Part shown: positions 1 to 64,000 of the stretch, piece by piece | How positions within the stretch are numbered: position 1 is the stretch's first letter | Layout of the letters: the number at the start of each line of letters is the position of its first letter | Assembly: GCA_027001995.1 (NCBI GenBank) | Contig: JALTLO010000197.1 | Coordinates: 14,781 to 78,780, forward strand | Reading direction: 5' to 3' | DNA length: 64,000 nucleotides | Source: Planctomycetota bacterium | GTDB lineage: Bacteria > Planctomycetota > GCA-002687715 > DRQF01 | Notes under the pieces: model-generated | What the model saw: the letters and a program-made list of their open reading frames with translations, nothing else | What the model was told of the DNA's origin: nothing | The model's database searches: none | Program-made: the position numbers and the translations under genes

Positions 1-876
1 GCCCATCGGTAATCGACTTCTTGGTTGAGGGCTCTGCTTTATTTTGTATGTGATTTTGCCGTCCTCAAGGGAGAGGTTGTGCTCATGGCCGGCGCGCAAG
101 TAGGCTAGTGATCTTTCCAATTCCTTGTGGTCAAACCAAAGGCCGTGTTTTCCACAGACATCGACAATGACACGACTCTTCGCTCCTAGAGAGCGAGGGA
201 CCATTTTGTCGTCACAAACTAGACAGCTCAGATACTTGAACTCCGGCGTTTCTGATGCAAAAGGGGAGTTTTCTTGCTGGGCCGAAAAGTCTTGTAAGGC
301 AATTTTGCTCTCCTCAGCATTCTTCACCATTTTCGAAAAACTATTGGGACTAAGCCAAATGCCCCGGCAATGGCTGCATTCGATAAAACTTGTGTTCTTG
401 CAATGACGGGTTCGCAATGCTGAATCACAACGAGGACAGGTTTTCCCGTCTGGCACGGCGACAATCGATTGAGGGTCGATATTGACGCCGCACTCCATGC
501 AGAATTGTGCGGTGGCTGACATTCTGGCCAAGCAACAGGGGCAAACTGTGCTCAAGGTTCGTTCTTCTATCGAGAATCCTTGCAGGCAATAACGACAGTT
601 CTTGCGATTTTCATCCAAGGGCCCGCCGCAACTTGGGCATCGCAGAGGGGTTGGTTCGTGAGCAAGGTGTTCCGTGACGGTGAGCTTTTGGCCGCAAAGA
701 CAGAGTAGTTTGTCGCCTATTTCATGGCTTGTCACGTCATATTGGCGATTGCAGTCTGCACAGGCGATGAGTCTCACTGATAATTCTCCTGACCACGATT
801 CTATCACAATAACGACATATTTTGTCCGCCACACCGCTGAATTGCCTGTCTTCAAACATCTCGATCGATCCCACAT
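1..876 (-). CDS. Multi zinc-ribbon protein (zf-TFIIB/DZR-like CxxC...CxxC repeats), 3'-truncated by window edge
   Basis: Manual translation of the minus strand: open frame from ATG at 876..874 to beyond position 1 (>290 aa), with no stops. It has at least five CxxC-(10-20 aa)-CxxC units (CADCNRQY..CLCGQK, CPSCGGPL..CRYC, CPCCLARM..CMECG, CPRCDSAL..CSHCRGIW, CLVCDDKM..CGKHGLWFDHKELERSL). The last two resemble the bacterial zf-TFIIB-type ribbon. The ORF track does not list it because it runs off the edge. Confidence 0.5.
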   Translation of the reverse strand, partial: MWDRSRCLKTGNSAVWRTKYVVIVIESWSGELSVRLIACADCNRQYDVTSHEIGDKLLCLCGQKLTVTEHLAHEPTPLRCPSCGGPLDENRKNCRYCLQGFSIEERTLSTVCPCCLARMSATAQFCMECGVNIDPQSIVAVPDGKTCPRCDSALRTRHCKNTSFIECSHCRGIWLSPNSFSKMVKNAEESKIALQDFSAQQENSPFASETPEFKYLSCLVCDDKMVPRSLGAKSRVIVDVCGKHGLWFDHKELERSLAYLRAGHEHNLSLEDGKITYKIKQSPQPRSRLPMG

Positions 877-1135
877 TTCTTTCGTCAAACCTTCGAGGGG
901 GCAGTGTCTCAAACAAATCAAGAAAATTGAAAGAAAGTTCGCAACGTTTTGCCAAGGTTCTCGCCTATAGAGGTGGAGGTGCTGCTTGCGGCACTTCTCC
1001 TTGCTAAGGGTTCACCATTGAACTTGAGAGTTTGCTTTTGGCGCGAAGTCTCGTTCCGGACGGAGAAATCCGTTCCGTGGTGCATCATTGGTTTGGCATT
1101 CCTTCAGGCGTACGGCAATGGTGAGGGTCGGGTTC

Positions 1136-2638
1136 CTAACAGGACTCGGCCTTTTTTAACGCTAAGTGATCGCCCGAGTGGTTTTCAAAGGTTTGTTCCC
1201 GTTCTCGGGGAAGAAGAGATCCTAAGAGTAGTAGCAGCCCAGGTGAGATTTGGAGCAATAGGCGTGGAGCTGCGGTTTGCAGATGCCAAACTTGTTTCGG
1301 AATAGCAACCATCACCAAGAATACGGCGCAGAATTGTCCCAGGGCCGTTAACAGCAAGAAAAGATTCCTGCGGGTGCGTACCGGTTGGCCCACCGCGGCT
1401 ACCAACATCAAAATCATAAGTCCCGGCCAGAAAAGGACCCAATTTTGTGCCGTTCGGTTGGCCGGAGGGTGTTGGTGCCAGAATCCGAAACCCGAGCGAT
1501 TTGTGAGCTCATCCCCAAAGAAGGTGGCGGCTATCCTCCAGCGCTCTCCGTCTTTAAGGGCATCGATGACCGGGGCTGCCCCTTCTTGCGTTAGGAGGTT
1601 TGGCGGCGCCCAGTTGTTCTTGAACAAATACCAGGCTGCGAATCCAGGCGCTGCTGCCAGAAGAATCTGCATCATCCTCAGCATGAAGCCTCGTCGTTGT
1701 GATTTTCCGAGGAGGGAGAGGAGGAGGAAAAGGGAAAGGGCTACAAGGGCGTACATCCAACCCTCGTTTTTGATCCAAGGAAGAAGGCCAAGAAAGAAGC
1801 CAGCAATCCAAGGGGAAGCACTTGTGGTGTTTGGGCCTTTGAGAAGCAAAGCCAACGAACCGAGGGTGATGGCGTTGAGGGCGGCTAAGATAACGTCCGC
1901 ATATTGATAGGCTGCGATGGTCACGAAATGAGGGGTGGCACAGGCGATAGCTGCGAGAACGAATCCGGCTGTGGCGCCACTGAGTCGTTGTCCCATACGC
2001 AACAAAACAAAGACGAAGGCCACGAACCCGAAGTAACCTACGACTTGAGAAATCACGTATGGCTCAGAGCCAGCGATTCTGAATGCCGACGCCAAAGTCC
2101 CGGGGAGCATGTGTGGATATTCTGGATGTCCTAGGGGCATGAGAGCTAACTTGTCATGCATGTTTCCATCAAAGCGTCCCATGAGTCGCCCAAGAGCGTT
2201 CCAAATGGCAAAGCCATCCCAACCGCCTGTCGGCATCACATGGCTACGTATCCAAAATAGTGTCGATGACCATAGAAACATGATGAGAGCCAAGATGCCA
2301 CAGGCGTGACGATAGGGGCTGGGCTTGTCAATGGACTTGTCAATGGACTTGACAATGGACTTGACAACGGCTTCTTCCTTGCGAAGCCAATAGAAGGCAC
2401 CTGCCCCCAGCAACAAGATTGCCCATGTCCCAGCGAGTGAGGGCGTCGAGGGGAAATGATCGGTGAACCATTTGACATAGAAAAAATGAAGGGATGTGAC
2501 AGCCATAGCGATCAGCGGGCCGAAGGCCAAGGAGTCAACAAGGCGTTCCCAAAGAGAACAACTAGAGCGTCTTGCCATGGACGCAGCAACCAAGAATCCT
2601 GGGAGGAAAATGAGGCAAAGGCTCCAAATGACGCTCAT
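1136..2638 (-). CDS. Integral membrane GT-C-type glycosyltransferase-like protein (ArnT/PMT-like), with in-frame SIDK tandem repeat
   Basis: 500 aa with many predicted TM helices. Overall resembles ArnT/PMT_2-type polyprenyl-phosphate-sugar transferases. Its start overlaps the stop of the upstream ORF at 2638. Confidence 0.5.
   Translation of the reverse strand: MSVIWSLCLIFLPGFLVAASMARRSSCSLWERLVDSLAFGPLIAMAVTSLHFFYVKWFTDHFPSTPSLAGTWAILLLGAGAFYWLRKEEAVVKSIVKSIDKSIDKPSPYRHACGILALIMFLWSSTLFWIRSHVMPTGGWDGFAIWNALGRLMGRFDGNMHDKLALMPLGHPEYPHMLPGTLASAFRIAGSEPYVISQVVGYFGFVAFVFVLLRMGQRLSGATAGFVLAAIACATPHFVTIAAYQYADVILAALNAITLGSLALLLKGPNTTSASPWIAGFFLGLLPWIKNEGWMYALVALSLFLLLSLLGKSQRRGFMLRMMQILLAAAPGFAAWYLFKNNWAPPNLLTQEGAAPVIDALKDGERWRIAATFFGDELTNRSGFGFWHQHPPANRTAQNWVLFWPGLMILMLVAAVGQPVRTRRNLFLLLTALGQFCAVFLVMVAIPKQVWHLQTAAPRLLLQISPGLLLLLGSLLPREREQTFENHSGDHLALKKAESC
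2327..2374. repeat. 12-nt tandem repeat (gtcaatggactt x ~4, last copies degenerate), in-frame inside CDS 1136..2638 (encodes SIDKSIDKSIDKP)
   Basis: Direct reading: gtcaatggactt gtcaatggactt gacaatggactt gacaacggcttc. Confidence 0.7.
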
Positions 2639-3132
2639 TATTTCTTCTCGTTCGGTTGCAATACTAAGAATCGATTCCCAAAAGCCTTGGCCTTGAATTC
2701 TACTTTCTTCCTTAATTCCGTTTGCAGGAATTGTTGGCGTTTTGGCGAAACTCGATCGAGCACAATGGGGACATCATGGCTGAGGAAAACAGCCAAGGCC
2801 GCCGGACTCGATTGTTCGGATCGGGGGACGACTGCGGCGGGGAAGAATTCAAACTGAGCTTCGTAGTACATCTTTTGTCGGTTGAAGGTTTGATCTTCGT
2901 TGTAGAGGACAATAAAGGAATGCCCTTCGAGCAATTGAGCGATGCGCCGATGATCCAGATCTGGCATCCCACTTGGTTTCGCTTTCGTCTCGACCCAGGC
3001 GATTTGTTTTTGTATCTGTATTCCGGCATATCCCAAATAGACCACCAACAATCCGAAAATCAAGCTCCAGCGCAGGGTGTTTGGGGGCCGCGTTTGGTGG
3101 CTGGGGGAGTGGGGTTCTTTCATAGGGATCAT
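2638..3132 (-). CDS. Hypothetical membrane-anchored protein (single N-terminal TM)
   Basis: 164-aa ORF lying between two GT-C genes, with overlapping start/stop that suggests an operon. No recognisable catalytic motif. Confidence 0.4.
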   Translation of the reverse strand: MIPMKEPHSPSHQTRPPNTLRWSLIFGLLVVYLGYAGIQIQKQIAWVETKAKPSGMPDLDHRRIAQLLEGHSFIVLYNEDQTFNRQKMYYEAQFEFFPAAVVPRSEQSSPAALAVFLSHDVPIVLDRVSPKRQQFLQTELRKKVEFKAKAFGNRFLVLQPNEKK

Positions 3133-3299
3133 GATCCACTGGTAAGGGATAGCTGTTCACGACTACGATCTATTGAACAAGTCGGGTTGTTAAGCGTACT
3201 CAAGCATTCCGTTGATCACCATCTTGGAAATGCGATTATTTTTGTTTTCGGAAGGAGATCTGATTTTCTTGATGCTATGGAATCTGTGACGATCGACCA

Positions 3300-5480
3300 C
3301 TACTTTTTGGTGCTCGTTTGAGAGAATTGTCGAAGTTGAACCATGGTTCCTGGGATCGTCGGGAAAGCTATGCTTGTATAGGTTGGAGTCTTCTTTCCAG
3401 TGGTGATCTCTGCCCTAAAACGACCATGGTCGTCAATCTTGATTTCTTGATGAAGGGGAGATGGAGCGCTTCCCAAGAAAGTGACACGTATGGATTTTCC
3501 TGGAACTTCCTTCGTGATTGTTCCTTCAATATGAAACACAGTTTTCTTGTTCTTGTTTTTGTTCGGGAAACGGGAGAAAAAAGTGACTCGAAGGCCAGGG
3601 GCAGTGGCGGTGAGGGTGAGGCCTTTTCGGGACGACTGCTCCGTTGAGGCATGGGAATAGGAAAGCATCCCTTTCATGCCATCATGTTCAAATTGCTGAA
3701 GCTCTGCCGTCGATAGCACCCTCTCGCTTGATTCGCCTTCTTGATTCCAGGTATTCACGCTTGCGATGATGATAAATGTTCCAAGCAAAACAAGAAGTGG
3801 AGAGATGACAGAAGGCGGCAAGATATTGCGCCGCCCCAAAGAAAGGGCAACCCAAGCATCGGCCCAAGATGAAACAACCCATGCCGGGAGTAAGAGGTAG
3901 GCGGGGAGAAGGTAATTTGGTCCAAAGGACGGGATGTAGTAAACGTCAATCATGGCTACTGCGGCGGCCCGCAGGATGAAAGCGAACCCCAAGACCATTG
4001 GCACGATCGTTGCCGGACGAAATCCCTTTCTAAAGCCACAAACAACAACAATGACGGAAGCCAACAGGGCTAAGATCGCGAATGAGAACTGATATTTTCT
4101 TGCGCCGTTGAGCATCCACAAGGCGACGTTTTTTCTGCGGAAGAAGTCTATATCAAGGTGGGAACTTGGTTCTCCAGTCACGCGGCGGGCAATGGCGATG
4201 TCTTCTGTGGTACCATAGTCCTTTGGGATGATCCCTCCCAGTGTCACGGGGCTTACATCAACATGGATGGCTCGGCCCATGTTGGTAAACGTCCTCAAAA
4301 CGGTGGGCCACCAGAAATCTTGCCTAAACCTTGGTACCAGAGAGTCTCGGCGCTCGTCCGCTGGTATCTTTCCAGAGTCGCAGGCATCGTTGATTTGCGT
4401 GGCTAACCGCAAATAGTAATCCCTTGCTAGTTTCGCGTTCTTATGGTGCCCCATACGGGATGCTGCGCGTCGAACCACCCATTTGAGGATATCGAGTGTT
4501 CGTTCATTGTTCTCCGTAGGAGGATGGCTGTTCCGATTTGTTGGTCCGCTTAAGATTGGCAGGATTTCTGCGAATGCCGGACTAACTTTGGCGATGTCCT
4601 CCATCGTTTCCCGGTCCACAGGTTCGTAAGGCAATCGGGATTTAGGCTTGACTCTCTGAATTGCTCCGATGGCTGCAACGAATTCAGGAGATTTCAATTC
4701 GGTTTCTATGGCAACGCCATAGTGCTTGCGGTTGAGTTCCATGATCCCGACTCTCCCGCCAAAAAGGAGGCCAATGGGGAGAATGGAGAGAAGTAGAATT
4801 GTGGCCGCTGATCGAACGCGGCTTTCATTTGGACCCGGATTGACCAGAATGCCTGCGACTGCCATCAAAACGAATGCCGGGATGATCCAGATGCCTTCTT
4901 CTCGGATTTGCCAATAGAGTGCCAATGAGAGGCCAAGCCCTATGGAGCAAATAAGACGTCTTTTGATTCCTCCCGGGATCACTGTGCCTAAGCCGGCGCA
5001 TAGGACAATGATAGTCAGGCTGGGATAGATAGATTCTCTCAGCACATAGGCCATGCTTCCAGCGCTCAGTGTAGCAGGAGAAAAGAGGATCGCTCCTAGG
5101 GCACACAGGCGGAAGAGGAGGCCAAATCTAACGAGGGACATGACCGCAAAAAGTGCTAACGATGCGGCCACAAGCAGGAGATCTTGTCCAAGTCGCGTGG
5201 AAATCCCGACTAGTTTGAAGCCAGCCAAGATGATGGGATATCCAGGCATCTTGGCGAGAGTTGTGTGGTCGTAGGGACCCAGCCACTGGCCTTCCGTCAT
5301 GAAATTGGCTGAGCTTGTATAGAACTCATCGTCGACCTGAAGGTGGGCTCGGATAGAGATGGGGGCGTTCGCTGTGAGCAGAAGCCTCAATGAAATCAAG
5401 ACAATGATGACCCACCAAGTGGCCCAGGGGTTTTTGTATCCTTGCTCATTCGAGTGGTCTTTGGATTTTTCCAGTGGCAT
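3300..5480 (-). CDS. Membrane GT-C glycosyltransferase (PMT_2/ArnT-like) with C-terminal periplasmic domain
   Basis: 726 aa. The N-terminal ~450 aa is polytopic with the loop pattern typical of dolichyl/undecaprenyl-phosphate-sugar-dependent transferases. C-terminal soluble domain. Confidence 0.5.
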   Translation of the reverse strand: MPLEKSKDHSNEQGYKNPWATWWVIIVLISLRLLLTANAPISIRAHLQVDDEFYTSSANFMTEGQWLGPYDHTTLAKMPGYPIILAGFKLVGISTRLGQDLLLVAASLALFAVMSLVRFGLLFRLCALGAILFSPATLSAGSMAYVLRESIYPSLTIIVLCAGLGTVIPGGIKRRLICSIGLGLSLALYWQIREEGIWIIPAFVLMAVAGILVNPGPNESRVRSAATILLLSILPIGLLFGGRVGIMELNRKHYGVAIETELKSPEFVAAIGAIQRVKPKSRLPYEPVDRETMEDIAKVSPAFAEILPILSGPTNRNSHPPTENNERTLDILKWVVRRAASRMGHHKNAKLARDYYLRLATQINDACDSGKIPADERRDSLVPRFRQDFWWPTVLRTFTNMGRAIHVDVSPVTLGGIIPKDYGTTEDIAIARRVTGEPSSHLDIDFFRRKNVALWMLNGARKYQFSFAILALLASVIVVVCGFRKGFRPATIVPMVLGFAFILRAAAVAMIDVYYIPSFGPNYLLPAYLLLPAWVVSSWADAWVALSLGRRNILPPSVISPLLVLLGTFIIIASVNTWNQEGESSERVLSTAELQQFEHDGMKGMLSYSHASTEQSSRKGLTLTATAPGLRVTFFSRFPNKNKNKKTVFHIEGTITKEVPGKSIRVTFLGSAPSPLHQEIKIDDHGRFRAEITTGKKTPTYTSIAFPTIPGTMVQLRQFSQTSTKK

Positions 5481-5570
5481 ACAGCTGGTGTTTCCTCAAC
5501 AGCGATAAACTGAGCGTCAAGAGTTCTTGAACGCCTTGGGTCGTTTCCTACTCAGGGCCTTGTTTATCTA

Positions 5571-6653
5571 TCACCCAGGAATCAAGGGTAGCTCAATTCT
5601 TTGAGGCTTTCCATTGCGCCAAAACTTGATTCTTATGGTTTGCCCGACCTGGCATCGGAGTCGGATCCATGCGTGGAAATGATCGGCGTCTCGGAAGTCT
5701 GATTTGCTGTTGATTGATAGGACGATGTCGCCTTTGCGGAGTCCAGCTTTCTTGACATTGGCGCCGAGAGATTTCCTTGGGCCCCAATCGACGATGTAGT
5801 CCACGCGCATAGCAAAAGGATATTCCTCTAAGCCGAGCTCCTTCTTTGTTTCTTGAGAGAGAATCTGGCCGCCGAATCCTGGGGCTGGCGACAATTCCCA
5901 TTTCATCGGGCGCCAAGAATATTCGAAGGGGCTGATTCGCTTCCAACCATCTTTGAGCTTCAGCTTGAACGTCTTCAAGCTGTCGCCCCGAGACCAATGA
6001 GTGGTGAGAGTGGTCCTTGCTTCTTTGGTTTTATGAAGAGCGTGTTGGAAATCAGCGATGCTAAAAACTCTCTTGTTTTCGATGCTGAGTAGTTTGTCGC
6101 CGGGCCTAAGACCAGCCACATGGGCGCTGCTTTTCGGGGTGACAGACATAAGGGTCGTTTGATGGATGGGGTCCATTTCTATGCCAATTTGTCGAGGAGC
6201 TGGGTAGACGAATTTCTTTTCGGGAGTCCAGGTCTTCTTGGCGATGGCTTCCCGTCGTAATGCTGGGAAAATGCTATGACAATGGACACATTCTAATTTC
6301 TTACCACGGACCCCTTTGGCAAAGGCAGGCACGTCAAAAATCGTCGTTCTGGTATTCGGGATGTCTGGTTTCTTCTTGGGGCGAGATTCTGTTTTTTTGT
6401 GGATTCGATGGTTGTCTCTTAGCTCCCTGAGCCATGCTGCAATTGCCCTTGGCTGTTGCCAAAGGTTCGCGCTGGATTTGTCGCGCCCCCCAAAGCGGCT
6501 GACAAGATTGCCGTCGGGGCTGTGAACTGTCATAGCGAAGGTGAGATCGTAGTCGAATTGGAACTTATTGAGGTCAACAGTACTCATGTCGGTGATGCGC
6601 AGACAAACGAAAGATCTGAGGAGTGCTGTCAATGTCTTGTTCGGTCGGAGCAA
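5571..6653 (-). CDS. Periplasmic thioredoxin-fold / CXXCH / double-PDZ protein; listed ORF is the part downstream of two in-frame TGA codons (selenoprotein candidate or pseudogene; see findings)
   Basis: Two PDZ-like segments (AGLRPGDKLLSIENKRV and AGLRKGDIVLSINSK). CVHCH heme-binding-type motif. N-terminal DYDLTFAMTVHSPDGNLVSRFGG is thioredoxin-fold-like. The same frame stays open upstream through TGA 6681..6683 and TGA 6690..6692 to at least 6821. Confidence 0.55.
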   Translation of the reverse strand: MLRPNKTLTALLRSFVCLRITDMSTVDLNKFQFDYDLTFAMTVHSPDGNLVSRFGGRDKSSANLWQQPRAIAAWLRELRDNHRIHKKTESRPKKKPDIPNTRTTIFDVPAFAKGVRGKKLECVHCHSIFPALRREAIAKKTWTPEKKFVYPAPRQIGIEMDPIHQTTLMSVTPKSSAHVAGLRPGDKLLSIENKRVFSIADFQHALHKTKEARTTLTTHWSRGDSLKTFKLKLKDGWKRISPFEYSWRPMKWELSPAPGFGGQILSQETKKELGLEEYPFAMRVDYIVDWGPRKSLGANVKKAGLRKGDIVLSINSKSDFRDADHFHAWIRLRCQVGQTIRIKFWRNGKPQRIELPLIPG

Positions 6654-7359
6654 CTGCTCGTCGGTGGATTTGCAATCCCTTCAGGGTACTCAGCGAAAGA
6701 CTGTGAGCATGGGTTTCTGTTGGGCTTGGGATTTCTCTTCCGCGGCCTGCAAGTTGGACATCCAAGAGAATCTTTGGGCGCAAACGGACATGTTCATGGC
6801 GAACAGGGCGAAACCGACCATAAGAACATGAGAAAGGAGCTTTTTCGGACCTGATTTGAACATGGAGTTTTTTCCTGGGGCTGGGCTTCGTCTCTAAGAA
6901 AGTACCTGGTCATGGGGGAGCCGCAAGGGATTCTTGAGCTGACTTCGTGGCTCTAATTCTTTTTTCGACACTTGGGCCGTCTCTCATTCATGATCTTCCC
7001 CGTCTGCAGAGCGCCCAAGCTCAACGTCCACCGCTGCTCGCTTTTGCCCGATGCTGGTCCAATCACTTTGATCTCATGAAAAAAATGGGCCCTGAGGTTA
7101 TGATTTCCCCATGAAGAAAATCACTGGAATTCTATTGTTGTCATTTTTGGCCCTTCATCCATCTCTCTACGCCCAGTGAAGTGGCTGAACCACAGGAGCG
7201 CCGTCGGTCGGACGGCCTACAAGTATTGAAACAGAAGCGGGTGGTTTTCGCGTTGCCGCTTGGGGAACGTTTGAGCGTCGAGATCGCCTTTATGTCGGCT
7301 CACAACGGACGAATGACCCTTCTGGAGAATCCGTAGAGATTGCCCGGGCGCTGCTGGAA

Positions 7360-8064
7360 TTGGAGTACGCCATCGATTCCAACCTGACGGTCTCGGCGAT
7401 CTTTTCTTACATTGACATCGAACGTCGTCTACCGGGGGCCAACTTGCGCGAGCGAGTTTCTGGCATTGGTGATACCCAGCTGATTTTTCGTTGGACCGCA
7501 ATCGATAGTGGATTGACGGAGGAAGAGCAAATCCCGTGGTTGGCTGATTCCCCTCGTTTTCGCTTGCGGGTGAGTTTTGGCGTCTCTCTTCCGACGGGCA
7601 AAACCAGGTCGCCGAATTTGAGCATTGGCGGCACGCCTACGTCACTTCTGCAAACGGGGTCCGGGACATTTCAGCCCCTTCTGGGTGTTGGGACGCGATG
7701 GGACTGGGGCGGTATTGCGCTTACCGCAGATGTGCAGTCGACTTTGCCGTTCTACGAAAATGACAATGACTTTCAGCAAGGTGTGTCTATCAACTCGAGT
7801 TTGGGATTCGAATTGAAACCCACAGACGGGTTGATTCTTCGCATCGCGATCGATGGAGACTATCGCAAACGTGATTTGCAATTTGGCGATCGCATTGAAC
7901 CTGGAGGAGGTTTGCGGGTGGCGGCCCATCCCGTCATTATTTGGTCGCCTATTGAAGAACTGCAGATTTTCGCTGGTGTGGTTTTACCGTTTTATCGGAA
8001 TGTCCCACAGCGTCTCCTGGACACCGCCGCCAAAGTTGAGTTTGGCGTGTCATTCGTCTTCTGA
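7360..8064 (+). CDS. Outer-membrane beta-barrel protein (MetA-pathway/transporter-like), N-terminal region disrupted by frameshift
   Basis: Alternating beta-strand pattern and a C-terminal aromatic residue (ends ...VSFVF). The same frame is open back to 7189. A signal-peptide-like ORF starts at ATG 7110 in another frame. Confidence 0.5.
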   Translation: MEYAIDSNLTVSAIFSYIDIERRLPGANLRERVSGIGDTQLIFRWTAIDSGLTEEEQIPWLADSPRFRLRVSFGVSLPTGKTRSPNLSIGGTPTSLLQTGSGTFQPLLGVGTRWDWGGIALTADVQSTLPFYENDNDFQQGVSINSSLGFELKPTDGLILRIAIDGDYRKRDLQFGDRIEPGGGLRVAAHPVIIWSPIEELQIFAGVVLPFYRNVPQRLLDTAAKVEFGVSFVF

Positions 8065-8336
8065 GACGGAGGTCTCATGATCTGAAGGTCATCGTTTGAG
8101 ATCACGGATGGGAGGCAGGGCAGTCTGAGCTGTCCGAGAAAACCCGACCTGGACTCAAAGTTCTTGGCCCACTGAGGTTGGCCCGAAGGTTGATTCGGGA
8201 ACTTGAAGAAGTCGCAGGCGGTGGTAACGTCCATGTGATTCTTGATGAATGTCCTCCAGGTTTGGCGAGCGTGATTCACGCAACAAAGCTCTGAAGTTCT
8301 TTCTCGGACATCTTGTCCGACCTTGAACTGCATGAA

Positions 8337-9170
8337 TTAGTTGGGCTGAGTGCTGGGGGTGGTCACATAGGGTGGTTGGTTTAGGCCAGCAGGGGAGGCG
8401 GTGAAAATCTCACAGCCGTCTTCAGTTACCGCCAGTGAGTGTTCGAATTGGGCACTCCACTTGTGGTCGATGGTGAGGGCGGTCCAGTTGTCGGCCAAAA
8501 TGTTTGACTTCCAATGGCCAAGATTGATCATCGGTTCGACGGTGAAGAACATACCCTTCTTGAGGGTGATGCCTGTTCCCTCCCGCCCGTAGTGATTGAT
8601 CTGAGGATCGGAGTGAAACTCCCGGCCTAGTCCGTGGCCACAAAATTCACGGACAACAGAATAGCCCTCTGATTCCGCGATGGTCTGGATGGCGAAGCCG
8701 ATGTCTCCAGTCTTGGCCCCTGGCTTGATGCGATCGATCCCGGCCATGAGGCAGCGGTAGGTGCAGTCCACCAATTTGCGCGCTTCTTCGCTGACATTTC
8801 CCACCAAGAACATACGGCTCGTATCGCCATGCCAGTTGTCCAAAATGGGGGTGACGTCGATATTGATGATGTCTCCATCCTGCAAAATTTGCTCTTCATT
8901 GGGAATGCCGTGACAGATGACCTCGTTCACTGAAGTGCAAATGGACTTGGGGAAGCCGTGATATCCCAGTGGGGCTGAGGTCGCTCCAGCTTTTTGGGTG
9001 TAAGCTTCGCAGAGGTCGTTTAATTTCTGAGTCGACACCCCTGGAATGACATAAGGTGTGATGTAGTCAAGGATTTCAGCGGCCAAACGGCCTGCTGCCC
9101 GCATACCTTCGAATTCACGTTTGCTGTGAATAATGATCTGTTTGCGATTTGCGAACATCTTCGACCCCAT
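8337..9170 (-). CDS. map: Type I methionine aminopeptidase
   Basis: Full-length match to the MetAP-I pattern, with the metal-ligand context (D..D..H..E..E) and a characteristic CHGIP motif. The start may be at MFANRK (9158). Confidence 0.9.
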   Translation of the reverse strand: MGSKMFANRKQIIIHSKREFEGMRAAGRLAAEILDYITPYVIPGVSTQKLNDLCEAYTQKAGATSAPLGYHGFPKSICTSVNEVICHGIPNEEQILQDGDIINIDVTPILDNWHGDTSRMFLVGNVSEEARKLVDCTYRCLMAGIDRIKPGAKTGDIGFAIQTIAESEGYSVVREFCGHGLGREFHSDPQINHYGREGTGITLKKGMFFTVEPMINLGHWKSNILADNWTALTIDHKWSAQFEHSLAVTEDGCEIFTASPAGLNQPPYVTTPSTQPN

Positions 9171-9312
9171 TTTCGTCCGTGATCAAGCAAAAAAACTTGC
9201 AATCCGTTACAGGGTAGACACAAACCGCCTCAATGCAAGGTTTGATCTACTCAGGGGGCAAGGAGTATAGTGTTGCGGACATCAGAACGTCGTTTTTGAA
9301 GAAAGATCTAAG

Positions 9313-10662
9313 ATGAAACAGGTCCTCGTCATCGGAGCTGGACAAAGCTCTCCCTATCTTATCCACCAGTTGCTTCAATACGCTGAGGTCGAAGATTGGC
9401 ATGTCACCGTCGCAGATCTTGATTGTGATTTGGCCCAAAGTCGAGTGGGGGATTCCAGTCGGGGGGATGCGATTCCTTTTGATGTCCATGACGCAGAGCT
9501 GCGGCGCAGCGAAATTCGCAAGTCTGACATCGTCGTTTCGATGTTGGCACCAGAATTTCATCGGATTGTCGCCCAGGACTGTGTTGAGCTTGGACGTAAC
9601 TTGGTTACTGCTTCTTATCGAGACGCAGAGACCCGCGCTCTCGACCCTTCTGCTCGCCGAAAAGGTGTCATCATTCTTTCGGAAATGGGCATGGATCCGG
9701 GCCTCGATCACATGTCCGCCATGAGCATCATCAAGAAGGTCCGGGCATCAGGCGCTGTGATCCACGGGTTTCGCTCTTATGGCAGCGGACTACCTGCTCC
9801 TGACACCGCCGACTCGAATCCCCTTGGCTACGTCATAACCTGGAATCCACGGAATGTCGCCATTGCTGGGGCCTACGGCGCTCAATACATGGAGGACGGG
9901 CAATTCAAAGTAATTCCCTATCACGAGATGTTTCATCACACATGGGATGCTCATGTTGAGGGAATTGGGCGTCTAGAAGCTTACCCGAACCGAGATTCTC
10001 TGGCCTACAAGAAGATCTTTGGCTTGGAAGACGTCGAAACCATGATCCGCGGAACGCTGCGCTATCCTGGATGGTGTGAGACATGGGACTACATTGTGAA
10101 ACTGGGTCTCACCAATGACACCATCGAGATCCCTAACCTCGAGACGAAACGATATCGTGATGTCGTTGAAATGTTCTTGCCTCTCACCACGACAGGGTCG
10201 TCGGTGGAGCAGCGGGTTGCCGTTTGGTTGCAAATCAACCCGACGGGCAGCATTATGGAGAAGCTACGTTGGCTTGGATTGTTCTCAGAGGACTTGGTTG
10301 TCTCTCGAGGGAACACCGGCGCCCAGGTTCTCACTTCACTCTTGGTGAAGATGTTGCCTCTGCCAGAAACGGGCCGAGATATGGCAATTTTGCAACACGA
10401 ATTGGAGATTTCCTATCCGGAGCAACAAGGGCGCCGGGAACGTGTTGTTTCTTGTTTGATCGCCTTTGGCGAGCCCGGGGGATTCACAGCCATGTCCAAG
10501 ACCGTTGGACTTCCTGCGGCCATCGGCGTGAAATTAATCTTACAGGGTAAGATACGCAAGAGTGGTTGCCACATTCCAACCTTGCCCTCGATCTATGAGC
10601 CGGCATTAGAAGAGCTGAAGAATCAAGGGCTGGAATTCGCCGAGCGATTTGAAGCGATGTAG
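9313..10662 (+). CDS. Saccharopine dehydrogenase (NADP-binding) family protein
   Basis: N-terminal Rossmann motif VLVIGAGQSS. Overall length and architecture match Sacchrp_dh_NADP / Sacchrp_dh_C. Confidence 0.75.
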   Translation: MKQVLVIGAGQSSPYLIHQLLQYAEVEDWHVTVADLDCDLAQSRVGDSSRGDAIPFDVHDAELRRSEIRKSDIVVSMLAPEFHRIVAQDCVELGRNLVTASYRDAETRALDPSARRKGVIILSEMGMDPGLDHMSAMSIIKKVRASGAVIHGFRSYGSGLPAPDTADSNPLGYVITWNPRNVAIAGAYGAQYMEDGQFKVIPYHEMFHHTWDAHVEGIGRLEAYPNRDSLAYKKIFGLEDVETMIRGTLRYPGWCETWDYIVKLGLTNDTIEIPNLETKRYRDVVEMFLPLTTTGSSVEQRVAVWLQINPTGSIMEKLRWLGLFSEDLVVSRGNTGAQVLTSLLVKMLPLPETGRDMAILQHELEISYPEQQGRRERVVSCLIAFGEPGGFTAMSKTVGLPAAIGVKLILQGKIRKSGCHIPTLPSIYEPALEELKNQGLEFAERFEAM

Positions 10663-10708
10663 TCAGGAAGACTCTGCGATTCTATCGAATTGAGTGCAGT
10701 AGACGAAA

Positions 10709-10738
10709 GAGAGCCGTTGGCAAAGGCCAACGGCTCTC
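10709..10738. terminator. Perfect 13-bp stem hairpin (GAGAGCCGTTGGC-aaag-GCCAACGGCTCTC) between convergent genes; candidate bidirectional terminator
   Basis: Direct reading. It lies between the stop of 9313..10662 (+) and the stop of 10802..13408 (-). No strong U-run. Confidence 0.4.
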
Positions 10739-10801
10739 GATGTGCTCAGACCACTGATCTATGGGTCAGGGTCTCAAGGTCGTGCATGTTTCTGGTGGAG
10801 C

Positions 10802-13408
10802 CTATTCCCGAGCCCCAGGAACAATAGTCAGTTCCACTTCTTTCTCGGAGCGAACCACGATCATTTTGACAGGGACTCCCACCTTCAGTTTGGCGAATGC
10901 TGCCATGAAGGTATGGATGTCACTGACTTCGTCGCCGGCGAGTTCCACGATGATGTCACCGGGTTCGACTCCAGCTTTGTCTGCTGGGCCGCCCTCAACA
11001 GCACCTTGAAGTGGAACACCTGGAATATCAGCTTCAGCATAGTCTGGGATTGTGCCCAAGGTTACACCTGAGCTTCTGCGGGATTTCACTTCAACCTCTT
11101 CGCTCACTTGAATGAAATCAGGGTTGGTTTCTCGCAAGGAAAGTCCCCGGGCCAAAAGAGCTAGGAAGCGGCCAATCTCTGCCATGCCGTCGTAATTTAT
11201 TTTGTCGACGGTGTCGGTGTATCGGTGGTAGTCCGTATGAGCACCCGTGAACAGGGCCAAAATTGGAACACCCCGTTGATAGAAGCTTGTGGTATCCGTT
11301 GGTAGCTTCACGTCATCGTTGAGGGCGATGTTGAGGCCCACGGGGGCGTTGCGTTTTTCGATCTCCCCTCGCCAAATTGAACTTGAACCCACACCTTGAA
11401 TGGTGAGTTTCTTGTCCAAACGTCCGACCATATCCATGTTGACGTAGGCAGCGAACTTGCCGTTAAGACTTGCTGGACGGCCAGCCATTTCCCACAAGAG
11501 CATGGTGAAGTATTTTGACCCTTGCAGGCCCAATTCTTCTCCCGACCAACAGCAGAAGATGATGTCTCGACGGCTCTTGAGCTTACCTCGGCTCTTCATG
11601 TCGCTGAGATACTCAGCAACCTCAAGAAGTGTCGCCACACCCGAGGCGTTGTCATCGGCTCCGTGGTGAATCTTGTTCTTGTGTTCCTTCTTGGAGCGAG
11701 AGAAGGAGCCCCCTTGGGTGCCCAAGTGGTCGATGTGTGCACCTAAGACGATAGCTGGAAGTTTGTCTTGAGCATCACTTCTGAGAACGGCGACAACGTT
11801 GTGTCCCGTTCCTGTGATTTTCGGATCTGTATCTATTTTGAACTTGAACTCTTGAATGTTGCCTTCGGTCCGCAACACCAAAGCCATGGTGGCACCTTGG
11901 GCATCCAATTCAATGCCATTGTCGGCGCGGGCTTGTGACAAGGGAGAAAGGCCCATGTCTTGGAAGCGGCGGGCAGCATAAATTGCCGCCAGTTCTTCGC
12001 CCATAGAACCAGTGAAGCGACCTTTTGTGGCGTTGGAAGCCAGAGTCTCCAAATGCAGCTTGAGGTCATCCACGGAAATCTTGGGGTCAGTCTCAATCCC
12101 CAACTTATTCATCACAAAGGCGATGCGCCGGTAGTCAGTCATGGCCACTTGGCTGGGTTGAGAGGTGGCCCGTGATGTTGTTGTTGGCTTAGAAGTGGGA
12201 CGACTCTTGGCTGGCATACGTTGGGATTTGATAAGTGCCAGTGCCTTGGCGTGATCCCACTTACCGATGAAGATTTGCGATTTGGCGTTGGGCGTTCTTT
12301 GGGAGGTCCAGGCCAATGATTTTCCATCAGGATGGAACATCGGAAGGCCATCGAACTTGTCGGTGAAGGAAACACGGATGGGTTTCCCTTCGCCATTCTT
12401 GTCAACCAAGTAGAGCTCGAAGTTGCCGAAGCCGTGCTTATTGGTGGAAAAAATCAGATATTCGCCACTGGGGTGAAAGCTGGGTGCCCAGGACATGGCA
12501 TTGATGTGAGTCAATTGCTTCTTGTCGCTGCCATCGACGTTCATGGTGAAAATCTCGGCGCGCATGCCGTCTTCTGAGAAACGACGCCAGCAAATACGGC
12601 TGCCGTCTGGACTGAAGAAGGGGCCACCGTCGTAGCCGCGGGCTTTGGTGAGGCGCTTCACTTGGGAGCCATCAGCCTTCATGATGTAGATATCCATGAA
12701 GAGAGAGCGATCTTTGTCAAATCGCTGCTGATCGGCTTTTGAAAGCTTTTCAGTGAATCCAGAGCGATTGGAAGCGAATGCTATCCATTTCCCATCAGGG
12801 GAGTAGCTGCCTTCCGCGTCGTAGCCCATTGTGTTGGTCAGATTTTTCCGCTCACCGGTTTTTGGATCATAAACGAACAATTCATAAGAATCGTCGTAGT
12901 CCCAGGCATAGCGGCGCTCTTGTCCAGAGGCACGAAAGTCAAGTTCGGCTTTCATCTTGACCAAGGCTTGGGGGTCTTCGTGAGTCGAGGCGAACAAGAC
13001 GCGTTTGCCGTCTGGGTGAATCCACGAACAGGTCGTCTTGCCGATGCCAGGCGAGATTCTTTCTGTATCACCGGTTTCCAGGTCCATACGGTAGATTTGG
13101 TAGAAGGGGTTCTTGGCCGATCGTTCGCTCTGAAAAATCATGGACGACCCATCGACACTGAAATAGCCTTCTCCAGCTCGCAGGCCTTCAAACGTCAATT
13201 GACGGGTTCCCGACAGGAAACGGGCTTCATTTTCCGGCGTTAGGGCTTCTTTTTCGCTTTGGGGCGAGAATTTTTTCGTCGTTTGGCAAATGGCCTGTGG
13301 CAAGATCGTTGCCAGGATCAGGCATAAAAGCAGGGCTCTCATCGAATTCTCCGGTGTTCCGTTGGAATCTCCTAAATGGATTCTAACGAGCCAAAGGCTC
13401 GAATACAC
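10802..13408 (-). CDS. Secreted TolB-like beta-propeller / M28 family peptidase / C-terminal PDZ protein
   Basis: Signal peptide. Repeated SPDG..IAF...DIY blades. M28 zinc-peptidase motifs (HxDH..G, GADDNASG). C-terminal PDZ-like segment. Confidence 0.7.
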   Translation of the reverse strand: MYSSLWLVRIHLGDSNGTPENSMRALLLCLILATILPQAICQTTKKFSPQSEKEALTPENEARFLSGTRQLTFEGLRAGEGYFSVDGSSMIFQSERSAKNPFYQIYRMDLETGDTERISPGIGKTTCSWIHPDGKRVLFASTHEDPQALVKMKAELDFRASGQERRYAWDYDDSYELFVYDPKTGERKNLTNTMGYDAEGSYSPDGKWIAFASNRSGFTEKLSKADQQRFDKDRSLFMDIYIMKADGSQVKRLTKARGYDGGPFFSPDGSRICWRRFSEDGMRAEIFTMNVDGSDKKQLTHINAMSWAPSFHPSGEYLIFSTNKHGFGNFELYLVDKNGEGKPIRVSFTDKFDGLPMFHPDGKSLAWTSQRTPNAKSQIFIGKWDHAKALALIKSQRMPAKSRPTSKPTTTSRATSQPSQVAMTDYRRIAFVMNKLGIETDPKISVDDLKLHLETLASNATKGRFTGSMGEELAAIYAARRFQDMGLSPLSQARADNGIELDAQGATMALVLRTEGNIQEFKFKIDTDPKITGTGHNVVAVLRSDAQDKLPAIVLGAHIDHLGTQGGSFSRSKKEHKNKIHHGADDNASGVATLLEVAEYLSDMKSRGKLKSRRDIIFCCWSGEELGLQGSKYFTMLLWEMAGRPASLNGKFAAYVNMDMVGRLDKKLTIQGVGSSSIWRGEIEKRNAPVGLNIALNDDVKLPTDTTSFYQRGVPILALFTGAHTDYHRYTDTVDKINYDGMAEIGRFLALLARGLSLRETNPDFIQVSEEVEVKSRRSSGVTLGTIPDYAEADIPGVPLQGAVEGGPADKAGVEPGDIIVELAGDEVSDIHTFMAAFAKLKVGVPVKMIVVRSEKEVELTIVPGARE

Positions 13409-13434
13409 CTCCTGAACAGGTAAGATCTTGCACT

Positions 13435-16248
13435 ATGAGCGAGTCATTCGAAGAAGAAGTCACCCGAATTGCCAAACGCCTTGAAACCATGCCTCAAGAG
13501 GCGATTGAGGCAGAATTGGACACGATTCACCTGGCAGACAGAGAGCTAGCTGCGGCTCTTCGGGTGCGATTGGATGCGACAACGATGGCAATGGGGGCAT
13601 TTCGAGCAGAAAAAACCGCTCATGGCGGACATGCCCCCACCCATTCCGAGAAAATTCGGCGCCAGACTGATGTGCCTTTAGTGGGAATGGAGATTGGGGG
13701 CTGCAAACTCGAAGGATTGATCGCTGAGGGCGGTATGGGGGCCGTATTTGAGGCTACCCAGCAGCCCATGGGGCGAAAAGTGGCTGTTAAGTTGATGAAG
13801 AATGGTTTGGTTTCTCGGGAAGCCCGGCAACGATTCGACTATGAAGCTAAACTTGTGGCCAATTTGGCTCATCCAGGTGTGGCGCAAGTGTTTGGCTCCG
13901 GCGTCTGCGAGTCGGAGAGGGGTGGCGTTGCCGTTCCTTATATAATCATGGAGCTGGTGGCGGATGCCCGGAGCCTTCGGGAGTTTGTGCGGGAAGAGCA
14001 CCTGGGAGTCAACGAAACCTGTGAACTGTTTGTCCAAGTTTGCGAAGCCGTGTTCTTTGCTCATCAACATGGAATCATCCACCGAGACCTGAAACCGGCG
14101 AATATTCTTGTGGGTGCAGATGGCCGACCGCGAGTGATCGATTTTGGCGTGGCCCATGTTGAAGACGATGCCAACTTAACCCGGTCTTTCGAAACGAACC
14201 CGGGCTCTATTGTTGGGACTTTGCCTTACATGAGTCCGGAGCAAGTTGGAGGGGATGAAGTCGTTGATGTTCGCAGTGACGAATATACGTTGGGTGTTAT
14301 TCTCTACGAACTTCTCTGTGGTTTCAGGCCATACAATTTTGACCAAAAGTCTTTACCCCAGGCCATCGAGGTGATTCGCGGGGTGGCACCACAGCGGCCG
14401 TCGAAATCTGTTCCCTCCCTGGCCGGAGACCTCGATACCATCATCCTGAAGTCCATGCGAAAAGATCGCAAGGATCGCTATCAAACGGTGGATGATTTCG
14501 CCGAAGATATTCGGCGATACTTAGGGGGCTTGCCCATAGAAGCACGCCCAACGACGATGGGCTACCAAGTCCGGTTGTTCACAAGGCGAAATCGTTTGCT
14601 CGTTACTTTGTCTCTCATCTTTGTCGTCGGCCTGATCGTCGCAACGGTTTTTTCGGTAAACCAAGCAATTTCGGCTCGGGAGTCAGAAAATAAGGCTGTA
14701 GCTGCGGCTCGCGAAGCGACTCAGAGTCGCGACATGGCCCGTGATTCCGAAAGCAAGGCCAAAGCCGCAGCACTTGAGGCAACGAGGAGCCGGGACCAAG
14801 CTCTTCGGCTTTTGGCCGAAACAAGGAGCTTAGCTGAGTGGTTGGTGATCGACCTTCTCAATGAAGTGGCGGCGCTACCGGGCAGTACGCCACTGGCAGA
14901 AAAACTCGCAATCAAAGTCGCTGATCATCTGGACACCATGGCTCCTGATGCGGCCTTGGACCCAGAGATGCAGCGAACGATCGCTTTGGCTTACATGGAA
15001 ATCGGGTCGGTCATGGGAACGCCGACTCGCCCGAATCTGGGGAAGCGTAAAGAGGCCCTCGTTCACTTGGCAAAGGCGGAATCTCGTTTTCTCAAACGCT
15101 GGGAGGAAGACCCATCTCCTCGACGAACCATCGATCTCTGTGTAGCCCAATCTCTGTCGGCGGAGATCTTGGATTCTATGGGGGATACGGATGAGGCCAG
15201 AAAGATCTATGAGGTTGGCATGGCTCGCTTACTGGCCATAGAACCCCAGGCAGATCTGAAGCTCAAGCGGGATTCTCTTTTGGCAAGTTTCAAACGAGAC
15301 ATGGCGATGGTATGGGCTAAGGAAGGGAAACCTCAGCAAGCCATCGACGCCCTTCGTGACGTTGTCAAGATGAGGTCAGCAGTCATAGCAGCAGGCAAGA
15401 ACGATGGAAGCCAGAAACGTCAGCTCATCATGGACAAGAACACGTTGGCCCAGCTTCTTGGGCTCAACGGGCAAGCCCAGGAAGCTGAAGCTCTGCTGCG
15501 CGCCACCATGCCGGAAGTTTTGGCTTCTGAAAAGGAGGGGAACATCGCCGCGGAAGATGGGGCTGTGATTCGCTTTCAGCTCGCGGATGCGTTGAGCGTT
15601 CAGAAAGGAAAGGAAAAGGAAGCTTTAGATCTCTTCTTGGAGGTTCTCGCAATCCGCCAGGCATTGTCGGTGGGAGACGAAACGAACATCAGCCGGATGG
15701 AGAGCTTGGCTACGGTGTTGGAACGCTGCAGTACAATGACCGCCATCGTCACGGGAGATAATAGCCGTGCATTCGAGTATGTTGATCGCACGGTCGCCAT
15801 AACGCGGCACATGTTAGAAATCTCTCCGGATTCTTTAGATCATGTCAGTCGCTTGCGGATTTCTCTCGGACGCAAAGCGGGTTTGGCTAACATTCTGAAG
15901 CGCAAGGAAATTGCCTTGGCAGCCTCGGAAGAGAGCTTCGCCATGGCGAAGAAACTCTTCAACGAAATGCCTGACTCTCTGGCTAGCCAACGAGCCATGG
16001 CCGAATCATGGACGCTGAAAGGGCACGTGTTCTTGAATAAACCGGGGCAGGCTGACTCCCTTGAGATGACAATTTCTTGTTATGAGCAGGCTCTTGTGGC
16101 CTTTCAGGAAGGCAATAAGTATCTATTGAAACTCAAAAACTTGGACCCGACGCCGTTTTGGGTGGCACGATCCTTCAAGGCACAGCAACTCTATATTTCT
16201 GCGACCAAAGATGGACTCGCCAATTTGAAGAAACTGATCAACAAATGA
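13435..16248 (+). CDS. Ser/Thr protein kinase with TM segment and C-terminal TPR-like repeat domain
   Basis: Hanks kinase motifs: GxGxxG-like, VAVK, HRDLKPANIL, DFG, SPEQ. A TM helix lies around residue 390. Long alpha-helical repeat tail. Confidence 0.85.
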   Translation: MSESFEEEVTRIAKRLETMPQEAIEAELDTIHLADRELAAALRVRLDATTMAMGAFRAEKTAHGGHAPTHSEKIRRQTDVPLVGMEIGGCKLEGLIAEGGMGAVFEATQQPMGRKVAVKLMKNGLVSREARQRFDYEAKLVANLAHPGVAQVFGSGVCESERGGVAVPYIIMELVADARSLREFVREEHLGVNETCELFVQVCEAVFFAHQHGIIHRDLKPANILVGADGRPRVIDFGVAHVEDDANLTRSFETNPGSIVGTLPYMSPEQVGGDEVVDVRSDEYTLGVILYELLCGFRPYNFDQKSLPQAIEVIRGVAPQRPSKSVPSLAGDLDTIILKSMRKDRKDRYQTVDDFAEDIRRYLGGLPIEARPTTMGYQVRLFTRRNRLLVTLSLIFVVGLIVATVFSVNQAISARESENKAVAAAREATQSRDMARDSESKAKAAALEATRSRDQALRLLAETRSLAEWLVIDLLNEVAALPGSTPLAEKLAIKVADHLDTMAPDAALDPEMQRTIALAYMEIGSVMGTPTRPNLGKRKEALVHLAKAESRFLKRWEEDPSPRRTIDLCVAQSLSAEILDSMGDTDEARKIYEVGMARLLAIEPQADLKLKRDSLLASFKRDMAMVWAKEGKPQQAIDALRDVVKMRSAVIAAGKNDGSQKRQLIMDKNTLAQLLGLNGQAQEAEALLRATMPEVLASEKEGNIAAEDGAVIRFQLADALSVQKGKEKEALDLFLEVLAIRQALSVGDETNISRMESLATVLERCSTMTAIVTGDNSRAFEYVDRTVAITRHMLEISPDSLDHVSRLRISLGRKAGLANILKRKEIALAASEESFAMAKKLFNEMPDSLASQRAMAESWTLKGHVFLNKPGQADSLEMTISCYEQALVAFQEGNKYLLKLKNLDPTPFWVARSFKAQQLYISATKDGLANLKKLINK

Positions 16249-16309
16249 TCGAGGACCATTTCATTTCGATCTTGAAGGGTGTGAGGGTTGTACGCTAAAC
16301 CCAGTCATC

Positions 16310-17242
16310 ATGAAGCGTTTCCAAACTATCACAACTGTCGTCAGCCTGCTGATTTTGGCAGCCATTGCCATCATCAAGGTTCAATCCGATCCCCTGAGCA
16401 CCAACAACAAATTTGTTGCCGGTGACTATCGCATCTTGCCAACGAGTTCGGATCAGGTTGATCTACTGGGGTTGTTTTTGACTCCTGATGCGATTGTTGG
16501 CATCCCTGAACAAGCCATGGAGTATTCTCGCATCGCCATGGTGGACCCACGATATCAAAAGATTCCGACCTATGAGCGTTTTGTAACTGAGACGGCATTG
16601 CAATGGGATCCCAACCTGGTTCTCATTAGCCCCTTCGTTGCTCCTGATACGCGATTTCAGTTGGAAAAGTATGGTATTTCTCTTTTGTCCTTAGGTAAAC
16701 GAGCCAATTGGAAAGACCTCAAGAGCTCGATTCAGAAATTAGGAAAGGTCTTGGGGAAACGTGGTTTGGCGGATTCTCTGATTGCCAAACATGAGGCTCG
16801 TTTGGAGTCATTGGACGCCATCGTTGAAGCCCAGGCAAGACCAACGGACGAGAACCGTGTCCTTTCTTACGCTAACTACGGAACGGGAGGTTGGGGTGCT
16901 GGTGTCGGGCTGTCGATCGATAGTGTGATCAAGAGAGCTGGATTGAAGAATGCTGCACTTGAATTGAATCGCCCAGGAGCGTTCGCCATGAGTTTTGAAG
17001 ATCTCATACAGCTCGATCCAGATTATATCATCGTGGTGGAAGGTAAGAATGGCAAGCCAAGTTCAACCGAGCAAACTCTCATAGACCATGAGCAAACGGC
17101 GTCTCTACGCGCTGTCAAGAATGGACGCCTGCTTCGTTTGCCTGCGAGTCTTCTTTCGGCGAGTTCTCAAGAGATGATCACGGCAGCTGAAGAGTTGCAT
17201 CGAATCTGGCGAGCTGCAGAAGCCAAACGAGCACAAAATTGA
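16310..17242 (+). CDS. ABC transporter periplasmic substrate-binding protein (FhuD/BtuF-like, iron-siderophore/cobalamin class)
   Basis: Signal/TM anchor and Peripla_BP_2-like organisation. First gene of a three-gene ABC operon with overlapping stops and starts. Confidence 0.7.
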   Translation: MKRFQTITTVVSLLILAAIAIIKVQSDPLSTNNKFVAGDYRILPTSSDQVDLLGLFLTPDAIVGIPEQAMEYSRIAMVDPRYQKIPTYERFVTETALQWDPNLVLISPFVAPDTRFQLEKYGISLLSLGKRANWKDLKSSIQKLGKVLGKRGLADSLIAKHEARLESLDAIVEAQARPTDENRVLSYANYGTGGWGAGVGLSIDSVIKRAGLKNAALELNRPGAFAMSFEDLIQLDPDYIIVVEGKNGKPSSTEQTLIDHEQTASLRAVKNGRLLRLPASLLSASSQEMITAAEELHRIWRAAEAKRAQN

Positions 17243-18315
17243 AGCGCCTTTCTCCTCCCTCGAACCCCATGGCTTTCTTGCCATTCTTTGGGGTCGCATT
17301 TGCTGGGCTTGTGGTGGCGTCTATGGCATGGGGGCGGACAGTGAACTATGAGCTTGGCACCGTTCTCTCTGGCATAATGACGACCTTCGGATTTGAACAA
17401 GACTTAGCTCGCAAGACTCAGTTTGTCCTCGAACTCCGTTTGTGGCGGGCTCTCACTACAGCGGGGGTGGGGGCGGCTCTGGCCTATTCTGGTGCTCTCT
17501 TGCAAGGTGTTTTTCGCAATGGACTGGCAGCTCCCTCTGTGATCGGCGTTACGGCTGGGGCGAGCCTTGGGGCTGCCTTGACGATCATGGCATTGGGGGG
17601 CTTTCTGCCTTCGATGGCTTTCGCTTCCGGGTTTGAGTTTTCGACCTTCGGAATCCTCATGGCGTCTTTCTTGGGCTCGTTCTTGAGTGTTTTGGCTGTG
17701 GTTTTGTTGGCAAGCGAAAGGGGGCGGGTGTCGATTTCATCCCTTCTCCTCACAGGCATCGCGGTCAATGCTTGTATTGCTGGATTGTTGTCTGCTGCCC
17801 AGGCGTATGCTTTGAAGGACTACGAAGTATCTAAAGCTATCTTCGCTTGGACCTTTGGCAACCTTGACGACAAGACAAGCATGCATGGGATCTTGATTTG
17901 GTTGGCTGTTGGTTGCGGGGTGATTGCGATTCCACGCTTAGCGATCGAGTTGGATCTCTTTGCTGGTGGTGAAGATGACGCCCGATCTTTAGGGGTGCCT
18001 ACCGGGAAGACGAAAATGTTGGCCATCTCCGTCGCTGCTCTTATGGCCGCGACTGCCGTTGCCGTAGCCGGGCAGATCGCCTTTGTTGGCTTGGTGGTTC
18101 CGCACCTAGTGCGTTCTGTTTTTGGAGCAAGCCATCGCCAACTCTTGCCTCTTTCTATTATGGGAGGGGCCTTGTTTTTGACTGGCGCCGAGTGCCTACA
18201 GATTGCGATTCTTAAGGACTCAGCTCTCCGACCAGGAGTTTTGATGTCACTTGTTGGGGGGCCATTCTTTCTCTTGCTGCTCAGCAGGCGGAAGGGAGCT
18301 ATTCAGTCATGGTAG
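17239..18315 (+). CDS. FecCD-family ABC transporter permease
   Basis: Polytopic membrane protein with the FecCD/BtuC pattern. Overlaps neighbouring genes by 4 and 7 nt. Confidence 0.8.
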   Translation: MKRLSPPSNPMAFLPFFGVAFAGLVVASMAWGRTVNYELGTVLSGIMTTFGFEQDLARKTQFVLELRLWRALTTAGVGAALAYSGALLQGVFRNGLAAPSVIGVTAGASLGAALTIMALGGFLPSMAFASGFEFSTFGILMASFLGSFLSVLAVVLLASERGRVSISSLLLTGIAVNACIAGLLSAAQAYALKDYEVSKAIFAWTFGNLDDKTSMHGILIWLAVGCGVIAIPRLAIELDLFAGGEDDARSLGVPTGKTKMLAISVAALMAATAVAVAGQIAFVGLVVPHLVRSVFGASHRQLLPLSIMGGALFLTGAECLQIAILKDSALRPGVLMSLVGGPFFLLLLSRRKGAIQSW

Positions 18316-19112
18316 TGCGTATTCAGGCAACTCATTCTTCCTTCGGATACGGGGAAGGACCCATCGTCCGAGGTGTTTCCTTGGAGGTTCGAGAGGCAGA
18401 GCTCCTGACCATCGTTGGACCAAACGGAGCTGGCAAAAGTACCCTCATCAAGGGGCTTGCTGGTTTGATTTCTCCCAGCGAAGGGAGGGTTGAGGCCGCA
18501 GGAGAATCTCTTTGTGCCATGGACTTAGGAAAGCGAGCCAAAATGGTTGCTGTTCTCCCTCAGTCTTTGCGACACCTCCAGGGGATTACCGTTGCTGAGT
18601 TTGTGGCGCAAGGTCGATATGTTCATCGACCTTCCTGGCAGCATATGGGAGCAATGGACGAGGAGGTCATTGGACGATCACTTCAGCGATGTGAACTTGG
18701 AGGGCTAAAGGACCGTCCGATGAATCAACTTTCAGGTGGTGAACGTCAACGAGCAGTTTTTGCCAGGGCATTGGCCCAGGAGTCGGATATTCTTTTGGTA
18801 GATGAACCCACTGCCGCTTTGGATGGTCGCCATCAGCTTTGGATTTTCGAACAGTTAGCGTCTTTGGCCGCCAGTTCTACTGCTGTTGTGGCTGTGACCC
18901 ATGATCTTAACTTAGCAAGCCAATTCTCCCATCGGGTGGTCTTGATGGAAGATGGTGCTGTCTCGAAGCAAGGCGACCCGAAAGACGTGCTCACACCTGG
19001 CTATCTCAAAGGGCTTCTGGGTGAGAATTTCTTGACAGGCCAAGAGACGTCTTCCATCTGCCAAGAAGAGAGACCCTGGTTTATCCCTTGGCTTCCTCCA
19101 CCTTCTTCATGA
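18309..19112 (+). CDS. ABC transporter ATP-binding protein (FecE/BtuD-like)
   Basis: Walker A GPNGAGKST, ABC signature LSGGERQR, Walker B LLVDEPTAALD. Confidence 0.85.
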   Translation: MVVRIQATHSSFGYGEGPIVRGVSLEVREAELLTIVGPNGAGKSTLIKGLAGLISPSEGRVEAAGESLCAMDLGKRAKMVAVLPQSLRHLQGITVAEFVAQGRYVHRPSWQHMGAMDEEVIGRSLQRCELGGLKDRPMNQLSGGERQRAVFARALAQESDILLVDEPTAALDGRHQLWIFEQLASLAASSTAVVAVTHDLNLASQFSHRVVLMEDGAVSKQGDPKDVLTPGYLKGLLGENFLTGQETSSICQEERPWFIPWLPPPSS

Positions 19113-20138
19113 TCTTGAGGCCGTTGAAGTTCGGTGAAGGTCGCGGGCCAAAAGCGCGGCGCCGAGAAGTCCAGAATTGGGACTGCGAATAAGCCAAACT
19201 GGGATTTTTTCTAAGAAATCGACAAACCGTCCTTTCGCTTCTAGATTCGAGCGAAACCGTTTGGGGTCAAACGCAGACAATAGGCGAGGGACAATTCCTC
19301 CGCCCACGTAAATACCCCCTGTGGCCATGAGAATCAAAGCCAAGTCACCGGCTACGGCGCCGAGGATGTCGAAAAACGTTGTGATCGACTTTTGGCATAT
19401 GGCATCGTCGCGGTTAAATGCACGATCGCTAATCACCCGCGCTGCATCTTGATGATCGCCATTGACGATAGCTTGGAGCTCTTCGTCAACGTCTGATTCT
19501 TCTAAGTAGGCGCGAACAGTGTAGGCGGTGATAGCGGTCAGCCCGGCCCCAGAAAGAAGCCTTTCGTTAGACACGCGTCCGAAGCGCTCTTGCATGAAGC
19601 TAAACAACCCCACTTCCCAATCAGATCGTGGGGCGAAGCTGGCATGGCCACCTTCTGAGTGTTGAATGCGGTAGCCCCCGGCACATCCTGGGTCGGGCAA
19701 GAGGTAGGCTACTCCCAAGCCGGTGCCAGGGCCCAAAAGCAAAACCGGTCCCCATTCTTTTGCCTTCCCATCCTGGATGGCTAATAGGTCATTGGTCTTG
19801 AGCGCTGGGACGGCCCTGGCCATGGCGGTGAAGTCGTTGACTAAACGAAGTTGCTCGATTCCGGTGACGGCCCGCAGTTCTTCTTCGTCAAGGTTCCACG
19901 GTAAGTTCGTCCCGCGACAAATACCGTCTTGGATTGGCCCTGCTACGCCGATGGCAGCCGCATGAGGGAAGGGGGTTCCGTCCACCTCTGCCTGACGTAG
20001 GAAACCGTGGATGGCGACGCCGCAGTCGGCGGTGTCTTGAGTCGAAAGGACGATCTCTCGGAGGCAGGAGCCGCCTTCGTCGTCGAAAATCGCTAACCGC
20101 AAGTTCGTTCCGCCAATGTCACCGGCCAAAATACTCAT
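19107..20138 (-). CDS. glk: Glucokinase
   Basis: The N-terminal GDIGGTNLRLA motif is typical of the Glk family. The preferred start, MSILAGD (ATG at 20138), overlaps the upstream stop in an ATGA arrangement. The track ORF extends to 20210. Confidence 0.8.
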   Translation of the reverse strand: MSILAGDIGGTNLRLAIFDDEGGSCLREIVLSTQDTADCGVAIHGFLRQAEVDGTPFPHAAAIGVAGPIQDGICRGTNLPWNLDEEELRAVTGIEQLRLVNDFTAMARAVPALKTNDLLAIQDGKAKEWGPVLLLGPGTGLGVAYLLPDPGCAGGYRIQHSEGGHASFAPRSDWEVGLFSFMQERFGRVSNERLLSGAGLTAITAYTVRAYLEESDVDEELQAIVNGDHQDAARVISDRAFNRDDAICQKSITTFFDILGAVAGDLALILMATGGIYVGGGIVPRLLSAFDPKRFRSNLEAKGRFVDFLEKIPVWLIRSPNSGLLGAALLARDLHRTSTASRS

Positions 20139-21271
20139 GACTGCTCCTGTCTGGAATCTCCCAATGGCAGACCACGGGTGGCCTGATCTGGGAGAGTCGG
20201 TTTGCCCCACAAGAAACCTTGGGCGAAGGATACCCCAAGTTCTTCTAGGATTGTTAATTCCTGCCGTTGCTCAACGCCTTCTGCGATCACCCATGCCCCC
20301 AAGGATTCTCCTAATTTGAGGGCGGACGAGACGATGTCTCGTCGAGATTGATGGCGCGCGATGTTGTTGACGACTCGGCGATCAATCTTAAGCACTTCTG
20401 GCTGGAGATCCCTCACTAATCCAAAACCTCGGGCCTGAAATCCGATGTCGTCGATGGCCAAGTTAATCCCTATTTTCTTCAAGTGCCTTCTTTCCTGGGT
20501 GAATTCCCGGTTTGCTGCCGACAAATTGGTTTCGCTGAGTTCAAGGCAGCAATGGTCAGGAAAAAGTTCAGCCATGCGATCTAAGCGTGGTCGAACTTCC
20601 TTTGTTGCCCAAGTTTCTGGAAAAAGGTTGAAATGCAAACACCCACAGCAAGAACTGTGCTGAGCCGCTTCCAAGGCAGCATCCAGACAAGCTAAGTCGA
20701 ATTCTACAAGGCGATCCTTTTCTTTACCCCAACGAAAGAAACGACTCGGTTGGTAAAGGGGGCCTTTGGGCCCGCGACTGAGGAACTCCCAGCCAAAAGT
20801 GGTCATGTCTTGCAATCTCAGGATGGGATGACAGACCGTCTGAAATGTTTCATCAGAGGCGAAAGACTTGAGGAGTTCGTCTATGTTGGGTTTGCCCCGA
20901 GATTTAAGGCGAAGCGTCTCTTTGGCCAGTTCGGGTATCAGCGCCAGATCGTCAGGGTCGTCATGGATGAAGTCAATGGCGCCACGGGCCACGGCTCCAA
21001 TACCTAAGTCTTCCGTTGACGAATCTACCACGGCGATGGCATCAGGACGGTCGACTTGGGACAGGAACTGGAGCATGCCAGCCAAGTCATCCGGTCGATC
21101 AGCAGAGAGCCGAAAGATAACGAGGTCGACTCCCATGAGATCTAAGTCACTCAGGGACTGGCACTGTTTGAGGGTGATTGGGGCCTCGGCTTTGGGTGCC
21201 ATGTGAGGCAGGACACGCTCTTGAAATGCTGGAGGCCCGACCAAGAGAACTGTTGGCAGGTTTTGGGGCAT
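20135..21271 (-). CDS. Degenerate receiver (REC-like) + EAL domain protein (c-di-GMP phosphodiesterase family)
   Basis: EAL-domain motifs: EFLSRG (the EAL position), DDIG, KIDRR, EGVE, QGFLWGKP. The N-terminal CheY-like fold lacks the phospho-acceptor Asp (FRL replaces the usual second Asp). The start is 2 nt after the helicase stop, and an RBS (GAGGTG) sits inside the helicase's 3' end. Confidence 0.7.
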   Translation of the reverse strand: MPQNLPTVLLVGPPAFQERVLPHMAPKAEAPITLKQCQSLSDLDLMGVDLVIFRLSADRPDDLAGMLQFLSQVDRPDAIAVVDSSTEDLGIGAVARGAIDFIHDDPDDLALIPELAKETLRLKSRGKPNIDELLKSFASDETFQTVCHPILRLQDMTTFGWEFLSRGPKGPLYQPSRFFRWGKEKDRLVEFDLACLDAALEAAQHSSCCGCLHFNLFPETWATKEVRPRLDRMAELFPDHCCLELSETNLSAANREFTQERRHLKKIGINLAIDDIGFQARGFGLVRDLQPEVLKIDRRVVNNIARHQSRRDIVSSALKLGESLGAWVIAEGVEQRQELTILEELGVSFAQGFLWGKPTLPDQATRGLPLGDSRQEQS

Positions 21272-21273
21272 TC

Positions 21274-24200
21274 TTACACCTCGTCCTGTTTTGGAGTTTG
21301 TCGGGGCAGGCGAACTTGTCCGTCGTCGAGGATTCCCCAGCCCTTGGTCAAGATTTCTTCGATGCCCTTGTCCATGGCGGCTTTCACCTTTGAGCCCAAA
21401 CGTGGAAAGCCTAACATTCTCGCGGTTTCTTTTGGTAGGTCAGTGAGGGGAAGGGCGATCTGTTCTTCCATGACCCGTTTGCAGGCGTTGGCAATTTCTA
21501 TGGGATGAATGTCATCGGCTTGCCGTGGGATCTCACCCAAGGCCGCAGTGCGAAATTTCCGGTAGTTGCTGGGTTCATCATCACCTAAGAAATAGACGCC
21601 GTCAAAGATCTTAGGTTTTTCTCCCTCCGGCAGTTCGGCGATTAAAGTTGTGACACGGTTGCGCACACGGCTGGTGAGTCGGTCAATACCCAAGGTTGTC
21701 ATCAACCGTCGACACACGAGATTCAGTGACACAGGCGACTCTTGCACAAGAATTGAAGTGATGACTTGCCGCACCGCGTCTTCTTGATTTTCGTCGTAGA
21801 GAGCTTCAGCGCCCAGGTTGCTCTTGGGGATCACTGTTGGCCGATATATCTCCACGGCCTCCACCAATTTGAGCTTGAGATGCTCTCCTTCCTCATCGTC
21901 TGTTATTGAGGCGCTGTTCTCTTCCGCTTCCAATTCGTTCGCAAGTTCTTGCTCTTCCGTAAGTGGCGGGGGAGAATCACTCTTCTCGACGAGTTTGGCT
22001 TCGATCGCTTCTAAGACGCGCTCTGGATCCTGCAACCAGTCACCGCTCCATACTCGGCAAAGCTCCCACCCCAGCCCTTTCAGAACATTGGGGCGAATAC
22101 GGTCGCGATCCCGGGCATTGGCGGAGTCGCTATAGTTGCTGCCGTCGCATTCAATCCCCAAGATGAAGGTATCGGCATTGTCTGGATCATGAATGGCCAA
22201 GTCGATGGGCTGGGAGGAAGAACCGACATGTAAGGATACCTTGTAACCTCGTTCCCGCAGGCGTTTGGCAATGGCTTCGTTGAGTGGAGATTCGGCTTCC
22301 CGCAAACCACGTTGGCCCAAATTCGAAGGCAGGGCGACGTGACCACGGTCGGCGTATTCCAAGAATGACTTCAGGTGCGCCACGCCTAAGGCCCGACTTC
22401 GCGAGAGATCAATTTGTTCGTGGCGTAAGGTAGAGAAAACTCGCAGTTCTTTTCTTGCCCTGGTGATCGCGACATTGAGACGACGTTCTCCCCCTTCCCG
22501 ATTCAGTGGCCCAAAGTTCATGGACACGCGACCGTCGGCATCAGGACCGTAGCAGATTGAGAACAGGATGATGTCTCTTTCGTCACCTTGGACATTTTCT
22601 AAGTTCTTAACGAAAACGGCTTCGGCGACATCTTCGCCGAAGAAAGACTCGATTTCTGGGTGCTCTCTGCGGGCTTCATCCAAGTAGTCTTCAATGCAGT
22701 TTTGTTGTGCTTGACTGAAAGCGACGATGCCGATGGTGTCCTGGCTCAACTGAGGATCGGTCAGGCGGCGAAGAACATCGCTGACAACAGCTTTGGCTTC
22801 ATTTTTGTTAGTTCTGGTCTTCGCTCGGTCGTAGTGGGCGTCTTCAACTTGGACGAAGTGGACGCCCATGTGGTTATTCGTATCTCCCGGGGAAGGGAAA
22901 GTCATGAGACGGTTATTGTAGTAGTGATGGTTGCTAAAGGAGATGAGGTCTTCGTGTCGAGATCGGTAGTGCCAAGAGAGGTTGAGGGAGGTGAATCCTC
23001 CGGCCTCGCATTCGTCTAAGATGCTCTCAACTTCTTCTACCATGTCGCTATCTGGGTCATCGTCTTCGTCATCTTGGGTGCGAAAGAAACTGGTCGGGGG
23101 AAGTTGTTTCGAGTCGCCCACAATGACGGCGGATTCCCCCCGGGCCAGGGCGCCGATTGCGTCCCATACCGGGATTTGCGAGGCTTCATCGAAGACTACG
23201 ATGTCAGCGCGAGGGTAGTCGGTGCTCAAGTATTGGGCGACGCTTAAGGGGCTCATGAGGAGACAGGGCTTTAGGCGAGGGAGTAGGTCCGGTAGGGATT
23301 CAAACAACCGACGAATCGGCATATGGCGGCGCTTGAGTTTGAGCTGCCGCTGGAGAATACCAACTTCTGACTTGGCCGATGCCTCTTTCGAGAAACCTGG
23401 AAGGTTGGCATTGATGCGTGACTTGATCACCTCTGAACTAAGGGAGATCATCTTTTGGTCCAAGGCAGCAAATGCTGCGATCTTACGCTCATGCTCTAAA
23501 CTGTTGAAGCGTCGCAAGAGGAGGGAGTCCTCCAATTGCTGATTGAGCCAGTCTTCCAAGAGGCTTTTCTTGAAGACCTTGAGAGCATTTTCTCCTGCCA
23601 ATGAACCATCGCCCAAACTTTTCCCTAGTTCTTCTAAGCCTTTCTCTTGAGCTCTTGCCATCAAGTGTGACCAATGGCACCAATCTCGCAGATCTCTTCT
23701 GCCGTCGAGGAGGTTGTCGAGAGTTTTCCCCAGACGGTCGAAATATCCCTCGTCGTTTTCTGACCCAAAGGCCGCAAGTTTGTCGAAATGGACAATGTTA
23801 TCGAGGGCCTCCAAGCGATGATCTAATTGGAGGAGATCGTTCAAGAAGGTGTCCATGTCTTGACGCAGAGAAGATGGACCAATAAGTTGGTCACTGTCTT
23901 CAACTGCAAGTCTGATTGCCCGTTCACGAAAACCGCCAGCGACCCAGTCAGCGTTGTGGCTGAGTTGAGCTAATTCCTGACGGAAGGATTCGGCCCAGGC
24001 AATGATCTCTTGTAGTTTCTGCCAGTCGCTCCTGGCCCCTCGCCAATGATGACCGAAGAATCGCTTTTCTTGGTCGCAAATCTCTGCCAGCTGGCGTTCT
24101 TCTTCTCTTAGTTTTTGGATGCGTCCTAAGTCGAGGACCAGGGTGTCCGTGTCCGCCAGAGAACCTCTTACGAAGGGTTTGAGTGCTCTTTTGGTGAGGA

Positions 24201-27200
24201 AGACTCGAATCCAGGAGAGGGGTGGGAATGAGGAACGGGCCTTCTGCAAAGAAGTGAGCCATGACGTGACATCTGTGGCCAGAAGCTCATCTAAGTATCG
24301 TCTCTCCAATTCCATTCGGAGATCGGCCAGTTGGCGACCTCGATCCAATGAAGGTTTTAGACTCTCTTTGATTCCTTCCCATCCAGGTTCGGTCAGTAGA
24401 TCGCGGCTACTGCCAGGGTTTTCTAAGAGCAAGGCGAAAAGACGCCTCAAGCCGTCAAGCTGGCCACGGGAGTCTGTTTCGACGTTCTCTGGTAATCCGA
24501 GCTCTTCGCCAATGGCAATGCGACTTCGGCTAAGATCCTTTTTTGACTTTTGTGCGGCTCGAACGGCTTGGTCAATATGGTCGGCTAGCTTGGGGCTCCA
24601 ATCGCTGACTTGAATCGAATGCAACAAATGGTCATTCACGGGGGCGACCATCTTGGCAGCTGTTCCTAATGAACCGGCTAACTCTCCTAATTCATCGACT
24701 TCGCTCCGGTGGATTTCATGAACGTGGGCGAGATTCAATTGGACGCGTGGCAAGTCGCCCATGTTGGCTAGTCTTGAGGTGGCTTGAAAGATGCTGAGGC
24801 CCGGGGGTCTTCGAGAATGAATCTCTTGGACATAGTCGTTGAGGTCTTTTCTACGGTCCGTGAGTTCTTCTGCTAACTCTTCCCATTCTCCTGTACTTTT
24901 GTGGGCTGTGGCGGTCATTGCTGTCTGAAGTTGATCTAAGACATGGCGTTTGCTGGTTTTCTTAGAGTGGAGCTCTAAACAACTGGACGCCAGGCCGATC
25001 TTGCTTAAGCGATCGTGAACCACGTTGAGGGCAGCCATTTTCTCTGCCACGAAAAGGACACGTTTTCCCCTCGATAGGCAATGAGCAATGAGGTTGGTGA
25101 TCGTTTGAGACTTTCCCGTTCCTGGGGGGCCTTGCAGTACGAAGGTATGACCTTGGGCCGCCGCTATAACGGCGCTCAGCTGGGATGAGTCAGCGTCCAT
25201 GGGGCAAAGATTTTCGCCAGCAGGCAGGATCTTGTCTAGTTCAGAAGCTTGAGGGTAAACAACGTTACCCTCGAATGCCGAGCCTGGGGTTTCGACCAAA
25301 TGACGTACGACTTTGCTATTGAGAAGAGAATCTTGATGGCTCTCCAAGTCTGCCCACATGAGAAACTTATTAAAGGAGAATAACCCCAGGGCACAGTTGT
25401 TGACCACGTCCCAGCGTGGCACATCCATGATGACCTTTCTGAAGTTCTTCAGAGCAAGGTCGATGTCGACGCCGTTTTCATCTTCGGGGAGCGTCTTCAG
25501 GTGATCGGTATCCAAGCCGAAGTCTTGCTTCAACTTCTCCAATAAGGTGGTATTGATGCGCGCATCCTCGTCGCCTCGCTGAAGGCGGAATCCCTCGCGG
25601 ATGCTCTTGCGCGTCAAGTGCATGGGCAAGAGAATAATGGGTGCCAATCGTTCCAGGTTGCTGCTTTCGTTTTCTTTCCAGGACAAGAATCCCAAAGCCA
25701 AGAAGAGCGTGTTGGAGCCCGTCTCTTCCAACTCGTTACGGCTGGCTCGATACAGATCCAGCAATTTGCCGTCGAGATTTTTTTCGTCGGTGTCAACATG
25801 GACGATGCGGTTGTTCAGGTCTTCAGCCAGAATCGATACTTTACTGTCTTCATGAAGGCGATCTTTCTGAATAGTCATGTCGCGGGGTGAATTGGCTATT
25901 TGCTCGCCAGGGCGCCCGCGGAGGGTGAAGGAGACGCCACCTTCCACGGCATCTTCGAACCCTCCCAAGTCGGGAATTAAGAGAGGAATATTCTTCTTGG
26001 TTGGGCGGAAATTGAGAAGACGGTTGCGGAGGGACAAGTCCAAGAGTTTTCTTTGCCATCGACGAATGCGGCTGTCTTCCTCAGGCGCTTGTTGTTCGAC
26101 AGTTGGGGCTTCGATTGCCTGAAGGGGCACGATGGTGGTGGCATCTTCGACTTCAGCTCCCAGGGTGGCCAAGTCTTCAGGAGATATCCTTGTTGTGGTG
26201 ACGCCGAAATATTCTCCCTCGCTTTCGAATTCTTGCGAGGCTTGGGGTAGTGGGCGAATCTTGAGCTTGCGGGCTCTGCGGATGTCAATGACAGCGCAAA
26301 AGTCGTCTCCGTTGTCCAGGTGTTTCCTGCCATCACTTCTGGCAACATGAAAGGGAACTAAAGGTCGATTGGCCAGTAAGGTGGACTCGAAGACAACAAT
26401 GTCTTCAACGTCGATTCGCTTGCGCAAAGAAGTCACGTCATCGATTGTTGGTTCTGGGAAACAGTGATCGCTGACCCAAGCTCCACAAAAGGCATGACCT
26501 TTGGTCAAGACGATAATGGGGTTGAGGCCGCATTGTTCCATGACACTGGCAGCGAGGAGGGAAAGGTCCAGGCAATTGCCAACTTTGTCTTGGAGAATCA
26601 CGTCCGGAAAACGGACCTTTTGGCCGTCATCTTCAAAGCTGGCTGGCACGCCCACATAACCCAAATCTTCTCGGGCCAGAGTTTCATAAATGGATCGAAT
26701 CTGTTCGATCACGCCGTTGGGGTCACCGCTTTGGTAGCCATCCAAGATCGGAATGGACTGACGCTCTTCGTGAGTGCGGACGGTCTTTCCGATGAGTGCA
26801 TTGACCCCTCGGCTGTTCGGAAGAACAAAGGCTGCTAAGACTTCCGGGAGAGTGCTAAGACCGGGCCATTCATTAAATGCCAAGACTTCAACGGGGAATC
26901 CCTTCACGGAAGGGCTCTTGCCACGAGCCGAAACAGTTACTTCTAATTCGGTTTCTTGACGTTCGGATTGCTCTTTCAGACGATCGACGTTGAGAGGCAA
27001 ACTGATGTGCTCGAGGTTGATTTCTTCTTCTGGGGCGATTCGATCCAGGCGAATGTGAAGTTCTTCTGAGAGGCCGCTACCCAATTGAATGGCGATCGTG
27101 ACATCGTCCAAGGCCTCTGAAGAGTTGACCAAGTTGAGGCGCTTCACCACCGGAACATCGTTTTGTTGCATGGCGAAATTGACCAAACGGTCGTAATCCA

Positions 27201-27354
27201 AATGGAGCTCAACAGTGGTAGGGGGCAATTCTGGGGTGGTTTCTTCCCTATTTTCCTCTAAGTCACTTGTTTGATCTGCTTGAATCGAGGAATTCACCCT
27301 ATCCCCATCTTCATTTGAGCTATTTTCGCCGATTTTGCTGTCCTGGTCTGCCAT
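21274..27354 (-). CDS. Hhe-like giant superfamily-1 (Upf1-like) helicase-nuclease: N-terminal transglutaminase-like domain, DUF4011, AAA_11/AAA_12 helicase, Vsr/DUF559-like endonuclease fold, DUF3320 tail
   Basis: Walker A GPPGTGKSQT. AAA_12 motifs SWHYRSRHEDLISFSN and VAITRARKEL. An REase-like block (ILGIECDGSNYSDSANARDRDRIRPNVLKGLGWELCRVW). N-terminal papain-like block GNCLDLSLLAASVMEQCGLNPIIVLTKGHAFCGAW. Confidence 0.75.
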   Translation of the reverse strand: MADQDSKIGENSSNEDGDRVNSSIQADQTSDLEENREETTPELPPTTVELHLDYDRLVNFAMQQNDVPVVKRLNLVNSSEALDDVTIAIQLGSGLSEELHIRLDRIAPEEEINLEHISLPLNVDRLKEQSERQETELEVTVSARGKSPSVKGFPVEVLAFNEWPGLSTLPEVLAAFVLPNSRGVNALIGKTVRTHEERQSIPILDGYQSGDPNGVIEQIRSIYETLAREDLGYVGVPASFEDDGQKVRFPDVILQDKVGNCLDLSLLAASVMEQCGLNPIIVLTKGHAFCGAWVSDHCFPEPTIDDVTSLRKRIDVEDIVVFESTLLANRPLVPFHVARSDGRKHLDNGDDFCAVIDIRRARKLKIRPLPQASQEFESEGEYFGVTTTRISPEDLATLGAEVEDATTIVPLQAIEAPTVEQQAPEEDSRIRRWQRKLLDLSLRNRLLNFRPTKKNIPLLIPDLGGFEDAVEGGVSFTLRGRPGEQIANSPRDMTIQKDRLHEDSKVSILAEDLNNRIVHVDTDEKNLDGKLLDLYRASRNELEETGSNTLFLALGFLSWKENESSNLERLAPIILLPMHLTRKSIREGFRLQRGDEDARINTTLLEKLKQDFGLDTDHLKTLPEDENGVDIDLALKNFRKVIMDVPRWDVVNNCALGLFSFNKFLMWADLESHQDSLLNSKVVRHLVETPGSAFEGNVVYPQASELDKILPAGENLCPMDADSSQLSAVIAAAQGHTFVLQGPPGTGKSQTITNLIAHCLSRGKRVLFVAEKMAALNVVHDRLSKIGLASSCLELHSKKTSKRHVLDQLQTAMTATAHKSTGEWEELAEELTDRRKDLNDYVQEIHSRRPPGLSIFQATSRLANMGDLPRVQLNLAHVHEIHRSEVDELGELAGSLGTAAKMVAPVNDHLLHSIQVSDWSPKLADHIDQAVRAAQKSKKDLSRSRIAIGEELGLPENVETDSRGQLDGLRRLFALLLENPGSSRDLLTEPGWEGIKESLKPSLDRGRQLADLRMELERRYLDELLATDVTSWLTSLQKARSSFPPLSWIRVFLTKRALKPFVRGSLADTDTLVLDLGRIQKLREEERQLAEICDQEKRFFGHHWRGARSDWQKLQEIIAWAESFRQELAQLSHNADWVAGGFRERAIRLAVEDSDQLIGPSSLRQDMDTFLNDLLQLDHRLEALDNIVHFDKLAAFGSENDEGYFDRLGKTLDNLLDGRRDLRDWCHWSHLMARAQEKGLEELGKSLGDGSLAGENALKVFKKSLLEDWLNQQLEDSLLLRRFNSLEHERKIAAFAALDQKMISLSSEVIKSRINANLPGFSKEASAKSEVGILQRQLKLKRRHMPIRRLFESLPDLLPRLKPCLLMSPLSVAQYLSTDYPRADIVVFDEASQIPVWDAIGALARGESAVIVGDSKQLPPTSFFRTQDDEDDDPDSDMVEEVESILDECEAGGFTSLNLSWHYRSRHEDLISFSNHHYYNNRLMTFPSPGDTNNHMGVHFVQVEDAHYDRAKTRTNKNEAKAVVSDVLRRLTDPQLSQDTIGIVAFSQAQQNCIEDYLDEARREHPEIESFFGEDVAEAVFVKNLENVQGDERDIILFSICYGPDADGRVSMNFGPLNREGGERRLNVAITRARKELRVFSTLRHEQIDLSRSRALGVAHLKSFLEYADRGHVALPSNLGQRGLREAESPLNEAIAKRLRERGYKVSLHVGSSSQPIDLAIHDPDNADTFILGIECDGSNYSDSANARDRDRIRPNVLKGLGWELCRVWSGDWLQDPERVLEAIEAKLVEKSDSPPPLTEEQELANELEAEENSASITDDEEGEHLKLKLVEAVEIYRPTVIPKSNLGAEALYDENQEDAVRQVITSILVQESPVSLNLVCRRLMTTLGIDRLTSRVRNRVTTLIAELPEGEKPKIFDGVYFLGDDEPSNYRKFRTAALGEIPRQADDIHPIEIANACKRVMEEQIALPLTDLPKETARMLGFPRLGSKVKAAMDKGIEEILTKGWGILDDGQVRLPRQTPKQDEV

Positions 27355-27602
27355 GAGTCAAAAAGCTCTCTCTTATCTCTCGTTTCGCTATGGTTCACGT
27401 ACCTTGGAGGCATGGATACGATTCGCAATTTCTCGCGCCTTTATACTATTTGTCCCCGAATAAGGCCTGGGGGGAGGCGCCCTCTCACTCTACCGTTCTA
27501 AAGCCTTTGGCCAAGATGCCTTAAAGCTTGAGAAAATACCCCGCAATTTCGGCCAGTTTTCTTAGTATAGAGTCCCGTCATCAAACTTTGGAAATACTTG
27601 CT

Positions 27603-30600
27603 ATGACCACAGATAAACCCAAGAAATCAGCACTCGGCCGCATCATGCGGGCTGTCTTGCTTCTCATTCTTCTCGTCGCCGTTCTCGTGGCCCTGGCTCC
27701 CACACTTTTCTCTGGTTTTATCCAAGGAAAGATCGTTGAAGCCATGGAGGAGAGTCTCGATGCCAAAGTCACCATGGAGGATTTTTCTTTCGGGTGGATG
27801 AGCGGCAGCCAAATCGAAGGATTTACGATGACCCGGCCGGGAGAATCGGAGCCTTGCTTGTCCGTTGGCAAGGTGACGACCGCCCCAAGTTTGAGTGATA
27901 TCTTGGCGTCCCGCTTTATCGTTGAGGACATCGTCGCAGAAAATGTGACTGTGAGAATCAAACGAAACGAAACAGGGGTCGATTGGCAAGACATTGCCAA
28001 GGGGCCGAAGAAGAAGGGAGAGAAGACCGGATCCGAATCTACTGAGATTCCAGATTTCTTGGTCAGAGCTCGCGTCAACAACCTTCGTATCGTCTATTCG
28101 GACATCAAATTGGATCGAGCCCTCGATTTCCCAGGAATGAACGTTTCTTTGGAGGCTTCTCGAGGTGCTGACCTGAAGGTAAAAGTCACGGGACCATCTG
28201 GTCTTGACTGTGACCTAAAGTGCCAGTTGTTTGATGGCGATCGCTTGCTTCCCAATGACAAAATAACAGCCACAGGAACTTTGTCCTGGAGCGATCTGCA
28301 ACTCTTCGATTACCAACCACATCTGGGTCAATACCTGAGTGGTCTTTCCGGCACAGTGAACACCCACTATAACCTGAACTACGGCCCTCAAGGTGCTACT
28401 CGGGTAAGCGGTAAGACACAGTGGCAAGGCCTCGTGGCAAAAACCTCTGCTGGCGGCGTGGCTTCGACTTCGGGAACGATTGACAACACTGTCCTCATGG
28501 CTGAGGGGCAGCCCCCGGTCGTCGAAGCTCTCATCAATCTCAGCGACGTTGAGATTGTCGGAATGCCCAATCAAAAGAAGGCAGTTCCATGCGGCACAGG
28601 GGTGGTGAATGTCAAGATGGCGGGGGACCTACTGACTTTGAGCCAATGTGAAGTTGCTGTCCCTGGTGGGAAATTCTCTCTCAGCGGTGACTATGCCATG
28701 GGAGATCAACCCAGTCGTGGCATGCGTTTGGACGCAAACACAGATTTGTCCATTTGGTCAACTTACTTCGAAGGCATCCCAGATTTGGGTGGCAAAGTCC
28801 AGGTTGGTGGGCTTATTCCTGGTGACATGACTCGAAACCCTATTGATCTCAAGGTTTTAGTCGATGCTCTCAAGTTGACCGGTGGCCCCCTGGGAGAGAA
28901 ATCCTACAATTGCGGCAAGACCACTTTCGACCTTCAATTGACACAGCCCCAAACCCCCGAAGGTTCTCAAGACATCATTGTCAAGAGTCGAAGCCGCATG
29001 TGGCAAGTTGATCTGAATTCATCTTTGCGAAGCAAAGCGAGTGCAGCATTCGGAATGCTCGGACAAGCAAAGATCAAGGGTAATTGTGACATGGAGCAAT
29101 TCTTGGCGCCGTTCACCGACTCTCGGGGGCAAGGTCGGGTGAGTTTCGATTTCTTGGCTGGTCTCGAGGAGGACAAAGTCCAAATCCAGAACGCCACGGT
29201 TCGAGGACCTGGGGCCACGGCTCAGTTCTCTGGGCAAGTTGGCCGTCGGGCTGATGGTTGGGGCTTCATGTTCGATGGCAAGGATGTCACCTACCAACGG
29301 GGAGATGGAATCGGGATCGTTATGCCCAAGCTCTTGGGGCGGGGCACCTGGAATGAGAAATCCCATGCTGTTCAAGGGCGGATCTCTATCGACGATGTTC
29401 GCACTGTTGGTGGACAAAGGGCGACCATGAAGGGCGGAGCAGTCCTGGTTGACTTTGACGGTTCTGTGGATCAGGAGAAGGGACGATACCAGATCAATTT
29501 TGGTCGCTTGAACTTGGCTGGTTTTCAGGGCAAAGGCGGTATTGACTATGCCAAGGACACGGGGCTGGGAAAGCTGAGTATCGTAGGAGAGGCTGACTAT
29601 GCTGAGCTGAGCTCTCGTTGGTTAAGGCTCTACGATCCCCAAGCCACAGGGCAGGGTAAAGGCCCGGTTGTTCTTGAAATCGACCCGAAAGGAGGCAACT
29701 GGAGCCAAGCTTCTGGGCGACTTGATCTCCAAGTTCCAGGTTTGAAATCCCAAGGTTTCGATTTGGCCGATCTCGTTATCAAGGGGACTATGAATAATGG
29801 CAAAGGCAAGATCACCCAGGGTGGGGGCCGACTTAATGACGGCACGGTGAAACTCACCGGTGATGTTGACTTCACTGGGGAAAACATGGTGTTCAATACG
29901 AATGCCGAAATGAAAGGCGTGAGGCTGGTGAAAGAGTGGCAACCTGCTATCGCCCGTGTGATTCCTCTTTTTGCAGGTATCGGCGTCACGGCGGAAGGAG
30001 TCATCAATATGAATCTGACGGCGGATGGTGTTGGCGATACCTGGGACTCAATCAAACCCCGATTGAATGGTGATGGCAGCTTGGGGCTTGGTAACGGCCG
30101 CATTGTTGGTTCGCCAATTCTCAGGACTTTTGGTTTGGCCTTGGGTTTCGACCCGAACATGTCGATTCGGGATATCAACAGTGCCTTCCAAATCAAGAAT
30201 GGTGGAGTTCACCAAGAAGGCTTGTTGGCTGACTTCGGCACATTCCAGATGAAGATGGGTGGAATTACTTACTTGGATGGAAGGTTGGATTATGACGTTG
30301 GTTTTAAGCCCGTGTCTCAGAACCCAAGCAATTGGCAGCGTTTCGCATCTTTGGTTGCCAACGATGGCTTCTTGCCCCTGAAGCTCCGGGGGACTGTTGA
30401 TTCCCCGAAGCCTGGTCTTCCGGATCCAGCCAAGCTGATAGAAGCTGGGGCGAGAAAGCTCCTCGGGGATGGCATTGGTAACCTACTTGGGGGTGATAAG
30501 AAGAAGAACGGGAAGAGCCAGGGGATTGGCGGTATTTTGAAAGGCCTCGGCGGTAATAAGAGTAAGTCAAAAGATGACCCCAAGAAAAAGAATGCTTCGG

Positions 30601-30842
30601 ACCCTCTTCAAGGGCTGCTGCAGGGATTGGGTGGCAATAAGAAGAAATCCAAGGACGATGCCAAGAAGAAAGCTTCCGACCCCCTTCAAGGACTGCTGCG
30701 AGGATTGGGCGGCAAGAAGAAACAGAAACCAAACGATAAGAAGAACAAGAAGAACAAAGAAAAGAAGCAACGTCCCAAGGGCTTAGGTGGCCTCCTGCAA
30801 GGTTTGGGCGGAAGCCGCAATCAGAACGACGGCCACCGTTGA
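27603..30842 (+). CDS. AsmA/TamB-like giant envelope protein with lysine-rich repetitive C-terminus
   Basis: N-terminal TM anchor (AVLLLILLVAVLVALAP), then ~1000 aa of beta-rich periplasmic sequence. The C-terminal 90 aa contain imperfect GLGGNKKKSKDD..KKK.ASDPLQGLL repeats. The track start is 27528; the internal Met at 27603 is preferred. Confidence 0.45.
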   Translation: MTTDKPKKSALGRIMRAVLLLILLVAVLVALAPTLFSGFIQGKIVEAMEESLDAKVTMEDFSFGWMSGSQIEGFTMTRPGESEPCLSVGKVTTAPSLSDILASRFIVEDIVAENVTVRIKRNETGVDWQDIAKGPKKKGEKTGSESTEIPDFLVRARVNNLRIVYSDIKLDRALDFPGMNVSLEASRGADLKVKVTGPSGLDCDLKCQLFDGDRLLPNDKITATGTLSWSDLQLFDYQPHLGQYLSGLSGTVNTHYNLNYGPQGATRVSGKTQWQGLVAKTSAGGVASTSGTIDNTVLMAEGQPPVVEALINLSDVEIVGMPNQKKAVPCGTGVVNVKMAGDLLTLSQCEVAVPGGKFSLSGDYAMGDQPSRGMRLDANTDLSIWSTYFEGIPDLGGKVQVGGLIPGDMTRNPIDLKVLVDALKLTGGPLGEKSYNCGKTTFDLQLTQPQTPEGSQDIIVKSRSRMWQVDLNSSLRSKASAAFGMLGQAKIKGNCDMEQFLAPFTDSRGQGRVSFDFLAGLEEDKVQIQNATVRGPGATAQFSGQVGRRADGWGFMFDGKDVTYQRGDGIGIVMPKLLGRGTWNEKSHAVQGRISIDDVRTVGGQRATMKGGAVLVDFDGSVDQEKGRYQINFGRLNLAGFQGKGGIDYAKDTGLGKLSIVGEADYAELSSRWLRLYDPQATGQGKGPVVLEIDPKGGNWSQASGRLDLQVPGLKSQGFDLADLVIKGTMNNGKGKITQGGGRLNDGTVKLTGDVDFTGENMVFNTNAEMKGVRLVKEWQPAIARVIPLFAGIGVTAEGVINMNLTADGVGDTWDSIKPRLNGDGSLGLGNGRIVGSPILRTFGLALGFDPNMSIRDINSAFQIKNGGVHQEGLLADFGTFQMKMGGITYLDGRLDYDVGFKPVSQNPSNWQRFASLVANDGFLPLKLRGTVDSPKPGLPDPAKLIEAGARKLLGDGIGNLLGGDKKKNGKSQGIGGILKGLGGNKSKSKDDPKKKNASDPLQGLLQGLGGNKKKSKDDAKKKASDPLQGLLRGLGGKKKQKPNDKKNKKNKEKKQRPKGLGGLLQGLGGSRNQNDGHR
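30541..30830. repeat. Imperfect ~80-nt tandem repeats (about 3 copies) encoding K-rich GLGGNK..DPLQGLL units at the C-terminus of CDS 27603..30842
   Basis: Direct reading of the DNA and of the translation. Confidence 0.6.
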
Positions 30843-30851
30843 GGTCCATTC

Positions 30852-31697
30852 TTGAGGCTCACAACCACAAATCATGATCGCGATTTCTCTGGTATGCGCT
30901 ATGTCTATCCAGTGATATCACGGCGCGCGCAAGGTGTGTCCATTGGCATCAACCTGAATCCCAACAAAGCCTGCAATTGGCGCTGTGTCTATTGCCAAGT
31001 CGCAGATCTAAAAAGGGGAGCAGGCCCCACCATCGACTTGGATCTTCTCCAAGACGAACTCTCAAGTCTTCTCGATGCCGTTGTTCGGGGCGATTTCATG
31101 GAAACCCATGTCCCAGAAGAAGCCCGCGTCTTGAAGGACATCGCTTTTTCTGGGGATGGCGAATCAACCAGTTCACCTCAGTTTCTTGAATCATTGGAAA
31201 AAGTGGCAAACTTGTTGGACCGTTTCGGCCTTAAAGGAAAAATCAATGTTGTGTTGATTACCAATGGCTCCCTGGTTCAGAAACCTGAGGTACAAAAAGG
31301 CCTTCGGGTGCTTTCTGATCTGGGAGGCGAGGTTTGGTTTAAGCTCGACCGGGGAAGCTCTGAGGCCATAAAGGAAGTCAACGGGGCAGTCATAGATATC
31401 GACCGTCACCTCGTCAATCTGGAAACCACAGCTCGCCGGGTACCCACCTGGATTCAAACCTGCATGTTTGCCAAAGACGGCCAACCTCCCACCGAAGAAG
31501 AGATCGATGACTATCTTTGTATCCTTGGCAACCTGATTCTTGCTGAGGTGTCGGTGCAAGGTGTTTTGCTCTATGGAATGGCCCGCCCACCTATGCTTCC
31601 AGAAGGGACAAGGCTCTCTCAGTTGGAGAGCAAATGGCTCGAGAATCTGGGAGGGCGCATTCGCGCCCTCGGCTTACAGGTTCGCGTTTCAGCCTGA
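30852..31697 (+). CDS. Radical SAM domain protein
   Basis: CNWRCVYC (CX3CX2C) cluster motif near the N-terminus, then a glycine-rich SAM-binding-like segment. The start is 10 nt after the AsmA-like stop. Confidence 0.6.
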   Translation: MRLTTTNHDRDFSGMRYVYPVISRRAQGVSIGINLNPNKACNWRCVYCQVADLKRGAGPTIDLDLLQDELSSLLDAVVRGDFMETHVPEEARVLKDIAFSGDGESTSSPQFLESLEKVANLLDRFGLKGKINVVLITNGSLVQKPEVQKGLRVLSDLGGEVWFKLDRGSSEAIKEVNGAVIDIDRHLVNLETTARRVPTWIQTCMFAKDGQPPTEEEIDDYLCILGNLILAEVSVQGVLLYGMARPPMLPEGTRLSQLESKWLENLGGRIRALGLQVRVSA

Positions 31698-31782
31698 TGG
31701 CAGGAGTGGGAGTACATAGGATACACAAGGGCAGCCGCCCCATGCTCTTCCTTCTCACTGAATGACGTTGATCCCAAGGTCT

Positions 31783-32655
31783 TCAGAGTTTGCCTAGTTT
31801 TCTCGCGATGATGGGGCTAAATTTCTTTGCGCCGAAAATGTTCAGGTGGTCAATGTTGAGAAACTCTTTGGAGTTGAGCCTAAGACCTCCGGCGGCAAGG
31901 ATGGGGACTCCCATTTGGGAAAGCTCTCCTCGCAGCCCTTTGAATTCCTTGAGGAAATTCTCAGGAATGGCGTTTAGATACCGTCTGCGAACCGGGCTGA
32001 CGACCAGGACGATCTTCACTTTTCTTGCCCGACAGAGCTCGATGATCTTGAATAAGTAGCGCCTCATGACGGCGGAGATCCCGGCGTTCTTGCCTCGGTA
32101 GAAGAAATGACCTTCAATGGCACGTTTAAGATCACTGGTATCACTTTGTCGAGAGTTGCTGTACTTTCCCATGTAGTGAACGTGGTCCTCTTTGGGTTGC
32201 AGACACATTTGGCGCACCACTGTGTCAACGTAGGTTCGCCAGTCCACCGCTATGGTCTCTACTGTGAGTGGATTGCCGATGGTGTAGCTTCGTTTGAACA
32301 TTTCCTCTGCCCACTGAGGATCAATGAACTTCTCATCGTTGTAGGCCGAGATGTTGTGATGTGCTAACCCAAGCAGCACGGTGGAAACATGGGGGTTTTT
32401 GGGCAGCAAGGTTTGTAGTTTCCAGTAGGTCAGAGCATAGGGCTCTGCCCCTTGACAAATGTTGCGACCGTGTTCGAAGAATTCTGGGTCTAAGGCCCGC
32501 ATTAAGTATGAGTCACCAACAATGAGTGTCTCACAATCACCAAGATCAATTTTTGGATCGGACTTGCTGACCGACAAATTGTAGGAGTAGAGGAACCCCA
32601 TATAAGTCAAAAGCAAGGAAGCGAAGAGGACTAACTTGATCAAGAAAGGTTTCAT
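31783..32655 (-). CDS. AlgJ/AlgX/DltD-like SGNH-fold O-acyltransferase accessory protein
   Basis: N-terminal anchor. Immediately downstream of, and co-oriented with, the MBOAT gene. Architecture is like DUF1574 / the AlgJ partners of AlgI. Confidence 0.5.
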   Translation of the reverse strand: MKPFLIKLVLFASLLLTYMGFLYSYNLSVSKSDPKIDLGDCETLIVGDSYLMRALDPEFFEHGRNICQGAEPYALTYWKLQTLLPKNPHVSTVLLGLAHHNISAYNDEKFIDPQWAEEMFKRSYTIGNPLTVETIAVDWRTYVDTVVRQMCLQPKEDHVHYMGKYSNSRQSDTSDLKRAIEGHFFYRGKNAGISAVMRRYLFKIIELCRARKVKIVLVVSPVRRRYLNAIPENFLKEFKGLRGELSQMGVPILAAGGLRLNSKEFLNIDHLNIFGAKKFSPIIARKLGKL

Positions 32656-32663
32656 GTCCTGCC

Positions 32664-34112
32664 TTAGAATTGAAAATAAACGAATTCATGTTGGCTTCCT
32701 CCACAGAGGAAGATTGCCATGATCAAGGCGAAGTAGGCTGGCCACCTGAGCAGGCGATATCGACTCTCATGTCCCCAGTGGAGCCCGTGTTCTCTTAGGC
32801 GTTGGCACCATTCAATAACAATCAAGACTACAATCGAAATAGTCAGGCTTTGCTCGATCGTTTTCGATGTTTCGAATAAGGAAGCAGAAAAGATCTGGCC
32901 CAAGTAGGAAAAGGCATGCCCGAGATTATCTGCTCTAAAGAAAACCCAGGCAATCAATGTCAAAGCGAACGTTGTCACTATTTGGGCGAGTTCTTTTGGT
33001 CTCGGGAATATCTTCCCTTCAGCGACAACGTTCAGGTTCTTGCGGTTTTTGCTTCTGAGCATCAGAGGTAAGAAGTAAAGGGCATGGAGGGTTCCCCAAA
33101 CGACGAAAGTCCAATTGGCCCCGTGCCAGAATCCGCTGACGATGAAGATGATGAAGATGTTTCTGATTGTCTTAGTCGTGCTTCCCCGGCTGCCTCCCAA
33201 TGGGATATAGACGTAATCCCGAAACCAGGTCGAAAGGGAAATGTGCCAGCGCCGCCAGAATTCTGCGATGTCTCGGGAGAAATAGGGGAAAGAGAAGTTC
33301 TTCATGAGATCGAAACCAAAGAGACGGGCGGTGCCAATGGCGATGTCGGAATACCCAGAAAAGTCTCCATAGATTTGCAAGGAGAAGAGGAAGACAGCAA
33401 GGAGAAGAGTGCTTCCCGTGTGGTCTGCATAGTGAGGAAAAATTTCGTCGACAAAGGTAGCACAGTTGTCGGCAATCACGATTTTCTTGAACAAACCCCA
33501 GAGAATCTGGCGCATACCGTCAACGGCCTTATGATGGTCGAAAACCCGAGGGCGGTGGAATTGAGGCAAGAGCGCTGATGCCCGTTCGATGGGGCCCGCC
33601 ACCAATTGGGGGAAGAAACTCACAAAGGCGAAGAATGACAGGACATCTTTTGTTGCCTTGATCTTCTGGCGATACACGTCAATTGAGTAACTCAGAGTTT
33701 GAAACGTGTAGAAACTGATGCCCACCGGCAAGACAATCTCTAAGTTGCGTGGACTCATGGAGAAGCCAAAGAAGCGGAAAGCCTCGACGAAGTTGTCGAG
33801 GAAGAAGTTGCAATACTTGAAGTAGGCCAGTAAGCCCAGATTGACCGTCAGACTTAGGAATAGGAGGAGTCGTCGGTGTCGCTTATTCTCAGTTCCTGCC
33901 AGGCCGAGACCTACCCCAAAGTCAACCATGGAACTCAAAGCGATTAACCACAGAAAGTGCCAATCCCACCAACCATAGAAAATGTAGCTGACTAGCAAGA
34001 GGAATGCGTTCTGAACTTTGAGATTCTTGGGAAAGACAAACCAATAAAGGGCAAAGACAATTGGCAGGAAGATGGCAAAGTCGATCGAATTGAACAGCAT
34101 TCGGAAAACCAA
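32664..34112 (-). CDS. MBOAT family O-acyltransferase (AlgI/DltB-like)
   Basis: Polytopic, with the conserved MBOAT histidine context (..WHISLS.W.RDY.Y..LGG) and typical length. Confidence 0.85.
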   Translation of the reverse strand: MVFRMLFNSIDFAIFLPIVFALYWFVFPKNLKVQNAFLLLVSYIFYGWWDWHFLWLIALSSMVDFGVGLGLAGTENKRHRRLLLFLSLTVNLGLLAYFKYCNFFLDNFVEAFRFFGFSMSPRNLEIVLPVGISFYTFQTLSYSIDVYRQKIKATKDVLSFFAFVSFFPQLVAGPIERASALLPQFHRPRVFDHHKAVDGMRQILWGLFKKIVIADNCATFVDEIFPHYADHTGSTLLLAVFLFSLQIYGDFSGYSDIAIGTARLFGFDLMKNFSFPYFSRDIAEFWRRWHISLSTWFRDYVYIPLGGSRGSTTKTIRNIFIIFIVSGFWHGANWTFVVWGTLHALYFLPLMLRSKNRKNLNVVAEGKIFPRPKELAQIVTTFALTLIAWVFFRADNLGHAFSYLGQIFSASLFETSKTIEQSLTISIVVLIVIEWCQRLREHGLHWGHESRYRLLRWPAYFALIMAIFLCGGSQHEFVYFQF

Positions 34113-34336
34113 CTCACACAGACAAGCGACTTAGTAGAGGCACATTCTACTGTGGAGTGGCGCTGATAGCAAAAGGAGACGTTTCCGTCCTGGAGCCGGA
34201 AATGGCAATCAGCATGGGCATAGTGAGTAGAGTGATCGCTGGTTTCTGGTCTGTGGGCAACGAAGCGATGGAAATGGAGTGACCATTCTTGGGTTCTTCA
34301 TGATGGTCTGGGCTTGGCCGGGGCCAGAAGACATCC

Positions 34337-37090
34337 CTATTTGTTTGTTCGAACCTCGACGTCAAGGACGATACGGATCTCCTCATTCCCCGCTTTCACT
34401 CCGTTGAGGGTTGTCCATGCCACGTATTCAGTCTTGCCTTCTCTTTCTTCACCGAATTGAGCTCTGAGTAGATCCTCGGAGATGGCCTTATTCCATTCTC
34501 GCTTTTTCGTTGTGTCGGTGGGCGAGGGTTTTAGCGTGTAAATGACGCGAACCAAGAACACCTGGCCCATGGTGGCATCTTTCAACTCGAAGAAGCCATT
34601 CGCATCCGCCAATGCCTCACTAACCTGTCGCCTGGGACGAAAGCTCACTTCATTCTTGGGCTGTCTTGAGAGGGAGAGCCGTGCTTGGAACAAGGGTTGA
34701 TTGGCTCGGTTAACCACAACACCACGAATCGTTCCTTTTTCTATCAGAGTGAAGTTCTTTTCAAAGGACTGGGTGTTTCTGATGGTGAATTCTTGTAATC
34801 GGCCCCCTTCGACGCCATAGTTCTTGCCTTGTCCGCTAATCTCGACACTCACGACTCCAGCGCGTAGCTCTTCAAATGAATAGAAACCATTGGCGTCGGT
34901 GAAAGTGCCTCTTTCATTGTCACCCATGGTCATGATGTCGTCGCGGGGGTTTTGGTCTGTGACAGCGATGGCAACGCCCTCGACTGGGCCGTTGGGGCCT
35001 GTGACCGTTCCGTACAATTTGATTCCCCGTTGCAGTTTGACGACTATATCTTTCTTGCCGACTTGATGAAGTTCCAAGGTCGTGAGGTTGCCCCCAGCGA
35101 ACTTCGGATGAAACGCTTCGATTTCGAGGCCTGAGTCTTGGCGAATTCCTTGAATCTTAAACTTTCCTTGGGCGTCGCTCACGATGGGTTTGCGTTCTTT
35201 GGCGTTGAATATCTGAGACATTCTGGATCTTGGGCTGTCTTGATTTTCGCTTAGGACGGTCCAGTAGAGGGCAACGCCAGGGAGCGGTTTGCCATCAGGG
35301 TCAACTGTGATGCCGGTTTGGGTCAAGCCCCGTCGGAGCCGGATATCATGGCCAGTGAGAACGCTGCCTTCTTCTACTAAGGGGAGGGACGCTATTGCGG
35401 TTTCTATTTTGCTCTTATTGTCGCTTCCTGGAATAAAGGTAGAAAAGATTGATCGCTGAACGATTCCTGGTTGTTCTGCATAGTAGCCGACGGCCTTCGC
35501 CTCGATCTGAATCCTGCCGATTCTTACCCCGCTTATCTGGTATTTGCCGTTGGCATCAGCCCTCCCTTGAGATGACAGGCTGTTGCCTAAGATAAATCCA
35601 TCTTCCTTGGATATGGGCACGATCTTCACTTGGGCAAATGGGATGGGCTCTCCGGTATCTGTATCCAAAACTTGTCCGCTGACAGTGCCCCCCAGAGACA
35701 TAGTGATGTCTTTGGTGATCACTGGGCCATCGCCCATCTTGATCTTGACGGCAATCCCGGGCATGAAACCTGGTGAGTCTTTCTGGGTGGGAGGCATCAG
35801 CAATTTGAACCTCTTGTGCTCGACGAGAAGGCTGACTTGGCCCTCTGGTGCTATTCCATCCAAGCTATAGAAGCCTTTCTCATCGCTGCTGCCTTCGATG
35901 GCGATGGGGGCTCTGTTGGAGAAGCAAATGACTTTTGCCCCTACGACTGGATCCTGAGATCCAGAAAGAGTGATCTGGCCTTCGATTTGAACGCCCTTCT
36001 TGAGGACGATTTTCAGGGTGTCGTTCTTCTTTTCTCTTTCTACTTTGACATCGTCACCCTTGGGTGCGTATCCCTTTGCTTTGACCATATAGTTGTATTT
36101 GGCTTTGCCCAATTGAGTGAATTGGAATTTTCCATTCGGATCGCTTCTGGTCTTGAGGGTTTTGAAGACTGTAGGGAAGCCATTGACATCTCTCAGCAAG
36201 GCAATGAGAGCGTTGGCTATGGGTTGACCATTCTCATTTTCGACGATTCCACTCAAGAGGTGTCCTGGGGCTAAATCGATTAAGATTTCTTCAATGGCTT
36301 GCCCTTCTTCCACCATAATCCTATCGGAGTGTTTGAATTCTTTAGCCTCAGCAGTGACGGCCACGGCGTATTCTCCCGGAGTGACGTTTTCGAACACGAA
36401 ATTGCCAGAATCATCAGTCGTTGTCATTCCCAGGGGATCATCGTCTCGGGTCAATCGCCGGAGGATGGTCACCAAGTCAAAGTTATTCATGTCTATGGAA
36501 ACATTGGGAAGCAGGGCGACATGGGCTCCTTTCAAGTTCTTTCTCTTGAATGTCACCTTGCCTCGAATCTCTGTCGCCGGGGACATCATAATAATACCCA
36601 AGTCAAGTTCTTGGTCCGCAGCTAAGAAGAGGGCTGGTATCGCTGTGGACGCAAATCCCTTGCCAACAATCTTGAGAGAGAGCTCGACGTCAACGGGTAA
36701 GCCTCGGACTTTGAAAGTTCCATCGTCATGAGTTTCGGCGTTGCGAATTGAGTCGCCTAAGATGGTTGTGACTTGCACCTCCATTTTGGCCATGGGGGAG
36801 AGATCCCGGGCCTTAATGGCTCGTCCTAAGAAAGTGCCTAAGCCTGCGACCATACTCTTAGCCTCGGAGGTGTCCTGGGCGTTTCCCTTTCCCGAAAGGT
36901 GGGTTGGGTTTCGTCCGGTTCTTTCAACCTTGGTGCGAAGGGTATTGGCATCGTCCTGAGGCATCCCAGAGCTTGCGTCTTGCTGGACAAGACCTCCGTC
37001 GTTCTCGCTTAAGAAGTTGAGGACAGCGATGCCGCATCCTAAGACGACAACCAAGACGCCAACGGCGAAGATCATTCTATTGCGATTCAT
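34337..37090 (-). CDS. Secreted protein with multiple carboxypeptidase-regulatory-like (CarbopepD_reg) beta-sandwich repeats
   Basis: Signal/TM anchor, then repeated GxV.D..G.P..gA.V.l motifs. Confidence 0.6.
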   Translation of the reverse strand: MNRNRMIFAVGVLVVVLGCGIAVLNFLSENDGGLVQQDASSGMPQDDANTLRTKVERTGRNPTHLSGKGNAQDTSEAKSMVAGLGTFLGRAIKARDLSPMAKMEVQVTTILGDSIRNAETHDDGTFKVRGLPVDVELSLKIVGKGFASTAIPALFLAADQELDLGIIMMSPATEIRGKVTFKRKNLKGAHVALLPNVSIDMNNFDLVTILRRLTRDDDPLGMTTTDDSGNFVFENVTPGEYAVAVTAEAKEFKHSDRIMVEEGQAIEEILIDLAPGHLLSGIVENENGQPIANALIALLRDVNGFPTVFKTLKTRSDPNGKFQFTQLGKAKYNYMVKAKGYAPKGDDVKVEREKKNDTLKIVLKKGVQIEGQITLSGSQDPVVGAKVICFSNRAPIAIEGSSDEKGFYSLDGIAPEGQVSLLVEHKRFKLLMPPTQKDSPGFMPGIAVKIKMGDGPVITKDITMSLGGTVSGQVLDTDTGEPIPFAQVKIVPISKEDGFILGNSLSSQGRADANGKYQISGVRIGRIQIEAKAVGYYAEQPGIVQRSIFSTFIPGSDNKSKIETAIASLPLVEEGSVLTGHDIRLRRGLTQTGITVDPDGKPLPGVALYWTVLSENQDSPRSRMSQIFNAKERKPIVSDAQGKFKIQGIRQDSGLEIEAFHPKFAGGNLTTLELHQVGKKDIVVKLQRGIKLYGTVTGPNGPVEGVAIAVTDQNPRDDIMTMGDNERGTFTDANGFYSFEELRAGVVSVEISGQGKNYGVEGGRLQEFTIRNTQSFEKNFTLIEKGTIRGVVVNRANQPLFQARLSLSRQPKNEVSFRPRRQVSEALADANGFFELKDATMGQVFLVRVIYTLKPSPTDTTKKREWNKAISEDLLRAQFGEEREGKTEYVAWTTLNGVKAGNEEIRIVLDVEVRTNK

Positions 37091-37466
37091 TCGAATTCCC
37101 TCTTCCCTGCAACAGCCAACGATGTTTCCTCATCATAACCAAATTGGAGAACACGATTTGAGCTCATCTATCCTTGAGCTCATCCTCCCCCAATGAAGCC
37201 CATTATCAAGTCTGACGAAGGCCAAAGGAGAATGTTCATGGTTTCCCCCGAGAAGACCCCTAAGAAGGGTGCTTAGACTTCCCCGTGCACCAACCCTTGG
37301 ATTCAGATTTTGGCCCGTTTCTCCGCTTTTGGTCGCCCAATTCAGGCAGGAAACCATCAAAAGAGTGATTTGGCCTTTGAAATAGCATTTGTTTACCTTT
37401 ATGTCTTATTTCGGAACATTTCCGGCCGAAGAGGGTTTTATCGACGGTCGCCACGGATAGGAATCT

Positions 37467-39611
37467 GTGGATTTCTCAGTGCAGATAGCGAGTAACTCGA
37501 TGACAGTACAGAAACGTCGCTTGCAAGTGATTCTTTTTTGTTCCCTGGCCCTCATGACTCTTGGGCTCACAATCGGTATGCAGACCATCGACCGTGCTCA
37601 GGCTGAGCCTCATTTGGCCACCAAGATTCAACTCTGGGAGCAAGGTGCCAGAGAGATCGATCGCTTGGTCCAAGTCAATCTGAAACAGAATAAACTGTCC
37701 CCCAACAAAATGGCCTCGGATGCCACTTTTCTGCGGCGGGTCTACTTGGATGTCATTGGCCGAATTCCCGATATCAAAGAAACACGGGCTTTTCTCAAGT
37801 CGAAAAATCCGAACAAACGCAAAGAGTTGGTGGTGACCCTGATGAATTCGCCGGGGTACGTGAGTCATAATTTCAATTTCTGGGCTGATATCCTGCGAAT
37901 CAAATCTCGTCCCATCCCACAGATCAGTGGTGAACCTTTCATCCATTGGATCAAGCAATCTTTGCAAGAGAACAAACCCTACGATGTCATGGTTCGAGAA
38001 ATGCTCACCACCAATGGCGCAGCTAACGAGAAGGGCAATGGGGCCACAGGTTTCTTGCTACGGGACCGGGGGATGCCTCTGGACAGCATGGCCAATACGG
38101 TTCGGGTCTTCCTGGGTACGCGCATTGAATGTGCTCAATGTCACAATCACCCCTTTGCCGATTGGACGCAGCGACAGTTTTTTGAAATGGCGGCATTCTT
38201 CGGTGGTTTGCAATATGTCAATGAGATGTTCACTAAGCCCGAAGGACGGAAACTCTTGCGCCAATCCAGAACGATCGGCAAGCAACAAGGAGAATTGGCT
38301 GCCCGCAATCTTCGGCGCCAAGTTCGTCGTGTTCTTCAGCCTGGGATCAACAATAGCGGGACCGGAGTAGCTCGATTGCCCAATGACTACGCTTACGACG
38401 ATGGCAAGCCCAATGACTTCGTTCTTGCAAAGACTCTTTTCGGCAAACCGGCTGCCATCAATCCGAAGGTTCCCAAGATTCCACGCCGATTCGCGGAGCG
38501 CATGAAGAAGGCCAAGAATAAGAAAAGGATGATGAGGCGCTCATTTGCCAAAGATATACGGTCGCGAGATGCCTTCGCGGACTGGTTGACTGATGATGAG
38601 AATCCACTCTTTACCACGGTGATCGTCAACCGCATGTGGGCGAAGTTGATGGGGCATCCCTTGGTGCCAGCTATAGACGATATGCGGGAAGATAGTGTCT
38701 CGGTTAATCCTGATTTATCCGCACACCTAAACAGGTTGATGAAGGACCTGAACTACGACTTGAAGGCCTTTCAAACTGTGATCCTGCTGAGCAAGACCTA
38801 CCAACGAGAATCGGAAACCAGTCTTCCTCAGGCACCAGAACGATTTCGTTTCCCCGGTCCTTTGTCCAGACGGATGAGCGCCGAGCAATTCTGGGATTCC
38901 ATGCTGACTTTGGTCGTTCCCAATATCGATAGCACCATCACCGAACCTATGTCCTTGCGAGCCAAGGCTGTTTACGACAACTACGAGCTATTGAGTGGCA
39001 AGTCCGCTCAAGAGATCATAGCTCAATTCAAAGGGCCGGAAGGTTCGATGATGTCTCAACAAGAGTTGCGCCGTCAGAAACGAATGGAGTTTCGTGAAAA
39101 GCTGCGTCCGTTGAGACGAGCGTTGGTTCAGGCTCGGCGGCGAAAAGACAAACAGGCTGAAGCGGAAGCGCTCGCCAGTCTCAAAGCCCTGGGGATCGAT
39201 GGCGATAATTTCTTGTCCCAGCAGCGCTATGGACGAGAATTACTCCGCGCTTCCGAGCTGCCGTCCCCAACCCCTCCAGGGCACTTCTTGCGAGAATTCG
39301 GCCAGTCCGATCGGGATCAGGCTAACGGTGCATCAACAGCACCCACTGTTCCCCAAGTGCTTAACCTGGTGAACGGTTTTGTTGAGAAGAACCTCTTGGC
39401 GAAGAGGCAAGGCATGATGCTTTCTGCATTGCGCCGCACGCAGAAAACAGATCAGAAAATTCGTTTGGTTTTTCTCTTTGTTTTGAACCGCCAGCCCAGC
39501 AGATCGGAGATCGCATCATGGCGAGGGGACGCGGCAAAAATCGGTGAGCCAGCGATCTTTGATTTGATTTGGACCTTAGTAAATAGCCATGAGTTTAGGC
39601 AGTTGAGCTGA
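37467..39611 (+). CDS. DUF1549/DUF1553 domain protein (planctomycete PSCyt2/PSD1 family)
   Basis: Conserved RIECAQCHNHPFADWTQRQF block (DUF1549) and a C-terminal DUF1553-like region. Signal anchor. Confidence 0.85.
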   Translation: MDFSVQIASNSMTVQKRRLQVILFCSLALMTLGLTIGMQTIDRAQAEPHLATKIQLWEQGAREIDRLVQVNLKQNKLSPNKMASDATFLRRVYLDVIGRIPDIKETRAFLKSKNPNKRKELVVTLMNSPGYVSHNFNFWADILRIKSRPIPQISGEPFIHWIKQSLQENKPYDVMVREMLTTNGAANEKGNGATGFLLRDRGMPLDSMANTVRVFLGTRIECAQCHNHPFADWTQRQFFEMAAFFGGLQYVNEMFTKPEGRKLLRQSRTIGKQQGELAARNLRRQVRRVLQPGINNSGTGVARLPNDYAYDDGKPNDFVLAKTLFGKPAAINPKVPKIPRRFAERMKKAKNKKRMMRRSFAKDIRSRDAFADWLTDDENPLFTTVIVNRMWAKLMGHPLVPAIDDMREDSVSVNPDLSAHLNRLMKDLNYDLKAFQTVILLSKTYQRESETSLPQAPERFRFPGPLSRRMSAEQFWDSMLTLVVPNIDSTITEPMSLRAKAVYDNYELLSGKSAQEIIAQFKGPEGSMMSQQELRRQKRMEFREKLRPLRRALVQARRRKDKQAEAEALASLKALGIDGDNFLSQQRYGRELLRASELPSPTPPGHFLREFGQSDRDQANGASTAPTVPQVLNLVNGFVEKNLLAKRQGMMLSALRRTQKTDQKIRLVFLFVLNRQPSRSEIASWRGDAAKIGEPAIFDLIWTLVNSHEFRQLS

Positions 39612-39624
39612 GAGGATTGCAGCC

Positions 39625-40938
39625 ATGAATATCAACGACGTTAAGAGTGAATCTGATCCTCGTAGCCGCCGAGACTTCTTAGGGGGGGCCGCAAGGGGAC
39701 TTTTGGGCGTTAGTCTTTTGCCTTCCTTGGGAGGCATGGGAGGGCTCTTTTCCAACTTAGAGGAGAAGAAGGTTGTTTTGGGCCCGGCGACGGCCAAGAA
39801 CGTTATTTACCTCTTCATGAGTGGGGGCATGTCTCACTTGGACACCTTTGATCTGAAGCCCGGATCTCCTTCTCAGGGACCGACGAAGTCGATCGCCAGT
39901 AATGTTGATGGCATCCTGCTTTCAGAGCACATGCCTTCCTTGGCTAAGCAGATGGATAAAGTAGCGGTCATTAACTCCATGTTCTCGAATCAAGGGGCAC
40001 ATGTGACCGGGCGTTACTTGATGCACACCAGCTACGTTGCACGGGGTACGATCAAGCATCCTAGCATGGGGGCTTGGTTGGGGCATATGGCTGGGCGGAC
40101 AAACAAAACCCTTCCTGGACATGTCACGATTGGTCCCGATAGCACTCTCGCTACCAACGGTTTCTTGTCTTCAGAATATGCGCCTTTACCAATTGGTGAT
40201 CCGTCGACTGGGCTGGCCAATGGTAAGCGGCATAAGAACGTGGACGCAGCAACATTGGAACGGCGTCTCACACGACTGCAACGAATGAATGAAGCATTCA
40301 ACCGCAAGCATAAATCGCGCAGTACGCAAGATTACGAAAAGATCTATCAAGAGGCCGTTAAGCTGATGAGTTCGAAAGACCTAGCGGCCTTTGATATCAG
40401 CCAAGAGGACGAACTGATTCGCAATGCCTATGGTTCAGATTCCTTTGCCCAAGGTTGCTTGCTGGCTCGGCGTTTGGTGGAGCACGATGTGCGCTACGTT
40501 GAAGTCGTTATGGGTGGATGGGATACTCACAACGAAAACTTTGATGCCATGGAGACGCAAGTGCCGAAGTTGGATCGGGCACTCGCCTGCCTTTTGGCCG
40601 ACTTAGAGATTCGCGGTTTGCTCGAAGAAACCCTGGTGGTTTTGGCCACTGAATTCGGTCGGTCACCAGAAATCAACCCAGACCGCAATGGCCGCGACCA
40701 TCATCCAAAGGCCTTTAGCTGCTTGCTTGCAGGGGGCGGCATCAAGGGTGGCGTTAAATGGGGGCAAACGGATGAGTTCGGGGCCCAAGTGGTGGAGAAC
40801 CAGGTTCACGTTCAAGACTTGAATGCCACGATTGCCCATGCCTTGGGTCTTCCTTTAGACCACCGCGTGTTCTCGCCTTCGGGTCGCCCTTTCCAAGTGG
40901 CGGACAAGGGAAAACCCGTCTTGCAGTTGTTTGCCTAA
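39625..40938 (+). CDS. DUF1501 domain protein (sulfatase-like) with Tat signal
   Basis: RRDFLGGAARGLLGVSLL twin-arginine signal. A DUF1501 pattern all along. The usual partner of DUF1549/DUF1553. Confidence 0.85.
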   Translation: MNINDVKSESDPRSRRDFLGGAARGLLGVSLLPSLGGMGGLFSNLEEKKVVLGPATAKNVIYLFMSGGMSHLDTFDLKPGSPSQGPTKSIASNVDGILLSEHMPSLAKQMDKVAVINSMFSNQGAHVTGRYLMHTSYVARGTIKHPSMGAWLGHMAGRTNKTLPGHVTIGPDSTLATNGFLSSEYAPLPIGDPSTGLANGKRHKNVDAATLERRLTRLQRMNEAFNRKHKSRSTQDYEKIYQEAVKLMSSKDLAAFDISQEDELIRNAYGSDSFAQGCLLARRLVEHDVRYVEVVMGGWDTHNENFDAMETQVPKLDRALACLLADLEIRGLLEETLVVLATEFGRSPEINPDRNGRDHHPKAFSCLLAGGGIKGGVKWGQTDEFGAQVVENQVHVQDLNATIAHALGLPLDHRVFSPSGRPFQVADKGKPVLQLFA

Positions 40939-41974
40939 AATGAGAAATGCAATGAAACGAAACAAACGATCATCGTTACTACTGGCAGTTGTGGCCCTCA
41001 TGTTGGGGACGGTCGGGCTGAATGCCCAGACCCCAGACTTCGAAAAAGACGTTCTGCCGATTCTGAAGAAACGTTGCTTTGAATGTCATGGGGCCCCCAG
41101 GAAAGACAAGCGTGGGCGGATGAAGTTCGCCAAGGCTGGCCTTCGCTTGGACGGCAAGGATCATATTATTGCTGGGTCTGTGATTGTTCCCAGGTCACCT
41201 CAGACGAGCATGTTAGTTGAGTACATCTCCCTACCCGCCGGTGATCCTGATATCATGCCTCCCAAGGGATCTCCTCTTACGGCCAAGGAAGTACAGACGA
41301 TCTACAGCTGGGTCAATGATGGCGCTTCCTATGGTTCTTGGGTGGGTGCGTCTCGCACCCAAGTGAAGAATACGACAGCGAAAAAAGTGTCGCCTGTTTC
41401 CAAGAGTATTCAAGTACTCAAACAACTGGGAGCCAACTTAAGCCCCTTGCAAGAATCGACCATGGCGGGGATTTTGCCAGGCTTGGCTCAAGTGGAGGCG
41501 GTCTATCCGGGTAGCGGCCTTTTGCGCGTGTCCTTTGCCCGTACGTCAAAGGTGGTTGATGATGATGTCCTGCGGAAGCTAGCAGCCTTTGCTCCTCGGA
41601 TTGCTCGTTTGAACTTGTCAGGAACGAAAGTGACAGACAAGGGATTGTTGTATCTGACGAAGATGAAACGTTTGGTTCATTTGGATCTCCATAAGACAGG
41701 GGTTACAGACGCTGGCTTGGCATATCTCAAGGGGCTGAAGGAGTTACGCTCTCTGAACCTCTATGGCACCCAAGTGACGGATCAGGGTTTGCCGCAGATC
41801 TCGATGCTGAAGAGACTCAACTCTCTCTATCTGTGGCGCAGTCAAGTCACCGCCGCTGGAGCTAAGCGTCTACGGCAGGTTCTGCCCGCGGCCAAAATTA
41901 GCTTTGAGTTGGTTCTCCCAGATCCGGCTCCCCCAGAGGAAACCCCCCGGCGTCGACGCAGAGGGAAGAAGTAA
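40931..41974 (+). CDS. PSCyt1-like cytochrome-c-type domain + leucine-rich-repeat protein
   Basis: An N-terminal FEKDVLPILKKRCFECHG motif. Then repeated L..L.L..T.VTD.GL units. Confidence 0.6.
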   Translation: MPKMRNAMKRNKRSSLLLAVVALMLGTVGLNAQTPDFEKDVLPILKKRCFECHGAPRKDKRGRMKFAKAGLRLDGKDHIIAGSVIVPRSPQTSMLVEYISLPAGDPDIMPPKGSPLTAKEVQTIYSWVNDGASYGSWVGASRTQVKNTTAKKVSPVSKSIQVLKQLGANLSPLQESTMAGILPGLAQVEAVYPGSGLLRVSFARTSKVVDDDVLRKLAAFAPRIARLNLSGTKVTDKGLLYLTKMKRLVHLDLHKTGVTDAGLAYLKGLKELRSLNLYGTQVTDQGLPQISMLKRLNSLYLWRSQVTAAGAKRLRQVLPAAKISFELVLPDPAPPEETPRRRRRGKK

Positions 41975-42056
41975 GACCCACTGGACAAATCGAATCCATT
42001 ACGCATGATAGGCCTGTCTACGGGACTCTTCCAGGGGCACTGGAGGTTTAAAGCCT

Positions 42057-42557
42057 GTGGGGGAGCGTTTCGAGGGACGGATGGAAGTTCGAATCGAGTG
42101 TATTGAGGGCGTCACCAAGGGCCATGTCTATCGTTCAAAGGAACGGCAGATCCTCATGGGCCGTAGTTCGTCCTGCGACTTGATCTTGGATGGTGACAAA
42201 GACTTGGGTGTCAGTGGTCGGCATTGTGTCATCAAGGTTCATGGCAATCGAGCCACCTTGGAAGACTGCGGCAGCACCAATGGAACTCTCTTGGCTGGTA
42301 AGCCAATCAAGAAGCCTATGACTCTCAAAGACGGCGCAACATTTCGCTTGGGGCGTCAAGGGCCCATCTTTCGCTTTTCCACAGTGAGAGAGAACCCGCC
42401 GACTGCGGCTGAGCCTATCCAAGAAATCTCTGGGAACAAGACGAGCTCAGCGAGCCCCACAAGCTCCGATAGAGCTTGGAAGTTCCTATTCTTTGTCGCT
42501 CTCTTAGTCGTTTTGCTGGGTTCAAGCGTTCTGGTCTACCGACACTACATCAGCTAG
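42057..42557 (+). CDS. FHA domain protein with C-terminal TM anchor
   Basis: FHA core (G..S.CDL.L.........SG.HC.I......TLED.GSTNGT). C-terminal hydrophobic helix. Possible start at MEVRIE (42081). Confidence 0.7.
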   Translation: MGERFEGRMEVRIECIEGVTKGHVYRSKERQILMGRSSSCDLILDGDKDLGVSGRHCVIKVHGNRATLEDCGSTNGTLLAGKPIKKPMTLKDGATFRLGRQGPIFRFSTVRENPPTAAEPIQEISGNKTSSASPTSSDRAWKFLFFVALLVVLLGSSVLVYRHYIS

Positions 42558-42593
42558 AGAAAACGGACTTTGTTGTTCTGTCCTATGTCCATC

Positions 42594-43862
42594 TCATTCC
42601 TTGATCTCTGCAACCAGAGCACTTGCCAACTTCTTGTAGTCATCTAAACAGTTATGAGCTTGGGCCGAAATTCGAAGGCACACGTTGGGTGCTTGGGGGA
42701 AGTGATGGAGAGGCACTTGAATTCCGTACTTGGCGAAAAGCGTTTCTTGGAGGGGGAGAGTGGCGAAGTGATCTTCCATTAGGTCTGAAGGGCCAGAGCC
42801 AAGGGGGATGGTGGCGATGGAGCCGATCATGGAATCGGGGCAGGGCGCTTTTCTTTGAATGGCATCGAGAATGATTTCTCGCCCCGCCAAGACCAAGTTG
42901 CGATTGTGAGTTCTCAGTTCATCCCATCCTCCTGGGAAAAGTCTCGCCATAAAACCGAGGGCCTCCGGAATGCAAAGCCAAGGGGTGGGGTCACAGGTTC
43001 CTTGCCAATCGAATTCCCAACGAAAGCGGCTGCGGTGGGCGGTGGGAGCATTGGCACCATGGCTTATGACTGCTGGTCGGATGACTTCTCGGTATTCTGC
43101 TGCCACCCAGAGAAAGGCGGCCCCCTTAGGTGTGCACAACCATTTGTGGGCATTGGAAGTGTAGAAATCAGCTCCGATGCGGCCCATGGAGATGTCAAGC
43201 ATGCCTAAGGCGTGGGCACCGTCCACCAACACCATGGAGCCCGCCTTCTTAAGGCGAGAAACGAGCTCTTCGATTGGCAGGACCAGAGCTGTTGCACTGG
43301 TGACATGATCCAGGAGTGTCAATTTGGTCTTTGGGCCCACTTCCTTCATGACGGCGTCGACCACTTCCTTAGGGTCGTTGAGCGGGAAGGGCACCTGAGC
43401 CACACGGACGATGGCCCCCGATCTCTCTGCCACATAGTTCAGGATGTTTCGGCAGGCATTGTATTCATGATTAGTACAGAGGAGCTCGTCCCCTGGTTCA
43501 AACTCCAGCGATCGCAAGACGGCGTTGACGCCAGTCGTGGCATTGGTCACGAAAGCCAAGCCTTCCACGTCGCCGTCGATAAATGAAGCAAGAGCCTCCA
43601 AGGCCGGGTTCCACAGGTCAGGTAGTTTTTGCACCATGAAGTGGACCGGTTCCGACTCCAGTTGGGCCCGGAGTTCAGTTTGCTTGGCCAAAATCTCGAT
43701 GGGACAAGCGCCAAAAGATCCATGGTTGAGAAAGGTAATTGAAGGATCAAGCTGCCAGAGGTGTTTGTGTGGACTTTGCATGGCAGGAGGGTACCTTATT
43801 CTTGAAGATTTCTGCCAGAGGTGTTCTTGGCTGGAAATGAGGAAAGGTGTTTTCTGGGGCAA
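42594..43862 (-). CDS. Aminotransferase class V (cysteine desulfurase / isopenicillin-N-epimerase-like)
   Basis: N-terminal ..FLNHGSFGACP and a PLP-lysine context (SNAHKWL). The start is probably the internal Met near 43781. Confidence 0.7.
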   Translation of the reverse strand: MPQKTPFLISSQEHLWQKSSRIRYPPAMQSPHKHLWQLDPSITFLNHGSFGACPIEILAKQTELRAQLESEPVHFMVQKLPDLWNPALEALASFIDGDVEGLAFVTNATTGVNAVLRSLEFEPGDELLCTNHEYNACRNILNYVAERSGAIVRVAQVPFPLNDPKEVVDAVMKEVGPKTKLTLLDHVTSATALVLPIEELVSRLKKAGSMVLVDGAHALGMLDISMGRIGADFYTSNAHKWLCTPKGAAFLWVAAEYREVIRPAVISHGANAPTAHRSRFRWEFDWQGTCDPTPWLCIPEALGFMARLFPGGWDELRTHNRNLVLAGREIILDAIQRKAPCPDSMIGSIATIPLGSGPSDLMEDHFATLPLQETLFAKYGIQVPLHHFPQAPNVCLRISAQAHNCLDDYKKLASALVAEIKE

Positions 43863-43923
43863 GGGACGTTATGATGAGAGTGAGCGCAAGATGGAAGTCT
43901 CTATGCAAGTCCAGGAAAACCCC

Positions 43924-46089
43924 ATGGCCCGTTTTCTCTCACTTATTCTCCTTTGTATCGTCTTTGTCGGTTGCAACCAAGAAGAAGCGCCTGCTCCCCA
44001 GGAAGAAACACAAGTCGTCAGTGCCTCTCCTCAGTCTTCCCAGCCTCCCCAAGTCAATGAGACGATTGGCCAGCAACCGTCACCATTGCCAAGACGGTCC
44101 CTTGCTATCCGCACTGAGGATGCTGACGGCAAGTCTCTTGGGGGCGTGAACATTTATTTGATCGAGGAGCTGGTGCAAACGGATGCTGAGGCTTTCTTGG
44201 GGGTTGGAGGTGTTCTCCGCTGGGTGAGTCGCCTTAATAGCGAAAGCCTGCGAGGGAAGAGCAATCAGGATGGGCATTTCGATTTGCCACTTCCGCGCCG
44301 GGGCGAAGTCTGGATTGTGGCTCAGCAGGGCGAGGCCTTGGCGGATGCTGTGGTTGATGTGTCCTGCACTGATGTGCTGTTGCTGGTGCCCAAGAACGAC
44401 AAACGACTCCGTTTTCAAGTGGTGGACTCACTGGGGAAGCCGAGATCCGGCGTCCATGTGGGTGTCTGCGCCACCAAGAAAGATCGTCGTCTACTTGGCG
44501 TTCGTCCCAGTGACGAAAATGGTTGGGTGACTTTTGATCATCCCAAACGCTGGCTCGAGCCAGCGAGTCGGTCGAGATTTGACAACATTGTTGTGGGCGT
44601 CGCTGAGGTGTTCGAAAATCCCATTCGTCACTTAGTCATCGGATTTGACCATCCTCAAGCAGTTCCTTTGCCTCCTTATTGCTCAGTTGCCGTTTCTCTC
44701 CAGAAATCTGACCAGCGGTCGATTCTTCATTTGGCCACGGTGAGCAAGGAGAAAAAGAAGCGCCTTCTGATCCCGAATCGACCAGACTTCCTGCGGCGGA
44801 GCCAGCGCGCCCTAGCGCCTGGGCAAACCACGGTGATCTTTCCCTATGTTGGCCTGGACTTGGATCTGGAATTGCAGCGGCAGGATGGTCCACAGGAATA
44901 CTGTCCATCGCAATTCTTACGGGGGGCTGGTTTGGCTCAAGGCCAGGTGTCCTTCAAGCTGAAGGCAGAGGGGCGATTCGCCCAGATCCCAGTGCGTCTC
45001 GTAGATGTGAGGGGTGAGCCTTTGGCCCACTGCAATTTTGCTGTGGAGGGGAAGGATCAGAGGTCTCAGCGATACGTCCTCAATGCTAAAACAGATGAAG
45101 AAGGCCGTTGCCGCCTAACCTTTCCTTTTCTCTTAGCCAAGGATACCCAGCCCGGGAAACCTTTGGCCTTACCTTTGGGATTGGTCATGTCCTTTGACGC
45201 TCCAGAAAGGACCTTGGACTTGGCGGCCAACTTGGCTCTTACTTGGCGGAAGAGTGAATACATCATCACCATGAAGGACATGGTGACTGCCGCCAGTGGT
45301 ATGGTGAAGGATGGTCAAGGCCAGCCCCTGGAATATGCCCATGTGACTTTGGAGTTGCTACGCAAGTCTGGCTATTGGCCTTTGCCCTCTAAGAGGCCAA
45401 CTCTCACCAATGCTCAAGGCCGATTTCGCCTGAGTGCGCTTCCTCTTCGGGGGATCTTTCGCTTGAAGGCCGAGCGTTTCGACCATGAAACCTCCTATAC
45501 TTCAAACATCCAGGTCGGCATGACGGGCATTCAAATCCGGCAAGAAAAAAAGAGTGAGGTTGTTGGTGATGTCTTGGTCGATGAGATCTTTCAATCGGAA
45601 CATTTGGTCGCTCTTTTTCGCGAACGGGGGAAATCTCAGGAGTTAGCATTTCCTCTGCACCGCAAAGAGGGTGGGAAGCGCGTGCTCGACAGTGGCTTCT
45701 TGATTCCCGGTATCTATGACCTTGTCATTATGCAGAACAACGTCGTTGGGCGCCTGCACCGCTTGGAGGCCGTGAGAATCCCCTTTCGAGGCCGTCAGAA
45801 GCCCCGAGAACTTGATCCTCTCGACCTGAAGGGCAAGTTTCGTTCTCTGACTCTCACCGTCCTTGACAAGTCAGGGAAGGCAATTCCTCATGTTCTGGTC
45901 GAGTTGTCGACCCCCGCTGGCGCTGATCTCTCCTATCGCCAAATAAAGGGAACTTCCGAAGCCGGTATCGTTCGTTTCCTTGCTCCTAGAGGGCCTCTTT
46001 CTGCCGAAGTAACCCTAAATTTGAAAAAGAGCTTCGCGGCCACAGTAGATTCAGAAGTCGCCAAATACACGATTCAAGCCACTGAATAA
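43924..46089 (+). CDS. Lipoprotein, beta-sandwich-rich, unknown function
   Basis: Lipobox signal MARFLSLILLCIVFVGC. The track ORF start at 43525 overlaps the divergent aminotransferase and was rejected. Confidence 0.5.
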   Translation: MARFLSLILLCIVFVGCNQEEAPAPQEETQVVSASPQSSQPPQVNETIGQQPSPLPRRSLAIRTEDADGKSLGGVNIYLIEELVQTDAEAFLGVGGVLRWVSRLNSESLRGKSNQDGHFDLPLPRRGEVWIVAQQGEALADAVVDVSCTDVLLLVPKNDKRLRFQVVDSLGKPRSGVHVGVCATKKDRRLLGVRPSDENGWVTFDHPKRWLEPASRSRFDNIVVGVAEVFENPIRHLVIGFDHPQAVPLPPYCSVAVSLQKSDQRSILHLATVSKEKKKRLLIPNRPDFLRRSQRALAPGQTTVIFPYVGLDLDLELQRQDGPQEYCPSQFLRGAGLAQGQVSFKLKAEGRFAQIPVRLVDVRGEPLAHCNFAVEGKDQRSQRYVLNAKTDEEGRCRLTFPFLLAKDTQPGKPLALPLGLVMSFDAPERTLDLAANLALTWRKSEYIITMKDMVTAASGMVKDGQGQPLEYAHVTLELLRKSGYWPLPSKRPTLTNAQGRFRLSALPLRGIFRLKAERFDHETSYTSNIQVGMTGIQIRQEKKSEVVGDVLVDEIFQSEHLVALFRERGKSQELAFPLHRKEGGKRVLDSGFLIPGIYDLVIMQNNVVGRLHRLEAVRIPFRGRQKPRELDPLDLKGKFRSLTLTVLDKSGKAIPHVLVELSTPAGADLSYRQIKGTSEAGIVRFLAPRGPLSAEVTLNLKKSFAATVDSEVAKYTIQATE

Positions 46090-46188
46090 GATGTTTCCCG
46101 GGTTCCCATAACATTCGCTTGTTGCTGACCCCCTTTGTCCATATTTTGAGGGCGTTGCCGATATTGGCCTCTGGGACAAAAGAAACCT

Positions 46189-47664
46189 ATGTGCGGATTC
46201 ATTGGTATTTACGGCCCCGACGGGGTGGACGTTGCTCCTGAGATTTATGAAGGGCTGCTGGCAGTTCAGCACCGGGGGCAGGACGCAGCCGGCATTATCA
46301 CCTTCACAGATGCTTTTCATCTGCGAAAAGATGAGGGGCTTGTCATTGAGGTCTTTGGCAAGAAACACATGCAAAGGCTTCGGGGCAACCTGGGACTGGG
46401 GCATGTGCGTTATCCGACGATCGGGGCTTCCGGTGGCGAAAACGCTCAGCCCTTTCATCATACTTACCCTTTGGGTGTTGCCATGGCTCACAATGGCAAT
46501 GTCACCAATGTCGATGAGTTGATGGCCGATTTTGTTGACCGCAAGCGCACCCGCCTTAACTCAACTTGCGATGTTGAGATTATCCTCTGGGTTTTTCAGG
46601 ATGTCTTGGCCAATAGGCTGCGGGCTAGTGGCGAGCTTGGTCCTGAAGATGTTTTCGCTGCGGTTGAAGCCGTGCACCAAAAGGTGAAAGGCGCTTACTC
46701 TGTGGTGGCGACGGTGGCAGACTTAGGCATGGTCGCCTTCCGTGATCCTTATGGCATCAAGCCAATCATCTTTGGCAAACGAGAAGACGAACTCGGAACA
46801 TCATTCGCTTGCGCTTCTGAAAGTGTCGTGCTGGATGTCAACGGCTACACGAAGACTCAGGATATCGGCCCAGGTGAAGCCCTTTTCATCGACGAAAACC
46901 GTGACATTCACCACAAGAAGTTGGGCAAGGAAGAGCACACACCTTGCATTTTCGAGTGGGTCTATTTCTCACGTCCAGATTCTTTCTTGGATGACGTCTC
47001 GGTTTACAAGACTCGACGACGCTTTGGCGAGGCTTTGGCAACACAATGGAAAAACAGTGGGGCACCCTGGCCAGATGTTGTCATTCCGATTCCTGATTCC
47101 TCCCGGGATGCAGCCTTGGCAATGGCTCATGATTTGGGAGTACCCTATCGGGAAGGTCTGGTGAAGAATCGTTACATCGGTCGTACATTCATCATGCCAG
47201 ATCAACAATCTCGCCAGAAGAGTGTGCGTCGCAAGCTGAATCCCATCCCTCTGGAATTCGAAGGCAAAAACGTTCTTCTCGTGGACGACTCTATCGTACG
47301 GGGCAATACCTCGAAAAGAATCGTCGAAACAGCAAGGGCTTCCGGCGCACAGAATGTTTATTTTGCAGTGACAAGTCCGCCCTTGGTTGCTCCGTGTCCT
47401 TATGGCATTGACATGGCTAGCAAGCGAGAATTTATCGCTGAAGGTAAGACGGTGGAGGAGATTACCACTTCCTTGGGGGTCGATCATCTGGTCTATCTCG
47501 ACCGCGGCGCCATGAACAAAGCCGCTCAGGTTGGCAATCCCAAGATTAAGTCGTTTTGCAATGCCTGCTTTACTGGGGTTTACCCCACAGGTGATATCAC
47601 CGTTGAGCGCCTTCGGGCCTTAGAATCCGAACGCGCTACCCGGCGAGATAACATTCCGACTTAA
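46189..47664 (+). CDS. purF: Amidophosphoribosyltransferase
   Basis: N-terminal MCGFIGIYG (Ntn Cys1), a PRTase motif, and a C-terminal Fe-S cysteine cluster. Confidence 0.9.
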   Translation: MCGFIGIYGPDGVDVAPEIYEGLLAVQHRGQDAAGIITFTDAFHLRKDEGLVIEVFGKKHMQRLRGNLGLGHVRYPTIGASGGENAQPFHHTYPLGVAMAHNGNVTNVDELMADFVDRKRTRLNSTCDVEIILWVFQDVLANRLRASGELGPEDVFAAVEAVHQKVKGAYSVVATVADLGMVAFRDPYGIKPIIFGKREDELGTSFACASESVVLDVNGYTKTQDIGPGEALFIDENRDIHHKKLGKEEHTPCIFEWVYFSRPDSFLDDVSVYKTRRRFGEALATQWKNSGAPWPDVVIPIPDSSRDAALAMAHDLGVPYREGLVKNRYIGRTFIMPDQQSRQKSVRRKLNPIPLEFEGKNVLLVDDSIVRGNTSKRIVETARASGAQNVYFAVTSPPLVAPCPYGIDMASKREFIAEGKTVEEITTSLGVDHLVYLDRGAMNKAAQVGNPKIKSFCNACFTGVYPTGDITVERLRALESERATRRDNIPT

Positions 47665-47689
47665 CTTGAGGGCTGCGGCCTCACTCCAG

Positions 47690-50407
47690 TTAGCGCTCCT
47701 CAATTATTTCCAATCGCACAGGACAAACCTTGAGTTCTGCAGTTTGGGTGATGGGATCGTAGCCGGAGCCCGTAAGGATATTGACGGGTGTTTCGTTAAA
47801 CGAGAATGAGCAGAAGACAGTCCCACGGGGTGAGCGCTTGTTGGCCTCCACCACGATCTCAACCGAGCCCCGAGCAGACGTCATGCGACAGAGCTTCCCA
47901 TCGGTAAGGCCCCATTTTTCGACGTCGTCAGGATGAATTTCTAAGGTCTCTTGGGGCAGTAAATAGTCGATGCCAAAGGAACGTCCCGTCTGGGTACGGG
48001 AATGATAAGACTCAAGTCTTCGTCCAGTGGTGAGCCATACGGGATAGGATTCGCTGATCACTTCTGCCGGGTCACGCAGATTGACAATCTTGAGTTTGCC
48101 CTTACCGCTGGGGAATTCATCGATATGCAGAATCGGCGTCCCTGTGTGTTCCTTATTGGGAACGGGCCATTGATATTCCCCTTGATCAATGCGATCCCAA
48201 TCCAAGCCAGCATAAATAGGGGAGAGTGAGCAGAGCTCATTGAAGACATCTTTGGCAGATTCATAGTCGAAACCCGAGAAACCAAGACGTTTCCCAAGCT
48301 CCGAGATGATCCACCAGTCAGGTTTCGCATCTCCTGGAGGTGGCACGGCCGCCCGAAGGCGCTGAACGCGACGCTCGGTGTTGGTACACACACCATCGGT
48401 CTCTCCCCAACTTGATGCTGGCAAGACCACATCGGCTAGGACGGCGGTCTCTGTCATGAAAAGATCGATGACGACCAAGTGGTCCAATGACTTGAGAGCA
48501 TGTTCGCAGTGGTCGCGGTCGGGATCCGTCACCACGGTGTTCTCGCCACCGATGATCATGGCTCTGATTCGGTCGCCACACTGATCTAATGCGGTGACTT
48601 TCGTGATGCCTCGTTCTAAGGACACAGGGGTGCCCCAAGCGGCTTCGAACTTGGCCTGGTTCTTGGGATCATCCACAGGTTGAAAACCAGGATAGTTGTT
48701 TGGAAGAGCTCCAACATCTCCAGCACCTTGAATATTGTTTTGGCCCCGCATGGGGTTGATGCCCGTTCCTTCTTTGCCGATATGCCCAGTGAGAAGGGCA
48801 AGATTGCTCAAGCTTTGGACGTTGTCAACACCACAAATGTGCTCGGTGATTCCCAAGGTGTAGTAGATGGCGGCCTTCTCAGCTTCACCGTACCAATGGG
48901 CGGCCTTCTCGATATCTTCCGCCGGCACTTGGCAAATGGCCGAAGCCCAACTGGGTGTGAATTCTTTGAGGTGCTGTCTGAGCTCCTGAATCCCTTCCGT
49001 TCTTTCGGCGACAAATTCTTCGTTGACTAAGCCGTCACGGTCGATGACATGGGCCATCGCTAAGAGTAGGGCAACATCGGTTCCGACTTTTAGCGGCAAG
49101 TAGAGATCGGCGATTTCGGCTAATTGAATTTTTCTCGGGTCGGCCACGATGAGGCGGCCGCCATTGGCCAGCCCACGCTTGATGCGAGTCGCCGCCACTG
49201 GATGGCATTCCGTCATGTTGGTGCCGATGCAAAAATAGACGTCGGGCTTTTCCATGTCTTCCAATGGGTTTGACATGGCTCCTCGTCCGATGGTAGCCGC
49301 CAGACCGGCGACAGTTGGAGCATGTCAGGCACGGCTGCAATTATCGATTTGATTGAGTCCCCAACCCGCTCTCATCAATTTTTGCAGGGCGTAAGAAGCT
49401 TCATGGGGGGCGCGGCCGGAGGCGATGGCATAGATGGCCTCGTTGCCATGATCGCGGGAGACCTTTTCGAAACCTTTGGCCGCTACGTCGATGGCTTCTG
49501 TCCAACTGACTGGTTCGAGTTTGCCATTCTTGCGGACGAGGGGAGTTGTGAGCCGATCATCGTGTTGAACAAAGTCGTATGCGAATTGCCCTTTGACGCA
49601 AAGAGCGCCCAAGTTGGCTGGTCCATCCATGGCCGGTTGGATGCCGACAATCTTGTCTTCTTTGGACATAATGTCGACGGAACAACCCACGCCGCAGTAG
49701 GTGCAAATGGTTCGTGTTTTCTTAATGTCGCCAACAGTCTTCCGGTCTCGAAGTGCCTTCTTGTCAGCCAAAGCACCGGTGGGACAGGTCTGGACGCATT
49801 GCCCACAGAAGGTACATTCTGATTCTCTGAGGTCACTGTTGAACTCGGTTGTGATCTGAGTGGCGAACCCTCGGTTCATCACATTGATGGCGTAGTCCCC
49901 TTCACGTTCTGCGCAGACGCGAACACAGCGGTAACAAGAGATGCACTGGTCGTAGTCTCGCAAAATGAAGGGATTGAGGTCTTCCGTTCGACTGGTTCCA
50001 GACTTGGCTCCAGCGAATCGCCCGGTGATCGCGTCATAGCGGTTGGCGAGTTGTGTGAGTTCCTGAGAAGCGAAACCGGAGAGCTCGGGGGTTTCAACTT
50101 GACGATTCTCAGAAACAACCAGCTCCAAGAGTGTCTTACGATCCTTCTCTAATTTGGCGGTGTGGGTATGCACAACCATACCCGGGCTGGCTTTTGTTGT
50201 GCAAGAGGCCACAGGGTTGCGAAATCCTTCGACTTCGACCATACACATGCGGCAACCTCCGAATGCGTCCAGTCGCTTGTCGTAGCAAAGTGTTGGCACT
50301 TCTTTCTTGTGGCGCTCGCTGATTTCGAAGAGAGATTCCCCATGGGAGAATGCGACGACTTCGCCATCGAGAGTCAGTTCATAAGTGTTCTTGGTCTTAT
50401 CAATCAT
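47690..50407 (-). CDS. fdhA: Selenocysteine-containing formate dehydrogenase alpha subunit (NuoG-like N-terminal Fe-S domain + molybdopterin domain); in-frame UGA (Sec) at 49327..49325
   Basis: Track ORFs 49325..50407 and 47690..49276 are in the same frame and are separated only by the TGA. The read-through gives ...IDNCSRA-U-HAPTVAGLAATIG..., which matches the FDH active-site SR(V/A)(C/U)H(G/A)P(S/T)VA motif. The N-terminal part has 2Fe-2S/4Fe-4S cysteine clusters. Confidence 0.8.
49294..49313 (-). promoter_or_regulatory. SECIS-like hairpin 11 nt downstream of the fdhA UGA (stem UGUCGCC/GGCGGCUA, loop GGUCU)
   Basis: mRNA reads UGA-CAUGCUCCAAC-UGUCGCC-GGUCU-GGCGGCUA. The spacing and the GGUC loop closely parallel the E. 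coli fdhF SECIS, which encodes the same VAGL peptide. Confidence 0.6.
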
Positions 50408-52080
50408 GAGTTTGCTTTCTTGATGGTTGAGGCCAAGTCGTCTGGGAACAGGCGTAATAGGCTTTCAGTGATAAGGGGAGCTGCCATCCCCAAGCCACAA
50501 GCGGAGGATGACTTCATCACTTGCCCCATATCTTCAACTTCTTCTCGCCAAGCGGCAAATGTATCAGGGCCTGCGCTGCCAGCTAATCGTTCGGTCAATC
50601 TTTGGGTCCCGATGCGGCAAGGGAAACACTTGCCGCAAGATTCATGGGCAAAGAACGCCATGGCCTGTCGTCCCAAATCGACCATGTCTCGTGTTTCGTC
50701 GAATATCATGATGCCCCCAGCACCTAAGAAGGAGCCCTTGGCTCGAACGCTCGGTTCGTCCAGGGTAACCGCGTAGGCATCTTCCGCCCCCAAGAACCCT
50801 CCCGACAGTCCCGCCATGGTGACTGCCTGAAGTTTCTTGCCCCCTGGGATGCCGCCGGCCCATTCTTCGATCAAAGTCTTCAGCGGTAGTCCTAAGGGCA
50901 CTTCGTAGTTTCCAGGCTTTTCAATGTCACCGGACAGACTGATGAGCTTCGTCCCTTTGTGATCTCCAAGTCCCAAGGCCGCATAGCGTGCAGCACCATT
51001 CATGACGATCCATGGGACGCTGGCCAATGTTTCAACATTGTTAACGGCAGTGGGCAGATCATTGAAGCCATGAGTCACCGGATATGGGGGACGATTGCGG
51101 GGGAAGGGGTGTTTTCCTTCTAAACTATTGAGCAAGGAAGTCTCTTCACCGCAAATGTAGGCACCAGCACCTCGGCGCAGGTGGATTTGGAATTCGTAGC
51201 CTGACCCCAGAATGTCTTTTCCTAAAAGGCCAGCGTCGCGAGCTTCCTGAAGAGCCTGCCCTAGTGTTTTCAATGTTTCTGGGTATTCGTAGCGTAAGTA
51301 AATGAAACCTTCGCTGGCCCCACAGCAAAAAGCGGCGAGGATCATACCCTCAATAACGAGGTGGGGGTCGTGGTCTAAAAGGGTGCGGTCCTTAAAACAT
51401 CCGGGTTCTCCCTCGTCAGCGTTGCAGACCACATACTTAGGAGACCCCTGGGCATCGGCAACGGCCTGCCACTTTTCTCCCGTAGGAAAACCTGCTCCCC
51501 CTCGGCCAGCCAAACCACTGGCCTTCACTTCTGCCAGAGTTCTCTCTCGCCCCAGATCGTTGAGGGCTTTTTCTGCTGCCAAATACCCCCCACTTGCCTG
51601 GTAACCAGCCAGTGATTTTCTGTCCGGATCGCGAATCTCGGCGAAAACACATTCTTCCAGACCACCAGGATTTGGGATGGGGCGTGGTGTTTCCGGGGTG
51701 GGAACGATGGCATCGGGAGCAATCTGGTAGGTGCGATTGCCTCGAAGTGCTGGGATTGGCACATCGCAGCGTCCACTGCAAGGCATCGATCTTGCCCCAT
51801 CACCTTGCATGGCCTTCAAGATTTCTTGAGATCCTTTGAGGCTACAAATCGGACCTGTGCAGATGCGCAAATCATCGTGGCTCCCGCTTTCCATACTCAG
51901 ATGGTCGTAGAAAGTCACGGTCCCGAATAGCTCCGCTTTTGGGATGCGGAGTGCCTTGGCTATGGCCAAGATGGCCTCTTCCGTAATCTTCAAGTCGCGT
52001 TCGTGAAATGCGTGCAACATACCCAACAAAGGAGCTGGTTGGGTCCGCCACTCTTCAATGATCTTCTCAGTGGATTCCAT
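50404..52080 (-). CDS. NAD(H)-binding formate dehydrogenase beta subunit (fused NuoE-like 2Fe-2S + NuoF-like FMN/NADH/4Fe-4S)
   Basis: The N-terminus has the NuoE cysteine pattern (C..C...C...C). NuoF motifs GGAGFPTG and ESCGKCFPCR. Overlaps the fdhA start by 4 nt. Confidence 0.8.
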   Translation of the reverse strand: MESTEKIIEEWRTQPAPLLGMLHAFHERDLKITEEAILAIAKALRIPKAELFGTVTFYDHLSMESGSHDDLRICTGPICSLKGSQEILKAMQGDGARSMPCSGRCDVPIPALRGNRTYQIAPDAIVPTPETPRPIPNPGGLEECVFAEIRDPDRKSLAGYQASGGYLAAEKALNDLGRERTLAEVKASGLAGRGGAGFPTGEKWQAVADAQGSPKYVVCNADEGEPGCFKDRTLLDHDPHLVIEGMILAAFCCGASEGFIYLRYEYPETLKTLGQALQEARDAGLLGKDILGSGYEFQIHLRRGAGAYICGEETSLLNSLEGKHPFPRNRPPYPVTHGFNDLPTAVNNVETLASVPWIVMNGAARYAALGLGDHKGTKLISLSGDIEKPGNYEVPLGLPLKTLIEEWAGGIPGGKKLQAVTMAGLSGGFLGAEDAYAVTLDEPSVRAKGSFLGAGGIMIFDETRDMVDLGRQAMAFFAHESCGKCFPCRIGTQRLTERLAGSAGPDTFAAWREEVEDMGQVMKSSSACGLGMAAPLITESLLRLFPDDLASTIKKANS

Positions 52081-52099
52081 GGGTCGTCTCTAGGGGAAC

Positions 52100-52879
52100 T
52101 TAGTAGTCGAGGCCCAACTTCTTGAGCTTGGGAGTGATAGTGTAGCGGCAATAGGGATTCGCGTTTTTCTTCCGTCGGTAGTAGTCCTGGTGTTCTGCCT
52201 TTGCCTTCCAGAAGTGGCTGGCCTCGGTGATCTCCGTTACGATGGGGTCTGCGAATGCCCCAGACTTTCCTACTTTCATCTTGGAGTCTTCAGCGATTTC
52301 TCTCTGCTCAGGGCTGTGATAGAAAATCACTGAGCGATATTGAGTCCCTACGTCGTTGCCTTGACGGTTGAGAGTTGTAGGGTCGTGGAGTTTCCAGAAC
52401 CATCCCAGGAGCTCACGGTATTTGATCTTGCTTGGATCGAAGTGCACTTGGACCACTTCCGCATGACCGGTGGTGCCCCGGCAAATGTCCTCGTAGCTTG
52501 GATCGTTCAGGTGCCCACCCATGAATCCGGATTCAATCTTGGTGACACCTTCTACTTGTTGCAAAACAGCTTCGATGCACCAATAGCATCCGGCACCAAG
52601 TGTGGCGATTTCGTCGTGGGAAGTTTGTGGACTCATTTTCTTGGTTTCCTTGGGCCGAGGATTGTTGTTGGTGGCAGTGTCTTCTGGCTTGGAGCCGCAA
52701 GCAAAGAGAAAGCAACTAACGAAGGTGAGGGTGACAACGAATATTCTGAACATAACATTCCTTACTGGGCGCGATGACTTGAAGCCTATGATAGCTGATA
52801 CACCCAAGATCGCCATATTGTTGCATGTTCGATGAGGATGGGAGGCGGTTTTTTTGACCGCAGAGGTTTCAGCCCTCAA
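52100..52879 (-). CDS. msrA: Peptide methionine sulfoxide reductase A (secreted/lipid-anchored)
   Basis: GAGCYWC active-site motif and the conserved C-terminal region. N-terminal hydrophobic/lipoprotein-like leader. The true start may be the internal Met near 52751. Confidence 0.85.
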
Positions 52880-55865
52880 GTGCTGCTAATGTCTGCCAGA
52901 AATTGAGCCAGCGTTGTCGCTCCTCAGAGGGCAAAAATACTGGGAAATTTGGCCCATGGCATTCGGTCAAACGGGGGTCGGCGAGCCAAAGGCTTCGCTC
53001 TCTTTGAATGACAAATGGGGTTGATCCGCTTAAGCCAGCTTCATTGGCATCCAAAAATCGAGAAGCGGCAGAAAGGGCTCGTTCCCAGAGTTTGGCCTGC
53101 ATGTCTGAATTGATGTTCTCTTGTCGTGCCAACCATAGAAGACTTGCTAACGCATCTCTTTCGATTCCTCTGGGTTGAGGCCCAAGGGTGCCACGGGGGG
53201 GAAGGCTGCCTTGACGTCCTGGGCCACGGCGTCGTCCCCGGGCAATGGCATCCAGCCAAGCGTTGCTCGCTTCGTTGGCCAGTTTGTTCCAGGTGAGAGT
53301 GCGGGCTCGGTCAATGGAGCCCCGCAGGGAAGGGGTGTCAAGAGGTCGGCCCATTTTCCTGAGAACTTGCAAATCTTGAATTCTTTTCCTGAGGCGGCTG
53401 AGCCTGATGGATTTCTTGTGGCCATCAATAACCTTCAAGGCGCCTTCTAAATTGCCTTGATCTGCTAAGGCTCTGGCCCATGTTGCCGGGAGTCCTTCAT
53501 GGAGTCCCCCTAAGTCGATTCCAGCTTTTGCCGCTTTGATGGAAGCTGCGAAATCCCCAGCCGCCAAGTTCGCCATGGCCAACCGTGGCCACAACTCGTC
53601 GTGTTCCGGATGAATCCGAGCTGCAGTTCGCAAGAACTCCAATTCGGTTTTTGCCGAAACCTGAAAGTAAATGTCGCTCAGGGTACGGTCTAAATTTTCT
53701 CTCTTGACGCGGTTCCCTCCGTACATCACTTCCACGGCGTTCTTGGTTTCCCCCGATCGCAAAAGAGCAATGACCAAGTGCTTTCTGGCGAAAACGCTTC
53801 CAGGTTGGAGTGAAAGGGCAATCCAGGCGTGTCTCGTCGCCATATCGATGTCCGCTTGTGATCGTTGATCGGCAAGGGGAACACCCAATGGGCGATTGCG
53901 GCTGGCTAACATGGCGATGTGGTGGTTGATCCAAAAGTCATCCGGGTGGGCCACGAAACCTAACCACAAAACATGGAGAGCTTCTTGACGTTCGTTTTCC
54001 CGAACCAAGCTGATGGCCAAAAGGAGGATGCTTTGGGTGTTTCGTTTCTCTAAACCTTTCTCCCTGGCCAATTCCAAGAGAGCTTTTCGATCGTTCTCCA
54101 AAGCCACAGAGCGCAGGCGACGGCGCCAAGGATCTGTGTCCAAGAGTTGGCTGGTGCTGACGAGCTTGGACCAGAGTGATTCAGGCCCTTGGGCTTTCAT
54201 GTTTCTCGTCGAGGCGGATCGCCCTCCGGCTTGCCGTTCTCGGGCGGCCCAGTCGTCTAAAGCTGCCAATATTTTTCTTCGCAAATAGGGCGGTTGGGGG
54301 TCAAGTCTTCGAAAAGCAGATTCTGGGGAGTGCTTTTCCATGTCGATCCCGAATGTGGTGAATGCGGCGGCGTACTCCTTGCGGCCAACATTCGGGTCGT
54401 CAATGGGTAACTGACGGATGTGGTCGATTTCCTTGGCGAAAGTTTCCTGAGCCAGGGATGCCTTTTCTTTGGCTAACGCCGCCTTCTTGTGGGAGGACAA
54501 TTGCTCGCGGGTGAGGGCAAGCTTGGTATGGAGGTCTTTCGGTCCATTGTCTCGCAGCAGAATAAGATCGGCCCGCCTGAGTGCTTCTTCCATGGCATCC
54601 CAGGATTTCTCCTGTGATCTCAAGTTCGCCGTTCGGAGAGCCCCTTCAAAATTCGTTCGCATTTCGATGAGGTCTTCGTTGCGGGCAGTGATCCAATTCC
54701 ACCATAAACCACCGCTCACCAGCAGAACCAAGATGACCAAGGCACCCAAAGCCATTGTGAGTCGCCTTGCTTTGCGCTCTTCGATGAGTTTGTGGTGGGC
54801 GGCTTGGGTTTCTATTTTCGCCCCTTGGAGGTCTTCTTCTAATTTGTCGATATAGCTGGCAACCACATCAGCGACGATAAAAGCGTTTCTTGGGCGCGAT
54901 GCAACCACCGGCTCCAAACACCAAATGGACAGTTCTTTGATTTCCCTTGGCCCGTCAGCCGCGGAAATCCGTGTCACGGCGTCTTTCATATCCCCTTTGG
55001 CCGCAATTGTCGCTGCATGTACGCCACTCTCTGGGAGGTGAGGTGGGGCTCCCGTGAGTATTTCGCAGAGGATGCCCCCTAAGGCGAAGACATCGCAGCG
55101 TTCGTCGATTTCATCGATTTCGCCCCGGGCTTGCTCCGGGGACATGTAGCCAGGAGTGCCCAAGACGGAACCACTCATGGATTCAGAGCTTCCACTGCTG
55201 CTGCGGATGGTCCTCAGTGAATTCTGGTTTCTTGGTTGTTTGTTGGGTGTGCTCTGATTCGGGTTCTTGATGAGCTTGGCAAAGCCCCAGTCCAAGACCT
55301 GCACTTCGCCGAATGCTCCGATCATGATGTTTGATGGTTTGAGGTCGCGATGAATGACACCACGGGCGTGAGCGAAGGAGATTGTCTGACACAAAGAACT
55401 GAATATTTGGATCAGATGGCCAAGATTCTCTTCGACGGTTCTTCGTCTTTTCAAAACATCGGTGAGGGTTTCGCCCTTGACCAGCTTCATGACAAAGAAA
55501 GGGCGGTCCCGTTCGTCTAAACCAGTTTCATAAATGGGCACGATGCCTGGGTGCTGGAGTTGGCCGGCAATCTGGGCTTCTTCAAGAAAACGAGCCATGG
55601 CCGAGTTTTCGTCGATCCGGTCGCGACGGATAACCTTGATGGCGACGTCTCTTTCTAAGCGATCATCTCGGGCGCGATAGACAATGCCCATACCACCTCG
55701 GGCAATCTCGTCCAGCAAACGAAATCGACCGCACCAACCGTTGTGCTCCGTCTCTTCTTCCTCATCGTCGTTTTGGGAAAAGACTTCCCCCAATCCCAAG
55801 TCCCAGACAGATTCCACGTCTTCTTCTTCGAAGGCTGACTCGTCTTTGTCTTCTTCGTGACTCAT
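52869..55865 (-). CDS. Ser/Thr protein kinase with TM segment and TPR-like C-terminal domain
   Basis: [31 protein letters not shown] and SPEQ kinase motifs. The start abuts the stop of the ECF sigma gene. Confidence 0.85.
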
Positions 55866-56546
55866 CTAGCGCAGGAGATCCAGAAGCTTCAGACATTCTT
55901 CGTCGACCGAAGCCAAGGATTGAGGATTGTGATATAGCACTTCTTCTCGCAGGGCTCGTTTGAATTCAGCTCTCGCCTTGCGGTATTCCACATGGGCAAC
56001 ATCGGCATCCATGCCAAGGTCGGCGGCAATCTTTCGAATTGGTAATCCTGAGCCAAATCGCAATTTGAGAATCTCCACCCGGCGCAGGCTATCTTCGCCT
56101 TCTAAGGCAGCTTGGGTTTGGTGCCTTTCACCGGCTCTGGACAACATGGTTTTTGCCCATGCTTTGTCGAATGCTGTGGCGATGCTCTCGTTCTCGGCTT
56201 CAACAACGTTGAGAACGGAATCACCCTGACTTTTTTCGGCAGGGGACTCTCGCCGCTCTTCATAACGTCGCGCGATGTTACGAACGACGGCGAAAAGAAA
56301 GCTGCGAAATCGCCCTTGGCCATTGGCTTCGACCCGAGCCAAGGGGCCTTCTGGTCGGAGGCATTCCAAGAAGACGTCTTGCACGGCGTCGTCATACCAT
56401 TTCCACATGGGGCCTTGTCGCCATCGAGCGCTCAAATAGGCGCGAACGATGGATAGGTACTGCCTGGCAAATTCTGAGCGTGCTTCTTCGTCGCCACCCG
56501 CGGCTTTCGCGACCATGGTCCAGCATGTGACATCGCTTTTTGGCAC
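55866..56546 (-). CDS. ECF-type RNA polymerase sigma factor
   Basis: Sigma-70 region 2-like N-terminus. Region 4 HTH (LRFGSGLPIRKIAADLGMDADVAHVEYRKARAEFKRAL). Directly upstream of the kinase gene. Confidence 0.7.
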   Translation of the reverse strand: MPKSDVTCWTMVAKAAGGDEEARSEFARQYLSIVRAYLSARWRQGPMWKWYDDAVQDVFLECLRPEGPLARVEANGQGRFRSFLFAVVRNIARRYEERRESPAEKSQGDSVLNVVEAENESIATAFDKAWAKTMLSRAGERHQTQAALEGEDSLRRVEILKLRFGSGLPIRKIAADLGMDADVAHVEYRKARAEFKRALREEVLYHNPQSLASVDEECLKLLDLLR

Positions 56547-56933
56547 CGGAGTCTCCGAAAGTTACGTTCTTTGTCTTTTGCCTCAACTCGGATGGGATCT
56601 GTGAACCTCATGGGACCGGAAATCCGCCCTGAATTCGGCAACTCTCATAAGTTTAGCTTGCCATGCGGACGACAGCGAGCCATGGGAAAGAACTTTTTCT
56701 TTCGGTCTTTTCTCCGTGAGATCGAGCCCAATTCAAGAAAAATTAGAATTCCATTTCGAAAACGCAATCAGAGCGGATGAGTCTTTGTTGTTGGAGTTTG
56801 CACCATTCTTCGGCCCTCCAGCCGACTTTTGGCCTTTGCCAGGGTGGAAACAGCCCGTTTGTCGTCGATAAGCCGAGACCTCCCAGGCACGGGGTGGTCA
56901 AGGGCGCACTTATCTGGGAAATGGGCATAGGAG

Positions 56934-56973
56934 CCCAGTGATACCTCGATGGAGGTTTCACTGGGCTTTTTTT
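56934..56973 (+). terminator. Strong intrinsic terminator (CCCAGTGA-t-ACCTC-gatg-GAGGT-t-TCACTGGG + CTTTTTTT) with no annotated upstream plus-strand gene
   Basis: Direct reading: a 13-bp interrupted stem followed by a 7-T run, on the plus strand only. Confidence 0.55.
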
Positions 56974-57184
56974 CGCTCTTTCCCACTGCAAAAACCCCCC
57001 AATGACCCAGAATGGATTAGGTCAGGGCTTGTTCCTGAGATGGTGGCATTCCAAAGATATTTCTTGACAGGGCATGGAGTCAAAGATGGGGAAGACGGCC
57101 CCGGCGGGGGCGAGAAAGTGAATAATTCGTTTCGGTGGGATTCTTCTATGGACATGGGCGTGGTGGGTCCTCGATAATTGGGCC

Positions 57185-60055
57185 ATGAATGAGGAATCAC
57201 AACACGAGAATCTGGTGCGCCAGACAGTCCGTCAGTTGAGAAATCTCTCTCTTAGAGCTGAAAGACGGGAGGTTTTGGACGTACTCCGCTTGGCAGACGA
57301 GGCGGCCTATTCTGAGGTTATGGAACTCATGCGTTTGGACCCCACTCTTCAGTTGGGCTCAGCCCACTCCCATGCTGACAATCTGAGTGATTTGACCTTT
57401 GTTGGCGAAAAGGTAGAGGATGATGGGGGCGTCGGGGTCCTTCCTGCAGCGATGCCTCAGACTCAGGTGGGGGAGTTTCGCATCATCAGGCAGATTGGTA
57501 CCGGTGGCATGGGGCTGGTCTATGAAGCAGAGCAAGAAAATCCGAATCGCCGGGTTGCCCTGAAAGTGATGCGTGCGGATTTGATGAGCGAGGGTCTCCG
57601 AGAGCGATTTCAGTTCGAGGCGGAGATCTTGGGGCGCTTAGATCATCCAAATATTGCCAGAATCTTCGCCAGTGGATGGCAGGAAACAGCCGTCGGTAAG
57701 CAGCCTTGGTTCGCTATGGAATTAGTCGCAGGTTTGAGCATTCTGGCCTATGTCCAGGAAGAGAATCTGAGCTTGGAAGAGAAGGTTGCCCTATTTTTGG
57801 GGGTGATTGAAGGGGTTCATGGGGCTCATCAAAGAGGCGTTATACATCGAGATTTGAAACCAGCGAATGTGATGGTCAATGACGAAGGCCGGGTAAAGGT
57901 CTTGGATTTCGGACTTGCCAAGCTGGCAGATTCCACGATGGATGCCATGAAGACCCAGACCGGGCAATTGGTGGGCACTCTCAACTATATGAGCCCAGAG
58001 CAGGCCGGAGGGGATTCTGATGAACTCGATGTTCGAACCGATGTCTACTCTCTCGGTTGTGTACTCTATGAACTTCTGAGTGGTGAAGTCCCGGTGGACA
58101 CCCGGGGCCAAAACCTGACCAGGTCGATTGTCGAGATTCAAGAGAAGACTCCAGTTGAACTCGGTATCATCAACCCGGCATGTCGCGGCGATCTGGCACT
58201 CATTGTGAGCAAGGCCATCGCTAAGGACAAAGAAATGCGCTACGGATCGGCCGCCGCCTTGGGAGATGATCTCCGTCGATTCTTGGCCAATGAAGCGATC
58301 GTCGCTAGGCCTCCTTCCGCGTGGTATCAGCTCAGGAAACTGGGGCAAAGAAATCGCGTGGCGTTTCTTGCGGTTGCGGGCGTGTTAGTTGCGATCATTG
58401 TTGGGGGTGTCGTATCGTTGAAGTTTGCTGTGGAGGCGGAAGAACACGCCCGGATCGCCGAGAGCGAAAAACAGCGGGCGGAGATGGAGTCAAGGAAGCG
58501 ACTCCGCTTGGCAGAAGAGGCGAGGCGAGAATCAGAAAGAGCGGAGGCTGAGGCGAAGGCTCGACTTAAGGCAACAGAAAGATCGAATCGATACTCCCAA
58601 TTCATCATCGAGACGTTTGCCAATATCGATCCCAATATTGCCAGGGGAAAGGAGATTTCTCTGCGTCAGGCCATGCAGGAAGTGGAGGCAAAATTCGAAA
58701 AGAGTCTGGGCGATGATCCTGAGAGTCTAGCGCGCTTACATGGTTTTTTTGCCACTATGAGTGAAAGTCTTGGTGATCCAGAGGGGGCTCTTGATCACGC
58801 GAAGAAAGCGGCCGGCCTTCTGGAGCGTTTTCCCCAAGAGACAAGAATTCTTGCCCAAGTGGAGAAAATCTGGGCTTTGAGTTTGGCGAGGCTGGGGCAT
58901 GTTGAAGAGGCGGAGTTTCATTTGAATCGGGTTGAAGAAATCCTGAAGGCTGATGGCCTGGAAGAGGGGACGATGGCAGCTACCCTCTTGGCGGACAAGG
59001 CGGAACTCTATGAGCGAATGGGGCGCTACAAAGACGGCCTTTCTCTTGCGGATAGAGCCCTTGCTCTCCGCTTGAAGATTTTCGGGCCCGATCATGAAGA
59101 TGTCATCATGAGTCGATTTATCCGAGCGTCGATCTTAACGGCTATGGAGAACTTCGACTTGGCTAAGGAAGAGGCGACTCGTTGTCTTGAATATCGTGCA
59201 GCAAACTTGCCGAGGAATCATCCCTTGGTGGCCGAGGCGCACAATCTCATGGCCCGTATTGCGGTGGGGCGGGGAGAAATTCAGTCTTCGATTGAGCACA
59301 CTCAAGCAGCCATTGCCATCCAGAAGATTGTCTTTCCTGAAGGTGGCAGACCACTCCGAGCGAATCTCATGAACTTGGGGTTTCTTTATATGCAAGAGGG
59401 GAAGCTCGAGCTCGCCAGGGAAACTTTGAAAGCGGCATTGCACGCTTACGAGACCTCTGATGGTCAACAAGATCCAGTGGGGTTTTCCGTCTGTTACATC
59501 ACTCTCTCGGATATCTATGACCAGCAAGGGGAATTGGGATTGGCTTTGGATGCCATTTCTCAGGCGGTGGCCTTGCTTCAGTCTCACCCTGGAGTGGCCC
59601 CCATCAATTTGGCTCACGCGCTTAGTCGCAAAGGATCATACTTGTCCGCTAAGGAGTCGGAACCGCTCTACCGACAGGCTCGGGACTTGTTCAGGAAGTC
59701 GGAATCGAGGACATCGCCCAATGCCTTGACAGCGTCTCGTCACCTCACGGCTGCTCTCATGAAGCAGGAGAAGTTCATAGAATGCCGCGACCTCTTAGAG
59801 GAGTTGCGAACTGAAATTGACAGTGCCAAGAACATCCCATTTCGGGAACGCATGGCAATTCATGTCAATCTTGGACTTACCTATGACAAACTGAAAATGT
59901 TTGCCAAGGCCGAAGAGTCTCTCCTCTATATTTACCGGCTTTGCCAAGAAGCTGGCCCACCCGCAGCCAGATCTTTGGCCGCGGTGAAGAAGAACCTCTT
60001 CGATTTCTACAGACGCTTGGGCAAGAAAGAAAAAGCAGCCAATTTCAAACCCTGA
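57185..60055 (+). CDS. Ser/Thr protein kinase with TM segment and TPR repeat C-terminal domain
   Basis: GTGGMGLVYEA, ALKVM, HRDLKPANVMV, DFGLAK and SPEQ. Long TPR-like tail. Confidence 0.85.
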   Translation: MNEESQHENLVRQTVRQLRNLSLRAERREVLDVLRLADEAAYSEVMELMRLDPTLQLGSAHSHADNLSDLTFVGEKVEDDGGVGVLPAAMPQTQVGEFRIIRQIGTGGMGLVYEAEQENPNRRVALKVMRADLMSEGLRERFQFEAEILGRLDHPNIARIFASGWQETAVGKQPWFAMELVAGLSILAYVQEENLSLEEKVALFLGVIEGVHGAHQRGVIHRDLKPANVMVNDEGRVKVLDFGLAKLADSTMDAMKTQTGQLVGTLNYMSPEQAGGDSDELDVRTDVYSLGCVLYELLSGEVPVDTRGQNLTRSIVEIQEKTPVELGIINPACRGDLALIVSKAIAKDKEMRYGSAAALGDDLRRFLANEAIVARPPSAWYQLRKLGQRNRVAFLAVAGVLVAIIVGGVVSLKFAVEAEEHARIAESEKQRAEMESRKRLRLAEEARRESERAEAEAKARLKATERSNRYSQFIIETFANIDPNIARGKEISLRQAMQEVEAKFEKSLGDDPESLARLHGFFATMSESLGDPEGALDHAKKAAGLLERFPQETRILAQVEKIWALSLARLGHVEEAEFHLNRVEEILKADGLEEGTMAATLLADKAELYERMGRYKDGLSLADRALALRLKIFGPDHEDVIMSRFIRASILTAMENFDLAKEEATRCLEYRAANLPRNHPLVAEAHNLMARIAVGRGEIQSSIEHTQAAIAIQKIVFPEGGRPLRANLMNLGFLYMQEGKLELARETLKAALHAYETSDGQQDPVGFSVCYITLSDIYDQQGELGLALDAISQAVALLQSHPGVAPINLAHALSRKGSYLSAKESEPLYRQARDLFRKSESRTSPNALTASRHLTAALMKQEKFIECRDLLEELRTEIDSAKNIPFRERMAIHVNLGLTYDKLKMFAKAEESLLYIYRLCQEAGPPAARSLAAVKKNLFDFYRRLGKKEKAANFKP

Positions 60056-60115
60056 TCCGACGGCTTCATAAGGTTGCGGTTCCCAGTTAGCGAATTTTCT
60101 GGGCAAGATCACAGC

Positions 60116-62542
60116 TCATATCGTTTTTTCCCGTTGGGGCAAGGTGCGGATCATGAGGAAGGGAATGATGAGGATGACTGCGCCTACCACATAGGGGCTT
60201 GCATAGCTGAATCGCCAATAGAGGAGTCCCCCCAGGACAGGACCAACAGTTCGCCCCAAAGCACCGATAGAGCGATAGACACCGATGATCCGACCTTGCT
60301 CGTGTTCCGGAGCATAGAAGGAAACCAAGGACGTGAGACAAGGGATGACCATGGCAGAACCGGTGGCCATGAGGCTAAGCCCGACATAGAGCAAAAAGAC
60401 GCTTCCCAAGTTGCCGGCCATGGCAATCAAAATGAGCCCAGGGATGAGAATCTTGAGCCCCTTTTGGGTGACGACTGATTCACCGATCAATGCTGCCTTT
60501 CGTCTGACGTAACCTCCTTGTACCATCGATAGGACGACACCAATGAACACGAAAAGCATGCCGTTTTCTGCCGCGCTGTAGTCCAGCTTTTCGAACGTCA
60601 AGAAGGTCAGCATGTTTTCGGCGGCACCAAAAGCCGAAAGGAAAATGAAATTGACCCAAACGACGGCAGATACCCCAGGATAGCTTTCCATGTGGAAGAG
60701 CTTGATGGGGTTGATGGTGCGATAGAGTTTACCTTTGCCTCGTTTCTCGGGAGGAAGAGTCTCTGGGAATTTTCTCAGGACGAAAACAAAGTTCCAGACG
60801 CAAAGGAGAAAAGCGATCAGAGCCGGAGCAGAGAAGGGGTTGATACCCCAATCGGAGCCTCCACTGAGCCACTGGTGAAGAGGAATAAATGCGGCGCTAA
60901 GTCCGCCAATTGCCGGCCCCAAGATGAATCCGAGACCAAAGGCAATGCCAATGATGGCCATACCTTTGGAGCGAGTTTGCTCGGTGGTGGTATCAGAAAC
61001 CGCTGCAGTGGCTGTTGTGATATTGCTGCCCATGAGACCGGAGAGCAAACGTGAAATGACGAGCAGCAAGAAGCTGCCAGAAAACACCCAAATCAAATAG
61101 GCCACAGCATTGCCGAGAATCGAGAAGAGCAAGATGGGGCGGCGACCGACGCGGTCGGACACAGCTCCAAAGACTGGAGCCATGGCGAATTGAAGAAAGG
61201 AGTAGAGGAAGACTAAGAGTCCGCCGAATAGGGCCATAGTGGCTTTTGGGTTGTCTGAACCTCCGGTGATGCCCCGAATTCCTTCCATGAGGGCACCGAA
61301 CAGACCGGTCTCACCTTCTATGGCATTGTAGTAGTTGAGCATCTCTGGGAAGAGGGGAAACATGATGGAGAAACCGATGAGATCGATGAACAAAGTCAGG
61401 AACATCGTTTTCAGAACACTTCGGTCTTTGGGTGAAAGGGCTCCGTCAGGATACTTGTCTAACCCAAGGTAGGGGCATGTCTCGCATTGCTTGGGGGCGT
61501 GGCAACACCCCTGTTCGGGAACTTCAATGGGACAAGCACGGGGAATCGGGAGTTCTGGGGAAGTAGGTGTTGCTGAAGTAGACTCATCCTGAGGTAACAT
61601 GACATCTTTGGCAAAGTCCTGTGCCCAATCCTCATCGTCATTGAGGCATCTCACCACATGGAACTCGCTCCCACCATGTCTCAAGAATATCTCTCTCAGG
61701 CCGATACCTACCTCTTCTTGGGTTTCTAAATTGTCGACCACGAATGCTGGGCAAACCACGGTGATTTTCTTGACCCCATTTTGGGCCATCTGGATGATTG
61801 TCTCTTCCGTACTTGGTGCTAACCAAGGTTCCCGACCGAATCTTGACTGGAAGGTGAGGTGAGTGTGTTTCGGATTGTGCTTGGTTCCCTGTGCTAAGAG
61901 GGTGGCGGTTTCGACGCATTGATCGAAGTAGGGGTCGCCTCCTCGGATGCGGCGGATGGGATAGCCATGAAAAGAGAAGAGCAATTCTTCAGGAGGATCC
62001 GCTTCGAGGCTCTCGTTGATCTTCTGGACTGTGTTGTTGATATAGGCCGGACTCTTGTGGAAGTTCTCGACAAAGGTGATCTCCATTGGCCCTATTTCTC
62101 TCAGCGCCTTGTCGAGGGCATCTCTGCAAGAAAGTGTGGTGGCTTCGCAAAACTGAGGAAACATGGGAATCACCCGGACATGCTCGCAACCCCTGTCCTT
62201 TAGTTCTCTCAGTTGTGAGGTGACGGAAGGGGGGCTGAGAATGTAGGAGAAGGCTAGTTCTATTTGCGTTCCATCAATGTGGGTTTGAAGCTTCTCAACA
62301 AATGATTCCGTAAACTGAAACAGCGGAAAGGTGGAGCCAGTCCAAATGCTTCTGTAGGCCGCGGCCGATTTGGGGGAGCGAGAAGGGAGGATGAAGAGGT
62401 TCAGCACCAGTTTCCACACCAAATCTTGTTTGTCGACCACACGGGGGTCGCCAAGAAATTCTCGGAGGTATTCCTTCACATCGCTGACTTGGGGGCTTTT
62501 GGGAGAGCCCAATTGAATCAAGAGAATACCGAGTTTCTTCAT
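60116..62542 (-). CDS. hemH: Ferrochelatase (N-terminal ~330 aa, with Cys-rich C-terminal extension) fused to an MFS transporter (C-terminal ~430 aa)
   Basis: The N-terminus matches ferrochelatase (LLIQLGSP..., conserved His/Glu regions). The linker CPIEVPEQGCCHAPKQCETCPY resembles the 2Fe-2S ligand cluster of some ferrochelatases. The C-terminal half has 12 TM helices and MFS motif A GAVSDRVGRRP. Confidence 0.7.
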   Translation of the reverse strand: MKKLGILLIQLGSPKSPQVSDVKEYLREFLGDPRVVDKQDLVWKLVLNLFILPSRSPKSAAAYRSIWTGSTFPLFQFTESFVEKLQTHIDGTQIELAFSYILSPPSVTSQLRELKDRGCEHVRVIPMFPQFCEATTLSCRDALDKALREIGPMEITFVENFHKSPAYINNTVQKINESLEADPPEELLFSFHGYPIRRIRGGDPYFDQCVETATLLAQGTKHNPKHTHLTFQSRFGREPWLAPSTEETIIQMAQNGVKKITVVCPAFVVDNLETQEEVGIGLREIFLRHGGSEFHVVRCLNDDEDWAQDFAKDVMLPQDESTSATPTSPELPIPRACPIEVPEQGCCHAPKQCETCPYLGLDKYPDGALSPKDRSVLKTMFLTLFIDLIGFSIMFPLFPEMLNYYNAIEGETGLFGALMEGIRGITGGSDNPKATMALFGGLLVFLYSFLQFAMAPVFGAVSDRVGRRPILLFSILGNAVAYLIWVFSGSFLLLVISRLLSGLMGSNITTATAAVSDTTTEQTRSKGMAIIGIAFGLGFILGPAIGGLSAAFIPLHQWLSGGSDWGINPFSAPALIAFLLCVWNFVFVLRKFPETLPPEKRGKGKLYRTINPIKLFHMESYPGVSAVVWVNFIFLSAFGAAENMLTFLTFEKLDYSAAENGMLFVFIGVVLSMVQGGYVRRKAALIGESVVTQKGLKILIPGLILIAMAGNLGSVFLLYVGLSLMATGSAMVIPCLTSLVSFYAPEHEQGRIIGVYRSIGALGRTVGPVLGGLLYWRFSYASPYVVGAVILIIPFLMIRTLPQREKTI

Positions 62543-62623
62543 GTCGCACTCTTATGGTTGTATCTAGTCGCGGGATCTCTTGAAAGGAATCGCTTCCCAG
62601 GAATTGAAGAGACATGGGCACTA

Positions 62624-63043
62624 TCACTTAGAATCACAGGACTTGTTGGTGAGTCCATCCAAGCGCGCATTTGTTAAATGGCCTTTTATCAACTCTTGAA
62701 GTTGAACGAAGACCTGTGTCACCGCACAACCCCCACTGGCAGGACAATTGCCTTCGACTTGAGTCTCACAGACGTTCATGGCCAGAGGACCTTCGAGAGC
62801 TTCAAGAATTTGGAGGAGGTCAATTTCCTTGGCTGGACGTCCCAGAGAATAACCACGCTTGGCTCCTCGATGGGCTTGAACAATACCAAAGCGGGTCAGG
62901 GACTGAAGGATGTTTGATAAGTAGTTGGCTGGGGCCCCAATTCCTTCAGCGATATCCACCAGAACGACGGGGCAATGCTCACTTTGCTCCGCTAAGAAGA
63001 CAGTGGCACGAATGGCGTATTCCGTGCCGCGATTGATCTGCAT
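62624..63043 (-). CDS. Rrf2-family transcriptional regulator (NsrR/IscR-like, three Cys ligands)
   Basis: N-terminal wHTH (GTEYAIRATVFLA...). A C-x7-C-x5-C cluster (CETQVEGNCPASGGC). Divergent from a nitric oxide reductase gene. Confidence 0.8.
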   Translation of the reverse strand: MQINRGTEYAIRATVFLAEQSEHCPVVLVDIAEGIGAPANYLSNILQSLTRFGIVQAHRGAKRGYSLGRPAKEIDLLQILEALEGPLAMNVCETQVEGNCPASGGCAVTQVFVQLQELIKGHLTNARLDGLTNKSCDSK

Positions 63044-63122
63044 GGGTAATTCCTTTCAGTCCCAACCTGACCCTGAGGTCTTCTCATTCATTTTGTTGGC
63101 AAATCTCTGACTTTCAAGATAT

Positions 63123-63151
63123 AGTCACTCAACTCACTCACTTGAGTGACT
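63123..63151. promoter_or_regulatory. Perfect 10-bp inverted repeat AGTCACTCAA-n9-TTGAGTGACT in the Rrf2/qNOR divergent intergenic region; candidate Rrf2 (NsrR-like) operator
   Basis: Direct reading. It lies 39 bp upstream of the qNOR ATG. Confidence 0.5.
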
Positions 63152-63189
63152 TTGACAACTTGATCCTTCCTAAACCCTCGGAGTTAGCT

Positions 63190-64000
63190 CATGAACCTCA
63201 TGTCGTGGATAGACAAACGTCAGCAATGGTGGAAGGTCTTTGTCATCATCTTCACCATCAGCATCAGTGTCGTGGGATATATTGGTTATCAGACTTACGA
63301 ATATGCTCCCCCTCTCGCTGATTTCCGCTCCGACACCGGTGAGCTTGTTTTTTCTGGCAAAGCCATCACGGATGGTCAACAAATCTTTCTGCGTTATGGG
63401 CTTATGGACTATGGAACTTTCTTAGGCGACGGAGCACTTCGGGGCCCAGATTTCACGGCGGAGGCTCTTAATCGCGCAGCCAAGGCGATGAACAAGTTTC
63501 ATGAGGCTGAGTGGTTGGAGAAGATGCCTGACGAGGAGAATCGAAAGGTCATTGTTCAATCACTTGTGCAGGCTGAGATCAAAGAAAACCGCTACGACGA
63601 AGTCAGCAACACAGTGACTCTGACGAAGGCTCAGGTTGCGGCCTGGGAGGACTTGCTTCAATTTAATACTGAGAGGTTTGCCGAGGGCGGTCCTTTGGCG
63701 GGCAAGGAAGCCTTTAAGCCGGAAAACTACATCACTGACCCACAAGAAATCGCGGATCTCACGGCTTTCTTCTTTTGGGGTGGGTGGCTCTGCGGGGCGG
63801 AGCGGCCAGGCTTTGACTACAGCTATACCCAGAATTGGCCTTTTGATCCTCTTGCTGGCAACGCTCCCGCTGCGGGGGTGATGTTCTGGAGCGTGATTGG
63901 CGGGTTGGTATTGATTCTATCCATGGGGCTTGTGTTCTACTTGTACGGCAAGCTCGATCGGGAATCTGTTTTTGAAGCTCAAGAATCCAAGACGCCACCG
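63190..64000 (+). CDS. norZ: Quinol-dependent nitric oxide reductase (qNOR, NorZ/NorB-like), N-terminal part; 3'-truncated by window edge
   Basis: An N-terminal TM helix, then the qNOR-specific periplasmic domain. The block FFFWGGWLCGAERPGFDYSYTQNWPFDPLAGNAP parallels Neisseria NorB FFFWTSWSASTNRPDETFTYTNNWPHEPLINNVP. Not in the ORF track because it runs off the end. Confidence 0.75.

Follow-up and report, generated by a model that had tools for sequence, protein, structure and literature searches.

Two in-frame UGA codons, probably both read as Sec, in the gene of a secreted Trx7/PDZ (seleno)protein from a Planctomycetota-type genome

Introduction

In the fdhF and fdnG genes of E. coli, the UGA codon is followed by a hairpin within the coding region whose apical loop opens with G[G/U], and in fdhF the spacing is 11-12 nt. 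Proteins with two Sec residues are also on record: SelL is said to combine a thioredoxin-superfamily fold with two Sec residues two residues apart, and reportedly relies on a eukaryotic 3'-UTR SECIS. A passage of PMC2398784 cites SelL (Shchedrina et al., 2007), and for bacteria reviews list a 'Prx-like thiol:disulfide oxidoreductase UxxC/UxxU'. The consensus model of the bacterial SECIS (bSECIS), as quoted in PMC13188914, has a loop of 3-9 nt, a stem of at least 4 bp, a G in the first two loop positions, a UGA-to-loop spacing of 16-37 nt and an MFE of -7.5 kcal/mol or lower. Since the SECIS distance is tightly constrained in bacterial Sec insertion, how two UGA codons 6 nt apart can both be served is an open question, and it was raised explicitly in 2026 for UXXU hydrogenases (PMC13582414). 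In these Group 4 [NiFeSe] hydrogenases the motif is a Ni ligand set, and the tree has CXXC, CXXU and UXXU types interspersed; in the UXXU genes a single conserved SECIS, with a G in its loop, serves a region in which the two UGAs are 6 nt apart, and its architecture is reported to be the same in CXXU and UXXU types, with no extra element (PMC13582414).

The protein family that concerns us here was first reported in 2008, from GOS reads, as a 'putative secreted serine protease MucD' of the CxxU type. Literature searches for a two-UGA bacterial SECIS or for 'Trx7 PDZ' returned only reviews, in which the NF041199-type family is listed as CxxU, with one Sec. Here, we describe a gene from a 64-kb stretch of DNA (64,000 nucleotides, hereafter the window) of a Planctomycetota-type genome that is a member of NF041199, the 'Trx7/PDZ domain-containing (seleno)protein' family. 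The family itself is thus known; what is new is the variant, with two predicted Sec residues and a two-hairpin signal. The window protein shares with NF041199 its architecture (signal peptide, Thioredoxin_7, CxHCH, two PDZ), the Sec at motif position 2 and the position of the SECIS hairpin; however, whereas the literature has CxxU and one Sec, the window gene and 41 of 80 relatives are UxxU and carry an extra hairpin between the second UGA and the SECIS.

Results

The gene lies on the minus strand and runs, in one frame, from the ATG to a stop codon at 5573..5571, the sole interruptions being TGA codons at 6692..6690 and 6683..6681. Its features are as follows:

5571..6863, minus strand: coding sequence of the Trx7/PDZ (seleno)protein, 430 codons plus stop, a single frame with two in-frame UGA codons and a match to NF041199
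6774..6863, minus strand: start ATG (6863..6861) and predicted Sec-type signal peptide MFKSGPKKLLSHVLMVGFALFAMNMSVCAQ, read from the sequence
6534..6764, minus strand: Thioredoxin_7 domain, residues 34-110 (PF13899, 36.3 bits against a cut-off of 27)
6690..6692, minus strand: UGA1, residue 58, an additional Cys/Sec site that is specific to the family and precedes the catalytic position by three residues
6681..6683, minus strand: UGA2, residue 61, where the thioredoxin-fold CxxC has its N-terminal, nucleophilic Cys
6672..6674, minus strand: UGC codon of Cys64, the canonical second (resolving) Cys of CxxC by alignment to solved structures, TGY in 79 of 81 genes
6276..6290, minus strand: C-V-H-C-H motif, residues 192-196, conserved across the family in two alignments
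5955..6188, minus strand: PDZ domain 1, residues 226-303 (PF13180, PF17820)
5583..5846, minus strand: PDZ domain 2, about residues 340-427, with approximate borders (second Pfam/NCBIfam stretch at 356-427)

Around the TGA codons the translation reads ...KPMLTVFR-U-VP-U-RDCKSTDEQLLRP..., so that the redox motif is U-V-P-U-R-D-C. The original prediction had the PDZ ORF continuing upstream, in frame, through both TGA codons, and the 430-codon frame bears this out. It also placed the ATG at 6862..6860, one base off, and postulated a third lesion, a frameshift at the A-run at 6841..6844. No such lesion exists: 6863-6653 is 210 nt, or 70 codons, and the ORF that encodes the signal peptide (MFKSGPKK...TVFR, 6690..6863) therefore shares its frame with the PDZ ORF. 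Moreover, a segment of 1380 nt including both TGA codons is present as an identical copy in two further assemblies (ENA, Logan), which, with the continuous frame, rules out an assembly artefact as the source of the TGAs or of the frame. The alternative of a pseudogene, also entertained originally, finds no support because the frame is intact and every family-invariant residue is retained. The N-terminus, with a basic n-region, a hydrophobic core and a VCA-Q end, probably acts as a Sec-type signal peptide.

With U replaced by C, residues 33-426 match NCBIfam NF041199 with 364.1 bits (curated cut-off 300; E 7.9e-109) over positions 2-389 of the 390 of the profile, that is, over its full length. 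The layout is a signal peptide, a thioredoxin-fold domain, a C-x-H-C-H segment and two PDZ domains; the thioredoxin fold and the PDZ pair had been predicted at the outset, and Pfam gives Thioredoxin_7 and two stretches each for PF13180, PF17820 and PF00595. A second PDZ-like beta/alpha unit is also visible in the AF2 model of a Cys homologue (P0062; pLDDT 93.6). When this model was compared with the PDB by Foldseek, the PDZ tandems of DegP, DegQ and RseP were the only matches, and a whole-chain structural analogue was not found there. The likeness to HtrA/DegP/DegQ and RseP is confined to the C-terminal half, a tandem PDZ of the bacterial periplasmic type: TIGR02037 (48.9 bits, cut-off 416) and the DegP/DegQ models match the PDZ region only, with 17-49 bits against cut-offs of 408-756. 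Unlike HtrA/DegP proteases, which have a trypsin-like protease domain, the window protein has none, and its identity as a 'MucD' serine protease was rejected. The PDZ domains presumably recruit the tails of substrate proteins.

A CXXCH motif had also been noticed, and it is present, as C-V-H-C-H; in two family alignments C192, C195 and H196 never vary, and H194 varies rarely, if at all. A cytochrome domain was not detected in the window protein by Pfam at E<=1. Since the additional His is nearly invariant, a metal site fits the motif just as well as haem, and the segment would be either a metal site or a haem-c site. As for the surroundings of the gene, all-against-all BLAST of the ORFs from 81 loci revealed no common conserved neighbours; the recurrent ORF clusters consisted only of antisense ORFs overlapping the gene itself, and are spurious.

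The two Sec positions, U58-V-P-U61, lie two residues apart inside the Thioredoxin_7 domain. This region gives a profile match to the disulphide isomerase 3fk8 (E 1.1e-6), and in the profile alignment to 3fk8, 3ira and AGR2/3 the canonical pair is U61 and C64, whereas U58 faces a non-Cys residue; the counterpart of U61 is the first Cys of the motif, which is WCxxC in 3fk8 and 3ira and CxxS in AGR2/3. The Cys homologue, as modelled by AF2, has a helix that begins right after the equivalent of U61. By alignment, then, the motif is [U/C]-x-x-U-x-x-C, with the catalytic register UxxC and an extra upstream U or C. The TGA codons had been assigned to both cysteines of a canonical WCxxC; the alignment gives that place to the second TGA and the Cys that follows. 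The diselenide-type reading is affected accordingly: two Sec positions spaced as UxxU do stand, but they are not the canonical CxxC pair, and a U1-U2 diselenide is possible without being implied by the fold. As in SelL and the Prx-like UxxU proteins, the fold is of the thioredoxin superfamily, two Sec positions are two residues apart and a diselenide is chemically possible; however, those proteins have a Prx-like fold and the window protein is Thioredoxin_7/DUF255-like, and here the canonical register is U2...C3, with U1 as the extra residue, so that UxxU does not coincide with the canonical pair of the active site.

The same window offers a second, more conventional case of a UGA codon in frame:

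49325..49327, minus strand: Sec codon of fdhA (CDS 47690..50407), in the context NCSRA-U-HAPTVAGL

The molybdopterin domains of fdhA are present, and 12 nt past the TGA (49327..49325) lies the hairpin GUCGCC-GGUCU-GGCGGC, with 6 bp and a GGUCU loop, as expected from the original prediction of a Sec-containing fdhA with a SECIS. Going by fdhA and its predicted SECIS, the organism demonstrably decodes UGA as Sec. Within the 64-kb window neither selA, selB or selD nor tRNA-Sec was found, and ARAGORN detected no tRNA of any kind.

For the comparison of codons we assembled 80 species-level loci which, with the window, make 81 genes. At position 2 the codon is TGA in all 81; at position 1 it is TGA in 42 and TGC or TGT in 39, and TAA or TAG occurs at neither position in any of the 81 genes. 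Both positions are thus TGA in 41 of the 80 relatives, in addition to the window, and both align with Cys in FRCVPCxxC homologues, which answers the orthologue alignment proposed with the original prediction and upholds its argument that TGAs at both positions are beyond chance. The conservation of TGA, never replaced by TAA or TAG, argues that the UxxU form is widespread and conserved and not a product of decay. With regard to the termination context, the base after the UGA is never U. An upstream peptide, W..L..A...KPLLxVFR, is conserved across the 80 loci, in phase with the downstream ORF. On the protein tree there are about nine switches between UU and CU at position 1, so the UxxU state was gained or lost many times. 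The nearest database relatives, about 58, are all called as N-truncated ORFs; most of the more distant relatives among the matches listed are full-length, with FRCVPCxxC in those whose sequence was read. Truncated near relatives set against full-length FRCVPCxxC forms are the classic signature of a selenoprotein.

Downstream of the UGA codons the coding sequence contains two hairpins:

6644..6662, minus strand: hairpin B, at the family SECIS position defined by the family alignment and covariation
6666..6678, minus strand: hairpin A, GGAUU-GCA-AAUCC, 5 bp, 11 nt past UGA1 and just past UGA2, which folds in the window

In the columns of the family alignment that correspond to hairpin B (37-55), 91.7% of cells are paired, and there is covariation at pair 41-51 (GC46/AU21/CG9) and at pair 42-50 (GU34/AU16/CG13/GC13); in the loop, G45 is invariant and A44 nearly so. 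Against synonymous-codon shuffles the hairpin has a z of about -2.8, in UxxU and CxxU genes alike. It is present in all Sec forms and absent from four Cys-form (CxxC) genes, and this distribution identifies hairpin B as the SECIS of the Trx7/PDZ genes.

Hairpin B of the window falls within the bSECIS rules for loop, stem, G and spacing: the loop is AGUU(G), with G second, the core stem has 4 bp, and the spacing, 25 nt for UGA2 and 34 nt for UGA1, lies within the published range of 16-37 nt, so that one hairpin is in range of both codons. As in fdhF, fdnG and the window fdhA, the coding region has a hairpin after the UGA, and its loop opens with G[G/U]; unlike in those genes, the stem starts 18 nt past UGA2 and 27 nt past UGA1, there is no continuous lower stem, and two UGAs share the region. 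Only the core pairs well in the window, however (GAGC at 6659..6656, loop AGUU at 6655..6652, GCUC at 6651..6648). With 4 bp and a bulge its energy is -4.9 kcal/mol, so that it is weaker than the hairpins of all 80 relatives and little better than the best Cys-form gene (-4.7); it misses the -7.5 kcal/mol threshold, which nearly all relatives pass, the family median being about -11. Hairpins A and B together reach -8.1 kcal/mol. Folded as a single sequence, the UGA region of the window is not more stable than its shuffled versions (z +1.8 for a stretch of 96 nt and -0.4 for one of 42 nt), and Rfam gave nothing relevant, either for the whole window at the gathering threshold or for 6500-6800 at E<=10. 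The window's own fold being weak, the case for the SECIS rests on the comparative analysis; the window copy alone would fail.

Hairpin A had been noted originally as GGAUU-GCA-AAUCC, 11 nt past the first UGA, and is found at exactly that place (6678..6666), with the UGC codon of Cys64 as its loop. In the family set, UxxU genes have a local energy of -5.9 kcal/mol in this region, against -1.4 for CxxU genes (p=1.5e-12), and against synonymous-codon shuffles the z values are -2.08 and -0.07, respectively. The difference was replicated with 25 new metagenome sequences (-5.7 for UxxU vs -1.3 for CxxU; p=7e-5). Judged by these comparisons, hairpin A is selected at the RNA level in UxxU genes only, although a few CxxU genes (L077, L003) are exceptions with a hairpin at this site. 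Covariation across the family is modest, and the loop (GCN) is devoid of the G[G/U] signature common to hairpin B and the fdhA SECIS. The stem lies 9-11 nt from UGA1, which resembles the 11-12 nt of fdhF and of the window fdhA. In the window itself, hairpins A and B are more stable than synonymous recodings of the same codons (z -1.8 and -1.9). Thus, the objection that two UGAs 6 nt apart make an awkward SECIS geometry was legitimate, but is answered in part, by hairpin B being in range and by hairpin A.

Discussion

The selenoprotein reading is strongly supported by the alternation of Cys and Sec, the exclusive use of TGA, the conserved SECIS and the Sec-containing fdhA. We consider it highly probable that the gene encodes a secreted NF041199 protein in which both UGA codons are read as Sec by SelB and tRNA-Sec, with hairpin B as the SECIS. 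From sequence comparison we infer Sec insertion at both codons, a role for hairpin A and the biochemical function. The machinery that serves fdhA would read both codons with hairpin B, and genes with the upstream UGA would repeatedly have acquired hairpin A between UGA2 and hairpin B. In the mechanism that we prefer, when UGA1 is in the A site hairpin A would stand at the mRNA entrance of the ribosome and fold away 17 nt, bringing the SelB-loaded hairpin B close enough for UGA1; hairpin A would then be melted, and hairpin B would serve UGA2 over a short single-stranded spacer. Somewhat less likely, in our view, than this fold-away spacer is a variant in which SelB also binds hairpin A, as a second site. 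That hairpin A, in one capacity or the other (second SECIS or fold-away spacer), is a dedicated cis-element that makes the upstream UGA decodable and evolved repeatedly with UxxU is, in our estimate, an even bet. In the protein, the thioredoxin CxxC would have U61 as its catalytic nucleophile and C64 as the resolving partner of U61; U58, three residues upstream of U61, may be a further redox or ligand partner.

The reading with two Sec residues has to be weighed against one in which UGA2 alone specifies Sec. At UGA1, Cys would be inserted by a tRNA of the SelC*/tRNA-ReC type that SelB delivers, or near-cognate read-through would insert Trp or Cys. This would leave a single selenium in the mature protein, C(or W)xxUxxC, in line with the one Sec of the published family entry, and the free alternation of TGY and TGA at position 1 in close relatives (the approximately nine switches) would come easily if the product were unchanged. 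A tRNA-ReC can place Cys at a SECIS-dependent UGA, and the enrichment of this tRNA in genomes with UxxU hydrogenases, where the possibility was raised, means that one of the two positions might not be Sec (PMC13582414, 2026). However, the UxxU genes carry a specific hairpin selected at the RNA level, which argues for a real decoding cost, and a solution, at UGA1 instead of neutral drift; moreover, TGA1 is kept across several phyla and the window holds no tRNA. We therefore regard such mixed decoding as unlikely.

A different doubt concerns the window copy, which could belong to a genuine UxxU family and yet be decaying or poorly expressed, its SECIS eroded and translation mostly stopping at residue 58. 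The energy of its hairpin B, its failure to pass -7.5 kcal/mol and a local fold no better than shuffles would agree with this, as would the value of the nearest relative, L001, whose hairpin is the second weakest (-6.6) among those in the consensus register. Against it stand a 430-codon frame free of any other stop or frameshift, though only 51% identical to the nearest relative, the retention of all family-invariant residues, the A44, G45 and U of the hairpin B loop with the core stem below them, and the stability of both window hairpins relative to synonymous recodings. L001 also has the same bulged hairpin in a shifted register, which makes it look like a clade-specific SECIS variant and not erosion, and we judge decay to be quite improbable. 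Hardly credible, finally, is the model of the gene callers, in which the real product is the PDZ protein of 338-360 aa that follows the TGAs, and the 57 codons upstream form a separate or meaningless ORF. Public annotations do give these truncated ORFs along with a separate 57-aa ORF, but gene callers are unable to call Sec; the truncated product would begin in the middle of the thioredoxin fold, without a signal peptide, in 80 loci the frame and the peptide motif upstream are conserved and in phase with the PDZ ORF, and full-length Cys forms exist.

As in the Group 4 UXXU hydrogenases, Cys and Sec forms are mixed in the family studied here, the UGAs are 6 nt apart and the SECIS has a loop G; in contrast to those hydrogenases, which have no extra element, the UxxU genes of this family carry a type-specific second hairpin. 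The family is thus a natural experiment, with dozens of species that are either CxxU or UxxU, the same SECIS hairpin throughout and an extra RNA-level-selected hairpin only with the second UGA, one in which reporters and SelB binding assays can address the two-UGA question directly. If the proposed role of hairpin A is correct, this would be the first natural 'two-UGA SECIS architecture' to be described from bacteria, and one for which the matched CxxU and UxxU variants provide natural controls. The catalogued record of the family would also be corrected, in that two Sec residues, not one, are predicted for about half of the Sec-containing species representatives in the sample, and there is a systematic annotation error, the nearest relatives retrieved from public databases (about 58) all being entered as N-truncated 'hypothetical PDZ proteins'.

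An intact frame with two in-frame UGA codons

The Trx7/PDZ gene and the elements around its two TGA codons are located as follows (window positions):

6863..6861 (ATG) to 5573..5571 (TGA stop), minus strand: Trx7/PDZ coding sequence, a single frame of 430 codons
6692..6690, minus strand: UGA1, in-frame TGA at codon 58
6683..6681, minus strand: UGA2, in-frame TGA at codon 61
6678..6666, minus strand: hairpin A, a small hairpin just 3' of UGA2, GGAUU-GCA-AAUCC

Both TGAs that the original prediction had read in the extended PDZ frame are present, at codons 58 and 61, and are its only interruptions; the translation reads MFKSGPKKLLSHVLMVGFALFAMNMSVCAQ RFSWMSNLQAAEEKSQAQQKPMLTVFR-U-VP-U-RDCKSTDEQLLRP.... 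A frameshift had been proposed as a third lesion, but there is none: the ATG had been placed one base off and, in the ORF list, the 57-aa signal-peptide ORF (6690..6863, MFKSGPKK...TVFR) is in phase with the PDZ ORF (5571..6653), since 6863-6653 = 210 nt, or 70 codons. As 1380 nt including both TGAs are base-identical in two more public assemblies (ENA and Logan), an assembly artefact was rejected as the explanation. In the family alignment, the window protein retains every family-invariant residue.

Family identity and annotation

Domain searches were run with U replaced by C. Pfam recognized Thioredoxin_7 (residues 34-110) and two PDZ domains, and NCBIfam gave a full-length equivalog match to NF041199, 'Trx7/PDZ domain-containing (seleno)protein' (364 bits, cut-off 300 bits; E 7.9e-109). 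HtrA/DegP models matched the PDZ part only, with scores far under their cut-offs, and a protease identity was therefore rejected. The family itself is already known, having first been seen as two GOS reads described as 'putative secreted serine protease MucD' with the motif CxxU, i.e., Cys at codon 58 and Sec at codon 61 (PMC2398784). The two reviews and the 2008 paper cataloguing the family list it as CxxU, with one Sec wherever a count is stated, and the UxxU form is absent from them; UxxU is catalogued in other bacterial families (Prx-like, the NF041115 metal-binding protein and FmdB) and for Group 4 NiFeSe hydrogenases (PMC13582414). Judged by those two reviews and the 2008 paper, the two-Sec form and the two-hairpin signal described below appear undescribed.

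In the protein search, the roughly 58 closest relatives (33-51% identity) were all called as ORFs of 329-375 aa lacking the Trx domain, whereas remoter relatives among the matches listed (27-32% identity) were mostly full length, those read out having FRCVPCxxC; this is the typical selenoprotein artefact. Public calls for the Sec members consist of an N-truncated 'hypothetical protein' or 'serine protease Do' and a separate ORF of about 57 aa (L081:1160-1333; P0001-P0058), and the mis-annotation of the Sec subfamily, as judged from these sequences, is systematic and database-wide. No conserved neighbour gene pointing to function was found among the loci compared.

Cys and Sec alternate at the first position

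An alignment of orthologues at both TGAs had been proposed as a check. We read the codons in register in 80 species-representative loci from GTDB genomes, mostly Planctomycetota MAGs with some Verrucomicrobiota, Armatimonadota and Poribacteria, which with the window make 81 genes. The second position is TGA in 81/81 genes; the first is TGA in 42/81, including the window, and TGC or TGT in 39/81. Neither is TAA or TAG in any of the 81 genes, and the Cys three residues past UGA2 is encoded (TGY) in 79/81. Across the 81 genes the stretch ahead of the TGAs is in phase and encodes a conserved peptide, W..L..A...KP[LM]LxVFR. The UxxU and CxxU forms are interspersed on a neighbour-joining tree built from the downstream protein, with about nine switches by parsimony. 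TGA-only usage, the in-phase upstream peptide and the retained invariant residues exclude random nonsense mutation or a pseudogene for the family, and leave both very improbable for the copy in the window. The pseudogene alternative of the original prediction thus finds no support, the frame being intact and the family-invariant residues all kept, and its selenoprotein reading is judged right from the Cys/Sec alternation, the TGA-only usage and the conserved SECIS (see below).

The base after UGA1 is never U (0/42), nor is that after UGA2 (0/81) (columns 10 and 19 of A2, the ungapped alignment around the UGAs; window 6689 and 6680), and after UGA1 it is G in 38/42 genes, mostly within a GAG or GAA Glu codon. 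U after UGA is the strongest RF2 context. Antisense ORFs of about 110 aa recur in 54 and 30 loci (L002-L080); they overlap the gene in GC-rich genomes and are in all likelihood spurious, a by-product of the conservation on its own strand.

A conserved SECIS within range of both UGAs

The source organism appears to decode UGA as Sec, because the fdhA of the window has a TGA in canonical context (...NCSRA-U-HAPTVAGL...) and a downstream hairpin, GUCGCC-GGUCU-GGCGGC, beginning 12 nt past it, which bears out the Sec-containing fdhA noticed originally:

47690..50407, minus strand: fdhA, Sec-type NAD-type formate dehydrogenase alpha subunit, TGA at 49327..49325

ORF finders split fdhA at the Sec codon into pieces of 360 and 528 aa; a NuoF-like subunit gene (50404..52080) adjoins it.

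In the Trx7/PDZ family, hairpin B lies at columns 37-43/49-55 of A2 (63 ungapped columns, 81 genes), within the codons for F-D-G-Q-V-V-R-P. Its cells are 91.7% paired, with many compensatory changes (pair 41-51 GC46/AU21/CG9; pair 42-50 GU34/AU16/CG13/GC13), and its 5-nt loop has an invariant G45 and a nearly invariant A44. Its energy, about -11 kcal/mol, is alike in CxxU and UxxU genes, and recoding the peptide with synonymous codons gives far less stable structures (mean z of the observed energy -2.7 to -2.9); in four genes of the CxxC form no hairpin B was found in register (-1.2 to -4.7 kcal/mol). The bacterial consensus SECIS has a loop of 3-9 nt, a G at loop position 1 or 2 with G/U next to it, and a UGA-loop distance of 16-37 nt (PMC13188914); hairpin B satisfies the loop, G-position and spacing rules. 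Two UGAs 6 nt apart had seemed awkward for SECIS geometry, a worry that is partly eased: the loop starts 25 nt past UGA2 and 34 nt past UGA1, and one element is therefore formally in range of both codons.

Among all 81 genes, hairpin B is weakest in the window, where it consists of GAGC-AGUU-GCUC with a bulge (-4.9 kcal/mol), and the UGA region there folds no better than shuffles. The nearest relative, L001, has the same shifted register (-6.6 kcal/mol). Given that the gene is otherwise intact and conserved, we read the window element as a putative clade-specific weak SECIS variant, not decay; its weakness lowers confidence in efficient read-through of this copy.

A second hairpin is linked to the UxxU form

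The small hairpin noticed originally is present in the window and is tied to UxxU genes. Most of these have a hairpin A of 5-7 bp immediately past UGA2, 9-11 nt past UGA1 (consensus AAGGACU-GCA-AGUCCUU, A2 columns 19-35), the loop of which is the Cys64 codon. Mean local folding energy is -5.9 kcal/mol in UxxU versus -1.4 in CxxU genes (Mann-Whitney p = 1.5e-12); against synonymous-codon shuffles, UxxU genes show -5.5 observed versus -2.2 expected (mean z -2.08), and CxxU genes a mean z of -0.07. The MFE structure holds a hairpin with 4 bp or more together with hairpin B in 40/42 UxxU and 16/39 CxxU genes. The difference recurs in 25 new metagenome sequences that are <92% identical (nt) to the genes compared first (-5.7, n = 14, versus -1.3, n = 11; p = 7e-5), and in each sister-group contrast on the tree the UxxU member is the stabler. 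Registers and sequences differ between distant clades; when UxxU genes are aligned on their own, pairing of the helix in a fixed register reaches 77.6%, and covariation is modest. The link is strong, though not absolute, since a few CxxU genes (among them L077 and L003) also fold at this site.

We tentatively suggest that hairpin A is a fold-away spacer, with hairpin B as the SelB-binding SECIS that would serve both UGAs. The U of UGA1 and the start of hairpin A are about 12 nt apart; this distance corresponds to about the end of the ribosomal mRNA channel and to the position of the fdhF-type SECIS in E. coli. With UGA1 in the A site, the folding of hairpin A would take out 17 nt of spacer, and hairpin B, one nucleotide past hairpin A, would thereby land beside the mRNA entrance; three codons on, hairpin A would be unwound and hairpin B would stand 18 nt from UGA2, the spacing that all CxxU genes have. 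Only slightly less likely is that hairpin A is itself a second SelB site, pre-loaded for UGA1; a loop beginning with G and the 16-nt spacing favour this, but the loop is GCN, not G[G/U]N, and the hairpin is mostly weaker than -7.5 kcal/mol. The remaining probability falls to some other role or none.

Register of the redox motif

Profile matches of the N-terminal domain were the thioredoxin-like disulphide isomerase 3fk8 (E 1.1e-6), the DUF255-type 3ira and AGR2/AGR3. The canonical WCxxC (or CxxS) of all of them aligns with UGA2 and the Cys three residues on, and UGA1 aligns with a non-Cys residue in the solved thioredoxin-like matches. The proposal that both TGAs replace the WCVPC cysteines is thus not upheld, the canonical pair being UGA2 and Cys64. 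The Cys homologue P0062, modelled by AF2 with high confidence (pLDDT 93.6), has a helix beginning right past the U61 equivalent, as expected after the nucleophilic Cys of a Trx fold. Because profile alignment and model agree, we read the motif as [U/C]58-x-x-U61-x-x-C64, with U61 the predicted catalytic selenol, C64 the putative canonical resolving Cys and U58 a candidate third partner, for redox chemistry or as a ligand, peculiar to this family. U58 and U61 might form a diselenide, though the fold alignment does not imply one.

In two UxxU genes the resolving Cys is replaced, by Ser (AGT; L046:2746-2808) or Ala (GCG; L052:4118-4180), and both TGAs are kept; since the canonical resolving Cys is gone, U58 would have to partner U61 there, which may be natural support for a functional U-x-x-U pair. 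One full-length Cys-form homologue (in A4, the alignment with Cys-form homologues; ...KKPLFVVFRCVPTRVNAAFDEAV...) has CVPT, without the second or third Cys, and looks like a redox-dead or differently functioning variant.

The protein is probably a secreted selenol-based oxidoreductase in which the PDZ tandem, structurally resembling those of DegP, DegQ and RseP, would recruit protein substrates. A conserved C-x-H-C-H (residues 192-196) is a candidate site for either haem c or a metal.

Other features of the window

37467..41974, plus strand: trio PSCyt2/PSD1 (DUF1549/DUF1553), DUF1501, and PSCyt1 'Planctomycete cytochrome C' + LRR protein
60116..62542, minus strand: one 808-aa ORF, ferrochelatase (residues 3-311) and complete MFS transporter (residues 380-763)
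13435..16248, plus strand; 52869..55865, minus strand; 57185..60055, plus strand: three large Ser/Thr protein kinase ORFs within 64 kb

The trio is typical of Planctomycetota and, by its gene content, supports the taxonomic assignment of the window. The ferrochelatase-MFS fusion is unusual and might couple haem synthesis to transport. Each kinase ORF has TPR-type matches, weaker or stronger, past the kinase domain.

Follow-up and report, generated by a model that had tools for sequence, protein, structure and literature searches.

A planctomycete ProA-family helicase-nuclease whose EAL-domain operon neighbor is probably incidental

A gene for a giant helicase-nuclease in a planctomycete abuts a gene for a pseudo-receiver and EAL protein, which in turn overlaps glk. 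Could this be an anti-phage or DNA-surveillance enzyme that is wired to c-di-GMP, or are its operon neighbors incidental? We analyzed the 64-kb stretch of DNA that contains these genes (the window). We think it likely that the helicase-nuclease gene is a chromosomal, vertically inherited ProA with two co-transcribed passengers, the pseudo-receiver/EAL gene and glk. The genes and their junctions are:

21274..27354, minus strand: helicase-nuclease gene, ProA family (2026 aa plus TAA; from the open reading frame, NF058533, and PDC-S37)
21269..21276, minus strand: junction of helicase stop and EAL start (TAA-GA-ATG, 2-nt spacer; direct sequence reading)
20135..21271, minus strand: pseudo-receiver plus EAL gene (378 aa)
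20135..20138, minus strand: overlap of EAL stop and glk start (ATGA; direct sequence reading)
19107..20138, minus strand: glucokinase gene glk (343 aa from ATG)

All three genes are co-oriented on the minus strand and abut tightly, and the original prediction described their junctions correctly. Between the TAA of the helicase gene (21274-21276) and the ATG of the EAL gene lie only the two nucleotides GA. A putative ribosome-binding site of the EAL gene, GAGGTG, lies within the 3' end of the helicase gene, with 5 nt between it and this ATG. The EAL gene also overlaps the start of glk as ATGA, and this overlap recurs in two related loci (L001 and L083). The product of glk matches Pfam Glucokinase (E 7e-94) and TIGR00749 (266 bits, which is above the cut-off).

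What is the 2026-aa protein? From its N terminus, it contains:

26884..27222, minus strand: N-terminal beta-sandwich domain (aa 45-157; all-beta in AlphaFold2, with pLDDT >90 over most of it)
26245..26862, minus strand: transglutaminase-like (papain-fold) core (aa 165-370)
25531..26049, minus strand: DUF4011 domain (aa 436-608; Pfam PF13195, E 2e-43)
22435..25191, minus strand: Upf1-like SF1 helicase core (AAA_11 aa 722-846 and AAA_12 aa 1455-1640; Pfam, above cut-off)
21991..22278, minus strand: Vsr-like PD-(D/E)xK nuclease, MTES_1575/DUF559 (aa 1693-1788; Pfam PF18741, E 1e-27)
21658..21804, minus strand: DUF3320 tail (aa 1851-1899; Pfam PF11784, E 6.5e-8, above cut-off)

The order of DUF4011, SF1 helicase, Vsr-like nuclease, and DUF3320, which had been proposed from the sequence, is borne out by Pfam, DUF4011 included. 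The helicase core is split, with an insert of about 500 aa between AAA_11 and AAA_12. Every enzymatic module of the protein holds its predicted catalytic motifs, including Walker A (GPPGTGKS, nt 25108-25131) and Walker B (FDEASQ, nt 23176-23193) in the helicase core and IECDG and GWELCRVWS in the nuclease domain.

This protein had been described as Hhe-like, which is right for its architecture but not for its family. Like Hhe, it has DUF4011, a Upf1-like AAA_11/AAA_12 helicase with a long insert, and an MTES_1575/DUF559 nuclease. It is about 36% identical to the Hhe of a Klebsiella plasmid over the helicase and nuclease cores, and the nuclease region (aa 1693-1788) is 36% identical to its counterpart. 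But we rejected assignment to Hhe proper (NCBIfam NF042953), given a score of 854.8 bits against a cut-off of 2000 and partial coverage. Instead, the protein matches the NCBIfam equivalog NF058533 ("anti-phage protein ProA") from end to end, with 2067.9 bits against a cut-off of 1500 and with aa 59-1985 aligned to positions 1-1903 of the 1903 in the model. It also matches the PADLOC single-gene candidate PDC-S37, which has no obligatory partner, over nearly the full model (1365.4 bits; aa 428-2004 on positions 8-1535 of 1550). In the Klebsiella plasmid Hhe, DUF4011 begins at aa 30 and is not preceded by an enzymatic module. Residue 434 of our protein aligns with residue 28 of Hhe, and the 430 extra N-terminal residues carry the beta-sandwich and transglutaminase-like module that Hhe lacks. 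ProA, in contrast, has the same architecture as our protein, from the beta-sandwich and transglutaminase-like N terminus through to DUF3320, and ProA/PDC-S37 is a single gene without a conserved partner, as here.

Five diverse homologs, one of them from a Klebsiella IncF plasmid, also exceed the cut-off for ProA. At least 2523 protein clusters match our protein at E < 1e-100, and most of the best 120 clusters cover about 97% of it, from about residue 53. The transglutaminase-like N terminus is the norm for the ProA family and not a peculiarity of this protein. Judging by its sequence, the 2026-aa protein is a typical representative of a family of helicase-nucleases that is already catalogued and has a putative role against phage. 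The supposed Hhe with its added transglutaminase domain belongs to ProA/PDC-S37, for which curated models already exist, and in this respect our work is mainly clean-up. Because a literature search did not turn up the primary paper from which the NCBIfam model has its name "ProA," the anti-phage role of the family rests on the label of this model and on the candidate status of PDC-S37 in PADLOC.

Is the N-terminal module an enzyme? The original prediction had suggested a papain-fold, transglutaminase-like Cys/His core in the N-terminal block, and this has held up. When we ran a structure prediction, the block was modeled with confidence as a transglutaminase-like fold: it is papain-like, with the Cys at the N terminus of a helix and the His and Asp/Glu on the strands that follow. 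The candidate triad is Cys261 (nt 26572-26574), His287 (26494-26496), and Glu323 (26386-26388); the first two lie in the peptide GNCLDLS...GHAFCGAW (aa 259-293, nt 26476-26580). In Foldseek, the beta-sandwich at aa 45-157 is aligned with the sandwich that TG2, TG3, and factor XIII have at their N termini. These animal proteins are counted among the related papain-fold enzymes, along with PDB 3kd4 (BDI_1141), LapG (4fgo), PNGase (2f4o), TglA (9crn), and PeiW (8jx4). In comparison to these transglutaminase-like enzymes, the sequence similarity of our module is below threshold, and, unlike them, it is fused to a helicase-nuclease. Specifically, our protein does not reach the gathering score of Pfam PF01841 (Transglut_core), with 11.9 bits against 23; homolog P0031 scores 19.4 bits against the same threshold.

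This sub-threshold score, together with the appearance of Rad4, XPC, and protein 4.2 among the structural matches of the block, might suggest that it is an inactive scaffold with a transglutaminase fold that binds protein or DNA, as in Rad4/XPC or protein 4.2. On the other hand, in 42 of 42 homologs whose overall identity is only about 30-40%, neither Cys261 nor His287 varies and an acidic residue, Asp or Glu, occupies position 323, a degree of conservation that functional catalytic triads usually show. We consider the scaffold unlikely, and given the sequence and the structural model, the N-terminal module of ProA is probably a catalytic transglutaminase-like Cys-His-acidic domain. The putative catalytic Cys261 would then be a concrete handle for studies of the mechanism of this family.

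Compared to other ProA genes, only the context of this one differs: it is a stably inherited chromosomal gene, arranged as if in an operon with the EAL gene and glk, and not a gene on a plasmid or in a defense island. Although a defense island or a prophage nearby had been considered, neither was found within the 64-kb window, in which we saw no mobile-element, prophage, or defense genes and no tRNA genes. The Pfam families that are listed for the window are housekeeping planctomycete families, and for the window's 32 other proteins, the PADLOC matches that are listed are all of the generic Ser/Thr-kinase kind. The helicase gene has a fixed position between the rSAM/DUF748 genes and the ABC transporter genes in relatives with as little as 46% identity, and it has diverged about as much as its neighbors have (rSAM 56-63%, FecCD 59-76%, ABC 43-60%). 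In this planctomycete lineage, the helicase gene acts like a core gene, with a fixed locus among housekeeping genes.

A gene that behaves in this way could instead encode a core factor for DNA repair or quality control that is not primarily immune. For example, a cysteine protease, a helicase, and a nuclease might together remove protein-DNA adducts or stalled complexes. The fixed position, the neighbor-like divergence, and the surrounding 64 kb without mobile-element, prophage, or defense genes would all fit, as would the structural match to Rad4/XPC, which is a DNA-damage sensor with a transglutaminase fold. Also, a large DUF4011 gene is reported to be a core gene in every isolate of P. aeruginosa (PMC10250203). 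But the family has a curated anti-phage name and a candidate model in PADLOC, and its homologs are common on conjugative plasmids. The N-terminal module is present on 79 plasmids, and on one conjugative Klebsiella plasmid, the neighborhood of the ProA gene includes IS elements and an AbiJ-NTD4 gene. Some chromosomal homologs adjoin Gabija, PDC-S02, PDC-S06, or DRT genes.

Hhe, the sister family, has been used in experiments as an anti-phage system. It consists of a single helicase-nuclease gene, and its candidate triggers in T7 lie in a cluster of DNA-metabolism genes (10.1101/2024.10.10.617714). Expression of gene g40 from phage Bas63 is toxic only in cells with hhe (bioRxiv 10.1101/2024.10.10.617714). 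Finally, core defense genes exist, so stable inheritance is compatible with immunity. We therefore doubt that ProA in this lineage is primarily a housekeeping enzyme. Its long residence at a housekeeping locus in planctomycetes does bear on whether the family is purely immune or also has a role in genome maintenance.

If this gene is a ProA with an immune role, as we favor, then by analogy to Hhe and other helicase-nucleases that act in defense, the ATP-driven helicase may load onto or track along DNA that is abnormal or foreign (for example, intermediates of replication or recombination), and it would deliver the fused nuclease, which would cut that DNA. We speculate that the transglutaminase-like module could be a sensor or regulator of the cysteine protease, isopeptidase, or transglutaminase type. 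Possible roles are the processing of a protein from phage or host, or the gating of the nuclease.

Where does this leave the EAL gene? The original prediction proposed that the helicase is coupled to a c-di-GMP protein, and it also offered the alternative that the operon neighbors are incidental. If the coupling were functional, then the pseudo-receiver might dock on ProA, with c-di-GMP being lowered when ProA is activated, or the expression or activity of ProA might respond to c-di-GMP. The junctions might seem to encourage this idea: a 2-nt spacer or an overlapping stop and start separates the helicase and EAL genes in the window, L081, L001, and L083, and the junctions from the helicase gene through the EAL gene to glk are kept in all members of the clade in which both genes are covered. 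Furthermore, the close orthologs of the EAL protein that we found (56-93% identity) all come from this planctomycete clade, and wherever there is enough flanking sequence, they are all at this locus and abut the helicase gene.

However, the pairing is not conserved beyond this clade, an outcome that the original prediction had itself named as counting against the coupling. Using a profile HMM, we found an EAL open reading frame within 10 kb of the helicase gene in just 2 of 80 homologous loci, and tblastn agreed. Both of these loci are from the closest relatives, in the same clade, and neither method found an EAL open reading frame within 10 kb at the other 78 ProA loci. Synteny of the EAL gene with the helicase gene is confined to the immediate clade (L001, L002, L081, and L083), in which the helicase is 60-93% identical (L083 covers just the 3' end of the helicase gene, with 77% identity over 208 aa). 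A block of eight genes is fully collinear across the clade, so the adjacency of the helicase and EAL genes is explained by descent. In the next relative (L085, with 46% identity for the helicase), the helicase gene has the same flanks as in the window, namely rSAM and DUF748 on one side and ABC, FecCD, PBP, and STK on the other, but the slot downstream of it contains a Na/Pi cotransporter, PPK2, and CHAD. This phosphate/polyphosphate cassette is unrelated, and its first gene, too, overlaps the end of the helicase gene (ATGA), so an overlap of stop and start is not informative about partnership at this locus. If operon structure counted as evidence, glk would be a partner too.

More broadly, we did not find a conserved partner for ProA. 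When we clustered the neighbors from 59 loci, no family was common to more than 5 loci, and when 91 downstream genes were tallied by Pfam family, none of the families exceeded 4 genes and EAL appeared once. Incidental neighbors are the better-supported reading, given the 2 of 80 loci and the cassette in L085. The link between the helicase and EAL genes seems to be a chance outcome of gene order and not a new signaling-linked defense system, and the EAL gene is probably incidental to the helicase. It is very unlikely that ProA recruited a dedicated pseudo-receiver/EAL protein as a functional partner in this clade, with immunity or DNA surveillance wired to c-di-GMP. (If it were so, the phosphodiesterase might be released or activated once ProA is active and thereby change the c-di-GMP state of the cell, or c-di-GMP might gate ProA.) Rather, the slot 3' of the helicase gene would be variable, with the pseudo-receiver/EAL gene and glk as its co-transcribed passengers here, and the EAL protein would serve the clade's own c-di-GMP and carbohydrate physiology.

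The EAL protein itself had been described as a receiver without a phospho-acceptor that is fused to an EAL domain. The EAL domain (aa 134-358) is confirmed, with 123.7 bits against a threshold of 31.3 for Pfam EAL (E 1e-35). The catalytic set that is well established for RocR- and YkuI-type EAL domains (ExLxR, N, ExxE, DD, K, E, E, Q) is complete: in alignments, E162, R166, N215, E244, E247, D274, D275, K295, E334, and Q351 are invariant and E331 is nearly so. From these residues, the protein is probably an active c-di-GMP phosphodiesterase. An intact EAL domain is also what a partner of ProA might need, but PADLOC has no model that matches this protein, and its NCBIfam scores are far under every equivalog cut-off.

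Support for the receiver is marginal. A profile of five orthologs matches CheY across the entire domain, about aa 6-104 (E 0.011-0.02), Pfam Response_reg is not among the matches at E <= 0.01 for the 378-aa protein, and the AlphaFold model of the N-terminal part has low confidence (pLDDT 30-69). The missing phospho-acceptor does stand. In the alignment to CheY, the REC-like region lacks the phospho-acceptor Asp, the acidic pair, and the conserved Lys: Arg54 is at the position of the phospho-acceptor, G/P is at the DD pair, and Asp is at the Lys. Because all of these are replaced, this region cannot be phosphorylated. The invariant FRL motif of the pseudo-receiver suggests a conserved role other than phosphorylation, such as protein binding, which would also suit a partner of ProA. 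The arrangement of a putative CheY-like domain followed by EAL would be the same as in the response-regulator phosphodiesterases of the PvrR, RocR, and VieA class, but here the receiver lacks the acidic pocket and the sequence past the DD motif is divergent (DDIGFQARGFG).

The 2026-aa helicase-nuclease is a regular member of a family that already has a curated model. It matches the NCBIfam equivalog NF058533 ("anti-phage protein ProA") at 2067.9 bits, given a cut-off of 1500 bits, and residues 59-1985 align to model positions 1-1903. The original prediction described the protein as Hhe-like, and its domains are indeed Hhe-like, but it scores only 854.8 bits against the Hhe model (NF042953), which is under the cut-off of 2000 bits. 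PADLOC's models agree, with 1365 bits for PDC-S37 versus 608 bits for Hhe. So the protein belongs to ProA (PDC-S37), a sister family of Hhe. These are its Pfam domains, by residue:

aa 436-608, DUF4011
aa 722-846, AAA_11
aa 1455-1640, AAA_12
aa 1693-1788, MTES_1575/DUF559 nuclease
aa 1851-1899, DUF3320

Besides this domain content, we observe intact motifs: Walker A (GPPGTGKS), Walker B (FDEASQ), and GDSKQLPP in the helicase, and IECDG and GWELCRVWS in the nuclease. Hhe from a Klebsiella IncF plasmid is about 36% identical to our query over the helicase and nuclease cores. However, DUF4011 starts at residue 30 of Hhe, and Hhe's residue 28 pairs with residue 434 of the query. What sets the two families apart is a 430-residue N-terminal extension of ProA. 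We searched the literature for the origin of the names ProA and PDC-S37, and for DUF4011/DUF3320 together with transglutaminase, and found no description of ProA.

Part of the extension was predicted to be a transglutaminase-like Cys/His core, and we agree. Residues 1-435 match 49 database proteins, most of which continue into DUF4011 and one of which NCBI names "transglutaminase-like domain-containing protein." All 42 sequences that we aligned have Cys261 and His287, and each has either Asp or Glu at position 323 (within VFEST). An AlphaFold2 model built from this alignment (mean pLDDT 84.6) places a beta-sandwich (aa 45-157) ahead of an alpha/beta core (aa 165-370), and Foldseek matches it to TG2, TG3, factor XIII, protein 4.2, and the putative protease 3kd4 in the PDB. 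Because Pfam's Transglut_core is below threshold on the N terminus alone (11.9 bits in the query, 19.4 bits in one homolog), the claim about the fold rests on structure prediction and conservation. On that basis, the predicted fold and the conserved triad are well supported, and we infer that the module is probably catalytically active. In gene calls, the module also occurs with other partners: P0014 continues into HflX-type GTPase domains, and P0049, a weak match, has an FHA domain. These two proteins may be genuine fusions of another kind, or their genes may have been mis-called.

The original prediction also treated the N-terminal block as something extra, and here we disagree: a transglutaminase-like N terminus is the norm in the ProA family. 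At E < 1e-100, the full-length protein has matches in at least 2523 protein clusters; among the best 120 of these, the majority cover about 97% of the query, starting around residue 53, so they include the module. Homologs are found in lineages including Planctomycetota, Armatimonadota, Geobacter, Methylococcaceae, and Opitutia, and all five homologs that we tested, from different lineages and with a Klebsiella plasmid copy among them, pass the ProA cut-off. The module is also encoded on 79 plasmids. Hosts of plasmid genes that pass the NCBIfam cut-off include Klebsiella, Raoultella, Acinetobacter, Rhizobium, and Paracoccus, and the plasmid records label these genes merely as "DUF3320 domain-containing protein." For example, the Klebsiella variicola IncF conjugative plasmid pLY161 carries a ProA-family gene (L084:11965-17856) with IS1 and IS110 elements and an AbiJ-NTD4 gene in its neighborhood.

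What might ProA do? Hhe is a single helicase-nuclease gene whose candidate triggers in T7 lie in a cluster of DNA-metabolism genes, and expressing gene g40 of phage Bas63 is toxic only in hhe cells (bioRxiv 10.1101/2024.10.10.617714). By analogy with Hhe, the SF1 helicase of ProA would act on DNA intermediates that are aberrant or foreign, and these would be cut by the Vsr-like nuclease. The transglutaminase-like Cys-His-acidic module might have a sensing or regulatory part, through proteolysis, isopeptidase activity, or transamidation. Elsewhere, some ProA loci (as judged from the downstream genes of L001-L080, the loci that we sampled for the module) adjoin defense genes, namely a complete GajA and GajB (Gabija) pair, PDC-S02, PDC-S06, a DRT-type reverse transcriptase-helicase, and HerA. 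These neighbors fit a defense role for the family in other lineages. A less likely alternative is that, in planctomycetes, the gene has a role in genome maintenance: its inheritance there is stable and core-like, and a large DUF4011 gene is likewise reported to be core in P. aeruginosa (PMC10250203). As a check, we looked for a prophage or a defense island around the gene, and there is none within the 64-kb window.

In the window, the helicase gene is the first of three co-oriented genes (19107-27354):

21274-27354, minus strand, helicase (ProA), 2026 aa
20135-21271, minus strand, EAL protein, 378 aa
19107-20138, minus strand, glk (glucokinase), 343 aa counted from its ATG

This arrangement is as tight as was predicted. 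Two nucleotides (GA) separate the helicase's TAA from the ATG of the EAL gene, GAGGTG lies 5 nt upstream of this ATG, and the EAL gene's TGA overlaps the ATG of glk as ATGA. In a listing of longest ORFs, glk opens at a GTG (20210); the Glucokinase profile begins at residue 4 when the protein is read from the ATG, and an ortholog is called with the same 343 aa. GC content varies little over the region (about 0.52-0.54), and there are no tRNA genes in the window. A scan for promoters and terminators (18.8-27.8 kb) gave the counts expected from shuffled sequence and was uninformative.

The EAL protein was predicted to combine a receiver lacking the phospho-acceptor with an EAL domain. The EAL domain is clear (Pfam E = 1e-35). 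Its catalytic residues (E162, R166, N215, E244, E247, D274, D275, K295, E331, E334, and Q351) are invariant or nearly so, so by sequence the protein is probably an active phosphodiesterase; the sequence beyond the DD motif, DDIGFQARGFG, is unusual. The receiver fold is marginal: the first 104 residues match CheY across the whole receiver domain with E = 0.011-0.02 from a five-sequence profile, or 0.14 from the single sequence, and AlphaFold models the EAL domain well and the N-terminal domain with low confidence. In the CheY alignment, the positions of the phospho-acceptor Asp, the acidic pair, and the conserved Lys are taken by Arg54, Gly/Pro, and Asp, respectively. An FRL motif is invariant among five orthologs. 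Thus, a pseudo-receiver is likely, short of proof.

The original prediction suggested that the helicase and the EAL protein could form a functional module, unless their genes proved not to be neighbors in related genomes. From a locus search with an alignment of 8 close sequences, we obtained 80 genomic loci that encode the N-terminal module, of which 59 have a helicase ORF of over 1500 aa; in about 50, the downstream DNA extends for 1.3 kb or more. Both tblastn with the window's EAL and Glk proteins and an EAL-domain profile run against all 5075 ORFs of these loci found only L001 and L002, which are the two closest relatives (helicase about 60% identical). Among the first two downstream genes (91 proteins), the most common Pfam family occurs at most four times and EAL occurs once, and clustering three neighbors per side at 59 loci yielded no conserved partner gene ("ProB"). 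In a collection of 5.8 billion proteins, the EAL protein's only close orthologs are P0050 (93%), P0051 (77%), and P0052 (56%), the last from the same 18,308-base contig as L002; an additional ortholog is in L001 (55%). All of the orthologs with enough flanking DNA lie between the helicase and glk. The genomes of this clade share a collinear block (radical SAM, DUF748, helicase, EAL, glk, ABC, FecCD, and PBP) in which the identities of the neighboring genes, 52-76%, bracket the helicase's 60%.

The decisive comparison is with L085 (GCA_020639295.1), whose helicase is 46% identical. Its flanks are those of the window's clade, both upstream (CarboxypepD_reg, radical SAM, and DUF748) and downstream (ABC, FecCD, PBP, and a Ser/Thr kinase), which implies that the helicase has long occupied this place in the chromosome. 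However, the slot that corresponds to EAL-glk (window 19107-21271) is filled by a phosphate/polyphosphate cassette (L085:14144-18348), which encodes a Na/Pi cotransporter, PPK2, and a CHAD protein. So the slot is variable and accepts metabolic cassettes. The cotransporter's ATG overlaps the helicase's stop as ATGA, so a stop/start overlap with the helicase arises whichever gene fills the slot. By the standard that the original prediction set for itself, these comparisons refute a functional helicase-EAL module. An EAL-glk operon with proA is undescribed, and it is most economically explained as a lineage-specific gene order. Even a link between ProA and c-di-GMP that is confined to this clade seems to us very improbable.

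A divergently transcribed gene for a DUF748/AsmA-like giant protein and a radical-SAM gene (window 27528-31697, plus strand) are kept beside the helicase in L001, L002, L081, and L085. The core DUF4011 gene of P. aeruginosa also adjoins a radical-SAM gene (PMC10250203); this shared adjacency may be a coincidence. The remaining 32 sizeable ORFs of the window code for housekeeping proteins of kinds typical for planctomycetes (among them DUF1501, PSCyt2/PSD1, ferrochelatase, MsrA, M24 and M28 peptidases, molybdopterin oxidoreductases, and Ser/Thr kinases), and what PADLOC lists for them are generic hits to kinases. Three Ser/Thr kinases (window 13435-16248 and two further ORFs) match many PD-T4-6, mad6, and MkoA models, with E values down to 1e-78. 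These are generic matches to kinase domains in a kinase-rich planctomycete genome and give no evidence of defense systems.

Finally, the window's helicase protein was already public (P0096; GCA_015485455.1). Between the NCBI copy of the locus (WFTN01000216.1) and window 20270-28354, the only difference is one 1-nt gap; in that copy, the EAL gene is called as two pieces (263 aa and 115 aa). An ENA scaffold is identical to the window. The split probably stems from an error in assembly or consensus and does not mark a pseudogene.

Follow-up and report, generated by a model that had tools for sequence, protein, structure and literature searches.

Identification of a single alpha-subunit gene

Two minus-strand open reading frames, 49325..50407 (360 aa) and 47690..49276 (528 aa), raise the question of whether this locus encodes two separate proteins or one formate dehydrogenase whose gene has been divided at a selenocysteine codon, as the original prediction proposed. 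Both reading frames lie in a common frame and are joined via one TGA. The translation of window:47690-50407(-), where the window is the whole 64-kb stretch of DNA that was analysed, gives in a single frame a full-length formate dehydrogenase alpha subunit of 905 aa, and the sole internal stop is located in ...NQIDNCSRA*HAPTVAGLAATIGRGAMSNPL... at residue 361. The joined sequence (U written as C) obtained 736.8 bits with the NCBIfam model TIGR01591 (Fdh-alpha), a curated equivalog family for Mo/W-bisPGD enzymes with a whole-protein cutoff of 666.25 bits. The Pfam domains succeed one another in the order Molybdop_Fe4S4 (residues 229-282), Molybdopterin (285-707) and Molydop_binding (791-896). 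The N-terminal part is NuoG-like ([2Fe-2S] + 2x[4Fe-4S]), with the domains Fer2_4 at 10-83 and Fer4_Nqo3 at 146-213. Full-length alignments were obtained with the PDB sequences 7vw6_A (E = 1.3e-193, residues 10-899) and 6tg9_A (E = 1.4e-182).

The in-frame TGA (49327..49325, minus strand) aligns with Sec140 of the Escherichia coli enzyme FdhH; in the M. extorquens, R. capsulatus and T. kivui enzymes whose structures have been solved (PDB 7vw6, 7qv7), it corresponds to the active-site Cys. The residue at this position, the predicted Sec361, would be the Mo/W ligand. The catalytic residues His141, Arg333 and Lys44 of FdhH are all kept in the alpha subunit, as His362, Arg554 and Lys272, and so are the four cysteines of the proximal [4Fe-4S] cluster (Cys8, Cys11, Cys15 and Cys42 of FdhH, corresponding to Cys235, Cys238, Cys242 and Cys270). 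An alignment of 79 related genomes covering the Sec site was examined. These informative relatives represent about nine phyla (Planctomycetota, Gemmatimonadota, Latescibacterota, Poribacteria, Verrucomicrobiota, Vulcanimicrobiota, Myxococcota, Chloroflexota and Burkholderiales MAGs). The codon is TGA in 79/79 of them, and TGC or TGT in none. Across the relatives, the 16 codons that separate the TGA from the ATG downstream of it are conserved at the protein level.

If the TGA were a true stop, the locus would be either a pseudogene or a pair of genes, one for an Fe-S protein of 360 aa and one for a molybdopterin protein of 528 aa, the latter starting at the ATG 49276. Exactly these two products (360 + 528 aa) are called in the three public records of the same DNA (ENA, Logan and NCBI GCA_015485455.1), an in-frame ATG is present 51 nt downstream of the TGA, and no stop codon is used more often in the window than TGA, which terminates 16 of the 34 long ORFs, including the fdsB-like gene carried by the shared mRNA. 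However, the TGA falls precisely on the metal-ligand position and neither fragment possesses a complete active site by itself. Moreover, the relatives, without exception, retain the TGA, the frame and the 16 intervening codons as protein. The Met encoded by the downstream ATG is invariant within G-A-M-S-N-P-L, as an internal residue of the protein with no conserved start context around it. A hairpin situated 11 nt downstream of the TGA is also maintained by compensatory changes (see below), and the decay of a pseudogene would leave no conservation of the TGA, of the frame, of the codons or of the hairpin. We consider termination at this codon to be vanishingly improbable. Since TGA is a normal stop elsewhere in the window, and even on the same mRNA, the recoding of UGA must be local. 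These comparisons confirm that 47690..50407 (minus strand) is one formate dehydrogenase alpha gene, in which UGA very probably encodes selenocysteine.

The split in the three public records is the mis-annotation by standard pipelines that had been anticipated. It extends to the homologues: the best 120 found in the databases are all C-terminal fragments of 525-546 aa, some of them named "molybdopterin-dependent oxidoreductase" by NCBI.

The SECIS hairpin

In the mRNA, the UGA is followed by the 11 nt CAUGCUCCAAC and then by U-GUCGCC-GGUCU-GGCGGC-UA. The upper stem-loop GUCGCC-GGUCU-GGCGGC (49296..49312, minus strand) is composed of a 6-bp stem (49312..49307 / 49301..49296) and of a loop at positions 49306..49302. 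There are 12 nt between the UGA and this 6-bp stem, the stem base of the family (49313/49295) being situated 11 nt after the UGA. Six of the seven family pairs are thus present in the window; the seventh is missing because the outermost position is U-U. The energy calculated with RNAfold is -10.1 kcal/mol. For a 24-nt segment, the z-score is -2.6 and 2 of 200 shuffles fold equally well, whereas significance is lost when the context is longer (z = -0.7 for 40 nt and z = -1.2 for 66 nt). The single sequence is therefore no proof of the hairpin, and the proof is given by the comparative data.

From the alignment of 76 distinct sequences, we observe that the seven-pair family stem is paired at 99.2%, and the same helix is predicted by RNAalifold. 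Two stem pairs located at synonymous sites display compensatory changes, both sides being changed in 22 and 14 sequences, respectively. The pair between a Val wobble and an Ala wobble position is UA in 54 sequences, CG in 20 and GC in 2, with zero exceptions; the pair between a Thr wobble and an Ala wobble position is GC in 58, CG in 11, AU in 2 and UA in one. None of 500 shuffles reached the observed covariation score, and slid controls were 17-65% paired. The synonymous sites are invariant at GCC-GGU-CUG, whereas the codons on either side vary freely. The loop GGUCU, present in the window, is conserved in 74 of the 76 distinct relatives and is replaced by GGGCU in two. The bulged U of the upper stem, known from the E. 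coli minimal element (U17), is absent in the window, where a U-G wobble is found instead. This wobble occupies the equivalent position in 75 of the 76 distinct relatives, so that the family stem is fully paired.

The Rfam model SECIS_3 (RF01989) matches the positions 49272..49330 (minus strand) over its full length (1-59), including a possible discontinuous lower stem. The score of 39.5 bits (E = 8.9e-8 in a 301-nt search) is below the gathering score of 63, and the relatives score between 46 and 57 bits. Between the fully paired register and the bulged one of the Rfam model, the covariation favours the former. In the lower stem of the match, pairing reaches only 67% and the covariation is not convincing. 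No match to SECIS_2 (RF01988) was obtained from the window in the Rfam search. Taken with the spacing of 11 nt, the GGUCU loop and the homologous codons, the covariation among relatives and the sub-threshold match to SECIS_3 support the hairpin as an fdhF-like SECIS, as had been claimed, and as a predicted SelB-binding element.

Selenocysteine machinery and a second candidate selenoprotein

The genes selA, selB and selD and a tRNA-Sec were searched with ARAGORN and with Pfam on the 34 ORFs. None was detected in the 64-kb window, nor in the approximately 26 kb of extra flanks available from the same metagenome (approximately 90 kb covered overall), and no tRNA adjoins the alpha gene in 60 relatives. 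This result would accord with an enzyme made without Sec machinery, where near-cognate readthrough, or else a suppressor tRNA or an unusual tRNA, inserts Cys or Trp at the UGA. However, plain readthrough requires neither a conserved hairpin with a SelB-binding SECIS loop and the corresponding spacing nor a match to SECIS_3. Furthermore, other planctomycetes having the fdhA-nuoEF operon possess full sets of sel genes (PMC4807772). In Planctomycetota these genes are usually unlinked to fdhA (PMC4807772), and their absence from 90 kb therefore says little.

The window also contains a second candidate selenoprotein gene, at 5571..6862, which passes the NCBIfam model NF041199 "Trx7/PDZ domain-containing (seleno)protein", a curated selenoprotein family. 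The motif U-V-P-U of this ORF aligns with CVPC in the Cys homologues, the TGAs falling on the cysteines of the CxxC motif. This candidate, to which the recoded formate dehydrogenase had been expected to lend support, in turn supports Sec decoding in the genome and speaks against decoding of the UGA as another amino acid, which we regard as very improbable.

Beta subunit and gene neighborhood

The gene located upstream of alpha (50404..52080, minus strand) encodes a diaphorase (beta) subunit of 558 aa, and its TGA stop overlaps the alpha ATG by 4 nt (ATGA). An N-terminal NuoE-like [2Fe-2S] domain (Pfam 2Fe-2S_thioredx) is fused to a NuoF-like FMN/NAD(H)/[4Fe-4S] module (Complex1_51K, SLBB and NADH_4Fe-4S). 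With NCBIfam, the model nuoF_fam was recovered (1e-133) together with weak FDH-gamma/NuoE matches on residues 2-92. The motifs GRGGAGFPTG, NADEGEPG and ESCGKCFPCR are present, the FMN, NADH and N3-cluster motifs being intact. These domains and the sole end-to-end PDB alignment of beta, with M. extorquens FDH1 beta (7e5z_B; residues 17-547 versus 51-561), bear out the fused NuoE/NuoF partner that had been predicted. A beta gene is found upstream of alpha in 56 relatives and is directly adjacent in most of them.

The genes flanking the alpha-beta pair encode MsrA, a Ser/Thr kinase and a PurF-like amidotransferase (Pfam). Pfam searches of the flanking genes detected neither fdsD nor an fdhD/fdsC sulfurtransferase gene near the locus, which consequently fits the MeFDH1 two-gene subtype and not FdsGBACD. 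The original description of the enzyme as NAD-linked and of FdsAB type therefore stands for the alpha subunit, for the NuoE-NuoF fusion and, by homology, for the probable NAD linkage, but the type is more exactly that of MeFDH1. Since the NuoE-NuoF fusion lies upstream and resembles M. extorquens FDH1 beta, an NAD-linked alpha-beta enzyme is our best inference.

The electron partner could nevertheless be different. The alpha-beta pair might be a Sec formate dehydrogenase that uses NADP(H), that acts mainly as a CO2 reductase, or that forms a module of a larger or bifurcating complex. Indeed, the top-scoring PDB relatives of the NuoF-like module are HydB, NfnB and HoxF (389-346 bits), ahead of MeFDH1 beta (287 bits). 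As the best of them are subunits of the electron-bifurcating hydrogenase and Nfn type, NAD+ as sole partner is not proven. An adjacent beta gene is also missing in many Poribacteria relatives, so that the partner can vary. On the other hand, beta ends just after NADH_4Fe-4S, with no additional C-terminal ferredoxin domains, and no hydrogenase or ferredoxin-type gene is found among the flanking genes. In addition, the only structure that aligns with beta from end to end belongs to the NAD+-dependent MeFDH1, and the best PDB relatives of alpha, MeFDH1 and RcFdsA, are both NAD+-dependent. A different partner or role is accordingly unlikely.

Proposed function

The locus 47690..52080 (minus strand) very probably encodes a two-subunit, metal-dependent Sec formate dehydrogenase of the NAD-linked alpha-beta kind with a recoded UGA. 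It would be a cytoplasmic enzyme, with alpha translated as one 905-aa frame and carrying Mo or W bound by a bis-pyranopterin cofactor. The ternary complex SelB.GTP.Sec-tRNA(Sec) is expected to bind the stem-loop 49312..49296 while the ribosome is at the UGA, 11-12 nt upstream, and the UGA 49327..49325 would thereby be recoded to selenocysteine. By homology with the solved enzymes, Sec361 would ligate the Mo or W atom, with His362 and Arg554 as the remaining residues of the formate site. From the proximal [4Fe-4S] cluster, electrons would travel through the NuoG-like Fe-S chain of alpha to the NuoE-NuoF fusion (50404..52080), whose [4Fe-4S]/FMN module would reduce NAD+. The net reaction would be formate + NAD+ -> CO2 + NADH, in principle reversible. 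The single frame, the position and conservation of the TGA, the covarying hairpin, the domain architectures and the adjacency of the genes are direct observations, whereas Sec insertion, the metal, the NAD(H) partner and the reaction direction are deduced from homology.

Comparison with known systems

The divided formate dehydrogenase gene is a real case but an ordinary one: a Sec fdhA-nuoEF operon was already published in 2016 for a planctomycete (PMC4807772), and because such Sec enzymes are of a well-known kind, the value of the present case lies mainly in the correction of the annotation. In that planctomycete, P1 from Porphyra umbilicalis, a Sec-fdhA and nuoEF belong to one operon (Kim et al. 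2016, PMC4807772). By its description, the P1 operon resembles the locus in the phylum, in the Sec fdhA, in the nuoEF-like genes and in the lack of linkage to sel genes. P1 is a different organism, and the paper contains no analysis of the SECIS or of the breadth of the clade.

The E. coli enzyme FdhH (fdhF) displays a homologous catalytic domain (37% identity over 694 aligned positions, E = 6e-162), with Sec, His, Arg, Lys and the four [4Fe-4S] cysteines at equivalent positions. In E. coli K-12 fdhF, 11 nt separate the codon of Sec140 (ARV-U-HGPSVAGL) from GGUUGCAGGUCUGCACC, which lies on the V-A-G-L codons. The SECIS of the window has an equal 11-nt spacer, lies on the same V-A-G-L codons and shares the GGUC(U) loop. 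However, the fdhF stem has a U bulge and is closed by an A-U pair, whereas the family stem described here is paired throughout and includes a conserved U-G wobble, and the fdhF element corresponds to RF01988 (SECIS_2) whereas the window element matches SECIS_3, below threshold. FdhH also lacks the NuoG-like N-terminal Fe-S extension, and its partner is hydrogenase 3 instead of a NuoEF diaphorase.

The FdsGBA(C)D enzymes of Rhodobacter capsulatus and Cupriavidus necator (PDB 6tg9, 6vw7) are cytoplasmic and NAD+-linked. Homology of their alpha subunit with that of the window extends over the whole protein (E = 1.4e-182), and FdsB is NuoF-like and homologous to the window beta. Contrary to the window beta, which is a fusion, the NuoE-like FdsG and FdsB are made as two distinct proteins. 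The Fds operons carry FdsD and FdsC/FdhD genes and the metal ligand is a Cys, none of which is true of the window locus.

MeFDH1 (Methylorubrum extorquens AM1 FDH1; PDB 7vw6, 7e5z) is an alpha-beta enzyme that contains tungsten and depends on NAD+. Its alpha subunit is the top PDB match of the window alpha (residues 10-899 versus 71-978, E = 1.3e-193), and both loci have the same two-gene architecture with a NuoE-NuoF fusion. The characterised NAD+-dependent formate dehydrogenases are all Cys enzymes (PMC13397495), and MeFDH1 has a Cys (CTRL-C-HASSVAAL) at the position of the predicted Sec of the window protein.

Formate dehydrogenase gene interrupted by an in-frame TGA

Two ORFs are called on the minus strand at 49325..50407 (360 amino acids) and 47690..49276 (528 amino acids). 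When 47690..50407 is translated in a single frame, 905 codons are obtained with one internal stop (...GLNQIDNCSRA*HAPTVAGLAATIGRGAMSNPLEDM...), a TGA localized at 49327..49325. The joined protein displays the Pfam domains Fer2_4, Fer4_Nqo3, Molybdop_Fe4S4, Molybdopterin and Molydop_binding in this order, and its score against the NCBIfam equivalog TIGR01591 "formate dehydrogenase subunit alpha", computed with U replaced by C, is 736.8 bits (cutoff 666.25). A phmmer search against the PDB places the TGA column on the Cys that binds the metal in three enzymes of known structure: FDH1 from M. extorquens (MeFDH1; 7vw6, CTRL-C-HASSVAAL, E = 1.3e-193, residues 10-899), FdhF of the T. kivui HDCR (7qv7, CARL-C-HAPTVAGL) and FdsA from R. 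capsulatus (6tg9, E = 1.4e-182). In the alignment with E. coli K-12 fdhF, Sec140 corresponds to residue 361 of the window protein. The FdhH residues His141, Arg333 and Lys44 correspond to H362, R554 and K272, and Cys8, 11, 15 and 42 to C235, C238, C242 and C270. The complete active site is contained in neither ORF by itself. The original prediction, in which the two ORFs were one gene with the TGA at the active-site Cys/Sec position, is thus borne out by the single frame and by the alignments with E. coli Sec140 and with the PDB sequences.

The same DNA is present in ENA (ERZ23495147 scaffold_427), in Logan (SRR10312491) and in the NCBI MAG GCA_015485455.1, and all three public records call two proteins, the mis-annotation that had been anticipated. 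A cluster look-up recovered no source-given name for the two fragments; several homologous C-terminal fragments carry the NCBI name "molybdopterin-dependent oxidoreductase". The neighbouring genes in the window include the planctomycete markers PSCyt1, PSCyt2, PSD1 and DUF1501.

Conservation of the TGA codon

Among 5.8 billion proteins, the best 120 matches are without exception fragments (525-546 amino acids) whose alignment is confined to the C-terminal 58% of the query, which suggests a split at this position in the homologues as well. When one genome per GTDB species was scanned, at least 596 species genomes were confirmed to encode a relative of the alpha gene, and 80 loci were examined. 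They come from Planctomycetota, Gemmatimonadota, Latescibacterota, Poribacteria, Verrucomicrobiota, Vulcanimicrobiota, Myxococcota, Chloroflexota and Burkholderiales MAGs. The TGA is found at the site in 79 of the 80, the remaining locus ending at a contig end before the site; neither TGC nor TGT occurs at the Sec codon among the 79 informative loci. From the TGA to the downstream ATG, the 16 intervening codons (HAPTVAGLAATIGRGA) are conserved at the protein level, and are therefore translated. Of the 34 long ORFs of the window, 16 end with TGA as their ordinary stop, among them the gene directly upstream on the same transcript, so the recoding is local to one codon and the genetic code is unchanged.

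SECIS hairpin

The UGA is followed by 11 nt (CAUGCUCCAAC) and then by U-GUCGCC-GGUCU-GGCGGC-U, where the stem 49312..49307 / 49301..49296 (minus strand) encloses the loop 49306..49302. In short segments, the minimum-free-energy fold is this hairpin (RNAfold, -10.1 kcal/mol); the z-score is -2.6 on 24 nt and loses significance on 40 and on 66 nt. As the z-score is significant for the 24-nt segment alone, single-sequence folding is suggestive; it was dropped as a proof of the SECIS and comparative data were used instead.

From 76 distinct sequences, we observe that the synonymous sites within the hairpin are frozen (GCC 75/76, GGU 74/76, CUG 76/76); every synonymous form occurs in the Ala, Pro, Gly and Arg codons that flank it. 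The Val wobble covaries without exception with the opposite Ala wobble (GUU/GCA in 54 sequences, GUC/GCG in 20, GUG/GCC in 2). The next pair outward, formed by a Thr and an Ala wobble, is GC in 58 sequences, CG in 11, AU in 2, UA in 1 and unpaired in 4, including the window (U-U). In the 7-pair helix as a whole, paired cells amount to 99.2%. Neither the observed covariation score nor the observed paired fraction was attained in any of 500 column shuffles, pairing falls to 17-65% when the 3' arm is slid by 1 to 3 nt, and RNAalifold independently predicts the identical helix. These comparisons give strong support to a SECIS hairpin maintained in the relatives. The readings of the locus as a pseudogene or as two genes are ruled out by the conservation of the TGA, of the intervening codons and of this hairpin; the sequence data argue for a real, single formate dehydrogenase gene that is mis-annotated.

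At gathering thresholds, Rfam gave no match in the whole window. A permissive local search detected a full-model match to SECIS_3 at 49330..49272 (39.5 bits, E = 8.9e-8), under the gathering score of 63; the relatives score 46-57 bits. The E. coli fdhF element itself is recovered as SECIS_2 with 87 bits. Covariation prefers the fully paired register over the Rfam register, and the extended lower stem of SECIS_3 (67% paired, without convincing covariation) is not claimed.

Partner subunit and gene neighbourhood

The gene at 50404..52080 (minus strand) overlaps the start of the alpha gene by 4 nt (ATGA). Its product contains a NuoE-like 2Fe-2S_thioredx domain (residues 5-92) and the NuoF-like domains Complex1_51K, SLBB and NADH_4Fe-4S, matches the NCBIfam nuoF_fam (1e-133) and displays the motifs GRGGAGFPTG, NADEGEPG and ESCGKCFPCR of the FMN, NADH and N3-cluster sites. 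Many NuoF homologues in the PDB score well; only the MeFDH1 beta subunit aligns end to end (residues 17-547 with 51-561 of 7e5z_B). In 56 relatives, a fused beta gene is found upstream of the alpha gene, immediately so in most. The fused NuoE/NuoF partner had been recognized from the outset, and the domains and the alignment with 7e5z_B confirm it. The accompanying label "FdsAB-type" is better refined to an MeFDH1-type alpha-beta enzyme, and no fdsD, fdsC/fdhD, hydrogenase or ferredoxin gene flanks the alpha-beta pair. The flanking genes encode, from Pfam, an MsrA lipoprotein, a Ser/Thr kinase and a PurF-like amidotransferase. The best description is thus a putative MeFDH1-type alpha-beta enzyme, FMN/NAD(H)-linked, with Sec replacing Cys; we infer its NAD linkage, its metal and its reaction direction. 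A promoter and terminator scan of 47400..53100 detected sites that are not above shuffles, none of them usefully placed.

The MsrA gene (52100..52753, minus strand) shares its strand with the fdsB-like gene, from which it is separated by 20 nt on the upstream side, and encodes a lipoprotein-like signal. It is not a selenoprotein gene (Cys active site GAGCYWC, no in-frame TGA). The order MsrA-fdsB-fdhA is common only to the closest relative, locus L004, which makes a functional link doubtful. In Poribacteria, many of the related loci (L018, L030, L031, L039-L041, L050-L052, L055, L056, L066, L070, L073 and L079) have no NuoE-NuoF fusion gene within ~5 kb upstream of the Sec-FDH alpha gene, and in a few others it is 1-3 kb further off; this phylum differs in its redox partner or in how the operon is laid out.

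Two other proteins of the window have unusual architectures. The 2026-aa protein at 21274..27354 (minus strand) combines DUF4011, AAA_11/AAA_12 (superfamily-1 helicase), the restriction-endonuclease-like domain MTES_1575 and DUF3320, and is a putative giant helicase-nuclease of a kind common in defence or DNA-repair contexts. At 60116..62542 (minus strand), an 808-aa protein in which a ferrochelatase domain (1-311) is fused to a 12-TM MFS transporter (380-763) may tie haem synthesis to transport; it adjoins an Rrf2 regulator and a NorB-like haem-copper oxidase in the extended contig.

Selenocysteine machinery and a second selenoprotein candidate

The search for the Sec machinery covered ~90 kb of a multi-megabase genome, the flanks being taken at both ends from the same metagenome. 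No SelA, SelB or SelD domain was detected by Pfam on the 34 window ORFs or in the precomputed Pfam annotation of the ~26 kb of flanks, and no tRNA of any kind was found in the window, in two loci of these flanks or beside the gene in 60 relatives. The sel genes of Planctomycetes are reportedly not linked to fdhA (PMC4807772). The Aminotran_5 protein at 42594..43862 (minus strand) is not SelA, nor a confident Sec lyase: this class-V aminotransferase fold weakly matches SufS, CsdA, the selenocysteine lyase SclA and PvdN, with NCBIfam scores far under every cutoff for SufS, CsdA and selenocysteine lyase. A role in S/Se mobilisation would be speculative.

The ORF 5571..6862 (minus strand) contains two in-frame TGAs, at 6692..6690 and 6683..6681 (F-R-U-V-P-U-R-D-C-K). 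It reaches 364 bits (cutoff 300) against NF041199 "Trx7/PDZ domain-containing (seleno)protein", and its UVPU aligns with the CVPC redox motif of full-length Cys homologues, in support of the earlier proposal of a UVPU selenoprotein. The Sec codon of the alpha gene supports the same assignment, and the Trx7/PDZ gene gives in turn independent support for Sec decoding. The alpha gene constitutes direct evidence, at the level of sequence, that UGA would be decoded as Sec in this planctomycete.

A 2026 review describes the Trx7/PDZ family as CxxU, with one Sec. Among the metagenomic relatives (L090-L169), we have detected 44 distinct sequences with TGA-xx-TGA and 25 with TGY-xx-TGA. Two hairpins are found after the second UGA: a proximal one (AAGGACU-GCA-AGUCCUU, ~10 nt past the first UGA), far stronger in the UxxU group (mean -5.7 versus -1.4 kcal/mol), and a distal one (GACGGGC-AGGUY-GUCCGUC) kept in both the UxxU and CxxU groups and degenerate in the window (4/7 pairs). 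This distribution hints at one SECIS for each UGA. Directly downstream of this gene, three co-directional ORFs (1136..5480, minus strand; 726, 164 and 500 amino acids) have no Pfam match; the ENA contig annotates them as genes, and they may belong to one operon with the Trx7/PDZ gene. In the ENA and in the NCBI assembly, a break separates the contig with the Trx7/PDZ gene (scaffold_5159 / WFTN01000152) from that with the FDH (scaffold_427 / WFTN01000045, WFTN01000516). The window spans both sides of the break, which coordinates place at 8743..9193 for the ENA scaffolds.

Comparison with known formate dehydrogenases

To our knowledge, no Sec-ligated NAD+-dependent member of the MeFDH1/Fds type has been characterised biochemically. 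Each of the three NAD+-dependent metal FDHs for which detailed studies exist (MeFDH1, CnFdsDABG and RcFdsABGD) is a Cys enzyme (PMC13397495). FdhA is described as the bacterial selenoprotein family with the widest distribution (PMC13188914), and a planctomycete Sec fdhA in an operon with nuoEF, unlinked to sel genes, was reported by Kim et al. in 2016 (PMC4807772). The gene family is already known and the alpha gene is nothing new in kind.

The practical value is one of annotation: the gene and at least 120 of its closest database homologues are stored as two truncated proteins, so metabolic reconstructions of these MAGs may miss a complete formate dehydrogenase and a selenium requirement. Beyond this correction, there remain the size of the all-Sec clade and a slightly atypical SECIS without bulge. 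Tentatively, the gene could belong to a large uncharacterised clade of Sec-ligated MeFDH1-type NAD+-dependent alpha-beta formate dehydrogenases, found in mostly non-strictly-anaerobic marine and sponge-associated phyla (Planctomycetota, Poribacteria, Gemmatimonadota, Latescibacterota, Verrucomicrobiota). If these Sec enzymes were O2-tolerant, they would represent a new class of soluble CO2/formate catalysts coupled to NADH, and possibly a faster one. If the clade is as proposed, its SECIS would be a variant whose stem is paired throughout and lacks the bulged U, the feature that SelB recognises in the E. coli SECIS.

Relative to the E. coli fdhF SECIS, the window element shares the homologous V-A-G-L codons, the 11-nt spacer and GGUC in the loop, and with the covariation in relatives this agrees with the fdhF-like SECIS first proposed. 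The E. coli element has a bulged U, whereas in the window family the stem is paired throughout, with a conserved U-G wobble in its place. MeFDH1 has Cys as metal ligand, whereas the window enzyme has Sec in that place.
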